Shown: in pieces, positions 1-64,000 of the stretch
Layout of the letters: each line of letters opens with the position of its first letter
How positions within the stretch are numbered: position 1 is the stretch's first letter
Source of the DNA: an archaeon
GTDB taxonomy: Archaea; Nanobdellota; Nanobdellia; Woesearchaeales; UBA9642
NCBI GenBank assembly: GCA_020057295.1
Contig: JAGVGF010000002.1
Coordinates: 128,001 to 192,000, forward strand
DNA: 64,000 nucleotides
Direction of reading: 5' to 3'
Translations under genes and position numbers: made by a program
Notes under the pieces: generated by a model
The model's database searches: none
Told to the model about the DNA's origin: nothing
The model's input: the letters and a program-made list of their open reading frames with translations, nothing else

Positions 1-1
1 T

Positions 2-814
2 GCTAATTGGATTAATGATGTTTTATTATTTTCTAAATTAGCCGTACAATTAAGAGAGATAAAAGATCGTGAAGAATTTCTACATACTTTAAAACAATTT
101 TTAAAAGATAATTTAAGTTATAATGTGGATAATCATAAAGATGTTGCTGACTCTGAAAATAGAAATGTTGAAGCAACTGTTGAAAAAGACATAGAAAAAA
201 AGATAGAGTCTAAAAAATTATTTATCGAAAAACCTAATATCGAAGAGTCTAAACTTCAAGAGCCTGTTGCGGAATCTAAAGTTTCAGTCGTAAAATCTGA
301 CTCGGTAAGTATCTCTAATCCTATAGAAAAAGTTGTAAAAATTCAAAAAGTGGAAAATGCTATAAATCTAAATACTAAACTACAACCTATTCCAGAAGAA
401 CCAGAGCCAGAAAATAAAGATAATCAAACAATAGATATAAGTAAGTTTAGACAATTTACAGATGAAGAACTCGAAAAGTTCGTAAATTTTTCAAGACATG
501 AAACTGTTGATACTGTTAACATAAAGGTCGAATATTTAAAATCCGTGCTTCAAGAATTGAAAAATATGATTAAAGATTTGAGAAGATCAGAAAAAGATCC
601 ATTGGTTGCAGATTTGCTTGCTAGGGCTATAGCTCCGAAAATAGATTATTACGCATTAACTAAAAGCGTGGATGATTACAATTATATTATTACTTCAATG
701 AAAGAGATACAGCATGAGATTGAAGAATGTGACGTTCAAAAACATTATAATATTGCTGAAGAAATATTGAAAGACTTGAAACTTCAAGGAATAGCTATGA
801 AGAAAGCATTATAA
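2..814 (+). CDS. 5'-truncated protein with DUF5752-like domain remnant, low-complexity linker and helical C-terminus
   Basis: Frame of ORF 125..814 stays open back to base 2 (ANWINDVLLFSKLAVQLREIKDREEF...), matching the NDFANWI/NDFSNWI motif of the 2007 and 24514 proteins; the start lies upstream of the window. Confidence 0.75.
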   Translation, partial: ANWINDVLLFSKLAVQLREIKDREEFLHTLKQFLKDNLSYNVDNHKDVADSENRNVEATVEKDIEKKIESKKLFIEKPNIEESKLQEPVAESKVSVVKSDSVSISNPIEKVVKIQKVENAINLNTKLQPIPEEPEPENKDNQTIDISKFRQFTDEELEKFVNFSRHETVDTVNIKVEYLKSVLQELKNMIKDLRRSEKDPLVADLLARAIAPKIDYYALTKSVDDYNYIITSMKEIQHEIEECDVQKHYNIAEEILKDLKLQGIAMKKAL

Positions 815-870
815 TTGCATAAGAAAGTATATAAACTATTAGTTACTGTTTGTTTATTTAGAGGTGAGGA

Positions 871-1926
871 ATGTTTTGGTTTAAGAAAAAGGAAAAAGAA
901 ATAACTCCGCAAGAAGAATCTGCTGATAGTGAGGATGATAGTTCTGGAGAACAGAAACCTGCTATTAGTGGCAATATAGAAGCTGAGTTAACTAAGATAA
1001 AATCCTCTCTTGAAGCACTTAATGAAGTTAGAAAAGCTAATTCTGATCAATTTACACGTATTAGTGAACAGATAGGAGAATTACGTGGCGCTTTAATGGA
1101 TACTAACAAAGCTGTTGGTACTATAGAAGTAGCATCCACAAAAGCTATTGATATGGTAAATTCTGTTCAACCTGATAAATTAATGATTGAAGTTAGAAAA
1201 ACAGACAGTAAAGTTGAAGCGTTAAGAGCTAATATTGAAGCTAATGAAACAATAATGAAAGATATAATGAGAGAAATGAAAGAGATGCGTGCACAAATGG
1301 GTTTCTATAAAGGTGTTGATCAAGTTGTTAAGATGAATAATGAAATTAAACAAGAATTAATTGACATTAAAAAGACTGAAGGTTTAGTTGGTAAACATGC
1401 TGATCGTGTAGAAACTATATTTGTAGAGGTTGAGAAGAAATTTTATGATTTCGAGAAATTTAATGAAGCTGTAAAAGAATTAGATAGATCTTTTAAGAAA
1501 ATTTCTTCAGATTTTGATAAGATAAGGGTGGGTGTTGATGAGAAAGCCGATAAAAAAGAATTTGTTAAAATGGTTGATAAATTTGGTGACTTCGAAAAAC
1601 ATACCTCAAACATACTGAAGTTACTTGATCAAAAATCTAAAAACACACTCGTAGAATTGAATGCATCATTTGATGAATTAAAGAAACAACTTGAAGGTAA
1701 TTATGATAAAAAATTAGATGTTAAAGGTCTTAAGATTGATGATGCTCCTGGAGCCTCTCTAGGCACTGGAACTCCTGTAGACCCTGCATTATCAACTTTA
1801 AGTACTGAAAGTACTAAGAAAAGTGAGTCTGTAGCTTCAACTGACAAAGCGTCTGCTGTTAATAATTCCTTAAATGGTGCTGTTGATAAAGTTAAAGGTA
1901 TGTTTAGTGGATTGAAAAAATCCTGA
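871..1926 (+). CDS. coiled-coil protein with MFWFKKK N-terminus
   Basis: GAGGTGAGG RBS upstream; long heptad-like K/E-rich helical region; low-complexity tail. Confidence 0.75.
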   Translation: MFWFKKKEKEITPQEESADSEDDSSGEQKPAISGNIEAELTKIKSSLEALNEVRKANSDQFTRISEQIGELRGALMDTNKAVGTIEVASTKAIDMVNSVQPDKLMIEVRKTDSKVEALRANIEANETIMKDIMREMKEMRAQMGFYKGVDQVVKMNNEIKQELIDIKKTEGLVGKHADRVETIFVEVEKKFYDFEKFNEAVKELDRSFKKISSDFDKIRVGVDEKADKKEFVKMVDKFGDFEKHTSNILKLLDQKSKNTLVELNASFDELKKQLEGNYDKKLDVKGLKIDDAPGASLGTGTPVDPALSTLSTESTKKSESVASTDKASAVNNSLNGAVDKVKGMFSGLKKS

Positions 1927-2006
1927 TATACTTTTAACATATAATATTTTAAAAAATTAGACATAATTAAAGAAATTAAAAATAATTAAAGAGATTAAGG
2001 TGTATT

Positions 2007-2525
2007 ATGATTGATGATAATCCAAAACTGAAATTTTTGTCAAAAGTTCCTCCTCAGAATAATTTTGGTTTTTCTAATGGAAAAGTAGCTGAGGATATTC
2101 AAGGATTATATGATATCATAAAGGGTTCTGATGACAATAATTTTTATGAACACGTTAATGATACTAAGAATGATTTCGCCAACTGGATAAGATCTTGTGT
2201 GTTGCATATAGAATTAGCTGATAAACTTTACAATATTAAGAAAAAAGAAGATTTTTTGCAAGCATTAGGTCAGGAGATTGAAACAATAAAGAATTATTCC
2301 ATTGCTCCAGTAGTTCCAACGGCATCTGTTAATCTAGCTCCTCCTATCTCTAGTCCTATCATACAGTCTGTTCCCGCGGCTTCTGCTGTGCCTGCAAGTT
2401 CTCCTGCTCCTTCGAACCAAACTACAAATCCTGTTGCTATATTAGTTGAGGAAATATTTGAATTTGAGGAGATATTCAAATCTTTAATAGATGAACTTGA
2501 AAAAGAAATATTTTCTGAACAGTAA
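2007..2525 (+). CDS. DUF5752-like domain protein
   Basis: FGFSNG...LYDII...FYEHVNDTKNDFANWIR...LADKL motif, Pro/Ala/Ser linker, acidic C-terminal helix. Confidence 0.7.
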   Translation: MIDDNPKLKFLSKVPPQNNFGFSNGKVAEDIQGLYDIIKGSDDNNFYEHVNDTKNDFANWIRSCVLHIELADKLYNIKKKEDFLQALGQEIETIKNYSIAPVVPTASVNLAPPISSPIIQSVPAASAVPASSPAPSNQTTNPVAILVEEIFEFEEIFKSLIDELEKEIFSEQ

Positions 2526-2558
2526 TTTCCAAAATATTTAAATGTACGAGTAGTTATT

Positions 2559-2948
2559 TTGTTCTTAATGAAAATATTTAACACCCTTTTACGTAATTTT
2601 AATCGTAGACAAAAATTTTTTGTTGCGTTAACACTTTCAATATTAATTATTGGTTTATTTTTATGGTTGTTTATTGCTAATAGTAAATCTGCCTCAAATT
2701 TTGATGTAGAATCGGATGTTGATACAATTGCGAGAGCAAGTATTGCTAATGATGAATATTTTGTAAAGTATGGGGGATATGATTTGAAATTAGATAGTGT
2801 GGAAAGATCTTGTTTGAATTGTGCTACGTTAACTTATACATATAAGATAAATACTACTTTGCTAATAAAGTCAATTAAAGGATTTAAAGTTATAATTCAA
2901 ATACAAAACAACACATTAGTCGATTATAGAAATGTAAGATTAACATAA
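2559..2948 (+). CDS. small membrane-anchored protein with CxxC motif
   Basis: N-terminal TM helix (FFVALTLSILIIGLFLWLFI); SCLNC in the extracellular part. Confidence 0.65.
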   Translation: MFLMKIFNTLLRNFNRRQKFFVALTLSILIIGLFLWLFIANSKSASNFDVESDVDTIARASIANDEYFVKYGGYDLKLDSVERSCLNCATLTYTYKINTTLLIKSIKGFKVIIQIQNNTLVDYRNVRLT

Positions 2949-3202
2949 GTTCACCCTTTTTTAAAGTTTTATTTATAGTTCTATCAGATTCTGAATATTT
3001 TTTGAAAGCTTTATAAAGATTAAATTATAATAACAGATTATTAGATATATGTTTTGTTGAGGGGTAGTTAGATTTGTTGATTTAATATTATTTTAGGCTG
3101 AAATAACATTATACTAAAAAAGATATAATAGACCTTTTATATCATTATGCGTTTTTAACGTCTATGTTTTTTAGTATTGTGTGTGTCTTTTGCTGATATA
3201 AT

Positions 3203-3238
3203 GAAAAGCTTTATAAATAAAAAGTATAATATTATACT
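3203..3238 (+). promoter_or_regulatory. BRE/TATA promoter with perfect 16-bp palindrome AGTATAATATTATACT
   Basis: GAAAAGC-TTTATAAA at 3203-3217 followed by the palindrome at 3223-3238, upstream of the regulator and the giant-protein genes. Confidence 0.6.
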
Positions 3239-3284
3239 AATTACTATATAATTAATATTTGGTGAGTATTGCTGGTAGGATTGC

Positions 3285-3947
3285 ATGATTGGTAATAAGC
3301 TTGAACAATCGATAATTTCAGTATTTCAGTATAATCTTAGTAAAACCTTTAGTATAAATGAGATTTCTAAACAGCTAAGAAAGTCTTACCCTACAATTAA
3401 TCATAAATCAAACTTTTTTCTAAAAGAAGGAATATTAAAAAAGATTGATATCGGAAGATCATACCAATGTTTTCTAAATTTATCAAACGATAAGACAAAG
3501 ATATTAATATCGACAAATGAAGTGAATAATAAAGAAGTATTTCTTGAAAAAAATAGGGATTTTAGCATAACTTATGAGAAAATATCAAGCATTTGCGAAT
3601 CTCAAAGTTACAAAAAGAAAATATCTTTTGTTTTACTTTACGGTATGGAGATAATTTTTGTACTAGACAGTTTAGACCAGGAAATTGTGACTGAAATTCA
3701 GAGTTCTGTCCCTGCTTCTACAAAATATAAATTCTTATTCTTAACAGAAGAATTATTCAAAGTAGAATTTCTGAACAATAATGCTTTACAAAAAAATCAT
3801 GTTTTACTGTTTAATATACCTTCATATGTACAATTACTTGAAAGTATGGTTGATAAATTATTGACTCGCGGATTTATTAATTTAACAAAGAATGATGATA
3901 TTAAAAAAAATATCAATAAAAAAGAGTTATACAAAAACAAAACATAA
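3285..3947 (+). CDS. winged-HTH transcriptional regulator with degenerate nucleotidyltransferase-like C-terminal domain
   Basis: FSINEISKQLRKSYPTI...KEGILKKIDIGRS wHTH; C-terminal VLLYG motif lacking the catalytic DxD. Confidence 0.65.
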   Translation: MIGNKLEQSIISVFQYNLSKTFSINEISKQLRKSYPTINHKSNFFLKEGILKKIDIGRSYQCFLNLSNDKTKILISTNEVNNKEVFLEKNRDFSITYEKISSICESQSYKKKISFVLLYGMEIIFVLDSLDQEIVTEIQSSVPASTKYKFLFLTEELFKVEFLNNNALQKNHVLLFNIPSYVQLLESMVDKLLTRGFINLTKNDDIKKNINKKELYKNKT

Positions 3948-3987
3948 TCGTGCTGTATATTGTTTTGAAGATTTAGATGATAAAAAT

Positions 3988-6900
3988 ATGAATAACAATA
4001 AAAATTTTGGAAACAGGATGTTGATGAGTGTGTTGTTCCTATTAGTTATACTTTTATCTTTTTCTGTACATTCCGTTTATGCTGTCAAGCTTCAATCAGA
4101 ATTAAAAGACACTAATATAATTTTATCTTTAGATGACTCAAAATTTAATGGAGTAGACCTTGGTGAAAATTATGAGCTTATGATGTCTTTAGGAAATCAA
4201 AATTATAAATATTTTGGCGGAATGATATTTCCTATAATTATAAATACAAATGGAGAAGGATTATATTCTTTTAAATTATTAAATAAGTCTAATCAAGAAA
4301 TATTATCGGAAATAAGTGTATCAAAAACATTTGACTGTGATAAACTTTCATTAAATGTTGCTCCTTCAACAAAATCTTCAAATAATGATGTCGGAACATA
4401 CTCTGTTGGAGAAGAAATAAGTATACACCTATTCGAAGGACAAATAGCATTGAGTAATATTCCACAATTTATTATTATTTCAATAATTGCACAAAATAAT
4501 TCTGATAAAGTTTATAGACTTTCTGGAGATATAACATCTAAATTTATACCTTCAGAGTCCGGAACGTATACTGTGTCTTTGTACTGTAACAGTGGTGCAA
4601 TATATTCTAAGGATATTGTCGTTAAATCATCTGATGCCTCGAGTGATGTTAGTATGGGTAATGTTAGTATTATCGAACCTTACACGCAAAATAATGACTT
4701 AGTTCATAGTAATATAGAAAACAACGGTGCAAATTATTCCATTAAAAGAATAACTGTGAAGAATTCTCGTAACGAAGTTTTCATTGGAGATGTCAAAGCA
4801 TACAACATAAGGAGTGAAGCGCCGGTAGGAATACGTCAAAAAATATTGTCTCTTTTATCATCGAATTCTGGTAAGGAAATAATAGGTAAAATCGAGATGG
4901 ATTTAAATGGTGTTAGCGGATTAGAAAATACGAAACTATCTTTGAATGATGTTGACAGCACAAGTAATACGGTGCTTATAGAGTCAATAAGTAAAAAAAA
5001 TATTGAAGAAAAAAATACTATAAATTTAGAAGGAAGTATAGAAGGATCTATTGTTGATGCTTATGCTCTGGACTTGTCAGCATTAAGTTTTACAAATGGA
5101 ACTTTAACAAAAACAGCAAAAGGCAGAGTATTGTGGAAATGTAAAGATTGGAATTTTGCACAACAAACATGTTTTGGTAAATGGATTGAAGTAATGAATA
5201 TTAGACCTGGAGAAGATTATTCTTTTGAGGTTTCTCCTAATGATCCAGGATTTATTGAGACAGGATTGGCAACAATAAATACTGACAAATCAATATATCA
5301 AATTGGAGAGAGTGCTAAAATAAGTGCAGTTGTTCTGGATACTCAAGGATATTTAGTTAGTAATGCTACAGTAAACATTATGATAACAACACCAGGAAAC
5401 ACAGTATACTTCTTTGATAATGTTGCTGAATCAAAAAGAGGAATATATGAAATAATATTCAATCACAATGATATTATAGGAAATTATACTATGCAAGTAT
5501 CAGCATATAAGAATGAAACAAATCTTGGAATGACGCAGTATGTAAATTATTCAATGATTTCAGATTTCTCTGTTATGGAATATTATGATTTTGATATAAT
5601 AAGAAATATTCCTATAACTACAGATCCATTCAGAAAACCATTATATGCAAAAATATTGATTCATCCATTAAATGAAAATATTACTAATTATAATTTCACA
5701 GAAGTAATACCGAGTGATTTATTGGTAATTGATGCACCAGGAGCGACAATTTCAAATGCTGGAAATGAAACGCATTTAACATGGACTGGATTAAATGGAA
5801 ATGTTACATTAAATTATACTACTCAGCCTCCATTAATAACTCCTAACTTATTAATATTAGGAAAAGCATTTATAGAATATGTAATTAATTCTGCTACATA
5901 TATTTTTGTAGAATTTAGAAATTGGTTTATAGCTGTAGATCCAACTGTTACTAGAGATCAAGGACTTGTAGTATATGCAGATAGAACGGATGACGGATTT
6001 ATAAAATATAGAAATTGGACAGGATCGACATTACAATCTGAAGTTAATTCAGGTGTTGATTTTGGTAATCGAATAGCCTGGTTAAAATTTAGATGTCTTG
6101 TTAATCGCGAACAATGTATACTTGTTGGTTCAGATACTGGTGCCGATATTAATTTTAATGTATTTTATACAAATAATTGGACATGGTCAACAAATACTCA
6201 ATTAGATGGTTCTAGTGAGACTTCGCAAAGTAATATAGATCTTGATTGTGAATCTCTTTCAGGACAATGTATTGTTGTTTATGAAGATAGTACCAATAAT
6301 GATGCAGTGTTTGTATATAGAATTTGGAATGGAACAGATATTAGTGGAATTAATACTGTAACAATTACTGGTGGAGAGAATAACGAAATAGATTGGATAA
6401 ATTTGTATCCTCAAAAAGGAACAAATAATATCGGAATTGCAATCCAAAATGATGGTGGAGGAGTAAATACTGATACTCCTGCAATATATTCTGCAATTTG
6501 GAATGGGACTAATTTTACTAATTGGAGAACATTAACTGCTAACAGTCCTGCTGATGGTACGTCAAGAACATTTTATAGACATTATGATTGTGCTTGGGAA
6601 GGTGGCACAGGATATTTTGGATGTTTCTATGCTAATGATACATTAAATGCAATTTTATTTGATAGATTTAATGGAACAAACTGGAATTATATGGGGCGAA
6701 TATTTAATACGAGTGGTGAACCTCGTGAAATTTCTGCGTGCGGTCAAGAAGGATTAAGTTCTTTTAATCATAGTTACATTGGTTTAATGTTTTGTGATTC
6801 AGCAAATGATTTAGACGGCACAATTTGGAATGGAACAAGTTTACTTAAAACAACTCACGCTGCAAGTCCTGCTCAAAATACAAATGCTGAGTGTGGTGAC

Positions 6901-9900
6901 TCAAATAAAGGTGCAACTGAGTACGCTCAAAATTTTAAATGTACTTGGGAAGATGATGGGTCTAAAGCATTATTTGTTTGGGTAAATAATGGTGTAACTT
7001 ATCTAACCTCCGGATCATATACGAAAGCTACGAGTACATTTTCAAATCCTAATTGGACTTCTGGAACGCAAATTGTTGCAAATGGTGCAGGAGCACTTAG
7101 ATCTGCATATCTTGTTTCCAATCCTGCATCAAATAGTGTATTTTTAACATATACTGATGGTGCAAGAGATGGTGGATGTTCATTATGGACTGGCACGACT
7201 TGGGATGGTTCAGGATGTAATAGTGCAACAGTATTTGAAACAACCGGTCCAAATGTTGGAGTAGCATGGTTAGTTTTTGATTGGTTTAGAAATCCTCCTC
7301 CTCAACCAGAAATAACAATAATAACTCCAACAAATTCAATTGGTTATATAAATTATACTGGAATAACAAATCCTAGTTCAACAAGTATTGCGTGGGATAA
7401 TGGAACTACTGCTCTTCCTCCGCCTGGCGCTTCTGCTCCAATTACTGGAGTAGAATTCCCTTCTGCTGAATATGTAAAGATAACTTCAAGTAATGACATA
7501 AGACATATAACAACTGTTACAGGAACTGCTGGAAGATATGCTTATCAAAGTTTTAATTTTACTGTTACTGAATCAACAGTAAATATGCAATCAATAATTG
7601 TAACTCATGAAGGTTATGCCACTCAAACAACAAGTCTTACTGCAAGTCAATTTTATATTTATGGATATAATTGGAGTTCAGATTCGTATGTTTTATTAAA
7701 AACAGTATTTGCAAGTTCAGTTGATGTTACTAGTGAAGTAACTATTGATGCAGGATTTAATGATTTTGTTAGAAATAGACAAATGTATGTTCTTGTTCAG
7801 GGAAGTTTTGCAATAGGTGTTGGAGCAAATGCTAGAGCTGATATAAACACAGACTATATGGGTTTAACAGTAGAAACTATTCCAATGCTTTCACAAAATA
7901 TTACTGTGAATGCTTCCGCAATTGACGATGATGGTATAAGTAAATGTGAATGGATTTTCTATAATTCTACAAATGGTAATCCAAATAGTTTAATAGGAAT
8001 GATAAATACTTTTGGAGATTATTATTATAATTTTAGTTCTATATCAGGAGTTCCTGATGGATATTATAATTTAACTGTATTTTGTAATGATACATTAAGC
8101 GCAAGAACAAATGAATCTGTATATGTTTATATAGATTCAACTCCTCCAGCAATAATATTATATAATCCTACAAACAATTCTAATATCACTGTAAACTATG
8201 CATTGTTTTCTTGGAATGCGACAGATATATTATATGCTAATTTAGTTTGTAATTTAACAATTGATGGAACTGTCAGAGCGACAAATGTTGTATCTGCACA
8301 TGCAGAAAATATTAGTAGAAATATTACAAGTATTACTGATGGAACACACTACTGGAACGTCACGTGTAGAGATGACGCTGGAAATAGGAATATTTCTCAA
8401 ACCTGGAGATTTGATTCTGATACTATAGGACCTGCTGTGACTCTTAATAGTCCAAGCGCCTCATCTTACACTAATAAAAATCCTTTAGATTTGAATTTCA
8501 CTGCAACAGATTCACATACGATTGTTAATTGTTCATTATATCTTGACGGATCATTAAATCAAACAATAACTTCTGTTACTAGCGGCATTATGACTAATTT
8601 TACATTTACAAATTTAAATCAGGGAGTTCACAATTGGAATGTTAGTTGTTATGATAGCTTTGGATTACGTGGAAATTCAACAAGTAGAAATTTCACTTAT
8701 GATACGATATTGCCTACTGTGTATTTAAATATTTCAACTGGATACATTTTCAATGGAACGATTCCAATATTAAATTATACTGTAATTGATAATATTGATT
8801 CTAATCTAACATGTAATATTACTGTTAATAGTGTTATAGAACTTGCAAATATTGCATCAACAAATAATACTTTAATATCAAGATCAGTTCCATTACTTGA
8901 TGGATTTAAACAATGGAATGTTACATGTGTTGATGATGCAGGAAACGTTAACACTTCTGAAACAAGAATTTTTCAAGTCATAGGCGGTCCTCTTGTAACG
9001 CTTCAAACTCCTGTTAATGGAACGATAGGTAATGGAACAAATATAACTTTAAAATATTACGCTCAAGATGGGAATGGAGTTGCAAATTGCTCGTTATATA
9101 TTAATGATGTTCTAAATCAAACAAATACTAGCATTACAAGTGGAGCAAATAATACTTTTTTAATTTCAAGTCTTAATGAAGGAAGATATAATTGGAGCGT
9201 AACATGTTACGATACTAATGGTTATCCGGGTTATTCTAGTACTTGGCAAATTATTTCAGACAGATCAAAACCTTCAATAAATTTAAGTGCTCCAATTTCA
9301 GGACAGGTATTAACTACTACGCCAACATATTTTAATTTCACACTCTTAGATTTTTATTCCACAAATGCTACGTGTAATTTGACTATTGATGGAATTGTAA
9401 ATGCCGGTAATCAAAATTTTGTAGCATTAAATGGTTCTGTAACTACTAGATCTCAAACTGTAACAAATGGATTGCATTATTGGAATGTTACATGTATAGA
9501 TTTAGGATATAATTTTAACACTTCTTTAACGCGGAATTTTACTATAAATGTTACATTCCCTGTAAGTGTTACTGTAGTTGCTGACAAGACCCAATACCAA
9601 GAAGGAGAAATTGCTCAAATAAATATTACCACAAAAAATGAAACTTCAGGAAATATTGCTACAAATATAACTTTGGATTATATATACACCAATAATACTT
9701 ATACTGATATTCCTTGGTGGAATACTTCTTGGAATTATAGAAAGTCCATTGTTTTGAATCAAACAAATAATACTTTAATCTCTAGTAAAGCAATACTTGT
9801 AAATGTTACAGTTCCATATGGCACAATTACTAATTGTCATGAACTTCGAGTAGTTTCTGATTCAGATTTAAGTTTTGTAGATTCTAATGTTATAACTGGT

Positions 9901-12900
9901 GATGATGTTACATTTTGCTACATTTATTTTATTGGAACAGTTACTGCAAATGCAGTTAATGAAAATAATTATCACGTGTATTACGGAAATGTAAATGCAT
10001 CATATTCAACGCAAAGCGTGTATGTTTCCGGAAATTATATTTTAGAACAATTGTTTTATGATGATTTTTCAACTGCATCAATAACTTCAAATTGGACTGT
10101 AAGTTCTGGATGGGACGCATCTAATGCAAATCCCTTAGCTGGAGATCACGCTCATATTCAAGGAACTGTTACAGATGCGACGATTAGACTTACAAATTCT
10201 TTAAATTTGTTAAATTATGATTTTGTAAATCTATCATTTACGTGGGGTATAGATGCATCATGGGATGCTGGTGCTCCTCTTGATTATTTACGTTATGATT
10301 ATAGTAATGATTCTGCAAGTACGTGGACTGGAAGCGGAGGAGTAGGAACATTAAACGGGAACGGTGTTGCTCAAACACAAACAGTAAATACTCAATTAAA
10401 TAGTTCTTATAAGATAAATGGATTCAATTTAAGATTTAGAGCAACAACAAATAATGCAAATGAAGATGGGGGATTTGATACTTTTAATATTACAGGACAG
10501 TATGCTGTACAATCAAGTGTAAATTCAAATGTCGGAAATCATCAAGTTTGGATTTTAAGAACTACAAATGTTACAAATTCTTCTGGACAGTATAATACAA
10601 CATTTACCACTCTTGGAAGAACTTATGGAAATTATAGTGCTGTAGGATACGCTTATCCTCCAAATGTTAATTTACGTCAAGGATGGGGATATGATTATTT
10701 TGATTTAATTGCGGATCAATTTGGTCCTGTGATTACTTTGTTATATCCAACTAATGCAACAACTCTTAGAAGTGGAAATATCACTTTCAATTATACTGCT
10801 GTAGATTATGCAAATAATGTGGCAAATTGTTCATTATACATAAACGGAGTATTTAATCAATCAAATTCTACAATAAATGAATCTATAACTAACAATTTTA
10901 CTTCTGAATTATTCGAAGGACAATATTATTGGTTGATTAATTGCTTTGACTCTTTAGGTTCACAAACAAATTCTTCAAGATACAATTTAACAATAGATGA
11001 TACTCCTCCAATAGTTAGTCTAATAAGTCCAAATAATTCTGTTCTTCCATCTGGAACAATTACTTTTAACTTTAATGTAACTGATAATTTTGATACTACG
11101 ATTTTGTGTAATATCACAGTTGATTCTGGAAATTACTCAAAACTTTTCAACACTTCAAATGGTGTAAATTCTACAACAATTGCAAATATTACTGATGGAT
11201 TGCATTATTGGAATATGACTTGTTATGATAATATAAATAATAATGCGACTAGCACAACATTAAATTTCACAACAGCAACAATTCCTATTGTTACTTTGCA
11301 TTCTCCGGCCACAAATTATGGCGTGAATAGTACAAATATTACTTTGTATTATAATTTATCCTCTGTCAATGTTGATAATTGTTCGTTAGTATTGAATGGT
11401 CAATACAATCAAACAGTAAATAGTACACAGATTCCATTTAAGGCAAATGATGGACAAAATGTATTCAATTTAACTGGAATGGGTTACGGAATATACAATT
11501 GGACAGTAATATGCTTTGACTCAAATAATTTTAACGGAACCGATACGACAAGAATTTTCCATTTAGATAATGCTTTCCCTATAATTAATTTATCATATCC
11601 TGCAAATAATCAAACAATATTTAGCAGAAATATTAATTTCACATTCAACGTTACAGATATTGATGATGTATTAGTATGTAATTTAACAATTGATGGTGTT
11701 GTGAATAAAAGCAATCAAAATATTTCTTCTAATAATTCTGGGAAAGTAGGAAGTATATATGTTACTGGACTTTCTGTAACTAATCATAATTGGAGCGTTG
11801 CATGTGCTGACAATGTAGGATTTTCTACTACTTCTGTAACTTGGAATTTTACCATTGACTCAAGTGTAAGCATTTCTCTTACGAGCCCCGCAAATAATTT
11901 CCTATCTAGTTCTGGAAGCGTAAATTTCATTTATGTTCCAAGCAGTCCTGCGGATTTTGATTTAGGATTCTGTGATTTATACATTAATGATTCAATATAT
12001 GCAACGCATGTAGCTTTAACTTCAGGATCACCAGACACTTTTGCTGTCGCTGGATTAGGAGAAGGTAGGTATAATTGGTCGATTAATTGTACTGATAGCG
12101 TCGGAAAAAATGGTGCTAGTGAAACAAGAAATTTCACGCTTGATATGACTGGTCCGATTGTAACAAATTATTATCCTAATGGAAATGTCTTTACAAATAG
12201 TTCAGTATTTTTCAATTGGTCTGCAACAGATAATTATGATGCAAACATGAGCTGTACAATACTTGTTAATGGAACAGCGCAATCACCAATTGTTTATTCG
12301 TTAAATGGAACTGTAACGAATCATACTTATTCAAATTTCCGTGACGGATTATTATTCTGGAATGTTACATGTACTGATGATGCAGGAAATAATGGAACAA
12401 GCAGTTTGAAAAATTTCACTGTACAAGAACCTCCAGCAATTACTTTAAATTCTCCCTCTAACAATAATCGAACTAAAAATAGGAATATAACGTTTTATTA
12501 CACTCCGACAGATAATTCTGGAAATATAAGTTCATGTAGCATAATATTTGACGGTTTATTAAATCAGACAAATTCGACACAATTAGCTTCAGGTGTGCAG
12601 AGAAACTTTACAATAAATAATATTGCTGCTGGAAATCATACCTGGTCAATTAACTGTACTGACCCTTCAGGAAATATAGGATCATCAATAAATTATACTT
12701 TCTATATAGATCTATATGCTCCAACAATTGTTTTAGATAGACCTATTGAGGGAGATTTCTTAAATACAAATGATGTATTCTTTAACTGGACAGCAACAGA
12801 TTATTCTGGAACAACAATAAATTGTTCATTATATGTTGATAATTTATTCAAAAATTCAACAGCTAGAACGAGCGGATCATCATTTAATATAACAGCATAT

Positions 12901-15900
12901 AATCTAACTGATGGACCACATAATTGGAGTGTTAATTGTTCTGATGATTTAGCCAATTATTTAATGAGTGAAACAAGAAATTTCACAATAAATCAACCTG
13001 ACTTATACATAGATAATAATAGAATAATTTTCAATAACACAAATCCTGATGAAAATAGCACTATTAACATAACTGTGAACGTTACGAATATAGGTGGAGT
13101 TCCCGCAAACAATATTCTTGTAGAGTTTTGGGATGGACTTCCAAATGTGGGAACATATATTGGTAATGATACAGGAACTGTTGCTGTAAATGGTTCAAGA
13201 ATATATTCAGTATTATGGAATATTACATTAGGATATCATAATATTTGGGTTATTGTTGATCCATATAATACTCAAGGAGAACTTAATGAATCTAATAATA
13301 ATGCCACGAAAAACATTTCCATATTAAGATCTATAATTAATAGTCCTTTAAATGGTACTGCATCTATAAATTCTAATGTTACAATAAATTTCACGCTACA
13401 AGATTTCACTACAGGCAATATTAATTATTCAGTATTTGTTGATGGATCCTTTAATGGACAGAATGGTTCAGTGGTTGATAATGTATCAACGTTACTAAAT
13501 GTTACATTAACGCAAGGGTTACATTATATACAAATTCAAGCTAGAGATTTACTTGGCAGATATAAAAATTCCACCAGAGTATATATCACTATAGATTATA
13601 CTGCACCACAACCTGTTATTAACACAGTAAATTATACATGGTACAATTATAGTATTCCTCAAATAAATATTAGCGCAACAGATAATGTTTATACAAACAT
13701 TTCTTACAGAGTTTACGTTAATGGTACAGAAAATATTAATGGCACAATAACCAATGGAACTTCAAAGTTTGTAAACCTATCAACTTTAAGCGATGGATAT
13801 TATGTATTAATAATGGAAGCATGGGATTTCTTGAATAATACTGCTAACAGTACACCAAAATATATCTATGTCGACACAACAAAGCCCACAATTACATTAA
13901 ATAGCCCGGGTAATAATGCAAATATTACAAATAGAACTGTACAATTAAACTTTACAGTTAATGATAATTTAGCAAATAATGCTACATGCAATATCACATT
14001 AGATGGTTTGATAGTTAGTTTTCCTACTGTAAACATTAGTCAGCCATATATTTATACAGCGAACAATTTGATTGAGGGAACACATTATTGGAATGTTACA
14101 TGTATGGATCAAGCACTAAATATTAACACAAGTGTTACAAATTCTTTTAACGTTTATATTGCTCCAAATATTACTCTTGTAAGTCCATCTAACAATCAAT
14201 GGAGTAATACAGCAAATAACACTTTCTATTTCAATGTCAGTGATGAAACAGGATTAGAGAATTGTTCAATAATATTAAATGGCGTGATTAATCAGACAAA
14301 AACTACTGCACAATTGGTAAACAACGGGACAAATAATTTTACAATTACGGAAATGATTTCTGGAAATCATACATGGAGCATTGAATGTTATGATAATACA
14401 TTATATCATACATATAGCATAAGCAGTAATAGAACATTGTACGTTGATTTAATTAGACCACAACCAAATATCGAAACACTAAATAATTCATGGTTTAATA
14501 CTGCCACTCCTTTGATAACATTTAATATCACAGATAATATGGCATTAACGATAAATTATACACTATTTGTTAATGGTTCCGGTAATACTAATGGTGTGGT
14601 TACAAATGGTTCAACAATTTCAGTAAATTTACAGCCATTACAAAATGGAACTTACTCAGTAATATTACAAGGCACTGATTTAGCAGGCAACGTTCAAAAT
14701 TCTACACCTATAATAATCTATATAGATACAATATTACCATCAATAAATTTAACATATCCCGCTAATGATACAAATATTACTGCAAGTTATACTAACTTAA
14801 ACTTTACACCATCAGACAATATGGCATCATACTTAATGTGTAATGTTACATTAGATGGAAATAATGTTGGCTTGAATATTAATGTAACTAATGGTCAAAA
14901 TCAGAATGTGAGCGTTTCATCAATTAATGGAGGATATCATTATTGGAATGTTACATGTATGGATCAAGCAGGTAATAAAAATACTAGTCAGACATTCAGA
15001 TTCTACATCCAAATGCCAGATTTGTATATAAACACTAGTTCAATATATTTTAGTAACAATAATCCTATAGAAAACGAAACAATAAATATCACAGCAACAA
15101 TATATAATATAGGAAATATTGATGCATTCAACTTCATAGCAGAGATACGTGCTATAAACCAGACAGGACCGATAGTAGCTAATGTTACATTAAATTTATC
15201 TGCAGGAAATTATACAAATATCACAGGAAGTTATATGTTACCAATAGGAGATACATCGTTCTATGTCTTAGTTGATACTCCTATAACAACAAACGGTTCA
15301 GTTCAAGAAGAAAATGAATCAAACAATAATGCAAGTAAAACAATTCATGTAGGATTATGGGAATATGTTGTGGGAACTACAATTGACAAACTGGCTTTAA
15401 TAAATAACTTATCAATATATGATTGGATAGTGAATAATGCTACAGGAAGCAATTTGTATGTTACAGATGCAGATTCAAATATTAACTGGTTTACACTACA
15501 AGCGCTAGGTAGAAACATATCGAACGGAACGTCAGGAACTGATTTCTACACATTTGACACAAAAATAAATTCTACAATACTCACAGATTCAGTGAATAGA
15601 ACATATACTTTAGGAGGACAGCCTATAGAAACTATAAATTACACAGTCTTTAGAAGATTTATTACCAACATTCCGATTGTTAATAGTACAAATAATACTA
15701 ATTTCAAAACAGGATTACTATGGGATACAGGAGATGGTGGAATAGCGTATAATGGAACACAAGATGTGGTTCTCATATCGAAAATAAGTAAATCGACGCA
15801 GGGATACAATGCTACTGTAGATTATGAATTAAGAGTGCCTGCAACACTCAGATCGTATAAGGGATCTGTTAATCAAGTAGTATTTTATGGAGAAATTAAT

Positions 15901-15903
15901 TAA
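3988..15903 (+). CDS. giant secreted glycoprotein/adhesin (~3970 aa): MG2-like, propeller-like, many Cys-containing Ig-like repeats, DUF2341-like, lectin-like, CARDB, C-terminal A/B-subunit domain
   Basis: ORF 3892..15903, likely start at 3988 or 4018 before the signal peptide; TDKSIYQIGE motif; repeated C-x-L-x-IDG...WNVTC-x-D units; PWWNTSWNYRK; PDLYI...E-N-ESNN CARDB motifs; dense NxS/T sequons; no C-terminal TM. Confidence 0.85.
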   Translation: MNNNKNFGNRMLMSVLFLLVILLSFSVHSVYAVKLQSELKDTNIILSLDDSKFNGVDLGENYELMMSLGNQNYKYFGGMIFPIIINTNGEGLYSFKLLNKSNQEILSEISVSKTFDCDKLSLNVAPSTKSSNNDVGTYSVGEEISIHLFEGQIALSNIPQFIIISIIAQNNSDKVYRLSGDITSKFIPSESGTYTVSLYCNSGAIYSKDIVVKSSDASSDVSMGNVSIIEPYTQNNDLVHSNIENNGANYSIKRITVKNSRNEVFIGDVKAYNIRSEAPVGIRQKILSLLSSNSGKEIIGKIEMDLNGVSGLENTKLSLNDVDSTSNTVLIESISKKNIEEKNTINLEGSIEGSIVDAYALDLSALSFTNGTLTKTAKGRVLWKCKDWNFAQQTCFGKWIEVMNIRPGEDYSFEVSPNDPGFIETGLATINTDKSIYQIGESAKISAVVLDTQGYLVSNATVNIMITTPGNTVYFFDNVAESKRGIYEIIFNHNDIIGNYTMQVSAYKNETNLGMTQYVNYSMISDFSVMEYYDFDIIRNIPITTDPFRKPLYAKILIHPLNENITNYNFTEVIPSDLLVIDAPGATISNAGNETHLTWTGLNGNVTLNYTTQPPLITPNLLILGKAFIEYVINSATYIFVEFRNWFIAVDPTVTRDQGLVVYADRTDDGFIKYRNWTGSTLQSEVNSGVDFGNRIAWLKFRCLVNREQCILVGSDTGADINFNVFYTNNWTWSTNTQLDGSSETSQSNIDLDCESLSGQCIVVYEDSTNNDAVFVYRIWNGTDISGINTVTITGGENNEIDWINLYPQKGTNNIGIAIQNDGGGVNTDTPAIYSAIWNGTNFTNWRTLTANSPADGTSRTFYRHYDCAWEGGTGYFGCFYANDTLNAILFDRFNGTNWNYMGRIFNTSGEPREISACGQEGLSSFNHSYIGLMFCDSANDLDGTIWNGTSLLKTTHAASPAQNTNAECGDSNKGATEYAQNFKCTWEDDGSKALFVWVNNGVTYLTSGSYTKATSTFSNPNWTSGTQIVANGAGALRSAYLVSNPASNSVFLTYTDGARDGGCSLWTGTTWDGSGCNSATVFETTGPNVGVAWLVFDWFRNPPPQPEITIITPTNSIGYINYTGITNPSSTSIAWDNGTTALPPPGASAPITGVEFPSAEYVKITSSNDIRHITTVTGTAGRYAYQSFNFTVTESTVNMQSIIVTHEGYATQTTSLTASQFYIYGYNWSSDSYVLLKTVFASSVDVTSEVTIDAGFNDFVRNRQMYVLVQGSFAIGVGANARADINTDYMGLTVETIPMLSQNITVNASAIDDDGISKCEWIFYNSTNGNPNSLIGMINTFGDYYYNFSSISGVPDGYYNLTVFCNDTLSARTNESVYVYIDSTPPAIILYNPTNNSNITVNYALFSWNATDILYANLVCNLTIDGTVRATNVVSAHAENISRNITSITDGTHYWNVTCRDDAGNRNISQTWRFDSDTIGPAVTLNSPSASSYTNKNPLDLNFTATDSHTIVNCSLYLDGSLNQTITSVTSGIMTNFTFTNLNQGVHNWNVSCYDSFGLRGNSTSRNFTYDTILPTVYLNISTGYIFNGTIPILNYTVIDNIDSNLTCNITVNSVIELANIASTNNTLISRSVPLLDGFKQWNVTCVDDAGNVNTSETRIFQVIGGPLVTLQTPVNGTIGNGTNITLKYYAQDGNGVANCSLYINDVLNQTNTSITSGANNTFLISSLNEGRYNWSVTCYDTNGYPGYSSTWQIISDRSKPSINLSAPISGQVLTTTPTYFNFTLLDFYSTNATCNLTIDGIVNAGNQNFVALNGSVTTRSQTVTNGLHYWNVTCIDLGYNFNTSLTRNFTINVTFPVSVTVVADKTQYQEGEIAQINITTKNETSGNIATNITLDYIYTNNTYTDIPWWNTSWNYRKSIVLNQTNNTLISSKAILVNVTVPYGTITNCHELRVVSDSDLSFVDSNVITGDDVTFCYIYFIGTVTANAVNENNYHVYYGNVNASYSTQSVYVSGNYILEQLFYDDFSTASITSNWTVSSGWDASNANPLAGDHAHIQGTVTDATIRLTNSLNLLNYDFVNLSFTWGIDASWDAGAPLDYLRYDYSNDSASTWTGSGGVGTLNGNGVAQTQTVNTQLNSSYKINGFNLRFRATTNNANEDGGFDTFNITGQYAVQSSVNSNVGNHQVWILRTTNVTNSSGQYNTTFTTLGRTYGNYSAVGYAYPPNVNLRQGWGYDYFDLIADQFGPVITLLYPTNATTLRSGNITFNYTAVDYANNVANCSLYINGVFNQSNSTINESITNNFTSELFEGQYYWLINCFDSLGSQTNSSRYNLTIDDTPPIVSLISPNNSVLPSGTITFNFNVTDNFDTTILCNITVDSGNYSKLFNTSNGVNSTTIANITDGLHYWNMTCYDNINNNATSTTLNFTTATIPIVTLHSPATNYGVNSTNITLYYNLSSVNVDNCSLVLNGQYNQTVNSTQIPFKANDGQNVFNLTGMGYGIYNWTVICFDSNNFNGTDTTRIFHLDNAFPIINLSYPANNQTIFSRNINFTFNVTDIDDVLVCNLTIDGVVNKSNQNISSNNSGKVGSIYVTGLSVTNHNWSVACADNVGFSTTSVTWNFTIDSSVSISLTSPANNFLSSSGSVNFIYVPSSPADFDLGFCDLYINDSIYATHVALTSGSPDTFAVAGLGEGRYNWSINCTDSVGKNGASETRNFTLDMTGPIVTNYYPNGNVFTNSSVFFNWSATDNYDANMSCTILVNGTAQSPIVYSLNGTVTNHTYSNFRDGLLFWNVTCTDDAGNNGTSSLKNFTVQEPPAITLNSPSNNNRTKNRNITFYYTPTDNSGNISSCSIIFDGLLNQTNSTQLASGVQRNFTINNIAAGNHTWSINCTDPSGNIGSSINYTFYIDLYAPTIVLDRPIEGDFLNTNDVFFNWTATDYSGTTINCSLYVDNLFKNSTARTSGSSFNITAYNLTDGPHNWSVNCSDDLANYLMSETRNFTINQPDLYIDNNRIIFNNTNPDENSTINITVNVTNIGGVPANNILVEFWDGLPNVGTYIGNDTGTVAVNGSRIYSVLWNITLGYHNIWVIVDPYNTQGELNESNNNATKNISILRSIINSPLNGTASINSNVTINFTLQDFTTGNINYSVFVDGSFNGQNGSVVDNVSTLLNVTLTQGLHYIQIQARDLLGRYKNSTRVYITIDYTAPQPVINTVNYTWYNYSIPQINISATDNVYTNISYRVYVNGTENINGTITNGTSKFVNLSTLSDGYYVLIMEAWDFLNNTANSTPKYIYVDTTKPTITLNSPGNNANITNRTVQLNFTVNDNLANNATCNITLDGLIVSFPTVNISQPYIYTANNLIEGTHYWNVTCMDQALNINTSVTNSFNVYIAPNITLVSPSNNQWSNTANNTFYFNVSDETGLENCSIILNGVINQTKTTAQLVNNGTNNFTITEMISGNHTWSIECYDNTLYHTYSISSNRTLYVDLIRPQPNIETLNNSWFNTATPLITFNITDNMALTINYTLFVNGSGNTNGVVTNGSTISVNLQPLQNGTYSVILQGTDLAGNVQNSTPIIIYIDTILPSINLTYPANDTNITASYTNLNFTPSDNMASYLMCNVTLDGNNVGLNINVTNGQNQNVSVSSINGGYHYWNVTCMDQAGNKNTSQTFRFYIQMPDLYINTSSIYFSNNNPIENETINITATIYNIGNIDAFNFIAEIRAINQTGPIVANVTLNLSAGNYTNITGSYMLPIGDTSFYVLVDTPITTNGSVQEENESNNNASKTIHVGLWEYVVGTTIDKLALINNLSIYDWIVNNATGSNLYVTDADSNINWFTLQALGRNISNGTSGTDFYTFDTKINSTILTDSVNRTYTLGGQPIETINYTVFRRFITNIPIVNSTNNTNFKTGLLWDTGDGGIAYNGTQDVVLISKISKSTQGYNATVDYELRVPATLRSYKGSVNQVVFYGEIN

Positions 15904-18900
15904 TGAATATACATTTGCCTGAGTATCGGAAGAAGAATATAATACTTGCTGAAACACTTAAGAATACATCTTTATTTGTATTCTTTGTGACTTTATTATT
16001 TTTAATAGTCACTCCCTCAGTTACAAGTATTCCGATGATGAGTTTTGACAAAAATTATTATGTAACAAATGATGTTGTTAGCATATTAACAAAAGATCCT
16101 TCTCCATTGACTATATCTGGTTCATTAACTCTTGAAGTTTCAATAAAGGAAGATACTAATTATTATTTTAAATATCTTGGATCTGTTAATGAGATTATAT
16201 CATTTATTCCCACACAGTCTGGGGAATATATTTTTAGATTATATAATGAAAATGGAAATTTAATTGATGAAAAGAGTTTCCTTGTCTATGATAAAAGTGT
16301 CGATTCGTGTGCAACTCATAAACTAGGATCTCAAATATTGATTGATTTAGAAGAATACGCTTTTGATTTAGGATCAAAACTTCCTTCGGAAATAGAATTA
16401 ATATATTCAAATGCATTGTCAACTAACAAAATAGTTTATAATGGCGGGATAACTCCACAGATATATTATACTCCTAGTATTATTGGAAAATACTCGTTAT
16501 ACGCTGACGGAATATATCTTGCTTGTTATGACATAATAGATGATTTCGCAATAGAAAATTCTAAGATAATACACTCTACAAATGAAAATTTAAACAATAT
16601 TACTTATTTAAATAATCAAATCAGTAATCAAACTAGCAATAGTATGAACAAAACTACTTTTATTAATGGATTAAATATTTCTCTTATCTCAAACCAGTAT
16701 GATTCAAAAAACACTTCTTCAATTGTTATAGATCTTAATAATTCGCTTATTCAGTCAGAAACAGGAAGATTAAAGAAAAAAATTATTCTATTCAAGATAA
16801 AAAATAGTCTAAACGAAAGTTTGAACGCTGATACTTTTGTTTATGAGAAAGAAAAAATCGTTGGTACAATTCAAAACACTAATTCAAATAACAAAGATTA
16901 CGCTTCGAATGTAAAAGATAATATTTTAGAAAACAATTTATTATTAAATACGAGGATTTCTGTTATTGATTATACTGCAAACACTTCAATTTCTAATAAT
17001 GCTTACACTCCTGATTTTCTCGTTATTAATGATACAAGCGCGAGTTTACAAAATGCATCACTTGACGCAGATATAGAATTTGTTTCTGGAAGTGTTAAGA
17101 AAATAAATTTCAAAAATTTGGAATATAAAGAAAATATGGAAGTAGGAGTTGATGAAGTTACTGAAAAATTATCTTCTAATAAATTATTGGAAAAATCAGA
17201 AAAAAAAGAGTTGAAAGCTTACGCTGTAAATCTTTATGATTTGAATTTTACTGCTGCTTCTTTTACAAGTATTGCTGTAGGAACAGAATTGTGGAAATGT
17301 AAAGATTGGAATTTTACGACACAATCATGCTTTGGAACATGGAGTAAATTAATGGATATTATTCCTGGTCAAGAATATAATGTAAGTTTATTCCCTGGAG
17401 ATCCAGGATTTATTGAAACATTTGATGTAAATGTAGCAATAGATATAGATATTCTTGCTCTTGATAATAACACTGTGGTTCTAGCATGGATAAAGAATGG
17501 AACAACCGTAACCGGAAATTTTGAAATATGGAATACTAATGGATCCATAATTGTTAATGATACAACATTTGATGCAGGAATGGATACTCAAAGTCGAGTT
17601 TCGCTTGATTTAATTAATACTAATGATTTTATAATTGCTTCAATTGATGGTTCAACAAATATTTCAAATTTCTATTTTTATAATCGTACAGGCAGTATGA
17701 TTCAAAGTGCAACAACAATTAGTGCTAATGTTGGAGATTTTAATGATTTATCTGTATGTCAATTGGGCGATAGATTTATTTATTCTTATATTGATGCAAA
17801 TCCTGCACAGTTTGATGGTTCATTTCAAATAGTGAATAACTCTGGAAATTTTATAGGTACAATAACTGATGTTGATACAACAGTTACAACAACTACTGCT
17901 CTACAAAACTTTGTATCTTGTGCTGCAATTAATATTACTAACTGGGTATATTTATACTATGATGTTACATCATCAGATGTAACACTTAATGCACGTACAA
18001 ATACTGGAACTAATGTTGTTCTAACTGATTTAAATGCTAATGTAGGTACAACATCACAAGTTGCCGTCGCAACATCAAGAAATGAATATATTGCGAATTT
18101 ATATTATAATTCCGTTGCTGCAACTCAAGATGTAATATTAAATATACGACAATTGAATGGCGCAGTTCTTACTAATATTGCAACAGTTACTCCTGATGCG
18201 ACAGCTGGCGCAAATATTCGTCTGGATATTGCAGAAATTGATGCTTTAGGAACCAGCTACTTTGTTCCGACGTGGTATGATGCAGGAGATACAACAATAA
18301 AAGCGGCAGTGTACAATGAAACCGGAGGACAAATAACTGCTCCATTTATTGTTACAACCACACCTAACACCGGATATAGAATTGTTGCAGTTGCAGGATA
18401 TAATTCTAATGCAGAACTCGGACTTTGCAATGGAACATTTGTAATTGCATATACAAATAGTAGTGGAAATGCCATATTTAATAAATATTTAATTAATGGA
18501 TCTCAATGGAATGGAATTTGTCCTGATGTAACGCCTCCAACTGTCAATCTAACGTATCCTTCAAATGATTCTATTGTCGAAAATAATAATATTTCATTTA
18601 ATTTCACAGTAATTGATGATAGAGATGTTGTACTCCCTAATTGTAGTTTATATACAAATTTCACAGGAAATTTCATAATTAACAAAACAATATATAATGT
18701 AACTTCTGGAATAGAAACATCAATTAATGTCACAAATATCGATGATGGAAAATATATTTGGAATATTAGATGTTATGATAATTCATCAAATAACGCTTTT
18801 GCCATAAATGCTCCAAACAATTTTACGTTGTATATTAACAAAAATATTCCCTCAATAACCAACCCTCTAATAAATAGAACTGTTTTAAATCAAAGTAATT

Positions 18901-21900
18901 ACGTGCAACTTAATGTGACAATTAGTGATAGTTTTGGAATAAGCAATGCATTATTAACGATGTTATATCCTAATGGTACAAAAATAAATTATACTCTTAG
19001 TAATTCTGGAAATAATTATTATTATAATTTTAATAATACTGTTCAATTAGGGATATATAACATTACTTTAGTTTGGGCAAATGACACTTTAGGACAATCA
19101 AATCAAAATAACACGTTGATTTTATCTTTTAATGTTACTGCAAGCCCTCCGTCGGATTTCAATCTTTTAGCCCCTACGAATGCAACAGTTTCCACTAATC
19201 TAATTCCGAATATGAATTGGCAGCAAACAACTGATGAAACATTTGCAAATTACACGTTAATTCTAGATAAGGATTCAACATTTGCAACTCCAGATTATAC
19301 TTATGCAATTTCTCCAATAACAAATACTTCTTACATATTAGGATTTGCACTTGATGTAAATTCTGTATATTATTGGAGAGTTATAGCATACGATATTTTT
19401 GGAAATAGTAAAAATTCAACAAACGATTTTATATACATCACAGATAACTCAGGCCCACTTATTACTCTAAACATTCCTGAAACTAATTCTTTTGTACTTA
19501 TGAGCAATGTGTTATTTAATTATACTCCGATTGATGCAAATACTATTTCGAATTGTACATTATATACAAATGCTACAGGAACATTTTCTCCAAACCAAAC
19601 AAATTTTACTATTGCAAATACTCTTCCTAATTATTTATCTATGAACTTAAATGACGGATATTATTTATGGAATATTTTATGTTTTGATCAAGTTGGAAAT
19701 TATAAATTTTCAAATAATAATTTTACATTAAAAATTGATACTACTCCTCCTAATGTTACAATACTAAATCCTCAAAATAATACTTATGAAAATAATACTA
19801 ACAATGTGTTATTTTATGGAAATGCAACAGACGTAATGACTGGTGTGGACAATTGTTCTCTAATAATAAATAACACTGTTAGACAAACCAAATCCGTAAC
19901 TGAAGGAATAGTTTTTAATTTTACAGAATTTGTTTCTAATGGTAATTATGTATGGAACATAAATTGTACAGATTCAAATGGATTTATTGGAAGTTCAGTT
20001 AATTATTTTATCAATGTAAGTGTCGTTGATACTAATCCTCCACTTATACAATTGAATACTCCGACAAACAATGAATATATTAATACCTCGACAATAATAT
20101 TTAATTATACTGTAGATGATGCCTCAGGAATAGAAAATTGTTCTATTTTTATAGGTGGAATATTAAATTCTACAAATTATACTGTTAGTAATCATCAAGA
20201 TAATTTATTTACTATTTCAGAATTTACTTTCGGAACAAAAAATTGGCGTATAGCGTGCTATGATAATACTACAGAAAGAAATTATCGTCTAAGTTCTACA
20301 AGAAATTTCATTGTAGATTTAACAAATCCTGTTGTGACATTAAATATTCCAGGAAATTCAACAACTCCCTTATATCTAAATTACTCGACTATAGAATTTA
20401 ATTATACTCCTAGTGATGCAAATCTTTATTCTTGCGCATTATATGCTAATTTTACAGGATCATTTATAGAAGAACAAATAAATTTAACTCCAACAAATTC
20501 TCAAAATAATTATTTTACTCAAACAATTAATGACGGTAATTATGCTTGGAATATTTTATGTACTGATTTATCATCAAGAAGTAGTTTTGCTTTACAAAAT
20601 TATTTAATATTAGTTGATACACATGCTCCTGATTACTCAAATATTAATGTTTCTCCATATTCTAATTCGCCGTATAATTCATCAAAAAAATATTTCTTTA
20701 ATATTACTTGGACGGATAATTTTGAAATTTCTCAAGTTATTTTTGAATCAGATATTGATTCGTATGCATTATATGGTATTTCTGGAAATTTAACAAATTA
20801 TACAATTAACAGTTCTGACTTAGGAAGTTCAAAAAATTATAGTATTAATTTTACTAATATTGCTGCAGGAAATTATGTTTATACATGGTATGCAATAGAT
20901 GCTGCAGGAAATTTAAATAAGACCGAGCTTTTAACTTACAATGTTTCGCAAGAAAATTCTAGTGTGAATTTATTAATTAATGGCTCAGATGCCAATTTTA
21001 GTATTAATGAAGGAAATTATGTTAATTTAACAGGAACATTATTAGTTCCATTAATAGGAGTAATAGATTTGTATGTGGGTGAATCATTAATAAATTCAGG
21101 AATTGCTCCGATTTATAATATTACATTATTTGAAAATCCGGGTATATATAATGTGACTGCATTTTATAATTATTCTCAAAATTATTCTTCAAGTTCTGAT
21201 ACACATTTTGTTATTGTGAGTGATATAAGTTCTCCGCTAATAACGTTAAATGTTCCCATAACTAATTCTCCAATAGCTTCAGGAGAAATAACTTTGCAGT
21301 ATATTGTGAATGATAAATCCGATATTGCTAATTGTAGTTTATATATCAATGGAACATTAAATCAAACAGATAATTCTATTACTAGAAATGTGACGCAATT
21401 CTTTGTAGTTTCCTTACCCCAAGGAAATTACACCTGGACTGTAGATTGTTATGATAATTCTTCAAACCATAATTACAATATTTCTACTACATGGATATTC
21501 AGGGCACTTGACGCATCAGTCATTAATCTAGTCGTGTCTCCATTAGAATCACAATATGAAATAGTAGAAAATGCTATAATCGAGATAAATACTACCGGGC
21601 AATTTAATGACACATTAAACACTAATTTTACAGCTGATATAATATATGGAAATACTTCCCTTCCTTGGTGGAATACGAGCTTTAAGTATAGAAAGAATCT
21701 GTTATTTACAGAAAATTATAATAATTCAAGAGATGTGACTATGGATGTAAATATAACAGGATTAAGCGCATTAATAAATAATTGTACTACTCAAACAAGA
21801 ATTGTCGAGATTGTTATATATAACGGAACGATAAATCAATCTATTATTCCATTTGAAATTCTTTCAGGAGATGATAGTAATAATTGTTTTGTAAGATTTA

Positions 21901-24356
21901 ATGTAAATATATCTGCACTTCAAAATAATCAAACAAGATATCTAATATACTATGATAATACAAGTACAACCTCTGCTACTCAAACAGTTCCATTAAAGGG
22001 AATAAATATTCAAAGAGATACTGTTTCTGCAACAGGAGCTACTCTTACTGTCGGCATTACTAGTGCAAATCGTAGTAAATCTTTCATTTTATTTACTTCA
22101 AGAGTTGGTTCAACAGGACCAAATCAACACGAGATAACCAGTGATATGCTTATTGATACTCAGATAAGATTCGAGAGATATCTTGGCACTACTGCTGCTA
22201 ATATTTATTGGCAATTAATAGAAGGTTCAGATATTAATGTTCAAAGAGGATTGACTTCTTTTATAGCTACAGACGCAAATATTAATGTAACTGTAAACTC
22301 TGTTAATTTATCAAATTCATTTTTGATAATTAATGGACGTGTTAATTCTGGAACCGCAGGTCAAGCACCTAGAGGAATATTTGAAGGACGATTTATTAAT
22401 TCAACAACAATTTCTCTATCAAGAGGAATTACGGGAACGGCAGCAATTGCGGGATGGCAAGTTGTTGAATGGTCTAAGACTAATGTTCAATCAAATAATT
22501 TAACTTTAACTGCTAATCCTGTTATTGTTAATATTAATCCTGTAGTTGTTAATAGATCTTTTTTAATAATATCTAGAACCACTACAGGAGATACTGGTGC
22601 AGATACCAATTATGTTTTAGGATATATAATAAATTCTACTGCAATAAATATTTCACGTGTTGGAACTACAGGTTCTACAGTTGTTACATGGTTTGTTGTT
22701 GAATTACCTAATGAATATTATATTCAATCAGGTCAAGTCTCTACAACAAATTCTGTAAACCAAGCAATAACTTCTGTGGATATGTCACAAACTTTTAATT
22801 CAGAATCTTGGTCTTCTACTCAGACAGGAACAACTTATACTAATGCAATGATGACTTCTTTTTTGACGAATTCTACTAATATGAATTATACAAAACAAAC
22901 CGCAGTAAATACAAATGTTATAGGATGGTTTGCAATACAATCAAGAGATCCACAATATTCTATAGATGATACTCATAAATTTATAACTCGAGAATCAAAT
23001 GTTACTGGAGCCCTCGGAACATATAATTTGGTTTGGAATACTGCTAATCAATCATTTGGAAATTATTCTGTTGTTGTGACAGCAACAAAAGCGAATTATA
23101 CTACCGCATATGATTATGGAACATTTGAATTAATACCTGATCAAACTCCCCCAAATGTTACTCTTTTAACTCCACTAAATGCTACGGTCTCTGGATCGGG
23201 ATATTTTAATTTTACTTATGTTCCATTTGATTTGACTCTCGCAAGTTGTACATTATATATGGATATAAACGGGATTTTTGGACCTCAAGCTACAAATCTT
23301 AGTCCAATAAATAATGCCTCAAACACTTTTTCTTCCATCTATGTTGGTGCGGGATTCTTTAATTGGAATATAAATTGTACTGATTTATATAATAATTCAG
23401 GATTCTCTCCTTATAATTATACTCTTAATATTACTGGACCAGACTTGGTTATTACAAGAGATGATATATGGTTTAGCAATGATTCGAGATTAGAATTTGG
23501 AAATATAACCTTATTTGCAAATATCACAAATCAAGGGTTGAGTCCAGCAAATAGATCATTCATTGTACAATTTTTTAGAGGAGATCCTGATACTACAGGA
23601 ATTCAAATCGGATCGAATATTACAATAATCAACATGACTGTCGGAGAAGTTATAACAATAAACACTACATATTTATTGACTTCTGGGTTAAATAATATTT
23701 TTGTGAAGTTGGATTCAAATAATTTATTAAATGAATCAGAAGAATCTAATAATAAAGCAAATAATAGTTTAAATATTGGACTATATCAATATTATTTTGG
23801 GAATGTGTCACGAAATTTTGTATTCGGATCTCCTTCTGGAAATTTAACTGTATTCTATTCAGAAGTTAATAGTACTCCTAATGGCTACTTATTTATAGCA
23901 GATGCAGATAGTGTCTTTTCGTTCGCAAATCTACAAGCATTGTCTAGAAATATAAATAATAATTCTGTAAATAATGATTTTTCTGATTTGGATATATCGT
24001 TGAATAGTACTGGATCTTCCGGCTCTATAAATGAAGTGTGGACCAATAATACAGATTCTCCTTTGCATGTTGATATAATTAATTTAACTTCAAAAATAAT
24101 AAACGATGTTCCTTTTATAAATAGCACTACGAATAGTAGTTTTGAAACAGGCATATTATGGGATACTAGTGATGATTTGTCATTAAACTTACAATATGAT
24201 CCCACAGATAAAGAAGATGTCGTATTTGTTACTAAAATATCGACACCAATGATTGGAAGTTATGGTACATACAATTACGAGTTGAAAATACCTTCCAACT
24301 TAAGATCTTATTCCGGTAGCGTTAATATGGTAACATTTTATTATGAATTGAAATAA
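15903..24356 (+). CDS. giant secreted glycoprotein/adhesin (2817 aa), paralog of the upstream gene, C-terminal A/B-subunit domain
   Basis: TAATG overlap with the upstream gene; signal peptide; shared LWKCKDWNF..Q.CFG.W and DPGFIET motifs; Ig repeats; PWWNTSFKYRK; CARDB; ends YELKIP...FYYELK. Confidence 0.85.
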   Translation: MNIHLPEYRKKNIILAETLKNTSLFVFFVTLLFLIVTPSVTSIPMMSFDKNYYVTNDVVSILTKDPSPLTISGSLTLEVSIKEDTNYYFKYLGSVNEIISFIPTQSGEYIFRLYNENGNLIDEKSFLVYDKSVDSCATHKLGSQILIDLEEYAFDLGSKLPSEIELIYSNALSTNKIVYNGGITPQIYYTPSIIGKYSLYADGIYLACYDIIDDFAIENSKIIHSTNENLNNITYLNNQISNQTSNSMNKTTFINGLNISLISNQYDSKNTSSIVIDLNNSLIQSETGRLKKKIILFKIKNSLNESLNADTFVYEKEKIVGTIQNTNSNNKDYASNVKDNILENNLLLNTRISVIDYTANTSISNNAYTPDFLVINDTSASLQNASLDADIEFVSGSVKKINFKNLEYKENMEVGVDEVTEKLSSNKLLEKSEKKELKAYAVNLYDLNFTAASFTSIAVGTELWKCKDWNFTTQSCFGTWSKLMDIIPGQEYNVSLFPGDPGFIETFDVNVAIDIDILALDNNTVVLAWIKNGTTVTGNFEIWNTNGSIIVNDTTFDAGMDTQSRVSLDLINTNDFIIASIDGSTNISNFYFYNRTGSMIQSATTISANVGDFNDLSVCQLGDRFIYSYIDANPAQFDGSFQIVNNSGNFIGTITDVDTTVTTTTALQNFVSCAAINITNWVYLYYDVTSSDVTLNARTNTGTNVVLTDLNANVGTTSQVAVATSRNEYIANLYYNSVAATQDVILNIRQLNGAVLTNIATVTPDATAGANIRLDIAEIDALGTSYFVPTWYDAGDTTIKAAVYNETGGQITAPFIVTTTPNTGYRIVAVAGYNSNAELGLCNGTFVIAYTNSSGNAIFNKYLINGSQWNGICPDVTPPTVNLTYPSNDSIVENNNISFNFTVIDDRDVVLPNCSLYTNFTGNFIINKTIYNVTSGIETSINVTNIDDGKYIWNIRCYDNSSNNAFAINAPNNFTLYINKNIPSITNPLINRTVLNQSNYVQLNVTISDSFGISNALLTMLYPNGTKINYTLSNSGNNYYYNFNNTVQLGIYNITLVWANDTLGQSNQNNTLILSFNVTASPPSDFNLLAPTNATVSTNLIPNMNWQQTTDETFANYTLILDKDSTFATPDYTYAISPITNTSYILGFALDVNSVYYWRVIAYDIFGNSKNSTNDFIYITDNSGPLITLNIPETNSFVLMSNVLFNYTPIDANTISNCTLYTNATGTFSPNQTNFTIANTLPNYLSMNLNDGYYLWNILCFDQVGNYKFSNNNFTLKIDTTPPNVTILNPQNNTYENNTNNVLFYGNATDVMTGVDNCSLIINNTVRQTKSVTEGIVFNFTEFVSNGNYVWNINCTDSNGFIGSSVNYFINVSVVDTNPPLIQLNTPTNNEYINTSTIIFNYTVDDASGIENCSIFIGGILNSTNYTVSNHQDNLFTISEFTFGTKNWRIACYDNTTERNYRLSSTRNFIVDLTNPVVTLNIPGNSTTPLYLNYSTIEFNYTPSDANLYSCALYANFTGSFIEEQINLTPTNSQNNYFTQTINDGNYAWNILCTDLSSRSSFALQNYLILVDTHAPDYSNINVSPYSNSPYNSSKKYFFNITWTDNFEISQVIFESDIDSYALYGISGNLTNYTINSSDLGSSKNYSINFTNIAAGNYVYTWYAIDAAGNLNKTELLTYNVSQENSSVNLLINGSDANFSINEGNYVNLTGTLLVPLIGVIDLYVGESLINSGIAPIYNITLFENPGIYNVTAFYNYSQNYSSSSDTHFVIVSDISSPLITLNVPITNSPIASGEITLQYIVNDKSDIANCSLYINGTLNQTDNSITRNVTQFFVVSLPQGNYTWTVDCYDNSSNHNYNISTTWIFRALDASVINLVVSPLESQYEIVENAIIEINTTGQFNDTLNTNFTADIIYGNTSLPWWNTSFKYRKNLLFTENYNNSRDVTMDVNITGLSALINNCTTQTRIVEIVIYNGTINQSIIPFEILSGDDSNNCFVRFNVNISALQNNQTRYLIYYDNTSTTSATQTVPLKGINIQRDTVSATGATLTVGITSANRSKSFILFTSRVGSTGPNQHEITSDMLIDTQIRFERYLGTTAANIYWQLIEGSDINVQRGLTSFIATDANINVTVNSVNLSNSFLIINGRVNSGTAGQAPRGIFEGRFINSTTISLSRGITGTAAIAGWQVVEWSKTNVQSNNLTLTANPVIVNINPVVVNRSFLIISRTTTGDTGADTNYVLGYIINSTAINISRVGTTGSTVVTWFVVELPNEYYIQSGQVSTTNSVNQAITSVDMSQTFNSESWSSTQTGTTYTNAMMTSFLTNSTNMNYTKQTAVNTNVIGWFAIQSRDPQYSIDDTHKFITRESNVTGALGTYNLVWNTANQSFGNYSVVVTATKANYTTAYDYGTFELIPDQTPPNVTLLTPLNATVSGSGYFNFTYVPFDLTLASCTLYMDINGIFGPQATNLSPINNASNTFSSIYVGAGFFNWNINCTDLYNNSGFSPYNYTLNITGPDLVITRDDIWFSNDSRLEFGNITLFANITNQGLSPANRSFIVQFFRGDPDTTGIQIGSNITIINMTVGEVITINTTYLLTSGLNNIFVKLDSNNLLNESEESNNKANNSLNIGLYQYYFGNVSRNFVFGSPSGNLTVFYSEVNSTPNGYLFIADADSVFSFANLQALSRNINNNSVNNDFSDLDISLNSTGSSGSINEVWTNNTDSPLHVDIINLTSKIINDVPFINSTTNSSFETGILWDTSDDLSLNLQYDPTDKEDVVFVTKISTPMIGSYGTYNYELKIPSNLRSYSGSVNMVTFYYELK

Positions 24357-24513
24357 TATACTAGCTAAAACGATAAATAAATTAAAGATATACAAATATA
24401 TATAAATTTTTAAATAAACAATAACATAAACATATAAAATGAGGAGAGGTGAGTATTGAATAGGAATTGTTCTAACACTATTGCTATTTTAGCTAGGTTT
24501 ACCTATTATTATC

Positions 24514-25683
24514 ATGTTTGAATTATTCAAAAAGACGGACGAAGAAAAAAATTTAGATAAAAATGCGGATAAGCAAAAATTAGTAATGAGTAGTTCTTCA
24601 GATACCGCTATGGCATCTTTAGATCCTCCTTCAACATTGCCTGAATTAGCGAAAGACTTGTACGAGAAAGAAGAGGAAAAGAAATCAACTGTCAATGAAC
24701 CTGTTGAATCTGTAAAACTTTCCGAATCAAAGATTCCCAAAATTTCTATGAACAATATTCCTAAAATTACCTTTCCTACTGTCTCATTAGAACCGAACAA
24801 AGATAACGTTCCACAGTTAGATATGGATCTTATAAAATCACACACTGTTCCTAGAGAAGAACATAGAATAATAACTAAACCATTATCTTCACAGACAAGT
24901 CAAGCAAATAATTATGTTGATTCAACAGATTCTTTCTTATCTTTACTAAACAACAAAATTGAGGGAGGATTTTTTAAAGAATTCCAAGATTTTATTGTAC
25001 AGAATACTCTTAATGATACTTCAAAGAGAAATATATTGGAGGACTTATTGGGCAAAGATTTAGTCGAAAAAATGGTCTTATATCATAGTACTAGAGATTC
25101 TGAATTGCCGTTTTATTTATCAAACAATGAATTAACAGCTACTACGAGACATAAATTTGAAGAATTACAAAATTTAGAACATTCATGGATTAGCACAAAA
25201 CAAAAATTAGATATATTAAAAAAATTAAACAACACATTTGAAGTAGATATAAAATTAAAATCCGAAGAATTAAAAGGCCTACTAAAAGAAACACTTAAGA
25301 GATCAGACGGTGTTTCTCCAAGTGTTAATACACAAAATATTTCTACGAATTCAAACACCATGAAAAATGCGATAGATGTAGTAAATAATAATCAAGATAC
25401 TACTGATGTTCATAAAAATGCTTTTAGTATAATGACTTACGCTGTTGATCCTTCAAAATACTTCTATATGCACGATGGAAGAGTTTTAAAATCCTTGTTT
25501 GATTTGGTTGATGCTTTGAAAAATATTGACGACAATACTTTCTATCATCATGTGAATACTCAACGCAATGATTTTTCTAACTGGATAAATGGTGTATTTG
25601 AGCATCATATTTTGGCAGAACACATAAAAAATATTAGAAATAAACATGAATTATTAGAATTCTTCAAAAATAATACTTATTAA
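24514..25683 (+). CDS. cytoplasmic coiled-coil protein with C-terminal DUF5752-like domain
   Basis: C-terminal YFYMHDGRVLKSLFDLVDAL...FYHHVNTQRNDFSNWINGVF; MFELFKK N-terminus. Confidence 0.75.
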   Translation: MFELFKKTDEEKNLDKNADKQKLVMSSSSDTAMASLDPPSTLPELAKDLYEKEEEKKSTVNEPVESVKLSESKIPKISMNNIPKITFPTVSLEPNKDNVPQLDMDLIKSHTVPREEHRIITKPLSSQTSQANNYVDSTDSFLSLLNNKIEGGFFKEFQDFIVQNTLNDTSKRNILEDLLGKDLVEKMVLYHSTRDSELPFYLSNNELTATTRHKFEELQNLEHSWISTKQKLDILKKLNNTFEVDIKLKSEELKGLLKETLKRSDGVSPSVNTQNISTNSNTMKNAIDVVNNNQDTTDVHKNAFSIMTYAVDPSKYFYMHDGRVLKSLFDLVDALKNIDDNTFYHHVNTQRNDFSNWINGVFEHHILAEHIKNIRNKHELLEFFKNNTY

Positions 25684-25882
25684 CAATTATAGATATTAAT
25701 ATATTCGTTATTAATAATACTTTGAACAGTTTTGTTACAAAGTATATAAAAATATACTTATATGCTTTCTTTAAAACAGATAAAAAGACTTTTATTATTC
25801 TTTATACTTATTTAAGGATTATTTTATTCTTATTATGTGTTAATAAGCCTTTAAAATTCTTTAAATTCCCTAGTTTACATAA

Positions 25883-25940
25883 GCGAAACATTTATATATG
25901 AGTATACCTATTTGTATATTAATTTAGTATTGTGTTACAA
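25883..25940 (+). promoter_or_regulatory. type-1 promoter (GCGAAACA-TTTATATA) with operator TATACC-tatt-TGTATA
   Basis: BRE+TATA at 25883-25898, operator at 25903-25918; closely similar copy at 43932-43989. Confidence 0.7.
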
Positions 25941-26000
25941 AAATTGTTTGTAATAATTAAATAAAAATCAACAGTAAAAAACAAGAACTCCGACGTAGAG

Positions 26001-26786
26001 GTGAACAGAATGAACCAAAAATTGGTTTTATACACATTGTTAGCGTTATTAACTATATCTATGGTAAGCGCTATACCAACAGGACCGCAATCTATGACTG
26101 AAATTGCAAGCAGTAGATGGCCTGAAGCAGCATATTTAGCTACAAATAATTCCGCAATAGCCGGTAATGTTACAGAATTAACTCTAAATGGTTCAACTGT
26201 CACTAGAACTTGGCAAGGTTACTTTGGTAATATAACAGGTATGGTTGTATTGGGAGATTCAGCTAATAATACACTATACGATTGGAGCGTTGCAAGTCCA
26301 CACGGTCAAGTATACGCACTTAAGAGTTCAGGAATTCCAGCATGGTCAAGCATTAGATGCGCAAATCAAACAGAACTACAAGCAGAAGATACATTATTGG
26401 GTGTAAATTCATCAGTAGATGTAGATGCTGTAAATAGAACTTTTGTTGTAGGCGGTGCACCAGACCAAATAACAAGATTTGGAGCAACACAATTAACTCA
26501 TCCTCTATTTTATGTTGGAAATGTATCAATAGTTAATAATACGTGTCCAGTAGCAGTAATGTATAATAGTACGACACAACCATCACCTTACTTCAAAGAA
26601 GTATTATTATCAGATGGAACAGCAGATCTAATATATACTGGTATAATCGCTCACACATTGAATCCTTTTGCAGAATCAGATGGTTTCGATGATAGAACAC
26701 ATGATTTCGAGATGATCGTTGGTGAAAATGGACATGGTACAGATGTTGCTGTAACGACATACTGGTTCTACCTAGAGCTAACATAA
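26001..26786 (+). CDS. secreted putative fibre subunit, subfamily A (A1)
   Basis: Signal peptide ...MVSA|IPTGP; AIAGNVTE, TWQGYFGNITG, HDFEMIVGENGH and YWFYLEL motifs shared with 29698 and 31782. Confidence 0.8.
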   Translation: MNRMNQKLVLYTLLALLTISMVSAIPTGPQSMTEIASSRWPEAAYLATNNSAIAGNVTELTLNGSTVTRTWQGYFGNITGMVVLGDSANNTLYDWSVASPHGQVYALKSSGIPAWSSIRCANQTELQAEDTLLGVNSSVDVDAVNRTFVVGGAPDQITRFGATQLTHPLFYVGNVSIVNNTCPVAVMYNSTTQPSPYFKEVLLSDGTADLIYTGIIAHTLNPFAESDGFDDRTHDFEMIVGENGHGTDVAVTTYWFYLELT

Positions 26787-26930
26787 ATTTTTTTTATAAT
26801 TATATTTATTTTTAGGCAGAGAATTACATCCATATAGTTATTAACAAGGAATGCGTGAATGCAACAGTATCAACTGGAAAATCAAATAATCAATGTATAG
26901 CTTAAACTTATAATCAACCAACGAGGCAAA

Positions 26931-27662
26931 ATGAATCACAGAACTAGATTATTCTTAATCGGGATGATTGGTTTATTAGTATTGTCCTCATTCATAAGAG
27001 CTTTGCCTGCTGGTCCTATAGTAAATTATATATCTAATACTACATCAGCAACTGTATCTGTTAATAGAAGCGTAGATGCTAAAGGTACAATCACTACAAT
27101 AACTTTAAGTGCAAGTCAGCAAGATTACAAGTGGAAAGCTTATGTTGGTAATGTTACTGGTAAATTAGCATTAGATGATGCAAACGGTAAGTCTATCTAT
27201 GATTGGGCATTAGGAGGCACAGGAGCAATAGGAGAAGTGTATGTTTCAAGGGCTTCAAGTGTTAACTGGAATAATGTGTCTTGCGTTAATCAATCTGTTT
27301 TAGATTCTGAGCAGACAGCAATGGGAATGATAGGAAGCTCTCCAGATAGCATAAATAGTACGTTTAATTATACTTCACACAAAACTTTTAAGGTAGCAAC
27401 AGTAAATATTACAACAAGTAGTTGTAGATCAACAGCTACTTATCTTAATGATACTGCACAAACAGTTAATGAAACAGCATTATTTCAGGAAGTTTTATTG
27501 AAAGATGATATCCTTAATACTTTTGTTTATGCTACTATTATCGAACCAACAGCACCATTAGGTTTTGATGGAGCTAATAAATATGACTTTCAAATGTTAG
27601 TGGCAGAGAATGAATCCTCAACGGTGCCAACATTGTATTATTTTTATTTAGAACTAGGATAA
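26931..27662 (+). CDS. secreted putative fibre subunit, subfamily B (B1)
   Basis: Signal peptide ...IRA|LPAGP; QQDYKWKAYVGNVTG, YDFQMLVAENE and YYFYLELG motifs shared with 28493 and 32498. Confidence 0.8.
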   Translation: MNHRTRLFLIGMIGLLVLSSFIRALPAGPIVNYISNTTSATVSVNRSVDAKGTITTITLSASQQDYKWKAYVGNVTGKLALDDANGKSIYDWALGGTGAIGEVYVSRASSVNWNNVSCVNQSVLDSEQTAMGMIGSSPDSINSTFNYTSHKTFKVATVNITTSSCRSTATYLNDTAQTVNETALFQEVLLKDDILNTFVYATIIEPTAPLGFDGANKYDFQMLVAENESSTVPTLYYFYLELG

Positions 27663-27694
27663 ACTAGTTCTAAATAGTGTTTTTTTTCTTTCTT
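27645..27694 (+). terminator. hairpin plus T-tract terminator after B1
   Basis: 13-bp perfect stem TATTTAGAACTAG/CTAGTTCTAAATA (27645-27657, 27664-27676) spanning the stop codon, followed by a T-run. Confidence 0.65.
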
Positions 27695-27963
27695 AAATTA
27701 TTCTTCTATGTTTAGTCTTTTGTTTTTAATGTCTTTAATTCTATTTAGTTCTATTTGTAATTTTCTAATTTATTCTAATGTGATTTTATTTTATGTCGTA
27801 CCATTTTTTTACGAAATTTTAAAGAAGTATTACATAATAAGTATTTTACTGTTATAAAAAGCATAAAATATATAAATAAATCTTACAAGATAAGTATTTA
27901 TGCTTTGTTTTATTGCTATTTTGTTAATATCTTGCTAATATCCTGTTAATTTGAAATAATGGA

Positions 27964-28500
27964 ATGAAGATTATCAACTCAACAAATAACACGTATGTAA
28001 GTGATTATAGTTCTAGTTATACTGCTAATTACACCCTAATTTTATCTAACGCAAATTCAATAACACCCCGATTTTCTTTAAATAAGATATTAGTTCAGGA
28101 TAATGAAACAACTCTGCTAAGAGAAAAAGAAATACTTATACCATTGAGTATTATACAAAACAACAGTTCATTAGAATCAATAGTTCTGTACTTAAAGGAT
28201 GTTGTAGGATTAAAATTCTCAGAGATAGCACGAATACTAAACAGAGATCAAAGAACAGTGTGGGTAACATACAACAATTCTAAACGGAAAAATATCAAAC
28301 AAATCCTCTCTAAAAATACTATATTCATTCCATCAAACATATTCTCATCAAGAAAATTCAGCATTTTAGAGACAATAGTTCTACATCTAAAAACGAACGA
28401 AAACATGACATTTACTCAAATTGCAGAATCATTAGGAAAAAATTATCGCACAATATGGACTGTATACAGAAGAGCGATGTTTAAGGTAAATTATGATTAA
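27964..28500 (+). CDS. tandem HTH (sigma-70 region 4-like) DNA-binding protein
   Basis: Two repeats: LESIVLYLKD..GLKFSEIARILNRDQRTVW and LETIVLHLKT..MTFTQIAESLGKNYRTIW; overlaps the start of B2. Confidence 0.75.
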   Translation: MKIINSTNNTYVSDYSSSYTANYTLILSNANSITPRFSLNKILVQDNETTLLREKEILIPLSIIQNNSSLESIVLYLKDVVGLKFSEIARILNRDQRTVWVTYNNSKRKNIKQILSKNTIFIPSNIFSSRKFSILETIVLHLKTNENMTFTQIAESLGKNYRTIWTVYRRAMFKVNYD

Positions 28501-29269
28501 TAACGAAGATAATAGGATAGAGAAGAACGACAATTTAGTTAAGAAATTGTTTGCTATAAATAATATATTCTTAATACTATTATTATCTTTATTAGGTTTA
28601 ACAATACTTTCAAATGTATACGCTATTCCTGTAGGCCCAACAATAATATTCAATTCCACAACTAATGGTTCTCCTACACCAGCAGCACAAATAACAACAT
28701 ATGGTGGATCATTCACCACACTTGTATTGAACGTTACTGGTGAAGATTATAGATGGAAAGCATACATTGGTAATGTTACTGGTAAATTAGCATTAGATGA
28801 CGCCACGGGTAAAGCAATATTCGATTGGTCTGTAGCAAGTGTAACAGGAGAAGTATATGCTACAAGAAATACGTCGATAGATTGGTCTACAATAGCATGT
28901 GCTGATAATACTACTATAAATAATGAAGATATAGCATTGAATATGTCGTTAAGTGCTCCAGATACAATCAATAAAACATTTGTGAACAAAGTGCATAAAT
29001 CATTCTATGTAGGAACCACATTAATACAGAATAGTACGTGTAAGGCAGTAGCAACATATGTTAATGGTACAGCACAAAGTGTTACAGAGAATGCAGTATT
29101 CCAGGAAATACTATTAAAAGATGGAACATCTAAACTAATATATTCTACTCTGATTAATCAAAATACTACCGGATATAATAATCAAAAATATGATTTCCAA
29201 TTGATTGTAGCAGAAAATGAATATCAAGCTAGCCCAACGACATATTATTTGTATGTTGAATTAGTATAA
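28493..29269 (+). CDS. secreted putative fibre subunit, subfamily B (B2)
   Basis: ...VYA|IPVGP; EDYRWKAYIGNVTG; YDFQLIVAENE; YYLYVELV. Confidence 0.8.
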   Translation: MINNEDNRIEKNDNLVKKLFAINNIFLILLLSLLGLTILSNVYAIPVGPTIIFNSTTNGSPTPAAQITTYGGSFTTLVLNVTGEDYRWKAYIGNVTGKLALDDATGKAIFDWSVASVTGEVYATRNTSIDWSTIACADNTTINNEDIALNMSLSAPDTINKTFVNKVHKSFYVGTTLIQNSTCKAVATYVNGTAQSVTENAVFQEILLKDGTSKLIYSTLINQNTTGYNNQKYDFQLIVAENEYQASPTTYYLYVELV

Positions 29270-29407
29270 TTCGTTTAACAGAATTATTTGTATGTCTAGA
29301 AAATACTCTTTTTTTAATTCTTTATTTTATCTGTCTTAAAACATCTAATTCAATGTTTAATTAATTAATGTATTTGATTAATTAAAATATTATATTTGTT
29401 AATGTAA

Positions 29408-29511
29408 TTTATGAATGAAACGAAAGGTTTAAATATAAGTTCATCCGTTAATATATCAAGATACAAAAACGTATACTAAACGTGTTGTATTTCGTCGTCA
29501 GAAAATTAAAG
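29408..29511 (+). promoter_or_regulatory. type-2 promoter copy 1 (CGAAAGG-TTTAAATA) with operator GATACA-aaaa-CGTATA
   Basis: 29408-29441 identical to 30908-30941 (34 bp); operator at 29460-29475. Confidence 0.75.
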
Positions 29512-29697
29512 ATTTTAATCAAAAACTTGGATTGATTAAAATTTTTCAAACTTGGATTGAAGGATTGCGTGGATTTATGAATACAAATTTAAGATATTCG
29601 GATGCTTTAGAAACGTTTTCTGTAGGTATTTATTCGATAATAAATTTTACATTTTTAAATATTCTAAATTATGATGTGAAAGACGTGGGAGGCTAAA

Positions 29698-30414
29698 ATG
29701 AAGTGGGATAAAATATTTATTATGTTAATGATTGGATTGTTGTCTGTAGTCGTAGTTACTGCAGTTCCAACAGGACCATCAGCTACAAATATATTGAGTA
29801 GTAGCAGATATGGTACAGCATCAGCAGCTAATCTTTCAGCGATTGCTGGTAATGTGACTGAGATAAATTTCAATGCCACAGCTGTAACTCAGACTTGGCA
29901 AGGTTACTTTGGTAACATCACTGGAACAATAGTTCTAGGTAATTCTAACAATCAAACATTGTATAATTGGAATTCTGCAAATCCATCAGGAGAGATTTAT
30001 GCTACAAGATCAGCAGCTACTCCAACATGGGCAAGTATTAAATGTGCAAATCAAACTGAAGTAAATTCTGAGGATACGACATTAGCTACAGGAACAACAG
30101 ATGCTGACAGAGTAAATTATACTTTTTTAAACACTACAGTATTTAGTAATTTCTACGTTGGTACTCAATTGATTAATAGAAGTGCACAAGATTGTTACGC
30201 TGTAAGATTATACAATTCAACAGCTGAATCATCAAGTAATTTCCAGGAAGTATTATTATCCGACACGAGTGTTGTGTTATACACTGCATTGTTAACTCAG
30301 GATTCTACTGGATTCGATGGTGCTACACATGATTTCGAGATGTTAGTAGGAGAAAATGGTCATAGCGGTGATTCTTCAACAACGCCATATTACTTCTATC
30401 TTGAGATACAATAA
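29698..30414 (+). CDS. secreted putative fibre subunit, subfamily A (A2)
   Basis: GGAGG RBS; ...VVTA|VPTGP; family A motifs; ends YYFYLEIQ; T-rich tract follows. Confidence 0.8.
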   Translation: MKWDKIFIMLMIGLLSVVVVTAVPTGPSATNILSSSRYGTASAANLSAIAGNVTEINFNATAVTQTWQGYFGNITGTIVLGNSNNQTLYNWNSANPSGEIYATRSAATPTWASIKCANQTEVNSEDTTLATGTTDADRVNYTFLNTTVFSNFYVGTQLINRSAQDCYAVRLYNSTAESSSNFQEVLLSDTSVVLYTALLTQDSTGFDGATHDFEMLVGENGHSGDSSTTPYYFYLEIQ

Positions 30415-30907
30415 ACTTTAATTATTTTTATTTTATTCTTTTATTTTTATTTGATTTATTCTTTATTTATTATTAGTTCTTCTTGTCTTTGTTCTTTGTG
30501 TTATCTGTATTGCTTTGTGTCTGATTTTTTATGTTCTTAAATGATTCCTTACGTTATGATGTTGGTTTTTTTTTCTTTATGTTTTCTTGGTTGTCTTTCT
30601 TAACTAATCTTGTTTTTGATCGTTACTTATTTCCAATCGCTATGCATCATTAAGAGTGTATATTTATGCCGATTTGCCTTCTTACTTCTTATTTGTTTTC
30701 TTGTGTATCATTCATTATAATATTATATACTTCAGATGCTTGTTGATAAATGTATATTTTTATGTTTAGGTATGTTTTTTGTTTTAAGGCTCTTTAAAAT
30801 CTTATTTCAATATTTAATTAAATATAGTAAATGCTATATTACAGTAACTAATATATTATATTCTTTTGTTTATTTAATTAAATACTGTCTCATGTTCTTT
30901 ATTTTAC

Positions 30908-31011
30908 TTTATGAATGAAACGAAAGGTTTAAATATAAGTTAGTACATAGATATATTAAGATACAAAAATGTATACTAAAATACATTAAATTTGTCGTCG
31001 GAAAATTAAAA
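30908..31011 (+). promoter_or_regulatory. type-2 promoter copy 2 with operator GATACA-aaaa-TGTATA
   Basis: Colinear duplicate of 29408-29511 offset by 1500 bp; operator at 30960-30975. Confidence 0.75.
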
Positions 31012-31180
31012 GATTTAAGCAAAATGTTTTTTGTTAACGTTTTCGCGTAAGAAAACGATAAAAAATACAATAAATAAGCTAACAATCACAAATTAACTGT
31101 CAAGAATTGCTTGGAAATCTCGAAGGTGGAGACAATGTTCAAAGTAGATGTCTCTATGCACTTTTGAGGGTTGTGGATTT

Positions 31181-31780
31181 ATGGAACAAGAGACGTTATT
31201 CACGTCATCGAAATGGGACATCCTAAAATGTTTGGAATCAGCTAAAAAGTCACCATTAGATTTAGCTAAAGAAACGAATACTTCTGTTGCAAATATTTCT
31301 CAACAATTAAGATTATTAGAACTAGCCGGATTTGTAAAAAGTGAGAGAATCTCTAATAGAGACAAAGGTTTACCAAGAATTCTATACTCACTAGCGGAAA
31401 ATTATTCTTACCTTGTTGTATCAACTCCAGGATTTGTTGATAAAAAATTCTTAAAATTACAAGATTATCAAAAATGCACATTAAGAATATGGTTCTTAGA
31501 TAATCCTTCAGTACAAAGATATGTTGAAAGATTCTTCTGGAGTATTGAAAAGCATCTAGAAAAAATCGATATTCTAGCAATGGACACTAAAGATTCTAAC
31601 ACTATAAATGTATATATTTCTACAGCTAATGCTGATATAAAAAAATCCATTAAAGATTTAACTATAGATGGTCAAAATGGTTCGAAAAAATTTGTTGTAA
31701 CATTTGTCAAAGATCAAGATTTGAAGAAATTATCAAACTTATATGTTATTCATGATTCAAAAAATGTGGTGAACAAATAA
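31181..31780 (+). CDS. ArsR-like winged-HTH regulator with extra C-terminal domain
   Basis: KWDILKCL...SPLDLAKETNTSVANISQQLRLLELAGFVKS...GLPRILYSL; ORF 31148..31780, ATG 31181 the more likely start; next gene begins 2 nt after the stop. Confidence 0.75.
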   Translation: MEQETLFTSSKWDILKCLESAKKSPLDLAKETNTSVANISQQLRLLELAGFVKSERISNRDKGLPRILYSLAENYSYLVVSTPGFVDKKFLKLQDYQKCTLRIWFLDNPSVQRYVERFFWSIEKHLEKIDILAMDTKDSNTINVYISTANADIKKSIKDLTIDGQNGSKKFVVTFVKDQDLKKLSNLYVIHDSKNVVNK

Positions 31781-31781
31781 A

Positions 31782-32498
31782 ATGAATTTACTAAAAATAT
31801 TCGGAATAGTGCTGGTAAGCGTACTATCACTAGTATCAATAGCTTATGCCGTGCCAACTGGTCCGTCTAATATCAATGTAATCTCTAGTTCAAGATATCC
31901 TGTAAGTTCAGCAAGCAATCTTTCAGCTATAGCTGGTAATGTTACTGAAGTGAATTTCATTTCAAATGCTGTAACTCAGACTTGGCAAGGTTATTTTGGT
32001 AATGCTTCAGGTACTGTATTATTAGGAAATTCAAACAATCAAACATTATATGATTGGAGTCAGGCTTCACCATCTGGAGAGATTTATGCTACTAGATCCG
32101 TGTCTACTCCAACATGGGCCAATATTAGGTGTGCAAATGTAACAAATGTCGATGATGAAGATACTGCCTTAGGTGTTAATCAATCTACAGATCAGGACTC
32201 TGTGAATAAGACATTCCTAAATACCACTACATTCCCACAATTTTATGTTGGTTCAATTAATATTAATACAACACAATCATGTTATGCTACCGCATTACGT
32301 AATACAACAGGCATATCACAAAGCTTTAAGGAAGTACTTTTGCATGATAATGCCATGATGATATACACTGCATTGTTGACACAGGACTCTTTAGGTTTTG
32401 ACGGTGCTACTCACGATTTCGAGATGTTAGTAGGAGAAAATGGTCATTTAGGTGACACAAATCCTACACCTTATTACTTTTATTTGGAGCTACAATAA
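31782..32498 (+). CDS. secreted putative fibre subunit, subfamily A (A3)
   Basis: ...AYA|VPTGP; family A motifs; TAATG coupling to B3. Confidence 0.8.
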   Translation: MNLLKIFGIVLVSVLSLVSIAYAVPTGPSNINVISSSRYPVSSASNLSAIAGNVTEVNFISNAVTQTWQGYFGNASGTVLLGNSNNQTLYDWSQASPSGEIYATRSVSTPTWANIRCANVTNVDDEDTALGVNQSTDQDSVNKTFLNTTTFPQFYVGSININTTQSCYATALRNTTGISQSFKEVLLHDNAMMIYTALLTQDSLGFDGATHDFEMLVGENGHLGDTNPTPYYFYLELQ

Positions 32499-33253
32499 TG
32501 ATATACATAAAAGAAAAATGGATGGAGAATTTTATTAAAATATTGTTTATTATACTAATAGTTGCGTCTATAGTTAGTATATTTGGACAAGTTATCGCAT
32601 TACCAAGTGGTCCAACATTAAATTATTTATCTAATACCAGTGCTCCAACAATATCTACAAATAGATCTCAAGATATTAAAGGTACAATTACAACTATTAC
32701 TTTAAATCTTGCTCAACAAGATTATAAGTGGAAGGCTTACGTTGGTAATGTTACTGGTAGTTTAAGTTTAGATAATGCTAACAGCAAATCTATCTACGAT
32801 TGGGCATTAACAAGTATAACTGGAGAAGTATATGTATCCAGGGCTTCAACAGTTAATTGGAATAATATATCTTGTGTAAATCAGACTGTGATAAATTCCG
32901 AGCAAACAGCATTAGGAATTGCATCAAACATCCCAGACAGTATCAATGCTACTTTTAATAATTCAAAACACAAAAATTTTGTCGTGGCTACAGCCAACAT
33001 TACTAATAGTACATGCAGAGCAATAGCTACTTATCTTAATGATACTGCACAAACAGTCAATGAGACAGCATTATTCCAGGAAATTTTATTGAAAGATGAT
33101 ATAACTAATAGCATGGTTTATACTTCCATAATTGAACCAACTAAACCATTAGGATATGATGGTCTAAATAATTATAATTTTCAGTTATTAGTTGCGGAAA
33201 ATGAATCTGCAACAATACCTACAACATATTACTTTTATGTAGAGTTAGGATAA
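32498..33253 (+). CDS. secreted putative fibre subunit, subfamily B (B3)
   Basis: ...VIA|LPSGP; QQDYKWKAYVGNVTG; YYFYVELG. Confidence 0.8.
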   Translation: MIYIKEKWMENFIKILFIILIVASIVSIFGQVIALPSGPTLNYLSNTSAPTISTNRSQDIKGTITTITLNLAQQDYKWKAYVGNVTGSLSLDNANSKSIYDWALTSITGEVYVSRASTVNWNNISCVNQTVINSEQTALGIASNIPDSINATFNNSKHKNFVVATANITNSTCRAIATYLNDTAQTVNETALFQEILLKDDITNSMVYTSIIEPTKPLGYDGLNNYNFQLLVAENESATIPTTYYFYVELG

Positions 33254-33254
33254 A

Positions 33255-34184
33255 ATGAAAAAATCGACTAATATACCAATAATCGTAGCATTGTTAATAG
33301 TAGTTGCTATATTATTTTTTGTAGTTCCTACTTCATTTGCTGCAAATATTGTTGGTACAAATTATAAAAATGTAACTGTACGTACTTCTGTAAATATTAC
33401 TAACTCTAATCCTGAAGTCTTAGCATTAGTGGCTTATGATACATCTAATGTTTCATTGAATAATATTACAGTAAATGCTGGCGCGTTGAAATCTATTAGT
33501 TGTAATGCTAGTGTTAGAGATTGGAATGGTTATAATGATATAACTTTAGTATCTGCAACTCTATATCACATTACCAATAATTCAATTGGTCCTAATAGCA
33601 ACAACACTCATTATACTAATTCATCTTGTACATTAAATGCAAGTACAGGAACATATACTGGATGGTATACTTGCACTTTTGATTTATTATACTATGCTAA
33701 CAATGGTACATGGACATGTAATGTTACTGCTAGAGATACTTATAGTAAAAATGGATCATTAACAAATACTACTTATTTGTATCCTGTTTATGCATTAAAT
33801 ATTACTGATGGCATAGATTACGGTCCTGTTGCTGTAGAAACATTTTCAAGTGATATTGGAGCAAACATTACTAACTTTGGTAATATGAATATTAATATCA
33901 CTGTAGAAGGTTATGGTGTTACTCGTGGTGATGGTTTGGCAATGAATTGTACTATTAATGGTAATATCACTGTCGGTAATGAGAAATTTGCTACAAGTGC
34001 AGGAGTAGCTTATGCTTCAAAAAATAATTTAACAAGTTCAGCAGCTCTTATTCCAGGATTGATGATGCCTAAGCAATCTAACGATACGCAAGTGATTAAT
34101 GCTACATACTGGCAATTATATATCCCTCCAAATCCTGCTGGTAACTGTACAGGATTTGTAATATTCAGTGCGGAAGCACCATAA
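33255..34184 (+). CDS. secreted putative fibre subunit, family C (C1)
   Basis: ...SFA|ANIVG.NYKN; CNASVRDWNG; YANNGTW.C; YALNITDGIDYG; YWQLY...C.GF.IFSAEAP; six conserved Cys. Confidence 0.8.
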   Translation: MKKSTNIPIIVALLIVVAILFFVVPTSFAANIVGTNYKNVTVRTSVNITNSNPEVLALVAYDTSNVSLNNITVNAGALKSISCNASVRDWNGYNDITLVSATLYHITNNSIGPNSNNTHYTNSSCTLNASTGTYTGWYTCTFDLLYYANNGTWTCNVTARDTYSKNGSLTNTTYLYPVYALNITDGIDYGPVAVETFSSDIGANITNFGNMNINITVEGYGVTRGDGLAMNCTINGNITVGNEKFATSAGVAYASKNNLTSSAALIPGLMMPKQSNDTQVINATYWQLYIPPNPAGNCTGFVIFSAEAP

Positions 34185-34326
34185 GTTGTAAAACTATATA
34201 CTTTTTTTTCTTATAATTCTATTTATTTTTAATCATATAATACTTTTTGTTTTTAGTGTTTATAGGTTCTATTTCTCATTTATTCTTATTTTTTTTAATT
34301 GTATCTATTAATAGAATTTAAGCATA

Positions 34327-34360
34327 AAGTAAGTAAAAAAGTAAGTAATTTTATAAGTAA
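34327..34360 (+). promoter_or_regulatory. direct repeats AAGTAAGTAA upstream of the AbrB-like gene
   Basis: AAGTAAGTAA at 34327 and 34339, partial copy at 34354; probable autoregulatory site. Confidence 0.4.
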
Positions 34361-34398
34361 ATAGTTAAATTTAAAAACACGTTAAACTAAGAAATAAG

Positions 34399-34584
34399 AT
34401 GGTCGTACAGTTTAAACGTAAACTTTATCCAAGAGGCGGGAGTTATGAAACAACTATTCCTATACAACTATTATTCTCTTTAGACTTATCAAAAAAACAC
34501 GACGCAATATTCGAATATGATCCTAAATCTAGTAGGTGGTACATCGTATTTAAAGAATCAAAAAAATTCAAAGATAAAAGATAA
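34399..34584 (+). CDS. AbrB/SpoVT/MazE-like small DNA-binding protein
   Basis: RKLYPRGGSYETTIP..LL..LDL swapped-hairpin signature. Confidence 0.65.
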   Translation: MVVQFKRKLYPRGGSYETTIPIQLLFSLDLSKKHDAIFEYDPKSSRWYIVFKESKKFKDKR

Positions 34585-34615
34585 TACTAAAAATTTAATT
34601 AATTAAAAAGATAAA

Positions 34616-35290
34616 ATGAAATATTATCAAAACAAAGTGTTATTAGTATCCGTAATTTTAATAGTTTTAGCGCTATTCATATATTTTGAACGAAACAATT
34701 ATATGAGTGGATTAACAGGCAGTGCAATAACCAATACACAAGTTACAATAATACCAGCTTTGCCAGCTAACTGTTCCTTACATTTAAATCCTGGATGGAA
34801 TTTAGTTTCATTTTATTGCTTAGGTTTATTTACTGATAGGAGTGCTGTTTTAAGTTCTATTGATGGACAGTATACAAAAATATTTTCGTATAATCCCTAT
34901 GATACTAGTGATCCATGGAAAAGTTATAATCCTAATCTTCCTGCAGGTATAGTACAGCAATTGAATAATATGGATAGAATGTCTGGATATTGGATATATA
35001 TCCCTACAGGTGCAGACTTAACTTATGAAGGAGTTAATAAAACTTCATCAACCATAACTATGAAGACCGGATGGAATCTTATAGGATATCCGAGTATTAC
35101 TACTAGAAATATAAATAACACTTTAAACAATATATCTTTTACAATTATACAACGTTATAATACTACTTCAGACACGTGGTTAGTATATATTAATGGTTCA
35201 TCAAATAATACATTAAACACCTTAGATACTTACGTAGGGTATTGGATTAATGTAACTAGTGATCAAAGTTTAATAATTTATAATCCATAA
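34616..35290 (+). CDS. membrane-tethered surface protein with two GWNL repeats
   Basis: N-terminal TM followed by LTGSA; LNPGWNLVS...GYWI and MKTGWNLIG...GYWI repeats. Confidence 0.7.
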   Translation: MKYYQNKVLLVSVILIVLALFIYFERNNYMSGLTGSAITNTQVTIIPALPANCSLHLNPGWNLVSFYCLGLFTDRSAVLSSIDGQYTKIFSYNPYDTSDPWKSYNPNLPAGIVQQLNNMDRMSGYWIYIPTGADLTYEGVNKTSSTITMKTGWNLIGYPSITTRNINNTLNNISFTIIQRYNTTSDTWLVYINGSSNNTLNTLDTYVGYWINVTSDQSLIIYNP

Positions 35291-35291
35291 A

Positions 35292-36926
35292 ATGTTTAAC
35301 AAAAATTTTGTCATCGGAATATTCTTTTTAATGTTTATGTTAGTTAGTACTGTATATGCTTATCCTTCTCTACCAACAGAGTTTTATGGTCAAATATATG
35401 ATCATAATCTAAATGCTAGTGGTGGCACAGTCACAACGTATATTAACAACACACTTTGTGGAAGTTTTACAATAATAAATTCCGGTTTTTACGGAGTATT
35501 ATCTTGTTTGGCCAAGGATACTGATAATTATAATAGTAGTGGAGGAGTAGATGGTGATAATGTAACTTTTGAGTATAAAGGAGCTCCAGTAACTATCATT
35601 GGTAATAATTCATTTGCATCTGGAGAATTTAAAAGTGTGATAATAAGATATCCTGAAGTGGTTTGTCAAGATACATTTTGTGACGCATTAGAAAATTGTT
35701 CATCATGTCCATTAGATTGTGGACAATGCGCTGGAGGCGGTTCTGGAAGTGGTGGTGGCGGTGGTTCAGGAGGAGCTGGTGGCGGTGGTGGCTCTGGAAG
35801 TTCTGGTGGTGGCGGTGGTAGTGCTGGTGGAGGCGGAGTTGTTAATGGAGGATGTACAGAAAATTGGGCTTGTAAAGATTGGAGCAACTGTTCCATTCTT
35901 GGCATACATAGTAGAAATTGTACTGATGTAGCAAGTTGTGGATCATACACTAATAAACCTAAAGAAGTTGAAGAGTGTTTGTATGAAGGTAATTGTTTTG
36001 ATAATTTAATAAATTGTCACGAAGGTGTATGTGAAGAAGGTGTTGATTGTAACGGTCCTTGTGAGAAGAAATGTGCAGAACAGCAACAACCATTAGGTAA
36101 CATTACTATAAATCTTCCAAAGATAGAATTTCCAAAAAAAGTTTGTGAGAAACATGTAGATTATAGGGATCCAGCATTATTAATATTTATCTTTATAATA
36201 TTGATTGCGATTATTATAAGATATGTTTATACTAATCATATAATTACTAAATGGCGTAAAGATGAAAAAATTACTCCTTTGCAGCGTGCTAGAAAAATTA
36301 AATCTGCTAAGAGAAAGAACTTATTATTTGTAATAACGCTATTTTTCTTAACTATAGTATCATTTCTATACAGTTATTTCTTTTTATTGTGTCCTACAGA
36401 TTTTATTAAGTATTCTTGGTTATTAATAATATTGTTAATACTTATACCTTTAGTGGTGAATACTGTTATGAAGAAGTTTGAATATAGTGCTGTAGAACAT
36501 TTAGATAAAACTAAACGTTTGGATGATATACATTATCAGAGTATATTAAACATGATTGAGTTAGAAAATAATATTTTAGCAGATGAAGAAAATGTTATTG
36601 CAAACAAATTATATGAATTATCAAAAAAGAAAGAGTTTAGAGAAATAATCGAGAGTAATCATACTTTAAAGGAAGTATATAAGAATCTAATAAAATTATA
36701 TACAGATTATAAAGATAAGAAAAACCCTTTTAATATAGAAAAAGACTTTTGTGATGAAATTAATACTTTAGACTTAGATGAACAATTTAAAAAAGATATT
36801 AGTACTCATCCAGAATTAAAACACTTATTTGATAGATTAAAGAAATTGTATGCGCAGTATGAAGAGAAACAAAAATTATACGATAAACTTGATCAAATAG
36901 AACAAGGAAATAAAAATGAAAAATAA
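35292..36926 (+). CDS. multi-pass membrane protein: signal peptide, Ig-like head, Gly linker, Cys-rich TSP1-like stalk, about 3 TM helices, cytoplasmic helical domain
   Basis: PTEFYG head; poly-G/S linker; CTENWACKDWSNC...RNCTD; CFD..NC..E.GVDC.GPC; hydrophobic segments. Confidence 0.75.
   Translation: MFNKNFVIGIFFLMFMLVSTVYAYPSLPTEFYGQIYDHNLNASGGTVTTYINNTLCGSFTIINSGFYGVLSCLAKDTDNYNSSGGVDGDNVTFEYKGAPVTIIGNNSFASGEFKSVIIRYPEVVCQDTFCDALENCSSCPLDCGQCAGGGSGSGGGGGSGGAGGGGGSGSSGGGGGSAGGGGVVNGGCTENWACKDWSNCSILGIHSRNCTDVASCGSYTNKPKEVEECLYEGNCFDNLINCHEGVCEEGVDCNGPCEKKCAEQQQPLGNITINLPKIEFPKKVCEKHVDYRDPALLIFIFIILIAIIIRYVYTNHIITKWRKDEKITPLQRARKIKSAKRKNLLFVITLFFLTIVSFLYSYFFLLCPTDFIKYSWLLIILLILIPLVVNTVMKKFEYSAVEHLDKTKRLDDIHYQSILNMIELENNILADEENVIANKLYELSKKKEFREIIESNHTLKEVYKNLIKLYTDYKDKKNPFNIEKDFCDEINTLDLDEQFKKDISTHPELKHLFDRLKKLYAQYEEKQKLYDKLDQIEQGNKNEK
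35733..35838 (+). repeat. GGN-rich low-complexity tract encoding a Gly/Ser linker
   Basis: Run of ggt/ggc/gga codons inside 35292..36926. Confidence 0.7.
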
Positions 36927-36946
36927 TTTAATATTATTATATCTAT

Positions 36947-38395
36947 TTATTTGATCATTTCTATCTTCATTAAATTAATGTTTCCAGCAACATTGAATGG
37001 TATTCCTGCCGTTATTATAACGAAATCTAACGATTCTACCAATCTCTTATTTTTTACTATTTCTAATGATTTTTCTATCAATTCATCCGTATTTTCCGGG
37101 TAAGATATCAGTATAGGTGTGACCCCCCAAACTAATACTAATTTTCTAAATTCTTTTTCATTAGGTGTTATAGCAATTATTGGTGTTAATGGTCTATGTC
37201 GAGATATCTGTTTTGCAGTATGTCCTGTTGATGTGCATGTTATTATTGCCGCAGCCTCTAAATCTCTTGCTGTGTGGCATACTGCCTTGCTTATGGTGTC
37301 AGTAATTGTAGGCTTATAATCTCTATCATCATCCCTTAGAACTTTTAATGATCTTAATGTATGTTCTGTTTTTCTAGCTATTTTATCCATAATATCTATT
37401 ACTCTTAATGGATGTTTTCCTGATGCTGTCTCTCCGGATAACATTATTGCATCACTGCCATCGAGTATTGCATTTGCAACATCTGTTGCTTCAGCTCTTG
37501 TTGGTCGAGGATTTTTTATCATTGATTCAAGCATTTGCGTTGCTGTAATCACCGGTTTGCCTTTTATGTTACATTTTTTGATTATGCTTTTCTGCACACT
37601 TGGAATATTTTCTATTGGTATTTGTACACCTAAATCTCCGCGTGCAACCATTATTCCATCACTTACATCTATTATTTGATCAATTAATTCTAATGCTTGG
37701 AATGATTCTATTTTAGCAATTACATGTATATGCTCTGCATCGTTATTTGCTAATATTTTTTTAACTTCTATAACATCTTCTGGAGTTTTCACAAATGATT
37801 GTGCTATGAAGTCTATTCCATTTTTTATTCCAAATTCTATATCACTAATATCTTGTTCTGATACTCCTGGTAAATCTACTATAGAACCCGGTATATTAAC
37901 ATTTTTTCTAGTTCCTACTTCTCCACCTATTGATACTATACATTGTGCTTCTGTGCCTTTTATTTCTTCGACCCTTAATTCTACTGTTCCATCAGCGATA
38001 TATATTAATGATCCTTTGCTCACTATTTTTGGTAAATTTTGATATGATACCTGTATGGTTTTTTCATCGCACCATTCAATTTCTCTGGTTGTGACTGTCA
38101 ATAATTCATTATCTTTTAGTATTACCGGCTCTTTGAATTTTCCTACTCTTATCTCCGGGCCTTTTGTGTCTAACATTATTCCTATAGGTATTTCTAGATT
38201 TTCATTTATTTCCTTAATCATATTTATTACTTTTAGATGATCTTCATGCGTACCGTGAGAAAAATTTAATCTTGCTATATTCATACCTTTTTCATACAAT
38301 TTTTCAATCATTTCTTTATTATTAGAGCTAGGTCCTATCGTGCATACAATTTTTGTTTTTCTGTTCTGAAAGTATTTATCCATATTTTCCCTCAT
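36947..38395 (-). CDS. pyk: pyruvate kinase
   Basis: KTKIVCTIGP, ARLNFSHG, DTKGPEIR, IAKIES, DGIMVARGDLG, ATQMLESM, PTRAE, MLSGETA. Confidence 0.97.
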   Translation of the reverse strand: MRENMDKYFQNRKTKIVCTIGPSSNNKEMIEKLYEKGMNIARLNFSHGTHEDHLKVINMIKEINENLEIPIGIMLDTKGPEIRVGKFKEPVILKDNELLTVTTREIEWCDEKTIQVSYQNLPKIVSKGSLIYIADGTVELRVEEIKGTEAQCIVSIGGEVGTRKNVNIPGSIVDLPGVSEQDISDIEFGIKNGIDFIAQSFVKTPEDVIEVKKILANNDAEHIHVIAKIESFQALELIDQIIDVSDGIMVARGDLGVQIPIENIPSVQKSIIKKCNIKGKPVITATQMLESMIKNPRPTRAEATDVANAILDGSDAIMLSGETASGKHPLRVIDIMDKIARKTEHTLRSLKVLRDDDRDYKPTITDTISKAVCHTARDLEAAAIITCTSTGHTAKQISRHRPLTPIIAITPNEKEFRKLVLVWGVTPILISYPENTDELIEKSLEIVKNKRLVESLDFVIITAGIPFNVAGNINLMKIEMIK

Positions 38396-38686
38396 CTTCT
38401 TTAATTCTTGTACTTTTGTTTCTCTGTTCTTATGTTTCTATTATCCTTATCTCTGTTTAAATATTTTCCTATTGTTTAGTGGTTTAATTTGCTAATCCGA
38501 AAAATATTTAAGCTTTTGAGCACGGAAAATGATAAATATCATAAAAATCAAATAACATATATACATCAGTAAACTAACTATTCTAACATATATGTTATAA
38601 AACAGTAAAGTATTTAAATCATTAGTATCATAAATGTCAATTAGTATAGGATTTCGGATAGTGGTTTATTTCAGTGAGGAATTTTA

Positions 38687-38845
38687 ATGAAGAGAGTTAA
38701 CATATTGTTAGAAGATGAAACACACACCAAAGCCAAGGTGATTGCTGTTCTAAAAGACATGACTCTCAACGAGTACTTCGAGAAAGCTATTCGCGAAGCG
38801 GTTGAAAAAGATCAGGCAATTCTCAACAAGATAAAAACGAAATAA
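38687..38845 (+). CDS. small ribbon-helix-helix (CopG/ParG-like) regulator, not in ORF track
   Basis: GTGAGG RBS; MKRVNILLEDETHTKAKVIAVLKDMTLNEYFEKAIREAVEKDQAILNKIKTK (52 aa), beta-helix-helix pattern. Confidence 0.75.
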   Translation: MKRVNILLEDETHTKAKVIAVLKDMTLNEYFEKAIREAVEKDQAILNKIKTK

Positions 38846-38913
38846 AAAATATCATAGTTTAAACTATAGAGGGTTGCAAAAAGTCAGTCAAAAGAACGGC
38901 ATACTTAGTTAAA

Positions 38914-41904
38914 ATGTTCACTAACAAAATATTTAAGGATATTGTATTGGAAAAGGTTGTATTACTAATAGTTCTAGTTATGTCGCTATTTTTAGTATCA
39001 TTATCATTTGTATTAGGTCAAGTAGCAATTCAAACAGTAGATATTCCTCCTTCGATTGATGAAAATACTATGTTGAATATTTATTTTGATGCAACAACAG
39101 ATTTAAGTACAACTATCAATTATTCAATATATGAAAATGGTATTTTAGTTTCTAACAATAACAGCTTCAGTAATTTTTTCAATTACACATCGGCTGGTTC
39201 ATATTTGTTTACACTATATGCCTCTGATGGTGTTACACTATATTCAGAGAATAACACAGTTGAAGTATTAAATATTCCTTTAACTATAGTGCTTAATAAT
39301 CCTAATAATGGTGTAGTTAATTCTAAGAATATTTTAATAAATTCTACGTTATCCACTTATGCTGATGCATGTACTTACTCGATAAACAATTCTATAACTG
39401 GAACGTTAACTAATTATAACAACAATTTATTTTACAAATATATTACTCTTAACTCTGACGGGGCATATTCTTTAATTGTTAATTGCTCAAACATTTATGA
39501 TACTATAAGTACTTCGACATCTTTTACTGTTGATACTACTAACATTGCTGTTCTATCAAAATCGTATACTATAGGCAATAATAACGTTGTTACATTTAAT
39601 CTTACTACAAATATGCCGGGTATATGTAAATACGATTCCTCAGACAAGAGTTATGATTCTATGTCTTTAACTTTTACTAGTACTAACGATGTAAAACATT
39701 CAACAGCTATTAATGGTCTATCTGATGGATCCTACATGTATTATATTAAATGTAGAAATGTTTATGATAATATTACTTTAACAAATACTGAAGGAATTTC
39801 TTTTGTAGTAGCTAATAAACCTGTGGCTAGTATTTCTTTAAGTAAGAGTCCACCATTAAAAGCCGGAACTTATGAGGTCAGACTAACAACAAGTAAATCT
39901 GTACCTATTGCTCCAAGTTTGTATTATAATTTTAATACTGACGCTTCAGCAAGATATGTGACATTAACTGGTTCTAATACTGAATGGAAAGGGTATATTA
40001 TAATTTCTGAAAGTACTAGTGGCATGATTGGTACATTTCACTACAGTTCTAATGATGGTTTTGGAAATATTGGGAACACTATTAGTAATGGAGAAATATT
40101 CTTGATTGATACAATCAAACCTATTAGTTCTAGTAGTTTACAGTCTGTAGTTCAAGATGATGGAACTATACGTTTAAAATGGTATTATGATGGTGAAGAA
40201 GTTAGTAGATATAATATTTATAGATCAACCAATAACAATGTTGATTATGTTGATTATTATGACAGTGTAAATTCGCAGCAATATGTTGATCGTGATGTCA
40301 TCAATGGAATAACATACTATTATAGAATTGCAGCTGTTGATAAAGCTGGTAACGATGGTATATTATCAGAGATAGTTTCTGAAACATCTACTAAAAATTA
40401 TGTTGTTAATACTGCAGATAATACTATAACTGTACAGAAAAGTTTAGATGGTGCATTAGTTCCTAAGATTGATCAATTAGTATCTGAATTAGAAAAATAT
40501 GTTGTAGATATCGATACACAGAAATCTTTGTTAGAAGAAACAAACGATCCTAATAAATTAAAGATTATTACTTTATTAAAACTTAACGATAAAGCAAAAA
40601 CTGCTAAAGTAACTCTTAATGCTATAATTACTCAAGTTAAAGATATTAAGAATCAGGATATTAAATCTTCAGAATTAGATGTGAGATTGAATAAGTTGAG
40701 AATGGATGCAATTAAAGCTAAATCTATGGTTGCTGAGGATATTGTTGTTAGTGAACAGTCTAATTATGATCAAGTGACTCAAGAATCTGACGTTGACGAT
40801 GCTATTAGTCAAATTGTTAATCTTAATCTTTCTAAGACTGTTTTAGAAAATTATTCTATAAGTAACAAAAAATTACAAGATTTTATTACCATAAATACTG
40901 ACATAATGATTTTCAAAATACAATATATGGGTAAGGATGATTATGATAAATATACGCTTGTGAAAAAAATCGTCAGTAGTTCTCAAGATTTAAAGGATAT
41001 AGTAATTATTGAAAATATACCTAAAAATTTTGAGACAAAAGCATCTAATATTATTTTTGATATTGATAGTCAACAAAAGCCATCAATTGTTAAGGAAGAT
41101 CCAGTATTGCAATGGAGTGTTGATGCATTTAATAAGCAGACTATATATTATATGATTAATAATCATGTTGATATTTCCTACGCTAAAAATACTAGAACTA
41201 TAGTTTTATATAAACCAACTTTTAAATTTACGCAAACGCTAAACACTGATTCTGGTAACACATTCAATGCTTTAACAGGATTTATAGAATTGGATGTTGG
41301 TGATGTCGGAAAAATATCTATGATGCAATGGTTGGTTCTTATTGGTGTAGCATTAATCATAGGATTGTCTACTTATTATGTTGCTTTAGATCGTAAGGAG
41401 AAGAAACGCAATGTTCAACGTGTTAAAGATCATAAAATAATACTTCCGAATAAGGTGTCGCAGAATAAAATTGTCGCAGTTACAAAACCTGTGGCCTTAA
41501 CTCAAGTAAATACTATAAAGTTTAATCTTAACAAGAAACTTGTAGATGCTAATACTTTAATAAATAATTTTGATTATGAAAATTCTAGAATTGTATATAA
41601 TCAATGTATGCAAGCATATAATCAAACGGTTTTTAAGGATTCTACAGAGCGTTCCGATGTCAAAAATATGTTGAACCATCTGTATATAAAATTAACCGCA
41701 TATAGACTTATTTATGAATCTAGAAAAAATGTACATTCTAGAAATTATGTTAAATTACGTCAGGATTTGAAAAACATTAACGAACTATATACTAAATTAT
41801 ATCGTTCATTAGAACATGTTGATGAAGATAATAAGGTTTCTGAACGAAAGTTTGTAGATTATGTTGCTAATTCACGAAGATATCTAGAAGGAGTGGCTTC
41901 ATAA
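38914..41904 (+). CDS. membrane-anchored surface protein: Ig/FN3 domains, coiled coil, TM, cytoplasmic helical tail
   Basis: Signal peptide; LKW...YNIYRS...YYYRIAAVDKAGN FN3 motif; coiled coil; IIENIPK module; TM WLVLIGVALIIGLSTYYVAL. Confidence 0.75.
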   Translation: MFTNKIFKDIVLEKVVLLIVLVMSLFLVSLSFVLGQVAIQTVDIPPSIDENTMLNIYFDATTDLSTTINYSIYENGILVSNNNSFSNFFNYTSAGSYLFTLYASDGVTLYSENNTVEVLNIPLTIVLNNPNNGVVNSKNILINSTLSTYADACTYSINNSITGTLTNYNNNLFYKYITLNSDGAYSLIVNCSNIYDTISTSTSFTVDTTNIAVLSKSYTIGNNNVVTFNLTTNMPGICKYDSSDKSYDSMSLTFTSTNDVKHSTAINGLSDGSYMYYIKCRNVYDNITLTNTEGISFVVANKPVASISLSKSPPLKAGTYEVRLTTSKSVPIAPSLYYNFNTDASARYVTLTGSNTEWKGYIIISESTSGMIGTFHYSSNDGFGNIGNTISNGEIFLIDTIKPISSSSLQSVVQDDGTIRLKWYYDGEEVSRYNIYRSTNNNVDYVDYYDSVNSQQYVDRDVINGITYYYRIAAVDKAGNDGILSEIVSETSTKNYVVNTADNTITVQKSLDGALVPKIDQLVSELEKYVVDIDTQKSLLEETNDPNKLKIITLLKLNDKAKTAKVTLNAIITQVKDIKNQDIKSSELDVRLNKLRMDAIKAKSMVAEDIVVSEQSNYDQVTQESDVDDAISQIVNLNLSKTVLENYSISNKKLQDFITINTDIMIFKIQYMGKDDYDKYTLVKKIVSSSQDLKDIVIIENIPKNFETKASNIIFDIDSQQKPSIVKEDPVLQWSVDAFNKQTIYYMINNHVDISYAKNTRTIVLYKPTFKFTQTLNTDSGNTFNALTGFIELDVGDVGKISMMQWLVLIGVALIIGLSTYYVALDRKEKKRNVQRVKDHKIILPNKVSQNKIVAVTKPVALTQVNTIKFNLNKKLVDANTLINNFDYENSRIVYNQCMQAYNQTVFKDSTERSDVKNMLNHLYIKLTAYRLIYESRKNVHSRNYVKLRQDLKNINELYTKLYRSLEHVDEDNKVSERKFVDYVANSRRYLEGVAS

Positions 41905-41950
41905 AATTATTGTGCAAATTTATAGATAAATAAAAATTATTAGAAATCTC

Positions 41951-43786
41951 TTATTCTTTCTTTTCTTCAACAACAGGTGTTTCACTTTTAACTTCATGCG
42001 TGTGTTTATGTTTCCTGCTGTATAATGATTGTCCACATTTAGCGCATTTTCTTCTGAGCCTTGAATTTTTATGTCCGCAATGTGGACACTTTCTTCTGCC
42101 GAATATTATTAATAGTAATAGTATTATTATTAATATTATCAATCCGTATGTTACATAATCAAAGCTCACTAATTTGAATGCGTATTCTCCATACACTGTT
42201 TTTATTAGAGCGTTCTCTCTTTGTCCATAATATCCTTTAACTTTTACCAAAGGATTATTTTGTATATCAGCATCACTCATTACTACTTCTACAGGTATCT
42301 TTGTCTTGTCTCCTATTTTTAGTAATACTGCTTCCGGTGATGATATTGTGATATATTCTCCATTGATATATAGATCTAGTATTTCTAAACTAACATAACT
42401 ATCTACTGTGCCTATATTTTGAATTGTGATTATGAATTTACCTTTACCCTTATCATATGAGACATCTGTTATATTTATTCTGGAATCATCTAATATTTCT
42501 ACATTCTCAACCGATATATCTCCTTCTAAAACGTTTTCTAGTGATCTTTTACCTTCACCAAATAATGTATATATTTTAGCTGTAATATTTTCTCCTTCTA
42601 GAACTACATCATAAGTTATTGTTTTATACTGGTTCTTATCTATAAATATTGGATCTTGATCTCCAACAACCTTATTTTGTCCATTAGCGGTTATGGTTAT
42701 AGTTCCTTTTAAATATGCTCCCAGATTTGCCTTGTTCTTATATGTTACCCATAAAGAATTTGTGGCTTTATTATACATTATACTATATATTCCTAAGTCT
42801 ACTGCATATCTCGGCATCTGAAATTTATCTAAGTCTTCTACTGTTGCTATTGGTCCAGTAGGCGTTCTTGAACCTTGTGCAAATTTCACGAATACACTTA
42901 ATCCTAACTGTCTTCTTATAGCCGTTGCAGAATTTATTAGTTCGTTTCCTATTAATACTGCTACTTGAAAATCTGATGCTTTAATATATTCTTGTACTTG
43001 AGATGGTACTGTTCCTCTACCAATAAATAATACAGGATCATCTCCCGACATTATGCTCGATTCTATGAATTCTCCATTGCTCATTAATATTTGCTTAGAG
43101 TTTCTGACTTTTTGATATAATTTTACTATTTCTATATTATTATCAAATCTATCTCCCTTATTTATTGTTTCTGGATTATATTTTGCGAGTCTCGTTTTTA
43201 CAGCTTCATCTACCTGTCCAAGTATTATTAATTTACTAGGTTTTGCATCTGTTAAGAATGTATCTACAGCTCCTATGTTTCGTTCACTAGTAAATATTAC
43301 ATAATACTTATCTATAACAGCATATGATGCTGCTGATAATGCATTATATCCGTAAGCATCATCTACTATAATATATTTAGTTACTATTTTATCTTTGTTT
43401 AATCTTTTTGCCAGGTCTAAATTTGCCGTGTTTGTAACTATCTCTTCTACATTAGTATATCCTTGAGCATCCATTACACTTTTATAATTTATGACATAGG
43501 GTTGTGATCTTGATGATACTATTAACGTTCCGTTAGCTTCTTTTGGTATAGAATATAGTAGTATTGTTCCATGCCTAGAACTTGTTAGAAACAAGCCTGG
43601 TTTCTTATCAATCAGACTAGCATATAACGTTGCAGAGTATACATCTTTCCAATCTGCAGAATTTGAAACAACTTTTTCTAAAGCTAAACTTGATGGAATA
43701 CATATCAATATCATAAGAACTATTATAACTAATGATGTTTTGTTAATAAAACTATTTTTAGACGTATTACCAAAAGTATTATTCAT
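41951..43786 (-). CDS. secreted protein with cell-wall-binding-repeat-2-like domains, Ig/CARDB-like domains, C-terminal TM and Zn-ribbon
   Basis: LIILGQVD...KGDRFDNN resembles the CWB2 G.DR motif; TM followed by CPHCG...CAKCG; GGTGA RBS; divergent from C2. Confidence 0.7.
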   Translation of the reverse strand: MNNTFGNTSKNSFINKTSLVIIVLMILICIPSSLALEKVVSNSADWKDVYSATLYASLIDKKPGLFLTSSRHGTILLYSIPKEANGTLIVSSRSQPYVINYKSVMDAQGYTNVEEIVTNTANLDLAKRLNKDKIVTKYIIVDDAYGYNALSAASYAVIDKYYVIFTSERNIGAVDTFLTDAKPSKLIILGQVDEAVKTRLAKYNPETINKGDRFDNNIEIVKLYQKVRNSKQILMSNGEFIESSIMSGDDPVLFIGRGTVPSQVQEYIKASDFQVAVLIGNELINSATAIRRQLGLSVFVKFAQGSRTPTGPIATVEDLDKFQMPRYAVDLGIYSIMYNKATNSLWVTYKNKANLGAYLKGTITITANGQNKVVGDQDPIFIDKNQYKTITYDVVLEGENITAKIYTLFGEGKRSLENVLEGDISVENVEILDDSRINITDVSYDKGKGKFIITIQNIGTVDSYVSLEILDLYINGEYITISSPEAVLLKIGDKTKIPVEVVMSDADIQNNPLVKVKGYYGQRENALIKTVYGEYAFKLVSFDYVTYGLIILIIILLLLIIFGRRKCPHCGHKNSRLRRKCAKCGQSLYSRKHKHTHEVKSETPVVEEKKE

Positions 43787-43931
43787 TCACCCACCAGATT
43801 AAAATATACGCTCAATTAGTATTTAAATGTTATGTTATTTTTTGTGATTTAATAAATGATATTTTGTGCTTAAATTTGAGTTCTATGTTATGCGTATTTT
43901 GTGCTTGGATGAGCACAAAAACAGAATTAAT

Positions 43932-43989
43932 GCGAAACATTTATATAGCCGTATACATATTTGTATATTGATTTGGTATTTTGATACAC
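43932..43989 (+). promoter_or_regulatory. type-1 promoter copy 2 with perfect operator TATACA-tatt-TGTATA
   Basis: GCGAAACATTTATATA at 43932-43947; operator at 43952-43967, same spacing as the 25883 copy. Confidence 0.7.
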
Positions 43990-44045
43990 AGGAGCGTGTA
44001 CCCATTTATGATTTCATATAAACTACAATAAATTTAAACAAAAAA

Positions 44046-44978
44046 ATGATTAAATCAAATAGTATCCTATTAGTGATATTGACATTTCTACTTGTTGGTT
44101 CTATATTAACCATTCTGCCTGTATCCTTTGCTGCAAATATTGTTGGTGGTAATTATAAGAATATTACAGTCCATACTTCTGTTAACATTAGTAATTCTAA
44201 TCCTGAAGTTTTAGCAATGATAGTATATGATACAACTAATGTTTCCTTGAACAATCTCACTCTTAATGCGGGTGCAACAAAATCTATTACATGTAATGCT
44301 AGTGTTAGAGACTGGAATGGATTTAATGATATTGTTAAAGTAAATGCAACATTGTGGCATGAAGCAACATCAACATATAATGCCAGTAATGATAATAGTT
44401 CGCATTATACTAACACTTCATGCATTCTAAATTATAGCACAGGAACGTATACTGGTGTTTATACATGTACCTTTGACACAATGTATTATTCAAACAATGG
44501 TACGTGGATATGTAATGTTACAACTACTGATAATTATAATGCTACAGGATCACTAACGAATACAACATATATTTATCCATTGTACGCTTTAAACATTACT
44601 GATGGAATTGATTATGGTAATGTTCCTGTTGAAGGAATGTCAAACGATATTCAAGCTAACATAACTAATTTTGGTAACATGGGAATCAACATTAGTGTAG
44701 AAGGATATGCTATTACTAGAGGTGATGGTCTGGCAATGAATTGCAGCATTTTTGGTAATATTCCTGTAAATTATGAAAAATTCGCTCTGGATAATAACAC
44801 TGTTTATGCTTCGAAGAATACATTAACCACTACTCCCGGAATGATTCCTGGATTGACAATGCCAAAACAAATTAATAGTACATTGATACTTAATTCAACA
44901 TATTGGCAATTATACATTCCACCAAATCCAGCAGGTAATTGTTCAGGATTCATAATATTCAGTGCAGAAGCACCATAA
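44046..44978 (+). CDS. secreted putative fibre subunit, family C (C2)
   Basis: Colinear paralog of 33255 and 47928; ends IFSAEAP; T-tract follows. Confidence 0.8.
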   Translation: MIKSNSILLVILTFLLVGSILTILPVSFAANIVGGNYKNITVHTSVNISNSNPEVLAMIVYDTTNVSLNNLTLNAGATKSITCNASVRDWNGFNDIVKVNATLWHEATSTYNASNDNSSHYTNTSCILNYSTGTYTGVYTCTFDTMYYSNNGTWICNVTTTDNYNATGSLTNTTYIYPLYALNITDGIDYGNVPVEGMSNDIQANITNFGNMGINISVEGYAITRGDGLAMNCSIFGNIPVNYEKFALDNNTVYASKNTLTTTPGMIPGLTMPKQINSTLILNSTYWQLYIPPNPAGNCSGFIIFSAEAP

Positions 44979-45073
44979 ACTTTTCTAAATTTTTTTATTT
45001 TTTTTAATTAATATTCTTATATTTTAGGAAACTATAAAAATAGGTATTCTCAAGTAAGTGTTATTTCAGTAGT

Positions 45074-47830
45074 TTGATCGCTAAGGGTGGGTGTTTGAAG
45101 AAATTATTTTATAAAAAAGTACTATTTATGTTGTGCTTGTTTGTATTATCATTAATTATTCTTGATACTGTTATTGCTGTAGATGGATTTGTAGCATATA
45201 GATCAAATACTGGAGTAAGTACGACTAGTTCTCCTAAAATTCGTTATTGGAATAATACTGCGAATGCAGGGAATGGTTCTTGGAGTGCTGAAATTGAACT
45301 TGCAAGTGCAGGCAGCCCTGTAAGATTTGTTGTATTAAAGCAATCACCTGTCGATTCTAAAATCGTTCTTGTAACATCAAGCGATGATGGAAATATGGAT
45401 GGATATATTTGCATGAAAAATTGTGATAATGCGAGTTATTGGGATTATACTTCTAATATCGGAACTGTCAGTTTGGTTTCTTCTCAAAGAGGATTTGACA
45501 TTGCGTTCGAATCCAATAGCGGTGATGCACTGCTCGTGTATGGAATTGTGAGTGCAAATGCCGCGCAAGATTTAGCATTCCAAGAGTTGCCTGTTTCAAC
45601 AACAAGTTTTAACGGATTAACGGAACAATATATTAATGATGGAGGACATGCTACTGATCTTGTATATATGTGGATAGGGATGGATAATAATCCATTGACA
45701 ACATCTAATGAAATAATTATTGCAGCATTCGATGATACAAATAATGATTATAATGCATGGGTATGGAGCGGTTCAGCATTTGGAGCGTTAAATGCTATCA
45801 CAACAGGAGCTACAGGAACATCAAATAGAGAGGCTCATGCTGTGAGATATGCTGCGGATGGAAGCAAAGGAATGGTTGTAAGCGGTACTGGTGGAGCTGG
45901 AGCGATAAATTCTGAGTATTGGAGTGCAGGCGCTTGGACCGTTGTTGCAGCTATAGATGAAGATGCAGGTGATGGAGCTGCAGATGTTCAATGGCTTAGT
46001 TTGAAAGCAGATCCGTCAACAGATGATTTGCAACTCGTTTTTCAGGCAAGCACTTCAGACTTGGGAACCGCGTACTGGAATGGTGGACCTACATGGGCTG
46101 TAACTTCGAACATTGACACAGGAGTTGATGTTGCAACGGCACGAACTGCAGATTTTTCATGGAATCCTACTGGAAGTACCGGACAATTAGTTTGGGATAC
46201 TGATGGTGCTGGAACAACATTAAGTCAAAGAACCTGTGCTCCGCAATGTACTGCTGCAGGATTAACTGTTTCAACATATGCTGGAACTGGTGCATGGGTA
46301 ACTTTATTTAGAAATCCCACTACTGAACTCGTAAAATTTTTAGGATTTAGATTAAACAATGCATTCGATATAGGATCGTTCTGGTATAATGGAACTGGAG
46401 CCCTTAATTATACTAATTATGCAGACAATGTGATAACAGGAGACACGACAGTTACAACATTCGAATCGTATTTCTTTGATTATAGAAGAGATGTTCGTCC
46501 ACCCGGATTAACAATTATCACGCCTAATCAGAGTAATATACTTCAATGGCAAAATTATATTTATTTTAATATGTCATCGAATGAGTATTTATCAATTGCA
46601 ATCCTTGATTTTAATGGAACAAATTATACTATGAATATGTCAACAGATATGAATTGGTATTATAATCTGACGAGCTTGAACGAAGGTTTGTATTCGTACA
46701 AAATTTATGGAATTGATCTGGCTAATAATACTAATGTTACGCCAACTTGGAATATCACTATAAATTTTCCACCGAATATAACTTTAATTAATCCTCCTAA
46801 TAATACGTTAAATATTACGACTGGGAATATTACTTTTTATTATAATGTTACTGACACTTTAAATAATGTTAGTACTTGTTCTTTAATTATTGATGGACTC
46901 TTTGGTGTCGTTAATACAACAACCAGTCCTGTTAATGAAACGACTACACTAAATTTTACGTACTTATTAACTAATGGTCAACACAATTGGAGTATATGGT
47001 GTAATGATACAAACAATTTTAACAGCACATCAGAAATGAGAAATATTACTATAGCTCTTGATCCTATTATATTATCGATGGATATAACAGATAATCTTTT
47101 ACCTTCAGGCGAAGTAATACTTAATGCTGGGTCAACTAGATTTGTGAATTGTACTATAATAGCTAGCGATCCACAAGGTACTGGAAATATTGCTAATGCC
47201 ACGGCAATGTTCTATTATTATTTAAACAAATCTAATGATCCAGATGATAATTGGGTACATTATACTAACACTTCATGCGTTGTTGCAAATATTACGTTGC
47301 AGAACAAAACTTTTAGTTGTGGTTTTTATCCATGGTATTATGCTAATAATGGTACATGGTATTGTAACGCTACTATAACAAATAATGATTCTTTATCAGC
47401 ATCTAATAATACTTCAACAATTATACAGTCTTTATATGCTTTGAACGTTACAGATGGTATTGATTTTGGTAATGTGGAATCTGAAGTTTCCTCGCTAAAT
47501 GTTACAGCAAATATTACTAACATTGGCAACATGGCAGTAAATATAACAATACAAGGATATGCTTTAGCTATTGGTGATAATACAGGAATGAACTGCAGTG
47601 ATAATACTAATATCACAATTACTCGAATAAAATTTTCTAAAATTACTACTGACGATTACACGACTAAAACCTCTTTAACTGGCAGTGTTCAAAATTTAAA
47701 TTTACAAATCCCTCGTCAAACAAATTTAACTCAAATGATTAACACTACTTATTGGCAAGTTAATCCAGATCCAGGAATATCAACAAGGATATGCACAGGA
47801 TACGTGATATTTACTGCTGAGGTTCCATAA
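45074..47830 (+). CDS. secreted adhesin: propeller-like head, Ig repeats, C-terminal family-C subunit domain
   Basis: Signal peptide (TTG start, probably 45095 after GGGTGG); C-terminal part aligns to family C (YANNGTWYC, YALNVTDGIDFG, YWQV...ICTGYVIFTAEVP). Confidence 0.8.
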   Translation: MIAKGGCLKKLFYKKVLFMLCLFVLSLIILDTVIAVDGFVAYRSNTGVSTTSSPKIRYWNNTANAGNGSWSAEIELASAGSPVRFVVLKQSPVDSKIVLVTSSDDGNMDGYICMKNCDNASYWDYTSNIGTVSLVSSQRGFDIAFESNSGDALLVYGIVSANAAQDLAFQELPVSTTSFNGLTEQYINDGGHATDLVYMWIGMDNNPLTTSNEIIIAAFDDTNNDYNAWVWSGSAFGALNAITTGATGTSNREAHAVRYAADGSKGMVVSGTGGAGAINSEYWSAGAWTVVAAIDEDAGDGAADVQWLSLKADPSTDDLQLVFQASTSDLGTAYWNGGPTWAVTSNIDTGVDVATARTADFSWNPTGSTGQLVWDTDGAGTTLSQRTCAPQCTAAGLTVSTYAGTGAWVTLFRNPTTELVKFLGFRLNNAFDIGSFWYNGTGALNYTNYADNVITGDTTVTTFESYFFDYRRDVRPPGLTIITPNQSNILQWQNYIYFNMSSNEYLSIAILDFNGTNYTMNMSTDMNWYYNLTSLNEGLYSYKIYGIDLANNTNVTPTWNITINFPPNITLINPPNNTLNITTGNITFYYNVTDTLNNVSTCSLIIDGLFGVVNTTTSPVNETTTLNFTYLLTNGQHNWSIWCNDTNNFNSTSEMRNITIALDPIILSMDITDNLLPSGEVILNAGSTRFVNCTIIASDPQGTGNIANATAMFYYYLNKSNDPDDNWVHYTNTSCVVANITLQNKTFSCGFYPWYYANNGTWYCNATITNNDSLSASNNTSTIIQSLYALNVTDGIDFGNVESEVSSLNVTANITNIGNMAVNITIQGYALAIGDNTGMNCSDNTNITITRIKFSKITTDDYTTKTSLTGSVQNLNLQIPRQTNLTQMINTTYWQVNPDPGISTRICTGYVIFTAEVP

Positions 47831-47927
47831 GATAAGATATATTATTATAATATATTTTACCATATTTTAATTTATACAATTTGGTCGTTACAACAGAAAA
47901 TTTATAAAAGCTTAAAGTAGAGTTATA

Positions 47928-48872
47928 TTGGTGGGTGGTATATTGAAAGATACCTCACGGTATGTTTTTATGGTGTTTGTGATAGTTTTGTTGTTTATTA
48001 TAGTATTATTGCCGTCGAGTATTGCTCCAAATATTGTTGGCAGTAATTATAAAAATGTTACTGTGATGACTAAATTAAATATTAGTAATTCTAGACCAGA
48101 AATATTGTCGATGATTGTATATGATGCTACTAATTCTTCATTATTTAATATTACTGTAAATGCAGGCGCATTTAAAACTATAAGTTGTAATGCTAGCGTT
48201 AGAGACTGGAACGGATTCAGTGATATAACTAATGTTAATGCAACGTTATATCATATTACTAATAATTCCATCGGTCCCGACAATAACAATACACATTATA
48301 CTAACACTTCATGTAATCTGAATGCTAGCACAGGAACGTATACGGGATGGTATGTTTGTAATTTCGATGTTATATATTATGCTAATAATGGTACATGGAA
48401 TTGTAATGTTACTTTAAAGGATACAAAAAATTCTACAGGATCACTCTATAATTCAACTTTCTTGTATGGTGTTTATGCACTGAACATCACTGACGGTATA
48501 GATTATGGCAGTTTGTTAACTGGCGATTTTTCTAATAATCTTACAGCCAACATAACTAATTTTGGTAATATGGGAATTAATGTTAGTGTAGAAGGATACG
48601 CTTTTACTAGAGGTGATGGTCTGGCAATGAATTGTAGTACTAATGGTAATATAACTGTTGGTAACGAAAAATTCTCTACATCTCAAGTAGATTATGCTTC
48701 TAAAATTGCGCTAACTAGTTCTCCGGCACTGATTCCTGGATTGACAATCTCAAAACAAATCAACGATACAGTTGTTGTTAATACTACTTATTGGCAATTA
48801 TATGTTGATTCAACAAATGTTCCAGCAGGAATATGTACTGGATTTATAATATTTAGTGCAGAGGCACCTTAG
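47928..48872 (+). CDS. secreted putative fibre subunit, family C (C3)
   Basis: Paralog of C1 and C2; TTG start, probably 47943 after GGTGG; ends IFSAEAP. Confidence 0.8.
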   Translation: MVGGILKDTSRYVFMVFVIVLLFIIVLLPSSIAPNIVGSNYKNVTVMTKLNISNSRPEILSMIVYDATNSSLFNITVNAGAFKTISCNASVRDWNGFSDITNVNATLYHITNNSIGPDNNNTHYTNTSCNLNASTGTYTGWYVCNFDVIYYANNGTWNCNVTLKDTKNSTGSLYNSTFLYGVYALNITDGIDYGSLLTGDFSNNLTANITNFGNMGINVSVEGYAFTRGDGLAMNCSTNGNITVGNEKFSTSQVDYASKIALTSSPALIPGLTISKQINDTVVVNTTYWQLYVDSTNVPAGICTGFIIFSAEAP

Positions 48873-48873
48873 A

Positions 48874-50088
48874 ATGAATATTATTAAAAAAAATATTTAT
48901 ATTATATTAACATTAAGTTTTGTTCTATGTCTATTATTGGTTGGTGTTGTTAATGCTGTAGGTATTTCTGTAACTAAAGGAGAAATAATTTTTGGCAATG
49001 TTTTAAAAGATGGTTATGCTGAAGATACATTTTTTGTATCTACTGATGCGCCATTTGACGTTCCTTTATCTTATGAATTAGGTGGCGATATTAAGAAATG
49101 GGTTACTATAGATCCTGATCTTAATGATCCGAACATAACAGTAACTGTTAATAATACTAAATATCAACCTATTAGAGTAGTTATTACTCCTCCAGCAGAT
49201 ACGCCTATTGGTGATTACACAGGTTTTATCAGAATAATTACTGGGGCAATAAATAAACCTGGAGGACAATATGGTACTAATCTTCAGGCAGCGTTTCTTG
49301 TTAGAATAAGAATTAGTGTTACAGGTACAGAATATCTTTCTTGCAGTGCTGGAGGTATAATTATTAGAGATACTGAAGTTGGTATGCCTCTAGAGTATTA
49401 TATGTCAGTTAGTAATAGTGGAAATATACGTGTTCGTCCGAATGCTACTGTTGATATTTGGAATCAGGATCAGACAAAATTATTAACAACAAAACAATTG
49501 TTATTTAATGATGTTGAGGTTTTACCGACAACTTCTAAAGCATTTACTAACAAATTTGGTGCAGATCTTCGTGTAGGACAATACTGGGGATACGCTACAG
49601 TATATCCTTGTGAAACTACACAATTAGTAACGTTCAATGTCTATGAAAAGGGTGGAATAGTAGATAATGGTGACTTTATTAGAATTGATAATCCTTCATG
49701 GGCAAAAATTGGTGATGTTTTACCAATAGCAGCAGTGTTCAAAAATCTTGGTACACGTACGGTTAGCGCAAAATTCAAAGGAGTCATAACTTCTGATAAT
49801 AGGATTATTGAAACTATAGACACCGAATTTTATGATGTTGCACCAGGAGAAATTAGCACTATACAAACATATTTTACACCTAAAAAATTAGGACAATACA
49901 TTATTACTGGTAGAATATTATATAATAATAAGTTAAGTTTTGAAAAAAGCTCTGTCATAACTGTTAATGAAGGTGTAGAATCACAATTTAGTTGGATATA
50001 TATTTTGATACTAATAATTATAATAATAGTTATATTACTATTGTTAATACGTATTAGAAAAAAGAAACATAAAATTAATAGATTATAA
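48874..50088 (+). CDS. membrane-anchored multi-Ig protein; candidate assembly chaperone/anchor (DUF916/WxL-interacting-like architecture)
   Basis: ATG 2 nt after the C3 stop; signal peptide then VGISVT; PADTPIGDYTGFI; NSGNIRVRP...VLP motif; C-terminal TM plus basic tail. Confidence 0.7.
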   Translation: MNIIKKNIYIILTLSFVLCLLLVGVVNAVGISVTKGEIIFGNVLKDGYAEDTFFVSTDAPFDVPLSYELGGDIKKWVTIDPDLNDPNITVTVNNTKYQPIRVVITPPADTPIGDYTGFIRIITGAINKPGGQYGTNLQAAFLVRIRISVTGTEYLSCSAGGIIIRDTEVGMPLEYYMSVSNSGNIRVRPNATVDIWNQDQTKLLTTKQLLFNDVEVLPTTSKAFTNKFGADLRVGQYWGYATVYPCETTQLVTFNVYEKGGIVDNGDFIRIDNPSWAKIGDVLPIAAVFKNLGTRTVSAKFKGVITSDNRIIETIDTEFYDVAPGEISTIQTYFTPKKLGQYIITGRILYNNKLSFEKSSVITVNEGVESQFSWIYILILIIIIIVILLLLIRIRKKKHKINRL

Positions 50089-50124
50089 AATATATTCAAC
50101 ACACTATATTAATAAGGTGATGCT

Positions 50125-50916
50125 ATGTTCTGGCCGTTTCATAAAGAGGTGAAGTTAGTATGTTTCGACATAGATAATACTTTATGTGATTCTGGTTCTG
50201 CAGAGAGTGAAACAGAAGCTTACATGGCTGAAATCATAGCTAAAGATATTAAAAAATTACAATCAAAAGTTAAACGTAAAATTAAACATTCTTGTTCATC
50301 AGTTACTATATTAAAAATTTTTAATGATATAAAAAATTCACATATGCATCATGACTTAGAACCAGAAGGATTTTCTAGAAATTTATGGTTTAAAGAAACT
50401 ATCGAACATTTAGATAATGATACTAATCTAGGTATAAGTATGAATACATTAATAAAAAATTCTGACATGTATGAAAAGAAATATTGGGATTTTCTGAGTA
50501 GTAAAGCAAAACTATTTCCCAATACTTTATCGACTTTAGATAGTTTAAGGTCTAAAGGGTTAAAGTTAGCTACTATAACTGATTCTGATGGTAAGAGAGA
50601 AATTAAAATTAATCGTATAAAAACTACTGGTTTAGATAAATATTTTGATTATGTAATAACTACTGACGATACAGGATTAAATAAGCCCGCTATAGAAAAT
50701 TGGCAACATTTAGTAAAAATTTCAGGACTTAAACCGTCAGAATGTATAATGGTTGGTGATCATCCAGATATAGACTTAGTTAATGCAAAAAAATTAGGTT
50801 TTATTACAGTGTGGACTAAAGAACATTTGAACATGGATTTACACCATAAATATGTGAACTATGAAATTAAAGATATAAAAGAAGTTATTGACATAGTTGA
50901 GAAAATAAATAGATAA
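50125..50916 (+). CDS. HAD-superfamily hydrolase
   Basis: CFDIDNTL motif I, ITDSD, KP, MVGDHPDIDL. Confidence 0.9.
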   Translation: MFWPFHKEVKLVCFDIDNTLCDSGSAESETEAYMAEIIAKDIKKLQSKVKRKIKHSCSSVTILKIFNDIKNSHMHHDLEPEGFSRNLWFKETIEHLDNDTNLGISMNTLIKNSDMYEKKYWDFLSSKAKLFPNTLSTLDSLRSKGLKLATITDSDGKREIKINRIKTTGLDKYFDYVITTDDTGLNKPAIENWQHLVKISGLKPSECIMVGDHPDIDLVNAKKLGFITVWTKEHLNMDLHHKYVNYEIKDIKEVIDIVEKINR

Positions 50917-50935
50917 TTTTCATTATTTGATTGTG

Positions 50936-51337
50936 TTATATGTTTTTTATCTTGTCTAACAAGTCTTTGTATGTGTCATATTCTATGATTTTTTCAGCAT
51001 TTTTTCTAAATTCAGAAAAATCTAAGTCTTTTTTTATGATTAGTATTATTTTCTTTTTTAATTCAATAGCTTTTTCTAATTCCAATTTCATTCCATAACT
51101 TGGATCTTCGGATTTTATAAACGCTAAGAATATATCTGTGTCACATAATTTATTCGTACAAAAGCTATATATTTCCTCTGTTGTTAGTTTCTTTCTTCTG
51201 AATTCTTCCTCGAGATTTATAGAGCAAAAAACTTCATGTTCGTTCTTTTCCAATATGTTTGTGATGTTATTGAGTGTTTTCTTTAATTCAGAAATATTTT
51301 CTCCAGTGAATCTGTATGAAAGAAAAATTTGTGTCAT
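50936..51337 (-). CDS. nucleoside 2-deoxyribosyltransferase-like protein
   Basis: IFLSYRFTG...DIFLAFI...SYGMKLELEKA pattern. Confidence 0.65.
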   Translation of the reverse strand: MTQIFLSYRFTGENISELKKTLNNITNILEKNEHEVFCSINLEEEFRRKKLTTEEIYSFCTNKLCDTDIFLAFIKSEDPSYGMKLELEKAIELKKKIILIIKKDLDFSEFRKNAEKIIEYDTYKDLLDKIKNI

Positions 51338-51810
51338 TAATTATTCACAACAATCAATCTCCTAGATTTGGATACGAAGTTCATCAATTTTCCATCTTTG
51401 TACTTGCCACATCCTAAGAAATCTTGTCGACCATCTGTATTAGTATATTTTGTTATAACAAAATGTCTTCCTGTATCTTCAAACTCCAAGTCCACACCTT
51501 TAATCCATTCAATCATTTGTTCATGATTTAATTCTACAACGTTTTTTGTAGACTCGGGACCAATCATTTGACTACCTTCAATACTTAATCTTAAACTTTC
51601 TTTATATAATTCTCCAAAGTACATTCCTATACTATCAATTTTTAATTTGTCATAAGGAAGTCTTTCAATGTTTCTGGATACTAAATATATCCTGTTATCT
51701 TTATTCATTAACATTATATATTCTAATTCTGTTCTTGTAGCATTATATCCGTATTGTTCTTCTAATTTTTCTAGAATATTCTTAGTCTCTCTAGAATTTA
51801 GAATTTTCAT
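51337..51810 (-). CDS. NIP7/RsmF-C-like PUA-associated ribosome biogenesis protein
   Basis: GMYFGEL...LRLSIEGSQMIG...KNVVEL...WIKG motif; directly downstream of aIF5B; start taken at MKILNSRE. Confidence 0.7.
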   Translation of the reverse strand: MKILNSRETKNILEKLEEQYGYNATRTELEYIMLMNKDNRIYLVSRNIERLPYDKLKIDSIGMYFGELYKESLRLSIEGSQMIGPESTKNVVELNHEQMIEWIKGVDLEFEDTGRHFVITKYTNTDGRQDFLGCGKYKDGKLMNFVSKSRRLIVVNN

Positions 51811-51836
51811 ATTATTAATGAAATGTATATTATGCA

Positions 51837-53624
51837 TTATACGCCCCAGACAGGATTATCTTTTCTCATAATCTCAGCTATTTCTTTAAGTAATGCGGTT
51901 TCCTCTTTTGATAAGTACTTTGTTAAATTTTTAATTTTTCTAAAATCTGCTTCTGGTATTGCTGAATAGTATATTTCTCCTTCATTAATTTGTCTTCCTA
52001 CTGTTAATCCTGGAAGTGATACGGCTGCCTGTTCTTTCTTTTCTAAAGTTTTGACACTTTCCTTATTTTTCTGTATTTCCTTAACAACTCCTAATACTGT
52101 GCCGTCTCCTTTCATAATATTTGTTCCCGATATTAATTTACCAGTCATCACTTCTACACCAACTATTGCAGGATTACTTGCTCTAAATGTATAATTTTCT
52201 AGATATTCTATCTTGCAAGGTCTTGTTAATCCTTCTAGTTCTTTTTGTTCTAACCTTTTATTTTCTTGTTCTTTCCAATTATCATAGTCTTCTATAAGTT
52301 TATAGATTATATTGCTTGTAAGTATTTTTACTTTATCATTCTTTATTCCAGAATCATCTATTATATTAAATCCTAATATTACCGATTCTGTAGGATCTTT
52401 TTCATAATTACTTTCTGCGTCTGTAATATCTTTTTTTGTAATATTTCCTACTGATGCTTTTCTAATCTTTATGTTTTTATCTTTTAATAATTTTATTAGC
52501 GCTTCTAAACTTCCAATAGTGTCTGCTTTAACAACAATTCCTTCTTTGTCAGTTTCCATTATTACTTCTTCTATCTCTTTTTGTATCTGTAATTTTAATT
52601 CATCAATAATTTTTTGTGGAGTTCCTTGTGGACAACTAATTAATGGCATTCCTGCTATTACTCCTTCTAGTTCTGGCGCACTAACTCTTACACCTGTAGC
52701 GGCATTTATCTCTTTTATTGATTGAAATTTTGTCTTCTTATCACGCATATCGGTTAATGCTTTAGGTTCAAATAACCCTTTAACTTTTGTGATTATTGGT
52801 TTTTCTATTCCGCCAATTATAAGTATGTCATTAACACGCATTATTCCATCGTATAATATTGCATCCATGCATATTCCCATTCCTTCAACATTCTTTATCT
52901 CGAGTATTGTTCCCTTTGCTGGACTGTTGGGTTCTAGATTGCATGTTAAAGTATTTTCTAGATATCTTTGTGTTAATCCTGTCAAAACCATTAATAATTC
53001 TGGTATTCCTAAACCTGTTTTTGCACTGCATGGAACGATTGCTAGCTGTTTCGTATAATCACATCTATCAAATCTTTCTGATTCCATCCCAAATTTTTCG
53101 CTAATGAATGCTACAACCTGATATAGTTTAGATTCTATATCTTGTGATACTTCAAAATTTTGCGCATTAAGGTTATCTAGTAATGTTTTCTGTTTAAAAT
53201 CATCATTCACTCTAAAACCGTTCATTAAATCTATCTTGTTTAATACTATAATAAATGGTGTCTTATAATTTCTTAAGATTTCAAATGCTTCAATGGTTTG
53301 TGGTTTGAATCCTTCATTAATATCAACTACAACGATTGCTATATCTGCAAGGTTTCCTCCACGTTTTCTTAAACTTGTAAATGCTTCGTGTCCTGGAGTA
53401 TCTATAAATAGAAGACCTGGAATAATAAAATCGAATTTAACATTTAGTTTGTCACAAAAATTTTTAAGAACATGTAATGGAACAATACTTGCTCCTATTG
53501 CTTGTGTTATTCCTCCAGCTTCAGTATCAATTATTGTAGTATTTCTAATTCTATCTAGAATGCTACTCTTTCCATGATCAACATGACCAAGGACTGCGAT
53601 TATAGGAGATCTACATTTACTCAT
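51837..53624 (-). CDS. infB: translation initiation factor aIF5B (IF-2)
   Basis: RSPIIAVLGHVDHGKS, EAGGITQAIGA, DTPGHEAF, NKID, KADTIGSLEAL; archaeal-type length. Confidence 0.96.
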   Translation of the reverse strand: MSKCRSPIIAVLGHVDHGKSSILDRIRNTTIIDTEAGGITQAIGASIVPLHVLKNFCDKLNVKFDFIIPGLLFIDTPGHEAFTSLRKRGGNLADIAIVVVDINEGFKPQTIEAFEILRNYKTPFIIVLNKIDLMNGFRVNDDFKQKTLLDNLNAQNFEVSQDIESKLYQVVAFISEKFGMESERFDRCDYTKQLAIVPCSAKTGLGIPELLMVLTGLTQRYLENTLTCNLEPNSPAKGTILEIKNVEGMGICMDAILYDGIMRVNDILIIGGIEKPIITKVKGLFEPKALTDMRDKKTKFQSIKEINAATGVRVSAPELEGVIAGMPLISCPQGTPQKIIDELKLQIQKEIEEVIMETDKEGIVVKADTIGSLEALIKLLKDKNIKIRKASVGNITKKDITDAESNYEKDPTESVILGFNIIDDSGIKNDKVKILTSNIIYKLIEDYDNWKEQENKRLEQKELEGLTRPCKIEYLENYTFRASNPAIVGVEVMTGKLISGTNIMKGDGTVLGVVKEIQKNKESVKTLEKKEQAAVSLPGLTVGRQINEGEIYYSAIPEADFRKIKNLTKYLSKEETALLKEIAEIMRKDNPVWGV

Positions 53625-53699
53625 ACTTGTTGGATAGAATAAGGTTTTTTAAAGGTAATGGTTAAACAACTTTTTAAATCAATATACGCTACAATAATT

Positions 53700-54827
53700 A
53701 TGAATATACTCTCAGAAGGCAAGGCAAAGTTTTATGCTTCTCAAGATAAATCAGGAAAAATTAGTAAAGAGCTTGAAGTATTCTATAATCCTCTTATGAA
53801 ATTTAATCGTGATGTCTCTGTACTTTTGCTTAATTCAGTGTATGGATCTGGTGACATTAAAAGTATTCAAATTGCAGATATAATGGCAGGTTCTGGTGTT
53901 AGAAGTTTAAGATTTTTGCTTGAGTTAAAAAAAGGTATAATAAAAAATATAACTGTAAATGATTATGATACAAATTTCACAAAATTATTTGAAAAAAATT
54001 TGAATTTAAACAAGATAAAAATTAGTGAAGATATAATTTTAAAAAGTGAAGATGCTAACAAATTGTTATTAGACTCTGTTGGCTTTGATTATATTGATAT
54101 TGACCCTTTTGGGAGCCCTAATGATTTTCTAGAAACAAGCATAGTTAGGCTTTCAAGGAATGGAATACTTGCTGTTACTGCTACCGATACTGCTCCATTA
54201 TCTGGAACTTATCCCGATGCATGTCTAAGAAAATATTGGGCAAAGCCGCTTAGAAACTATTTAATGCACGAAGTGGGATTAAGAATATTAATAAGAAAAA
54301 TTCAACTTATAGGAGCAGATCATGATAAAGCGTTAATCCCTATATATTCCTACTTCAAAGATCATTATAATAGGATATTTTTCAAATGTATCAAGGGAAA
54401 AAAAGCGGTTGATGAAATACTTAAGATGCATAAATATATGCTTTATTGTAATCATTGTTTAAGGTACGATGTTTCAGAGTTTAATAATTATAAATGTGAA
54501 TGTGGAAGTTTGATGATATATTCCGGCCCATTATTTACTGGAACATTATGGGACAAGAATTTGGCTGAACAAATATTTAAGGCAAATAAAGAAGAGAATA
54601 ATATTAAATTTTTAGAGACTATCTATCAAGAATCTTCTTTAGGTTTAGGGTTCTATGATATTCATAACTTATGTAAAAAATTCAAAGATGAAATTCCTAG
54701 TTTTGAAAAATTGATTTCTGAAATAAGAAAGAAAAATTATGTTGCTACAAGAACGCATTTTACTCCTCTAGGTTTGAAGACAAACATGCCTGTAGATGAA
54801 TTGTTAAAATTGATAGAAAAAAGTTAA
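53700..54827 (+). CDS. trm1: tRNA (guanine26-N2)-dimethyltransferase Trm1
   Basis: VFYNPLMKFNRD, GSGVRSLR, DIDPFGSP, VTATDTAPL, RTHF; ORF 53658..54827, likely start 53700. Confidence 0.93.
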   Translation: MNILSEGKAKFYASQDKSGKISKELEVFYNPLMKFNRDVSVLLLNSVYGSGDIKSIQIADIMAGSGVRSLRFLLELKKGIIKNITVNDYDTNFTKLFEKNLNLNKIKISEDIILKSEDANKLLLDSVGFDYIDIDPFGSPNDFLETSIVRLSRNGILAVTATDTAPLSGTYPDACLRKYWAKPLRNYLMHEVGLRILIRKIQLIGADHDKALIPIYSYFKDHYNRIFFKCIKGKKAVDEILKMHKYMLYCNHCLRYDVSEFNNYKCECGSLMIYSGPLFTGTLWDKNLAEQIFKANKEENNIKFLETIYQESSLGLGFYDIHNLCKKFKDEIPSFEKLISEIRKKNYVATRTHFTPLGLKTNMPVDELLKLIEKS

Positions 54828-54865
54828 TAATTATAAAAATTATTTTCTGATTTAGAATTCAAGAT

Positions 54866-55144
54866 TTATCCGATTATTCTTCTAATGTCTGAAAGTTCAA
54901 CTGATTGAACTCCTTCGATTCCAGAGATTTGTGCTTCTAAAGCATCTGTTCCGCCTAATTTTTCATCCATCAAGAATGTTATACTTACAGATTTTAATCC
55001 AAAAGCTACTGGTTGTACATCTACTTTTTTCTGTCTTTCATCTGAGAATGCTGTTATTAACTTTAATGCCTCATCTTCTATATGCTTCAAGTCTATATCT
55101 GGACTCTCAGGCATTATTTTTAATGTCGCTATTGCTGTACCCAT
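54866..55144 (-). CDS. ef1b: elongation factor 1-beta
   Basis: LKIMPESPDIDL, PVAFGLK, IEGVQSVE; GAGG RBS. Confidence 0.93.
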   Translation of the reverse strand: MGTAIATLKIMPESPDIDLKHIEDEALKLITAFSDERQKKVDVQPVAFGLKSVSITFLMDEKLGGTDALEAQISGIEGVQSVELSDIRRIIG

Positions 55145-55185
55145 TTTTTACCTCTTAATATATGATTTTATAGAATATCAATTAT

Positions 55186-55353
55186 CTAGTTTGGTCCTTC
55201 AAATCCGCACTCTGGACACTTATATTTTGCAACTATTTCTCTGCATTTTCCACAGCGTGCTATTTCGTGTTTGCCACAATTAGGGCACATGAATTTTACT
55301 GCACCTTTATTGTTTGTTAATGATACTTTACAAGTTATACATTTATCTGCCAT
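55186..55353 (-). CDS. Zn-ribbon protein (DUF1610/HVO_2753 family), not in ORF track
   Basis: MADKCITCKVSLTNNKGAVKFMCPNCGKHEIARCGKCREIVAKYKCPECGFEGPN; usual position upstream of aEF-1beta. Confidence 0.9.
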   Translation of the reverse strand: MADKCITCKVSLTNNKGAVKFMCPNCGKHEIARCGKCREIVAKYKCPECGFEGPN

Positions 55354-55454
55354 ATTAATCACAGTAAAAGGAATTTTAGGGTATTTATAAATCTTATTTT
55401 TTTACTGACTGCCTTATAGTTCAATATGATTTATACAAGTGTATCTTAGAATGC

Positions 55455-56279
55455 TTAAAGTTGAACGATTATAGATTTGTGTTTACCTTCGATTTCTGTT
55501 ATTTCCTTCTTAATTTTTTCAATATGTTTATTCGCTTCTATTTCTCCTTTCTTCATTAATTCTGTTAAATCGTCAAATTCCATAACTCCGTGATATTCTA
55601 TATCTGGTTTAATGAGCGTGTAGGGTACACTGCATCCTTCTAAACTTTTTTCAACTATCACGCGTTGCATTGTGAGTGATGCTTGTAATACAACATCTTT
55701 AAAATTGCTATCTTCATTAATTTTGATGTTTTGTTTAGAAACATCCACAAGTATGAGATAATCTACATCTGTTAATAGGTTGAATGGTAATGGATTAACA
55801 ACTCCTCCATCTACACATATATTGCCATTAATTTTTCTTGTCGTAAAAAATCCTGGATATGATAAAGAAGCCATTACTGCGGGAACTAATGGTCCACTGC
55901 CGAATATTATCTCTCTTTGACTAACTATGTCTGTGGCGTTTATAAAAAGTGGTATCTTTAAATCTTCAAATTTGAAAACTTTTTTTGGACTGTCGTTGAA
56001 ATATTCTGAGATATATTTTTCTAATTTTTGACCTTTAATCAGTCCTTTTGTTGAGAATGAATAATCATATATATCTTTTTTTCCTTTGATTTTTATAAGT
56101 AATTGTTCTATAGCTTCAGGATCTGGATCATGTGCATAACATGCACCTATTAATGCACCTATACTACATCCAGCAATAGTATGTACTTGAATATTATGTT
56201 TTTTTAAAACTTTTAATGCTCCAAGTTCTGCAAAACCTCTTGCTCCTCCACCGCTTAAAACCAATCCTATCTTGACCAT
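55455..56279 (-). CDS. patatin-like phospholipase
   Basis: LSGGGARG, GCSIG nucleophile elbow, VDGG. Confidence 0.92.
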   Translation of the reverse strand: MVKIGLVLSGGGARGFAELGALKVLKKHNIQVHTIAGCSIGALIGACYAHDPDPEAIEQLLIKIKGKKDIYDYSFSTKGLIKGQKLEKYISEYFNDSPKKVFKFEDLKIPLFINATDIVSQREIIFGSGPLVPAVMASLSYPGFFTTRKINGNICVDGGVVNPLPFNLLTDVDYLILVDVSKQNIKINEDSNFKDVVLQASLTMQRVIVEKSLEGCSVPYTLIKPDIEYHGVMEFDDLTELMKKGEIEANKHIEKIKKEITEIEGKHKSIIVQL

Positions 56280-56328
56280 GTTACACTATCAGATATTTGT
56301 ATATATAAATTATTTGAATTATATTTTT

Positions 56329-56910
56329 TTACAATCCTATAATCTTCCATAATCCGCTAAATACTGTAAATCCATCAAACATTGGTATTGGAAGCATGTT
56401 GAATATGAACAAGAATAAGTTTATATTTTTTGTTAGCGTCCAGAATTGTATGTGTTTTATTTTCAACTTTTTATTATATTTTAATACCAGATATCCTGTT
56501 ATAAATAATATTAGATTAATTCCTGGACCTGCAAATGCTATTAGTGTCTGCTGTAATGCCGTAGCACTACCGCTTATACTTACATATGCTGGCACGAAGA
56601 ATATGAATGGAAAACTTACAAGTTTTAATATTACTGCAAGTATTAACCAGAAATATGCTGCGTTAAAAACTGCGTCGAGTCCAAAACTTAATGCAGTAAT
56701 TTTGTGTCCTATCTCGTGTATTATGATTGCTGGCGCTGTTACCATTGCTGCAAACCAGAATGCGTGCCAATCAAATCCTTTATTTTTCTTAAGATATTTT
56801 TCTAAAATGTCTTCATTAGTTTTAATAGGTTTAAATGCGTCCATGAACACAAATCCGATAGCAAAAACCATTAGTATCGCATCGAATATTTCCATTGGTG
56901 ATATGAACAT
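56329..56910 (-). CDS. site-2 protease (M50 family)
   Basis: HEIGH, AGP, FNMLPIPMFDG within a multi-TM protein. Confidence 0.9.
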   Translation of the reverse strand: MFISPMEIFDAILMVFAIGFVFMDAFKPIKTNEDILEKYLKKNKGFDWHAFWFAAMVTAPAIIIHEIGHKITALSFGLDAVFNAAYFWLILAVILKLVSFPFIFFVPAYVSISGSATALQQTLIAFAGPGINLILFITGYLVLKYNKKLKIKHIQFWTLTKNINLFLFIFNMLPIPMFDGFTVFSGLWKIIGL

Positions 56911-56953
56911 AGTATGATAGAATTGTTACTCATTTTTAAATATTTCTAATGTA

Positions 56954-58258
56954 TTATTTCTTATCTACAATCTTATACACTTGATCGTTCTTTCGAACTT
57001 TTTGAGAAACTTTTAGTCCAATTGTTAGTCCTTTCTTTGTCTTGTCTACAAATCCTTTTTCATCTTTCATTTCTGTAACCGTTGATTCGTAATGTCCTGT
57101 TGTTGGTCCATGAATAATTATTGAGTCGCCTTTTGATATTGCATTATCTTCAATAAGTATTTCTGCAACATTTATTTTAGGATAATAATTTAGAATTTTA
57201 CCCACATAAATCTTTATCTTTGTGGCTTCGCCTGTTCTAGAACTTGACCATTCATTCAAAGGTTTTCCTAGATAAAATCCTTTGGAAAATCCTCTGTTAA
57301 ATACTGTTTTTAGTTTTTCTAGATTAGATTTCTTTAATTCCTCAAATTTTTGGTCCTTGCCGTTTTCTAAATAATAATCTATAACTTCTCTATATGCTTT
57401 TACCGTAGTATATACATAATCTGGTGTTCTGTTTCTTCCTTCGATTTTGAATGATACAATTCCTGAATCTATTAATTGCTCTATAAATTCTAATGTACAC
57501 ATGTCCTTTGGACTGATTACAGCATCTTCTCCTAGTAAAAATTCATTATCTTTATCTAATGAGTCTGATGATGATATTCTATACTGTTTGTTTTCATTAG
57601 GATTTTGTTCATAAACCTTGTAATTTCTTCTACATGGTTGTAAACACTCGCCACGATTTGCACTTTTACCAAATAAATGGTGGCTAAGCATGCATCTTCC
57701 TGATACTGAAACACACATTGCGCCATGAATAAATGTTTCAATTTCAACATCCAATTTATCTTTCTTAATTTTCTTGATTATTTCTTTAATATCATCAAGT
57801 GAACATTCTCTTGCGAGAACTACTCGTTTTAATGTAGGAATATTTTTCTTGAAGAATTTTATAGATTCATAATTGCTTATAGAATTTTGTGTTGAAAGAT
57901 GTGTTTCAATCTTATACTTGACGCATAATTGTATTACTGACATATCCCAACAGATTATTGCATCAACACCAGCATTCTTTGCAGCTTTTACAACTTTCTC
58001 CGTCTCTTTTAACTCTTTATCATATATTATGATATTTAACGCTAGAAACGCTTTAACGCCTGTTTTATGACATATGCTAACAATTTTTTTTAGATCTTGA
58101 AGTGTAAAATTTCTTGCAGTTGCACGCATATTAAATCCTTTAATCCCAAAATATACTTCATCGCATCCAGCATCAATTGCTGCTTGAAGTGTAGTAAAAT
58201 CATTAATTGGGGCAAGAATCTTAGGTTTAATAGATTTAATCTTATTAGTTTTAGTCAT
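56954..58258 (-). CDS. peptidase U32-family protein (TrhP/RlhA-like Fe-S hydroxylase)
   Basis: ETFIHGAMCVSVSGRC, ANRGECLQPCR, FKIEGR. Confidence 0.9.
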   Translation of the reverse strand: MTKTNKIKSIKPKILAPINDFTTLQAAIDAGCDEVYFGIKGFNMRATARNFTLQDLKKIVSICHKTGVKAFLALNIIIYDKELKETEKVVKAAKNAGVDAIICWDMSVIQLCVKYKIETHLSTQNSISNYESIKFFKKNIPTLKRVVLARECSLDDIKEIIKKIKKDKLDVEIETFIHGAMCVSVSGRCMLSHHLFGKSANRGECLQPCRRNYKVYEQNPNENKQYRISSSDSLDKDNEFLLGEDAVISPKDMCTLEFIEQLIDSGIVSFKIEGRNRTPDYVYTTVKAYREVIDYYLENGKDQKFEELKKSNLEKLKTVFNRGFSKGFYLGKPLNEWSSSRTGEATKIKIYVGKILNYYPKINVAEILIEDNAISKGDSIIIHGPTTGHYESTVTEMKDEKGFVDKTKKGLTIGLKVSQKVRKNDQVYKIVDKK

Positions 58259-58295
58259 GTTCGTAGAATTGATTTACAGAATAAAAAATTAACGT

Positions 58296-58436
58296 TTATT
58301 CAACGTCCTTTAATCCAAGTTCTTTACGAACGCAGTGTGCTATAAAGTCTTCGTGAGTCTCGAATTTCTTATCTATCTTGATTTTTTTGTCTACAGCTTT
58401 ATTCAATTCAAGATTTTCGCCTTGTTCAAACTTCAT
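58296..58436 (-). CDS. 46-aa small protein, possibly RHH-like, not in ORF track
   Basis: GGTGA RBS; MKFEQGENLELNKAVDKKIKIDKKFETHEDFIAHCVRKELGLKDVE fills the gap between gyrB and the U32 gene. Confidence 0.55.
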   Translation of the reverse strand: MKFEQGENLELNKAVDKKIKIDKKFETHEDFIAHCVRKELGLKDVE

Positions 58437-58489
58437 TTTTTCACCTTTATTATTTGTATAAACTATATTTTTGAGACTTTACTATTATT

Positions 58490-60466
<1,977 letters not shown>

Positions 60467-60959
60467 TCATAAATTTTTACAATAAAATCTCGACTAAAAA
60501 TTATATAATTGAAGAAGCTATATTTGTTTATAAATGTTGTTGTTGACTTTTTTGATATCTGTCGTCGAGAAAAATTGTTGTTAAATGTTTTTAATTGTTA
60601 TTTTATTAGACAGATTTATTTATTTTTATTACTTAGTTTCAGTATTTTTATCTTATTCACATGTTATTTATTTTTTTGATTAGTGATTATTTTTATTTTA
60701 TTATTTCTGATTTTATTTTTATTTTTTTCAATAATTTTTTATATTATTTTGTAAAACAATACTAAATAATCTGTTTTTTAATTTTTTTTTAATAGACGAG
60801 AAATTTCTTTATAAATATTTTTTATGGTTTTAATTAATATTTTCAGTCGATATTTTAAATAAGAAACTATTTAAATGAGTTCCCTTATAAAGTATTTCAT
60901 AAAACATTAAAAACGTTTTTGATAACTAAAATATTTTTTTAACAAACAAAAAATCTAAA

Positions 60960-61058
60960 ATGTCTTACGATAAAAAAATTTTGCGTGATGAATCGAACGT
61001 CAAGGGAGACCCTTGGTATAATCTTAAGTCATATTTCTCCGATGGTGATGATGAGTGA
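60960..61058 (+). CDS. putative 32-aa peptide overlapping the ATP-grasp start
   Basis: MSYDKKILRDESNVKGDPWYNLKSYFSDGDDE; its TGA overlaps the GTG start at 61055 (GTGA). Confidence 0.4.
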   Translation: MSYDKKILRDESNVKGDPWYNLKSYFSDGDDE

Positions 61059-62194
61059 AGGTTGCAATTCTTTCTAATTTATTCAAAAAAGAATCCGACT
61101 TCAAAGAAGTTGAAGATGACTTAATGGAAGTTGGTAATGCTGTGAAAGATGCTTTAGAGAAAGCAGGTCATCAGACAGTGTTTTTTGACGTCAATGAAAC
61201 TACTTTTGAGCAATTACGTAATTCTGATGTAGAATTCGCATTTAATGTATGTGAAAGATTTAACGGCTCAAGTTTGTTTGAACCACACATTGCATCAATG
61301 CTTGAGTTATTGAATATTCCTTACACTGGTTCAGGCCCATTAACTTTAGCAACATGCATTAATAAAGTAAGAGTTAAAGAGATTCTTATGCATCATGGTA
61401 TTTTAACTCCTAACTATCAAGTATTTTATTCTAGGAACAAGAAATTAGATCCAGAATTAAAATTTCCGCTAATCGTGAAACCTGTATGTATGGACAATAG
61501 TATAGGTATAACTAATGAAGCAGTTGTTCACAATGAAGAAGATTTAAAGAGTAGAATAAGTTATATTTTAAGAACTTATGATCAACCTGCATTAGTTGAA
61601 GAATTCATCGATGGCAAAGAAATAACTGTAGGCGTTTTAGGAAATGGAAGAACTGCAACAGTTTTACCTCCAGCAGAAGTTGTTTTCAAAGATTGGCCTA
61701 CCGACGATAAAATATATAGTTACGAAGCAAAATGGCTCAAAGATACTGATGCATGGACAGGAGTTTCTGTAATGTGTCCGGCTGATCTGCAAAAATATCA
61801 AGAATATAGAATAAAGAGGATAGCACTTCAAGTTTATAGTATTTTAGGATGTAGGGACTATGGAAGAATAGATTTTAGATTAAGTAAAGAAGGTGTTCCT
61901 TATGTTTTGGAATTAAATCCTAATCCAGGAATAAGTCCTGAACTAAGCATTGAAGAACAACCAGACTTTATACCTTTATCTGCTTCCAAGAGCGGTATGA
62001 GTTATGATGAGTTAATATTAAAAATATTTAATGAAGCACTCGACAGAAACAATTTAACAATAAAAATTATGCCTATTCCAAAAACTATAAGCACTGAAAA
62101 TGGTAAAGTTAAAGTCGCTCCTGAAGTAACTGTTCAAGTTGAACAATCCAAACCTAAAGAAAGAACAAAGATTGATCCAGATATAGTGTTATAA
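61055..62194 (+). CDS. D-Ala-D-Ala ligase-like ATP-grasp protein
   Basis: IPYTGSG, PLIVKP, LVEEFIDGKE, YSYEAKW, GRIDFRL, LELNPNPG. Confidence 0.85.
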   Translation: MKVAILSNLFKKESDFKEVEDDLMEVGNAVKDALEKAGHQTVFFDVNETTFEQLRNSDVEFAFNVCERFNGSSLFEPHIASMLELLNIPYTGSGPLTLATCINKVRVKEILMHHGILTPNYQVFYSRNKKLDPELKFPLIVKPVCMDNSIGITNEAVVHNEEDLKSRISYILRTYDQPALVEEFIDGKEITVGVLGNGRTATVLPPAEVVFKDWPTDDKIYSYEAKWLKDTDAWTGVSVMCPADLQKYQEYRIKRIALQVYSILGCRDYGRIDFRLSKEGVPYVLELNPNPGISPELSIEEQPDFIPLSASKSGMSYDELILKIFNEALDRNNLTIKIMPIPKTISTENGKVKVAPEVTVQVEQSKPKERTKIDPDIVL

Positions 62195-62228
62195 GTATGA
62201 TAAAATTTATATTTCTACGATAGTTGGT

Positions 62229-63143
62229 GTGGGTATGCAGATAATTACTGATACAAATAATAGCAAGGATATTATTAATAGAGTAATTAGTAAGCATGGA
62301 TGTGCTGCAGAACATAATTACTATTGTTACATATATGGTATTGAACCTTGGGAAAAACCATATTCAATGATTTTTGATGATGATATAGGAATACTTGCAA
62401 AGTATGATACTTCTGACAATGACTATTATGTTTTTACGGAGATACTTGCGCCTGTTGATAAGAAAGTCGAAGTTTTAAGAAAATTTTTAGATAATGTATT
62501 TTCTCAAGAAAAAAAGCCTAGAAAAGTATGGGTTGAATTAGAAACGCCAACAAGAAAACTTGTTGTAAAATCCTTGAAAAATTCTAATTATAAGTGTAAT
62601 AAGATAAATTATACTTTAGTATGGCCTGTGTTTGAAATGGACGAATGGAATGGAGATTTAATGCAAGGTGGCGAATGGAAGGATATGCGTTATTATTGGA
62701 ATAAATTTTTTAAAGAACATAAAGTAGAATTTGTGACTGCGGACAAGGTTAGTAAAGATGAACTCAAACAATTAGTTCATAATTGGAAAAAGAATAGAAC
62801 TACTGGCGACAGGGCATATATTGATTATTATATTCATGCTATTGATACAGGTTTTGCAGGTTATGATGTTAACAGGATAATGGTTGTTGATGGTAAAGCT
62901 GCAGCGATTAGTGCAGGATTCAAGCCAAGAGAAGGTTATTATTATTCTAGCATAGGATTATATGATAAAAACATTGATCGTAGCAACGAAGTGTCTAATA
63001 TGGATGATTTAATCAATCTTAAAAAATTGGGCTATAAAATTGTAGATTTTGGTGGCGTAGAAAATAAATCTTTAGAATTTAAGAAAAAATTTAGGCCCAC
63101 AAGATTTTATAAAACTCACATATTCTCAATACAATTAAAATGA
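62229..63143 (+). CDS. DUF2156/MprF-C-like GNAT-fold protein
   Basis: C-terminal LKKLGYKIVDFGG...SLEFKKKFRP resembles the DUF2156/FemAB terminal motif. Confidence 0.6.
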   Translation: MGMQIITDTNNSKDIINRVISKHGCAAEHNYYCYIYGIEPWEKPYSMIFDDDIGILAKYDTSDNDYYVFTEILAPVDKKVEVLRKFLDNVFSQEKKPRKVWVELETPTRKLVVKSLKNSNYKCNKINYTLVWPVFEMDEWNGDLMQGGEWKDMRYYWNKFFKEHKVEFVTADKVSKDELKQLVHNWKKNRTTGDRAYIDYYIHAIDTGFAGYDVNRIMVVDGKAAAISAGFKPREGYYYSSIGLYDKNIDRSNEVSNMDDLINLKKLGYKIVDFGGVENKSLEFKKKFRPTRFYKTHIFSIQLK

Positions 63144-63625
63144 TTACTATACGACGTTCTAAACCAAAAAATTTTCTTGTTATAAAAAATTCTGTTATAG
63201 CAGTAGAAAATGCATCCTTCGAGAAAGATGTAAGATTTGTATATGAAGATAAAGATTTTGATAATTTCGAATTAGAAACAGGTTTATGTTATATTATTCT
63301 TGACGGAAAGAAAATTATTGGTTATATCATGGCCGGCCCAGTTGAGAATGATTCTAGATACAAAAAGAGTAAGTATTGGAATACTAAAACAGTCCATCTC
63401 GATAGTATTGCTATTCATCCAAAATATCAAGGCAAAGGAATCGGTGTAAAGGCGATGAACAAATTACTATCTGATTCCAAAAAACGCGGTTTCAAGAGAA
63501 TTATTCTTGATGCTACTTCTTCAGGAATGTATAAACTTGCATTAAAGTATGATTTTAGTGTTGTTCGTCATTACAAGAAGTGGGAAGGCAATCGAGAAAA
63601 CTATTTTATGGAAAAAGTTTTATAA
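63140..63625 (+). CDS. GNAT-family N-acetyltransferase
   Basis: HLDSIAIHPKYQGKGIG acetyl-CoA motif A; 4-nt overlap with the upstream gene. Confidence 0.88.
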   Translation: MITIRRSKPKNFLVIKNSVIAVENASFEKDVRFVYEDKDFDNFELETGLCYIILDGKKIIGYIMAGPVENDSRYKKSKYWNTKTVHLDSIAIHPKYQGKGIGVKAMNKLLSDSKKRGFKRIILDATSSGMYKLALKYDFSVVRHYKKWEGNRENYFMEKVL

Positions 63626-63673
63626 GGTTTTTAAAAGATTAAAAAATAAAAATAATATGTTACAATTCTAAAC

Positions 63674-64000
63674 TTACTGTATTGTTATCTTCTTAATAAG
63701 AATTGGTGTTGATGGTCTATCTTGTGAATTTCTTTGAACCATGCTTATCTTATCAACAATATCTTGTCCCTTAACAACTTGACCAAAGATTGCATGTTTT
63801 CCATCAAGCCATGGTGTTGGAACCGTTGTTATGAAGAATTGACTTCCACCAGTATTTGGTCCAGCATTTGCCATTGATAATCTTCCTGACTGATTATGTT
63901 TTAATCCTGGTCCGAATTCATCTTTAATCATATAACCTGGTCCACCAGTTCCATCGCCTTTAGGATCTCCTGTTTGTACCATGAAGTTTGGTATTACTCT
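63674..64000 (-). CDS. cyclophilin-type peptidyl-prolyl isomerase (5'-truncated)
   Basis: [43 protein letters not shown]; frame runs off the window end. Confidence 0.93.

Follow-up and report, generated by a model that had tools for sequence, protein, structure and literature searches.

The C-terminal domain (CTD) of giant surface protein 1, encoded at positions 15352..15900 on the + strand of the window (the whole 64,000-nucleotide stretch of archaeal DNA analysed here), is a diverged version of the beta-rich core found in the small secreted A and B proteins encoded further downstream. It lacks their N-terminal arm as well as their disulfide. Translation showed that it forms the last 183 residues (3821-4003) of a 4003-aa open reading frame (ORF), the stop codon of which ends at 15903. 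The module shared by A, B and CTD is confined to Woesearchaeota-type (DPANN) archaea, belongs to no Pfam family and has no solved structural neighbour. We consider the chances about balanced that the CTD is a docking module joining the giants to a surface assembly based on A and B.

Giant surface protein 1 (3892..15903, + strand; ORF and Pfam) contains an N-terminal signal-like segment, repeats of the MG2 (Pfam E-value 6.2e-7), Big_7 (6.7e-14), Big_13 (5.4e-35) and CARDB (5.5e-10) types and a terminal CARDB domain with the CTD. It bears 246 N-x-S/T sequons, and the sequon density is 4-6 per 100 aa in the module-bearing proteins. A C-terminal TM segment was not found in giant 1; its only hydrophobic 19-mer belongs to the N-terminal signal region (residues 38-56), in agreement with an earlier, sequence-only reading of this DNA that had noted the lack of a TM anchor. 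Giant surface protein 2 (2817 aa, 15903..24356, + strand; ORF) follows immediately, its start codon overlapping the giant 1 stop by one base. Its last ~195 residues also form a CTD (23757..24353, + strand), which is 37% identical to that of giant 1 (BLASTP E 3e-34).

In giant 1 the CTD is directly joined to the last CARDB domain (residues 3709-3815; 15016..15336, + strand; Pfam and Foldseek). This domain scores 39.8 bits against PF07705, for a cut-off of 22.7, and in a Foldseek search the CARDB+CTD model matched the CARDB of Pyrococcus furiosus PF1109 (PDB 3idu; E 1.5e-6, TMt 0.87), a likeness that concerns the domain preceding the CTD and not the CTD. The CARDB tail motif E.[ND]E.N[ND] precedes 84 of 104 related tails. 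The idea that the tail might be its own gene or result from faulty annotation was rejected, as the CARDB-CTD junction is continuous and kept in about 100 homologues.

Downstream of the giants, the locus encodes three A and three B proteins, which are small, secreted and start with a signal peptide, followed by an arm of 43 residues. All six genes lie on the + strand: A subunit 1 (26001..26786; signal peptide, PxGP arm and core), B subunit 1 (26931..27662; AF2 model pLDDT 94.4), B subunit 2 (28493..29269), A subunit 2 (29698..30414), A subunit 3 (31782..32498) and B subunit 3 (32498..33253). The B protein was modelled from 27003-27659, with residue 1 read as M instead of L. Adjacent small-gene pairs are ordered A then B in 28 of 32 cases, and several A-B pairs are found per genome.

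The homology between the CTD and A/B is settled by profile alignments, since pairwise BLASTP of the CTD against B (26931-27662) aligns the first 58 residues alone (36% identity, E 3e-5). When the two tails of the window were compared with its six A/B proteins by hhalign, a probability of 96.1% (E 2.8e-9) was obtained, tail column 9 pairing with A/B column 68, which is the W strand. The match rose to 98.95% (E 9.9e-18) over 178 columns when 101 CARDB+tail sequences were aligned with 121 of A/B, versus 27.5% (CARDB part only) and 3.4% for controls taken from an unrelated N/T/S-rich family of the same window. A tail-only HMM also matched six out of six A/B proteins of the window (24-33 bits), and every match began at the W-x-x-Y-x-G strand.

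The sequence-only reading had described the tail as colinear with the B subunits from the W strand onwards, the ~40-aa N-terminal part being absent. Its colinearity is confirmed by the profile-profile alignment of the last ~185 aa, which is significant and well above the controls. The start at the W strand agrees with the tail-only HMM and with the hhalign of the window proteins, whereas the deep profile alignment extends the match by 9 columns on the N-terminal side, pairing the CARDB tail with the strand-like segment of the arm, an extension that is uncertain. The absence of the N-terminal part is equally borne out by the arm searches given below.

When the genome itself was searched with the CTD profile, the two giants were the only strong matches, next to a weak match to one A gene (E 7.2e-5). 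Searches of A, B and CTD against Pfam and NCBIfam produced sub-threshold noise only, and Pfam revealed no family in common among 121 family members. The cysteine pair C120 and C182, invariant in the six A/B proteins of the window, has no counterpart in the giant 1 CTD, which contains no cysteine at all. The CTDs have strongly conserved motifs of their own, T-G-I/L-L-W-D and D-Y-E-x-R-V-P, with T, G, W, E and P among the invariant residues. Such CTD-specific motifs might act on a ligand different from A/B, which is a point against docking to A/B.

The N-terminal arm, characterised by AF2, an arm HMM and conservation, corresponds to residues 1-43 of mature B1 (27003..27131, + strand) and consists of PxGP followed by a G-T-I-T-T-I-T-L segment. 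In A/B its signature is P-x-G-P plus a G-x-[VI]-T-x-[ILV]-x-[LF] segment, of which the former is invariant and the latter, strand-like, reaches 2.40 bits; both are absent from the CTD. An HMM of the arm only (B residues 1-43) matched 75 of 77 A/B ORFs and none of 110 CTD-bearing ORFs at iE<1e-3. The CTD is thus a truncated variant of the A/B family and not a full member of it.

A third version of the module is carried by a two-TM membrane ATPase of HerA/FtsK type (1297 aa; G000:C2:123632-127525), the gene of which precedes giant 1 by about 4 kb. From an N-terminus located inside, this protein successively displays a TM segment, an A/B-like ectodomain (residues 50-237), a second TM segment and a DUF87/HerA ATPase. 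Its ectodomain aligned with A/B by hhalign at 95.8% (E 7.6e-9), starting at the strand segment of the arm, so that only the distal, strand-like arm part is kept, directly after the first TM helix. At this locus the module occurs in three settings: with a full arm in free A/B, with half an arm in the ATPase and without arm at the C-terminus of the giants. The ATPase is present in 17 of 18 genomes of the same family, and the A/B profile matches its ectodomain in five out of five relatives. In five out of five more distant genomes, it is encoded upstream of the CTD giants, on the same strand and at a distance of ~2-30 kb.

Architectures that differ exactly in the arm (full, half, none) speak for a donor-strand reading, in which A/B pilins would exchange their arms, the CTD would be an acceptor-only domain at the fibre tip and the ATPase copy would be the base. 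In addition, the arm is long (43 aa), conserved and without regular secondary structure in the monomer model, as is typical of an inter-subunit strap. We nevertheless regard this reading as possible but unlikely. In the AF2 model of B, the arm lies on its own core (pLDDT 86-91), and DSSP assigned neither helix nor strand to residues 1-43. The arm thus adds no strand to the sheet, and its loss leaves no missing strand in the CTD. The B core was modelled with strands at 44-49, 53-58, 64-70, 77-82 and 92-94, two helices and then 7 strands. The CTD model displays the same strand/helix order, and both contain ~12 strands and 2-3 short helices. In the AF2 model of CARDB+CTD, the CTD has a pLDDT of 93.3 and is packed tightly against the CARDB domain (two-domain pTM 0.85). 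The CTD is accordingly predicted to be a complete domain without the arm, in which no strand-shaped gap is evident.

The sole low-confidence part of the CTD model, with pLDDT values of 69 and 63 (model residues 131-150), is a beta-hairpin after the W strand (TTIDKLALINNLSIYDWIVN; 15376..15435, + strand). That the low confidence is confined to a hairpin beside this strand is a point in favour of the donor-strand reading. In the CTD family, however, the hairpin is the least conserved part (1.54 bits, versus 2.49 for the rest of the CTD), while the equivalent A/B hairpin is conserved (2.63 bits, versus 2.07 for the rest), which argues against the hairpin as a maintained binding site. An internal arm was also observed in 27 long proteins ending in an A-type domain, among 150 relatives listed (4 of the 27 were inspected), indicating that a free N-terminus is not a requirement for the arm; this is a further point against strand donation.

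Mean-field covariation over 336 A/B sequences (Meff 280) paired arm and core at T29-K45, S36-K54, T32-Y194 and A37-Q197, with scores of 1.2-1.45 and ranks of ~30-55, near noise. The parallel register of these pairs would be impossible in cis for an 8-residue loop and hence favours exchange in trans, but the signal was not relied on because it is weak and unable to separate cis from trans contacts. The predicted complex of CARDB+CTD with the B arm (residues 1-46), made without controls, scored 0.02 for a mark of 0.32 and argues neither for nor against binding. Of the acceptor-only domain put forward in the sequence-only reading, the loss of the arm therefore stands; the strandless arm, the complete CTD and the relaxed hairpin speak against the acceptor function.

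A CTD that has lost both the arm and the two conserved cysteines, in which the hairpin is relaxed and which packs tightly on its neighbour could also be a degenerate A/B relic that merely caps the fold of the last CARDB domain or stabilises it, with neither binding nor assembly among its functions. This is very improbable in our opinion. Outside the hairpin the CTD is well conserved, T, G, W, E and P being found among its invariant residues; 102 of 106 CTDs, from many genera, keep the extreme C-terminal position, and the CTD co-occurs with A/B.

Fold searches did not connect the module with known families. With the B model, Foldseek returned no PDB entry at E<=0.001 (best E 1.0, TM below 0.2), and its best match among viral models had an E-value of 0.46. 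The CARDB+CTD model retrieved CARDB/Ig domains only, through its CARDB part. The best E-value of a PDB sequence profile search was 0.63, and the ESM Atlas returned only the archaeal clusters of the A/B-CTD family itself. A chaperone-usher pilin fold for A/B/CTD was ruled out on the lack of a PDB neighbour by Foldseek. Marker genes rate the own genome as 100% complete, and it contains neither PF00345 (PapD_N) nor PF00577 (usher), both recovered in the E. coli control. The earlier inference of a pilin mechanism as in FimH/PapG is not supported by these searches, in which no PDB fold neighbour and no usher or PapD chaperone of the genome were found. Likewise, a TasA or Peptidase_M73-type jelly-roll was ruled out, as neither Pfam nor PDB sequence or fold searches gave a match and PF12389 (Peptidase_M73, TasA) is absent from the own genome, the B. 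subtilis control being positive. That the fold resembles no chaperone-usher pilin, TasA-type subunit or other PDB chain also weighs against donor-strand exchange. The S-layer families PF05123 (S_layer_N) and PF07752 (S-layer) had no match in the own genome, with positive controls, nor did they match A/B, which may nonetheless have a role in a lattice.

Legume lectins, galectin and jelly-roll capsid proteins are among the best Foldseek rows, none of which is significant. Together with the finding that carriers of widely different kinds all have the module at a terminus, with the sequon-rich nature of these carriers (4-6 per 100 aa) and with the invariant surface-type motifs of the CTD, unlike those of A/B, they would fit a lectin-like or envelope-binding domain. 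The module would then bind or anchor to an envelope component or a host glycan, and the giants would be retained in this way and not through A/B. We find this rather improbable. With E-values of at least 1, the lectin-like rows do not exceed chance, and the strict A-then-B pairing and multiple pairs per genome resemble structural building blocks more than soluble binders. Moreover, CTD giants occur without A/B in 0 of 44 genomes, while a self-sufficient anchor would not need A/B.

The distribution of the CTD ties it to A/B. CTDs were found in 106 ORFs from 78 Woesearchaeota-type loci, mostly behind a CARDB domain, and 102 of the 106 end at most 2 residues from the ORF end and are spread over many genera. 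In a sample of 201 genomes, 57 contained A/B and 44 the CTD; both were present in 44, A/B alone in 13, the CTD alone in none and neither in 144, numbers that overstate the support because related genomes are not independent. The A/B match is weak (E 1e-16 to 1e-20) in 3 of the 44 CTD genomes (G053, G135 and G144). Among the 40 loci with at least 5 kb after the last CTD, A/B genes lie downstream on the same strand in 21, whereas no A/B was found within the 10-kb flank at the other 19. The gene set, in the order membrane HerA-type ATPase, giant adhesin(s), A and B, is conserved but has a patchy distribution. The genomic link between tail and A/B extends beyond this locus, CTD giants having been found only in A/B genomes (44 of 44), often with A-B pairs directly downstream.

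Taken together, these features are consistent with the A/B/CTD module serving homotypic assembly or docking. The surface assembly formed by A and B would be heteromeric, with the shape of a fibre or of a lattice, and the module copy of the ATPase would tie it to the membrane. The giants would be held on the cell by their CTD, which would take a subunit-like place in the A/B assembly. As the CTD can offer nothing to an adjacent subunit, this place would be terminal or peripheral. Polymerisation of A/B, binding of the CTD to A/B and any polarity of the assembly are all inferred from these features, and docking in which the CTD accepts the arm of an A or B protein is a doubtful variant. A new organelle, based on a module of new fold, with the ATPase-borne module as its base, a chaperone-free shaft of A-B arm exchange and giant Ig/CARDB adhesins (2800-8000 aa) with an arm-less, acceptor-only copy as its tip, is a rather remote prospect.

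DPANN archaea spend their life on other cells and have genes for surface proteins of enormous size, and the A/B-CTD gene set bears on how giants without an anchor stay on such cells. All its parts share one uncharacterised module, available as clonable pieces of ~20-25 kDa for tests of contact surfaces. If arm exchange were true, archaea would have a further chaperone-free polymer based on strand exchange, of independent origin and with a tip-adhesin logic convergent with that of FimH. If an organelle rooted in the ATPase were true, energy, DNA or protein transport could be coupled to the structure by which the symbiont contacts its host.

A literature search of article texts found no description of the A/B/CTD family, and the article text of PMC11606122 has no mention of pili, adhesi-, giant or HerA. 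Several known systems can nevertheless be compared with the present gene set. Chaperone-free donor-strand filaments do occur in archaea, which is a point in favour of arm exchange. In archaeal cannulae (CanA, TasA superfamily), small, beta-rich, glycosylated subunits are reported to be secreted by Sec and to polymerise through an N-terminal strand without chaperone (10.1101/2024.12.30.630787), and bundling pili (AbpA) and threads are reported as the same kind of filament (10.1101/2022.04.26.489512; PMC9245690). A/B share no sequence or fold similarity with any of them. The conserved A-B pair and the module-bearing giants are features of the present set for which we know of no counterpart in those filaments.

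In the SLH and CWB2 systems, a terminal module is common to the main surface-layer protein and to many accessory surface proteins, keeps all of them on the cell and binds a cell-wall polymer. A/B/CTD have no sequence similarity to these modules (Pfam, NCBIfam), and we know of no equivalent of such a polymer in DPANN archaea. In type V pili (FimA/Mfa of Bacteroidia), tip, stalk and anchor subunits share a fold and differ in the terminal strand they keep, the cis-bound strand of the precursor being exchanged in trans on assembly. These pili rely on lipoprotein export, proteolytic removal of the N-terminal strand and a C-terminal donor, features that are not evident in A/B/CTD, and no fold similarity was found. 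FimH and PapG consist of an adhesive part followed by a C-terminal subunit-like domain, which lacks the N-terminal extension and can hence only be a terminal unit; they have no membrane anchor. The present proteins differ from them in that they come from an archaeon without outer membrane, in which no usher or PapD-like chaperone was found, in that the A/B/CTD fold is not an incomplete Ig fold and the 43-residue arm is not modelled as a strand, and in that the adhesive part of giant 1 comprises ~3800 aa of Ig/CARDB repeats. The giants nonetheless share the FimH/PapG layout, i.e. an adhesive-type part and an arm-less, subunit-homologous C-terminal domain in a protein without anchor.

The open frame at window 3892-15903 on the plus strand encodes a 4003-aa protein (giant 1) with MG2, Big_7, Big_13 and CARDB domains (Pfam) and 246 N-glycosylation sequons. 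Its last part (15352-15903) translates exactly to the string on which the sequence-only reading was based. A 2817-aa frame (giant 2, 15903-24356, same strand) follows, with a start overlapping the giant 1 stop by one base; its ATG shares that base with the stop codon at 15901-15903, and such tandem giants recur in many related loci. The last ~195 residues of giant 2 are 37% identical to the giant 1 tail (BLASTP, E 3e-34). Homologues bear source names of Candidatus Woesearchaeota / Nanoarchaeota-type DPANN archaea, the group to which the organism is assigned. The last 183 residues of giant 1 (15352-15900) and the corresponding end of giant 2 are referred to here as the CTD. Downstream of the giants lie six small genes, of type A (starts at 26001, 29698 and 31782) and type B (26931, 28493 and 32498). 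Each product has ~240-260 aa and a cleavable-looking signal peptide with A at position -1, followed by [ILV]-P-x-G-P. Small HTH-type genes precede the giant and separate the A-B pairs (3285-3947, 27964-28500 and 31148-31780); they are Sigma70_r4/HTH_23-like and ArsR-type according to Pfam, except that the first has no Pfam match. This placement suggests that alternative subunit pairs are regulated separately.

Profile-profile alignment clearly showed that the tail is homologous to the A/B core. When 101 CARDB+tail sequences were compared with 121 A/B sequences, hhalign gave 98.95% and E 9.9e-18 over 178 columns; aligning only the window's two tails with its six A/B proteins gave 96.1% (E 2.8e-9). 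Pairwise BLASTP detected only the first 58 residues of the tail (E 3e-5). Another N/T/S-rich secreted family from the window, used as control, scored 27.5% (CARDB part only) and 3.4%, so that composition does not explain the match. The proposed start of the alignment at the W strand (W-x-x-Y-x-G) was also borne out: tail column 9 pairs with A/B column 68 in the hhalign alignment of the window proteins, and a tail-only HMM matches all six window A/B proteins, always from this motif. As had been claimed, the N-terminal arm is missing from the tails, since an HMM built from B residues 1-43 matches 0 of 110 tail-bearing ORFs versus 75 of 77 A/B ORFs. Two cysteines are invariant in A/B, and the tail of giant 1 has lost both. 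A TM anchor is equally absent from giant 1, whose signal-like hydrophobic segment at the N-terminus is its sole TM-like segment. The observation on the tail is thus confirmed and extended.

Two motifs, T-G-[IL]-L-W-D and D-Y-E-x-R-V-P (window 15706-15726 and 15820-15840), are nearly invariant in CTDs and peculiar to the tails of the giants; their A/B counterparts are F-x-E-V-L-L-x-D and Y-D-F-Q-M-x-V. Sequences read by eye indicated that other surface proteins of the island (window 38914-41904, 35292-36926, 41951-43786 on the minus strand and 48856-50088; L082:8420-11596) carry a C-terminal TM segment and a cytoplasmic tail, in contrast to the anchor-less giants and A/B. Two of these island surface proteins, of 996 and 1058 aa, are seemingly paralogous.

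Relatives of the CARDB+tail piece were gathered from genome contigs (210), and 78 loci with 106 CTDs were retained. The open frame ends no more than two residues away in 102 of the 106; that the CTD is a mere relic is considered very improbable. The strict CARDB-end motif E.[ND]E.N[ND] precedes the tail in 84 of 104 cases, and most of the others follow a degenerate version, a few an Ig domain. Most carrier proteins are of very large size, their open frames reaching >3600 aa inside the fetched flanks. A/B genes are present at 31 of the 78 loci, and downstream on the same strand in 21 of the 40 with at least 5 kb beyond the last CTD; adjacent small-gene pairs run A then B in 28 of 32, a count that includes the two pairs of the window. 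In a sample of 201 genomes from the phylum, each at least 90% complete, 57 encode A/B and 44 encode the CTD. A/B accompanies the CTD in every one of these 44, while 13 genomes have A/B only, none the CTD only and 144 neither, the genomes being non-independent through kinship. For three of the 44 the A/B match is weak, with E values from 1e-16 to 1e-20, and may reflect another form of the module.

A search of the window's own genome (1.2 Mb, 6 contigs) with the A/B profile also matched a 1297-aa ORF ending 475 bases ahead of the window (G000:C2:123632-127525, i.e. L082:11632-15525). This protein has a basic N-terminus, a TM helix and an extracellular A/B-like domain (residues 50-237; hhalign 95.8%, E 7.6e-9), followed by a CarboxypepD_reg-like domain and more ectodomain, where 11 sequons lie. 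Past a second TM helix the protein continues in the cytoplasm with a DUF87/HerA-FtsK-type ATPase and ends in TPRs. Its module copy starts at the strand-like segment of the arm, the P-x-G-P half being absent. Of 18 genomes sampled from the same family, 17 have this ATPase, whose ectodomain matched the A/B profile in 5/5 relatives. In 5/5 more distant genomes it lies ~2-30 kb upstream of the CTD loci on the same strand, a shared contig being deduced from coordinates, which gives the recurrent order ATPase, giant(s), A, B. The protein is a candidate for the base or motor of the system. A second copy of the TM-plus-ATPase module (G000:C4:35295-37202, 44% identity over residues 380-1016) sits on another contig within an 8055-aa open frame, with a similar 8189-aa case in a distant genome; it would be unusual for a HerA-type ATPase to be built into a giant protein. 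A repeated motif, Y-x-H-V-N-x-x-K/R-N-D-F-x-N-W, was seen in several small, apparently cytoplasmic proteins across the locus (window 2007-2525 and 24514-25683; L082:15588-15998), which give weak DUF5752 matches, and by eye in the cytoplasmic tail of the ATPase. These proteins may be partners that serve the system from the cytoplasm.

The sequence-only reading had proposed that the tail is an acceptor-only pilin domain, as in FimH, fixing a very large adhesin to a fibre. The genomic data make attachment to an A/B-based structure plausible, while some indications speak against the proposed donor-strand mechanism. According to this mechanism, the arm would be given to a neighbouring subunit and the CTD, acceptor only, would therefore sit at the tip. 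The three module architectures do differ precisely in the arm, which resembles an inter-subunit strap. However, in the AF2 model of B (121-sequence alignment, pLDDT 94.4, pTM 0.88) residues 1-43 form neither helix nor strand (pLDDT 86-91), and in that of CARDB+CTD (101 sequences, pLDDT 93.3, pTM 0.85) the arm-less CTD forms a whole domain, modelled with confidence. Its strands and helices follow the order of the B core, and the last CARDB strand leads nearly straight into the W strand. The pLDDT falls, to 63-69, only in the hairpin after the W strand (model residues 131-150), and conservation of this hairpin is relaxed among CTDs (1.54 bits versus 2.49 elsewhere) but above average in A/B (2.63 versus 2.07). 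Moreover, fusions keeping the arm exist. A profile search over 1.84 billion representatives yielded 1243 family members (E<=0.001), and the 150 matches listed include 27 proteins of 350-2359 aa, each ending in an A-type domain. Their profile match begins at positions 13-45 (4 of the 27 inspected), so that they keep either the arm or the distal part of it. Arm-core covariation in A/B was too weak to discriminate. On balance the FimH-like mechanism appears unlikely.

Taken together, the shared module, its placement strictly at a terminus, the absence of other anchors from the giants, the conserved gene order and the one-sided co-occurrence fit a common surface assembly. That the module holds different proteins in one such assembly, with the CTD attaching the giants, is given an even chance. 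A-B pairs would be the building blocks of what may be a fibre or a lattice, the module copy of the ATPase would tie the assembly to the membrane, and the CTD would attach the giants to it. Binding of the module to a common envelope or host component, as a lectin or anchor, is judged slightly less probable than the FimH-like mechanism. Searches of the window's own genome found no canonical S-layer family.

A second small secreted family of ~310 aa, ending in GF[IV]IFSAEAP, has three stand-alone copies (window 33255-34184, 44046-44978 and 47928-48872), and it recurs at 40% identity in a 918-aa protein (45074-47830), where it makes up the last ~285 aa. It repeats the logic of a domain used both as a free subunit and as the end of a large protein; no homology between it and A/B was detected.

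In function, the closest analogy to the CTD-bearing giants is offered by chaperone-usher pili with their two-domain tip adhesin. Membership of the module in that system fails on the fold, as Foldseek of the B model found no PDB neighbour (best E 1.0), and on chaperone and usher, neither of which was found in the genome. Viral models likewise gave no neighbour of B (best E 0.46), and the CARDB+CTD model matched CARDB and Ig structures only (3idu). Sequence searches with Pfam, NCBIfam, PDB and ESM Atlas yielded no family or structure for the module, nor was a description of the A/B-CTD family found in a full-text literature search, supplements lying outside its reach. The nearest archaeal precedents are the chaperone-free donor-strand filaments, namely cannulae, bundling pili and threads; Foldseek, PDB sequence and Pfam searches revealed no relation to these in sequence or fold. 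Here a logic that is already known would be realised with an undescribed module and coupled to a membrane ATPase.

Follow-up and report, generated by a model that had tools for sequence, protein, structure and literature searches.

To our knowledge, the molecules by which DPANN archaea attach to the other cells they live on are largely unknown. The closest described systems are strand-linked pili and fimbriae. In the chaperone-usher pili of Gram-negative bacteria (type 1 and P pili), FimH or PapG forms the tip, FimA or PapA the shaft, PapD or FimC serves as chaperone and PapH as terminator. Chaperone-usher subunits have an incomplete Ig fold whose last strand is missing, which leaves a groove. 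Archaea have no outer membrane of the kind that bears an usher. As described in the accessible text, the Pam pili of CPR bacteria belong to an ultra-small episymbiont without an outer membrane, and their tip pilin, PamT, has no donated strand (PMC13278184, bioRxiv 2026). Sec signal peptides occur throughout that system, its helpers are Ig-type proteins with a C-terminal membrane helix (the chaperones PamC/D and the anchor PamR), and conservation is highest in the donated strand and in the site that binds it (PMC13278184). Among archaea, the available parts of the reports describe haloarchaeal Tafi or DUF1102-type fimbriae as built by strand donation, with a major subunit, a two-domain tip and an anchor with one membrane helix (PMC11821415, PMC12337348). 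Sulfolobus threads (Saci_0406, with the putative cap Saci_0405) are likewise described as Sec-dependent, highly glycosylated and linked by an N-terminal donor strand (PMC9715654), and TasA-like archaeal bundling pili as N-terminal donor-strand filaments of the same kind (PMC9245690).

The locus considered here comes from a tiny symbiotic DPANN archaeon of the Woesearchaeales with a genome of 1.2 Mb. A genome-wide search found four copies of one module, termed C, in the entire genome: the free subunits C1, C2 and C3, and the tail of a 918-aa adhesin-like protein, AD918. All four lie in the window (the whole 64,000-nucleotide stretch of DNA that was analysed), with the following features.

31148..33253, + strand: o210, A (31782..32498) and B (32498..33253), upstream of C1; arrangement conserved in other genomes
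33255..34184, + strand: C1 free subunit, 309 aa; Sec-type signal peptide, 24-aa leader (Nte), beta-sandwiches D1 (aa 54-176) and D2 (aa 181-307)
33342..33413, + strand: C1 leader, aa 30-53, ANIVGTNYKNVTVRTSVNITNSNP; candidate donor strand with two N-glycosylation sequons
44046..44978, + strand: C2 free subunit, 310 aa
44133..44204, + strand: C2 leader, aa 30-53
45074..47830, + strand: AD918, 918-aa adhesin-like protein; signal peptide, no membrane anchor
45185..46423, + strand: AD918 head, aa 38-450, all-beta and propeller-like in the AlphaFold model
46505..47053, + strand: AD918 stalk, two Ig-like domains (aa 478-563 and 568-660) in the AlphaFold model
47060..47830, + strand: AD918 C-like tail, aa 663-918, at the protein C-terminus; D1 665-784, D2 790-916, strand order of C1, six Cys
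47928..48872, + strand: C3 free subunit, 314 aa from TTG 47928
48027..48098, + strand: C3 leader, aa 34-57, PNIVGSNYKNVTVMTKLNISNSRP
48874..50088, + strand: o410, 404 aa from ATG 48874, one base past the C3 stop; signal peptide, Ig-like domains

C2 and C3 each share 68% identity with C1 (MAFFT). The AD918 frame opens with TTG 45074, and a second in-frame TTG at 45095, directly behind GGTGGGTG and leading into MKKLFYKK..., is the more likely start to judge from this context. For C3, TTG 47943, preceded by GGTGGGTGG, is likewise the likelier start. Foldseek matched the propeller-like head of AD918 with integrin alpha, SorCS2 and ROS1/Sevenless, proteins with a propeller head and Ig legs, and an atlas look-up gave BNR_4 at 0.89, a lead only. 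The second stalk domain is Big_7-like (aa 567-638; E 0.0026); at 18.8 bits it lies below the Pfam gathering threshold of 24.1, and its Ig-like fold is backed by the AlphaFold model.

The homology of the AD918 tail to the free subunits is directly established. BLASTP aligned aa 648-918 with C3 40-314 (41.2% over 279 columns, E 1.5e-52), aa 681-918 with C1 71-309 (41.7% over 242, E 1.8e-49) and aa 663-918 with C2 52-310 (39.3% over 262, E 8.9e-48), similarities far beyond chance. In the MAFFT alignment the tail is 37% identical to C1, and C83, C125, C140, C155, C232 and C298 are all invariant. The preliminary description of this DNA had placed a TTG-started gene between C2 and C3 whose product aligns with C1-C3 from DPIILSM onward, shares their Cys positions and lacks their N-terminal segment ANIVG.NYKN.TV.T.VNI. 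These points hold: the gene coordinates fall between those of C2 and C3, either candidate start is a TTG, DPIILSM is residue 663 (nt 47060), the frame ends in ...YVIFTAEVP, the Cys agree six for six, and the segment as such is missing from AD918. The place aligned with the leader is not vacant, since NFNSTSEMRNITIA aligns weakly there with C3 NYKNVTVMTKLNISN (BLASTP). In the AlphaFold model NFNSTSEMRNITIA belongs to the Ig domain ahead of the tail, as its F-G loop and final strand (E656-660), so that RNITI (aa 656-660), the last strand of the second stalk domain, fills the leader's place.

The leader is the most conserved segment of the C family. Among 120 close homologues its mean top-residue frequency is 0.77 and its entropy 0.98, compared with 0.66 and 1.41 for D1 and 0.73 and 1.09 for D2. 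In C1, the inward positions V40, V42, T44, V46 and I48 are conserved and positions 43 and 45 variable. A strict leader regex matched 52 of the 120 close short forms, missing most of them because the pattern is too narrow. A leader HMM, insensitive to distant short forms, reached at least 15 bits in just 14 of the 74 representatives of more distant short forms; only the close subfamily has the 24-residue leader in full, and the distant short forms retain a shorter core, ...T.VN[VI][TS]N..P. Co-variation was scored by MI-APC over 182 short forms (Neff 167). Leader residue N31 co-varies with G186 and N297 in loops of D2 (z 4.4 and 4.3), which are also coupled to each other, and N50 with the D1 loop residues D89, N91 and D161 (z 6.0, 4.7 and 4.2). 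These couplings are compatible with a leader that may lie along a D2, and would suit a contact in trans and a fold-back onto the subunit's own D1 alike. A sortase-like covalent bond at the NYKN lysine was also considered, but it was dropped since K occupies position 38 in only 58-68% of homologues and R in 21%.

In the AlphaFold monomer model of C1 the leader is a disordered low-confidence coil (pLDDT 49-71) that is not folded onto its own chain. D1 and D2 of C1 and of the AD918 tail are all modelled without the leader as complete-looking sandwiches (pLDDT ~90), and no acceptor groove is seen in either model. Searches with the C1 model returned generic Ig-like sandwiches at Z ≤10.4 (alpha-2-macroglobulin MG domains, CBMs, RbmA and Fab constant domains), and its domains match complete Ig-like domains (e.g. 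Z 9.7, rmsd 2.5, 98 aligned). An S-layer protein domain (7ptp, Z 9.1) is one of many such generic matches. No pilin family was prominent in these searches; CFA/I pilins stood at Foldseek ranks 9, 17 and 28 (TM 0.33-0.39, E ~1e-4) amid generic Ig matches. A profile search of the PDB found no sequence relative of C (best E 0.46), C1-C3 had no match in Pfam, and AD918, C1, o410, A, B and o996 had none in NCBIfam. An atlas look-up for C returned unnamed clusters of its own family in Nanobdellota, the nearest named entry being WxL at 0.75, a lead only.

The missing N-terminal segment had been proposed as the donor strand of a second fibre with AD918 as its tip adhesin, and against this had been set the prospect of a leader that folds into its own chain and a tail that is complete without it. 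The alternating-hydrophobic character of the segment is borne out by the pattern of conserved and variable positions in C1. The first contrary outcome is not what the monomer model gives, and the second is, the tail domains looking complete. As to the tip, the layout stands, with a variable head, an Ig stalk and a leaderless subunit-like tail that recurs in homologues, and the acceptor groove is not seen in the models. It is the layout to be expected at the tip of an attachment fibre whose subunits would be joined by strands.

Chaperone-usher pili resemble the locus in several respects. Their tip joins a receptor-binding part to a C-terminal subunit-like domain without the N-terminal extension, as does AD918; their shaft subunits carry a conserved alternating-hydrophobic N-terminal extension, which the C1-C3 leader matches in sequence pattern; and they combine Sec secretion with an Ig-like helper gene beside the subunit genes, here o410. 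They differ in that C1-C3 showed neither a sequence nor a specific fold relation to their pilins in the Pfam, PDB and fold searches, and in that a C subunit consists of two complete-looking sandwiches rather than one truncated Ig fold. The host here is an archaeon, which would have neither outer membrane nor usher; the candidate helper o410 carries a membrane anchor, and the proteins are rich in potential N-glycosylation sites. Like PamT, AD918 is without the leader, and in topology (in topology only) o410 resembles the Pam helpers, being Ig-type with a signal peptide, a C-terminal helix and a basic tail. In the accessible text, however, the donated Pam strand is an interdomain linker and its acceptor a truncated Ig C-terminal domain (PMC13278184), whereas the C1-C3 strand lies at the mature N-terminus, ahead of both domains, with no truncation visible. 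PamT as described there is a headless single domain, homology between the systems was undetected, and one is bacterial and the other archaeal.

Tafi is an archaeal strand-donation fimbria, and its major subunit, its tip protein of two domains and its anchor with a single membrane helix would have counterparts in the structure proposed here. In the available descriptions the pilin-like domain of TafC comes first, with a donor strand, and its laminin-G-like head last, whereas AD918 has the reverse order and no leader. The Tafi anchor accepts a strand and secretion in haloarchaea is by Tat; here, neither C1-C3 nor AD918 has a Pfam match to a DUF1102-type pilin domain at E ≤0.1. In threads and bundling pili, the terminal protein is encoded beside the subunit gene, as AD918 is beside the C genes. 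The proposed thread cap, as far as described, keeps its tail and has no acceptor site, the reverse of AD918, and it has no large head. TasA-like, thread, cannula and Tafi subunits are absent among the fold matches listed for C1, a non-excluding absence.

Homologues of the C module were collected from a library of 1.84 billion entries, giving 1521 representative proteins at E ≤0.001. Their architecture is a matter of direct observation. The module ends 0-7 residues from the C-terminus in 288/288 proteins (189 short, 99 long), D1 occurs in tandem repeat in 3/295 and two D2 in none of the 295. No long homologue carried the strict leader motif (0/31), and none of 98 long forms reached 15 bits with the leader HMM; three (P0256, P0263 and P0265) retain a leader-like stretch in cis. 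The heads of the long forms vary, with Big_7 in four of 32 long homologues (at E ≤0.001), Beta_helix in three, MG2 in two and Laminin_G_3 in one. Conservation, equally direct, is shared, with 32 positions conserved at ≥0.8 in short and long forms alike; class-specific conserved positions number one in short and none in long forms, and the leader is therefore the sole systematic difference between the two. Short/long labels change 20 times over 288 rows, against 82 in shuffles, and nine times in a 94-row subsample, against 31.8; in the latter AD918 falls within an all-long clade with support 100. Judged from these sequences, the split between long and short tails is old, and the two have kept to separate lineages.

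Of 201 genomes taken from the whole phylum, 28 have the C family, with strong matches in 26, and all belong to the source genome's order. In 22 of the 26 strongly matching genomes the free form of ~310 aa and the leaderless long form occur together; three have free forms only and one could not be assigned, those assemblies being fragmented. Co-occurrence and synteny with o410 are seen directly. A strong o410 homologue is present in 26/26 C-bearing genomes, starting ≤253 nt after a C-module gene in 15/26, and the order C, long form, C, o410 also appears in a public Woesearchaeota record. Each genome has a single o410, one to three free C genes and one or two long forms. The o410 protein has CARDB / HYDIN-VesB / ASH-type Ig-like domains, a C-terminal membrane helix, a basic tail and few sequons; in its family CARDB was matched in 15/36 proteins, HYDIN_VesB_CFA65-like_Ig in 14/36 and ASH in 4/36, most of these matches under cut-offs. 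Profile searches of the PDB with o410 gave a best E of 0.38, and hhalign of the C and o410 families aligned only a 14-column N.GN motif at 20% probability. These data make o410 a conserved partner and a candidate tethered assembly chaperone or basal anchor. No membrane anchor is present in C1-C3 or AD918, whose retention must therefore be through protein contacts. N-glycosylation sequons number 7.0-7.1 per 100 aa in C1-C3, 5.0 in AD918 and 0.7 in o410, with 0.2-0.7 in cytoplasmic proteins, as would suit a shaft and a tip exposed at the surface and a helper close to the membrane.

We give a probability of roughly 0.5 to the reading that C1-C3 form the shaft, and AD918 the FimH/PapG-style tip, of an undescribed Sec-dependent, heavily N-glycosylated, strand-linked surface fibre of Woesearchaeota-type DPANN archaea. 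For such a fibre we infer strand donation, polarity, a filament and not some other oligomer, and the part played by o410. The free subunit would consist of a 24-residue leader followed by the Ig-like sandwiches D1 and D2, the leader corresponding to the last strand of the Ig domain that precedes D1 in cis in long forms. Orphaned in the free subunit, it would bind in trans to a neighbour's C-terminal D2, by insertion or edge augmentation, and so join subunits head to tail. Because AD918 has D1-D2 it would be able to accept one leader, and because it has no leader to donate it would be confined to one end of the fibre, where it would present its stalked, propeller-like head in the manner of FimH and PapG in chaperone-usher pili. 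The co-inherited, membrane-anchored o410 might then act as tethered assembly chaperone or basal anchor.

We hold more tentatively to the wider reading of an attachment organ of Woesearchaeota that would draw on a protein family without known relatives and be an independently evolved archaeal counterpart of chaperone-usher and CPR Pam pili. This would be a strand-linked, glycosylated fibre that needs neither usher nor sortase for its assembly at the cytoplasmic membrane, with o410 as chaperone or basal anchor and with exchangeable propeller, beta-helix or lectin-like heads on a FimH-style subunit tail. The accessible parts of the literature on DPANN donor-strand systems and on Woesearchaeota pili and adhesins hold no description of such a system. 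The C module set consists of conserved, wholly unannotated genes whose architecture predicts a shaft, a tip and a membrane partner. If the strand linking is real, it would be a further independent origin of archaeal donor-strand fibres, the first with FimH-like tip polarity, and the variable heads could be mined for host specificity; if the attachment-organ reading is true, it would give a direct handle on how DPANN archaea hold on to their hosts.

An alternative is that D1-D2 is a one-to-one dock onto o410 or another wall component, the long forms being docked adhesins, the free C subunits small docked lectin-like proteins or regulators, and the leader a hairpin onto its own D1. The co-occurrence and frequent adjacency of o410 and C, the equal constraints on the module in short and long forms, the coupling of N31 to D2 loops, which suits a fold-back in cis, and the complete-looking models would all agree with docking. 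We nevertheless consider it unlikely, since AlphaFold left the leader off its own chain despite its top conservation, and the equivalent strand in long forms is part of another domain and continues into D1 without a hairpin. One o410 to several free C and long forms also suggests more clients than docks.

Similarly doubtful is a two-dimensional surface layer or closed oligomer of C subunits in which the long forms are built-in spikes and o410 is the membrane stalk, as SlaB is with SlaA. The C subunits are Ig-like, heavily glycosylatable and anchorless, the models look complete and grooveless, a single-copy membrane-anchored o410 accompanies C in every C-bearing genome, and 7ptp is among the fold matches. 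However, 28/201 genomes are few for a main wall layer and mature C subunits are small (~280 aa), while the strictly C-terminal place of the module and the absence of the leader from long forms alone point to an assembly that is polar and defined by its ends.

C1 is the final gene of the o210-A-B-C operon, in which o210 has a weak ArsR/Lrs14-type HTH match under cut-off; a scan for bacterial-type promoters and terminators at the locus was uninformative, the host being an archaeon. The A-B-C order recurs at the source locus and at L016, L018, L019, L022, L027, L028 and L033, and free C genes lie mostly in such operons, so C might belong to the A/B structure instead. That C, because it is encoded last there, serves the A/B structure as adaptor or terminal subunit and is not the shaft of its own fibre is improbable: 23/26 C-bearing genomes also have A/B, yet A/B occurs without C in 34 genomes while o410 tracks C exactly, C has a long-form partner of its own, giant proteins carry an A/B-like end, and similarity between the C and A/B families was undetectable (BLASTP). 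The set of C, long form and o410 has its own phyletic distribution, nested within that of A/B and narrower, which makes a second, separable system a reasonable reading. The giants agree with the earlier view that one design is used in two subunit families: proteins of 4003 aa and 2817 aa both end in an A/B-like domain (hhalign probability 96.9%, E 1.7e-10) from which roughly 45 residues at the mature N-terminus are missing.

The C module, the two-domain (D1 and D2) part of the small secreted free subunits C1, C2 and C3, occurs in only four copies in the host genome (1.2 Mb in 6 contigs, about 30% G+C; the window is part of contig 2), namely in these three subunits and as the tail of the adhesin-like protein AD918. 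The features concerned, together with the downstream gene o410, are as follows.

33255..34184: C1, free subunit, 309 aa
44046..44978: C2, free subunit, 310 aa
45074..47830 (+): AD918, 918 aa, with the tail beginning at DPIILSM (residue 663, nt 47060)
47928..48872: C3, free subunit, 314 aa
48874 (ATG, one base past the C3 stop): o410, with a signal peptide, Ig-type domains and a C-terminal membrane helix with a basic tail

The AD918 tail shares 37% identity with C1 in a four-way MAFFT alignment of the tail and C1-C3, in which six cysteines (C83, C125, C140, C155, C232 and C298) are invariant, and 39-42% identity with C1-C3 by BLASTP (E 8.9e-48 to 1.5e-52). The alignment from DPIILSM to the end, cysteines included, that the preliminary description had proposed is thus borne out. 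The TTG start it gave for AD918 also holds, for either of two candidates: the earliest in the frame lies at 45074, and a second in-frame TTG at 45095, preceded by GGTGGGTG, would give a product beginning MKKLFYKK... and is the more usual start for a signal peptide. C3 has the same two-start arrangement, with its inner start at 47943.

C1 was modelled from a 39-sequence alignment (mean pLDDT 87.9) as a signal helix (aa 6-23), a low-confidence coil (aa 24-53, block pLDDT 49-71) and two beta-sandwich domains, D1 (aa 54-176) and D2 (aa 181-307). Signal cleavage is predicted after SFA, which, as read from the sequence, leaves a 24-residue leader, ANIVGTNYKNVTVRTSVNITNSNP, at the mature N-terminus. 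Among 120 close homologues, the leader is the best-conserved segment (mean top-residue frequency 0.77, entropy 0.98), followed by D2 (0.73, 1.09), D1 (0.66, 1.41) and the signal peptide (0.36, 2.52). Its N36, T44 and P53 are invariant, V40, V42, V46 and I48 are conserved and positions 43 and 45 are free, a pattern that suggests a strand with one buried face; it also carries two N-glycosylation sequons. Distant short forms (free subunits) keep only a shorter core, ...T.VN[VI][TS]N..P; of 74 such forms, only 14 score at least 15 bits with the full-leader HMM.

A simple analysis of co-variation among 182 short forms (Neff 167), scored as MI with APC, yielded a signal that looks real, since several of the top pairs connect adjacent strands of hairpins in the model. 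N50 co-varies with D89, N91 and D161 (z 4.2-6.0 for this Asn/Asp cluster), and the usual Ig topology would put the loops carrying the latter three at D1's N-terminal end. N31, second residue of the mature chain, co-varies with the D2 residues G186 and N297, which also co-vary mutually; the pattern is compatible with a leader stretched along a D2, equally that of a neighbour (in trans) or its own, reached by folding back along its own D1 (in cis). The Asn/Asp cluster (N50, 33402-33404; D89 and N91, 33519-33527; D161, 33735-33737), which brings together one end of D1 and the leader's end, may be either a site for a metal or the junction with the preceding domain.

The structure model of AD918 (31 long homologues, mean pLDDT 79.8) starts with a signal helix and continues with an all-beta region (aa 38-450), a pair of Ig-like domains (aa 478-563 and 568-660) and the tail, in which D1 (aa 665-784) and D2 (aa 790-916) show the strand order of C1 at a pLDDT of about 90. 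Its best Foldseek matches are integrin alpha chains, SorCS2 and ROS1/Sevenless, which share a common plan of a beta-propeller head on Ig or FN3 legs. The E-values are about 1e-12 and the TM-scores just 0.2-0.27, the latter in line with a chain of several flexibly joined domains; we therefore call the head propeller-like rather than a proven propeller. As previously described, AD918 lacks the leader of the free subunits; its place is occupied by NFNSTSEMRNITIA, which aligns weakly with the C3 leader and, in the model, makes up the second Ig domain's F-G loop together with its final strand (E656-660). Other long forms, i.e. proteins carrying the module as a tail, have the same pattern just before D1 (...NWSVNCTD..G...SS..RN[IL]T[IV]....P). 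Together, the AD918 alignment and model and this recurrent pattern suggest that the leader of free subunits is the counterpart of the last Ig-domain strand that long forms carry in cis.

A search at near-C length retrieved 485 proteins, every named one of which is 'hypothetical', and a search at greater length retrieved 31 proteins of 562-1445 aa covering 75-97% of C1. When 1.84 billion representatives were scanned with a profile, 1521 proteins passed E 0.001, 1040 passed 1e-10 and 400 passed 1e-30. Public homologues of C and o410 are labelled Woesearchaeota or Nanoarchaeota, which places the host among the DPANN archaea. Public records assign three members of these families, P0107, P0222 and P0236, to Alphaproteobacteria, Allocoleopsis and Bacteroidota; these probably come from mis-binned contigs, since every other named member is from Woesearchaeota or Nanoarchaeota.

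The module was nearly complete in 288 of 295 collected proteins (189 short and 99 long), and in all 288 it lies 0-7 residues from the C-terminus (at the very end in 228). Tandem D1 repeats occur in three module-bearing proteins and two D2 domains in none; the long forms P0253, P0278 and P0318 have two or three extra D1-like domains in tandem ahead of the terminal D1-D2. D1 can be used as a stalk repeat, while D2 is single and always last. Long forms measure 414-4139 aa (median 647), and the head domains among 32 scanned were Big_7 (4), Beta_helix (3), MG2 (2) and one each of Laminin_G_3, Big_13, Wzt_C and DUF4625. The leader was detected in none of 31 long forms by a strict motif and in none of 98 at 15 bits with the leader HMM. 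In P0256, P0263 and P0265, D1 is preceded in cis by a stretch resembling the leader (YG.RNNY..Y.TRT.VN[IV][TS].A.PEILN); these proteins may represent steps between the free and the fused state, or variants that complement themselves.

Thirty-two positions are conserved at 0.8 or more in both short and long forms; one is specific to the short class and none to the long. On the D1-D2 tree the short/long label changes 20 times versus 82 in shuffles (FastTree, 288 rows), and 9 times versus 31.8 on an IQ-TREE quick tree of a random 94 of the 288 rows. AD918 falls within all-long clades (support 95 and 100) and C1-C3 within all-short clades. By this clustering, the tails form a specialised lineage of long standing rather than late duplicates of the subunits next to them.

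Across 201 genomes sampled from the phylum, the C profile matched in 28, strongly in 26, all of one order. In 22 of these 26, a short frame matching from the profile start occurs alongside a long one (574-4152 aa) whose match begins only at profile positions 33-72; three fragmented assemblies (G016, G017 and G173) have short forms only, and in G177 the C locus is cut by the contig end. Strong o410 homologues (E up to 1.5e-61), mostly single-copy, are present in all 26, and 13 further genomes have only weaker look-alikes, without C. The domain matches of o410 (CARDB, HYDIN-VesB and ASH) are all weak.

In 15 of the 26 genomes, no more than 253 nt separate the start of o410 from a C-module gene ahead of it, which may be a free or a long form. 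Across 20 loci taken from other genomes, o410 comes immediately after a long form in G090, G172, G044, G024, G117, G072 and G139, and after one intervening gene in G035 and G116; G092, G169 and G050 have C, then a giant protein, then one to three genes and finally a 570-590-aa long form. The window's order of C, long form, C and o410 recurs in a public Woesearchaeota record (consecutive locus tags). One in-frame TAA is present in each of the o410 homologues G172:C13:11254-12450, G116:C12:17694-18860 and G069:C19:29263-30423, and in L017 the gene shows up as two ORFs; these may be broken genes or assembly errors. Two membrane proteins of the window, one of 996 aa (38914-41904, +; mid-chain helix and long cytoplasmic coiled tail) and one of 611 aa (41951-43786, -; C-terminal helix and zinc ribbon), accompany C genes in other genomes as conserved neighbours. 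Relatives of the former elsewhere share a terminal domain of ~70 aa with the window's 389-aa and 172-aa proteins.

AD918 had been read as the tip adhesin of a second fibre. Homology, domain order, the conservation pattern, the C-terminal placement of the module, the pairing of forms, synteny and co-occurrence are established and agree with this; that subunits donate strands, which way they point, that they build a filament and what o410 does are what we infer. Free subunits would be linked head to tail, the leader of one adding a strand to D2 of the next, much like the cis strand of the Ig domain before D1 in long forms. AD918 could accept a leader and would be unable to give one, which would place it at one end with its head presented. 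o410 would be a tethered chaperone or a basal anchor, and its low sequon count and single copy suit both roles. Sequon densities (7.0-7.1 per 100 aa in C1-C3, 5.0 in AD918, 0.7 in o410 and 0.2-0.7 in cytoplasmic proteins of the window) fit exposed structural proteins and a membrane-proximal helper.

Against strand donation, D1 and D2 are both complete sandwiches without the leader in the C1 and AD918 models; in its favour, the leader is the low-confidence coil of the C1 monomer model. No acceptor groove was seen in the two models, as judged without inspecting coordinates, and the fold matches of C1 are complete Ig-like domains (e.g., Z 9.7, rmsd 2.5, 98 aligned). No pilin family stood out in three fold searches, and no sequence relatives were found in PDB, Pfam or NCBIfam. 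Given the complete modelled sandwiches and the lack of pilin families and database relatives, we assign a probability of about 0.5 to a strand-linked fibre with AD918 as its tip; the interpretation as a tip adhesin on a fibre of donor-strand type, made from a protein family that lacks annotation, is partly supported. The C module could instead be a one-to-one docking module for o410, its partner in every C-bearing genome, which we consider unlikely. That C forms a surface layer or another oligomer, a reading that complete sandwiches and high sequon density would suit, seems marginally less likely still.

In chaperone-usher pili, the tip adhesins FimH and PapG have the head first and a subunit-like tail last, with no extension, and the putative tip AD918 has the same polarity. 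Tafi differ in polarity, TafC having a pilin-like domain and donor strand first and a laminin-G-like head last, and their anchor, TafF, is a strand acceptor (PMC11821415; PMC12337348). For Sulfolobus threads, a cap with a tail and without an acceptor is proposed (PMC9715654). The nearest analogue in lifestyle and envelope is the Pam pili of CPR bacteria, which have a tip pilin without a donated strand, an anchor with an extra N-terminal strand and PapD-like chaperones with a C-terminal membrane helix; they differ in that a linker between domains serves as the donated strand and a truncated Ig domain as its acceptor (PMC13278184). These likenesses are of design and do not support membership in any of the four systems. 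In the literature library searched, we found no account of such a system in DPANN or Woesearchaeota.

A free C often closes an operon of o210, A, B and C (A and B being the first small-subunit family), as in the window (31148-34184) and in L016, L018, L019, L022, L027, L028 and L033; o210 is an HTH protein whose ArsR/Lrs14-type matches are weak and below cut-off. The A/B family is wider than C, being found in 57 of 201 genomes, including 23 of the 26 C-bearing ones and 34 without C. Since o410 is present in all 26, C, the long form and o410 are a coherent unit nested within A/B-bearing genomes; that C is itself part of an A/B structure, despite their shared operon, is improbable. The claim that two families follow the same design is upheld: besides the free and long forms of C, two secreted giants of 4003 aa (3892-15903) and 2817 aa (15903-24356), with 5.5-6.1 sequons per 100 aa, have as their last domain an A/B homologue (hhalign probability 96.9%, E 1.7e-10) from which, in both, about the first 45 mature residues are missing.
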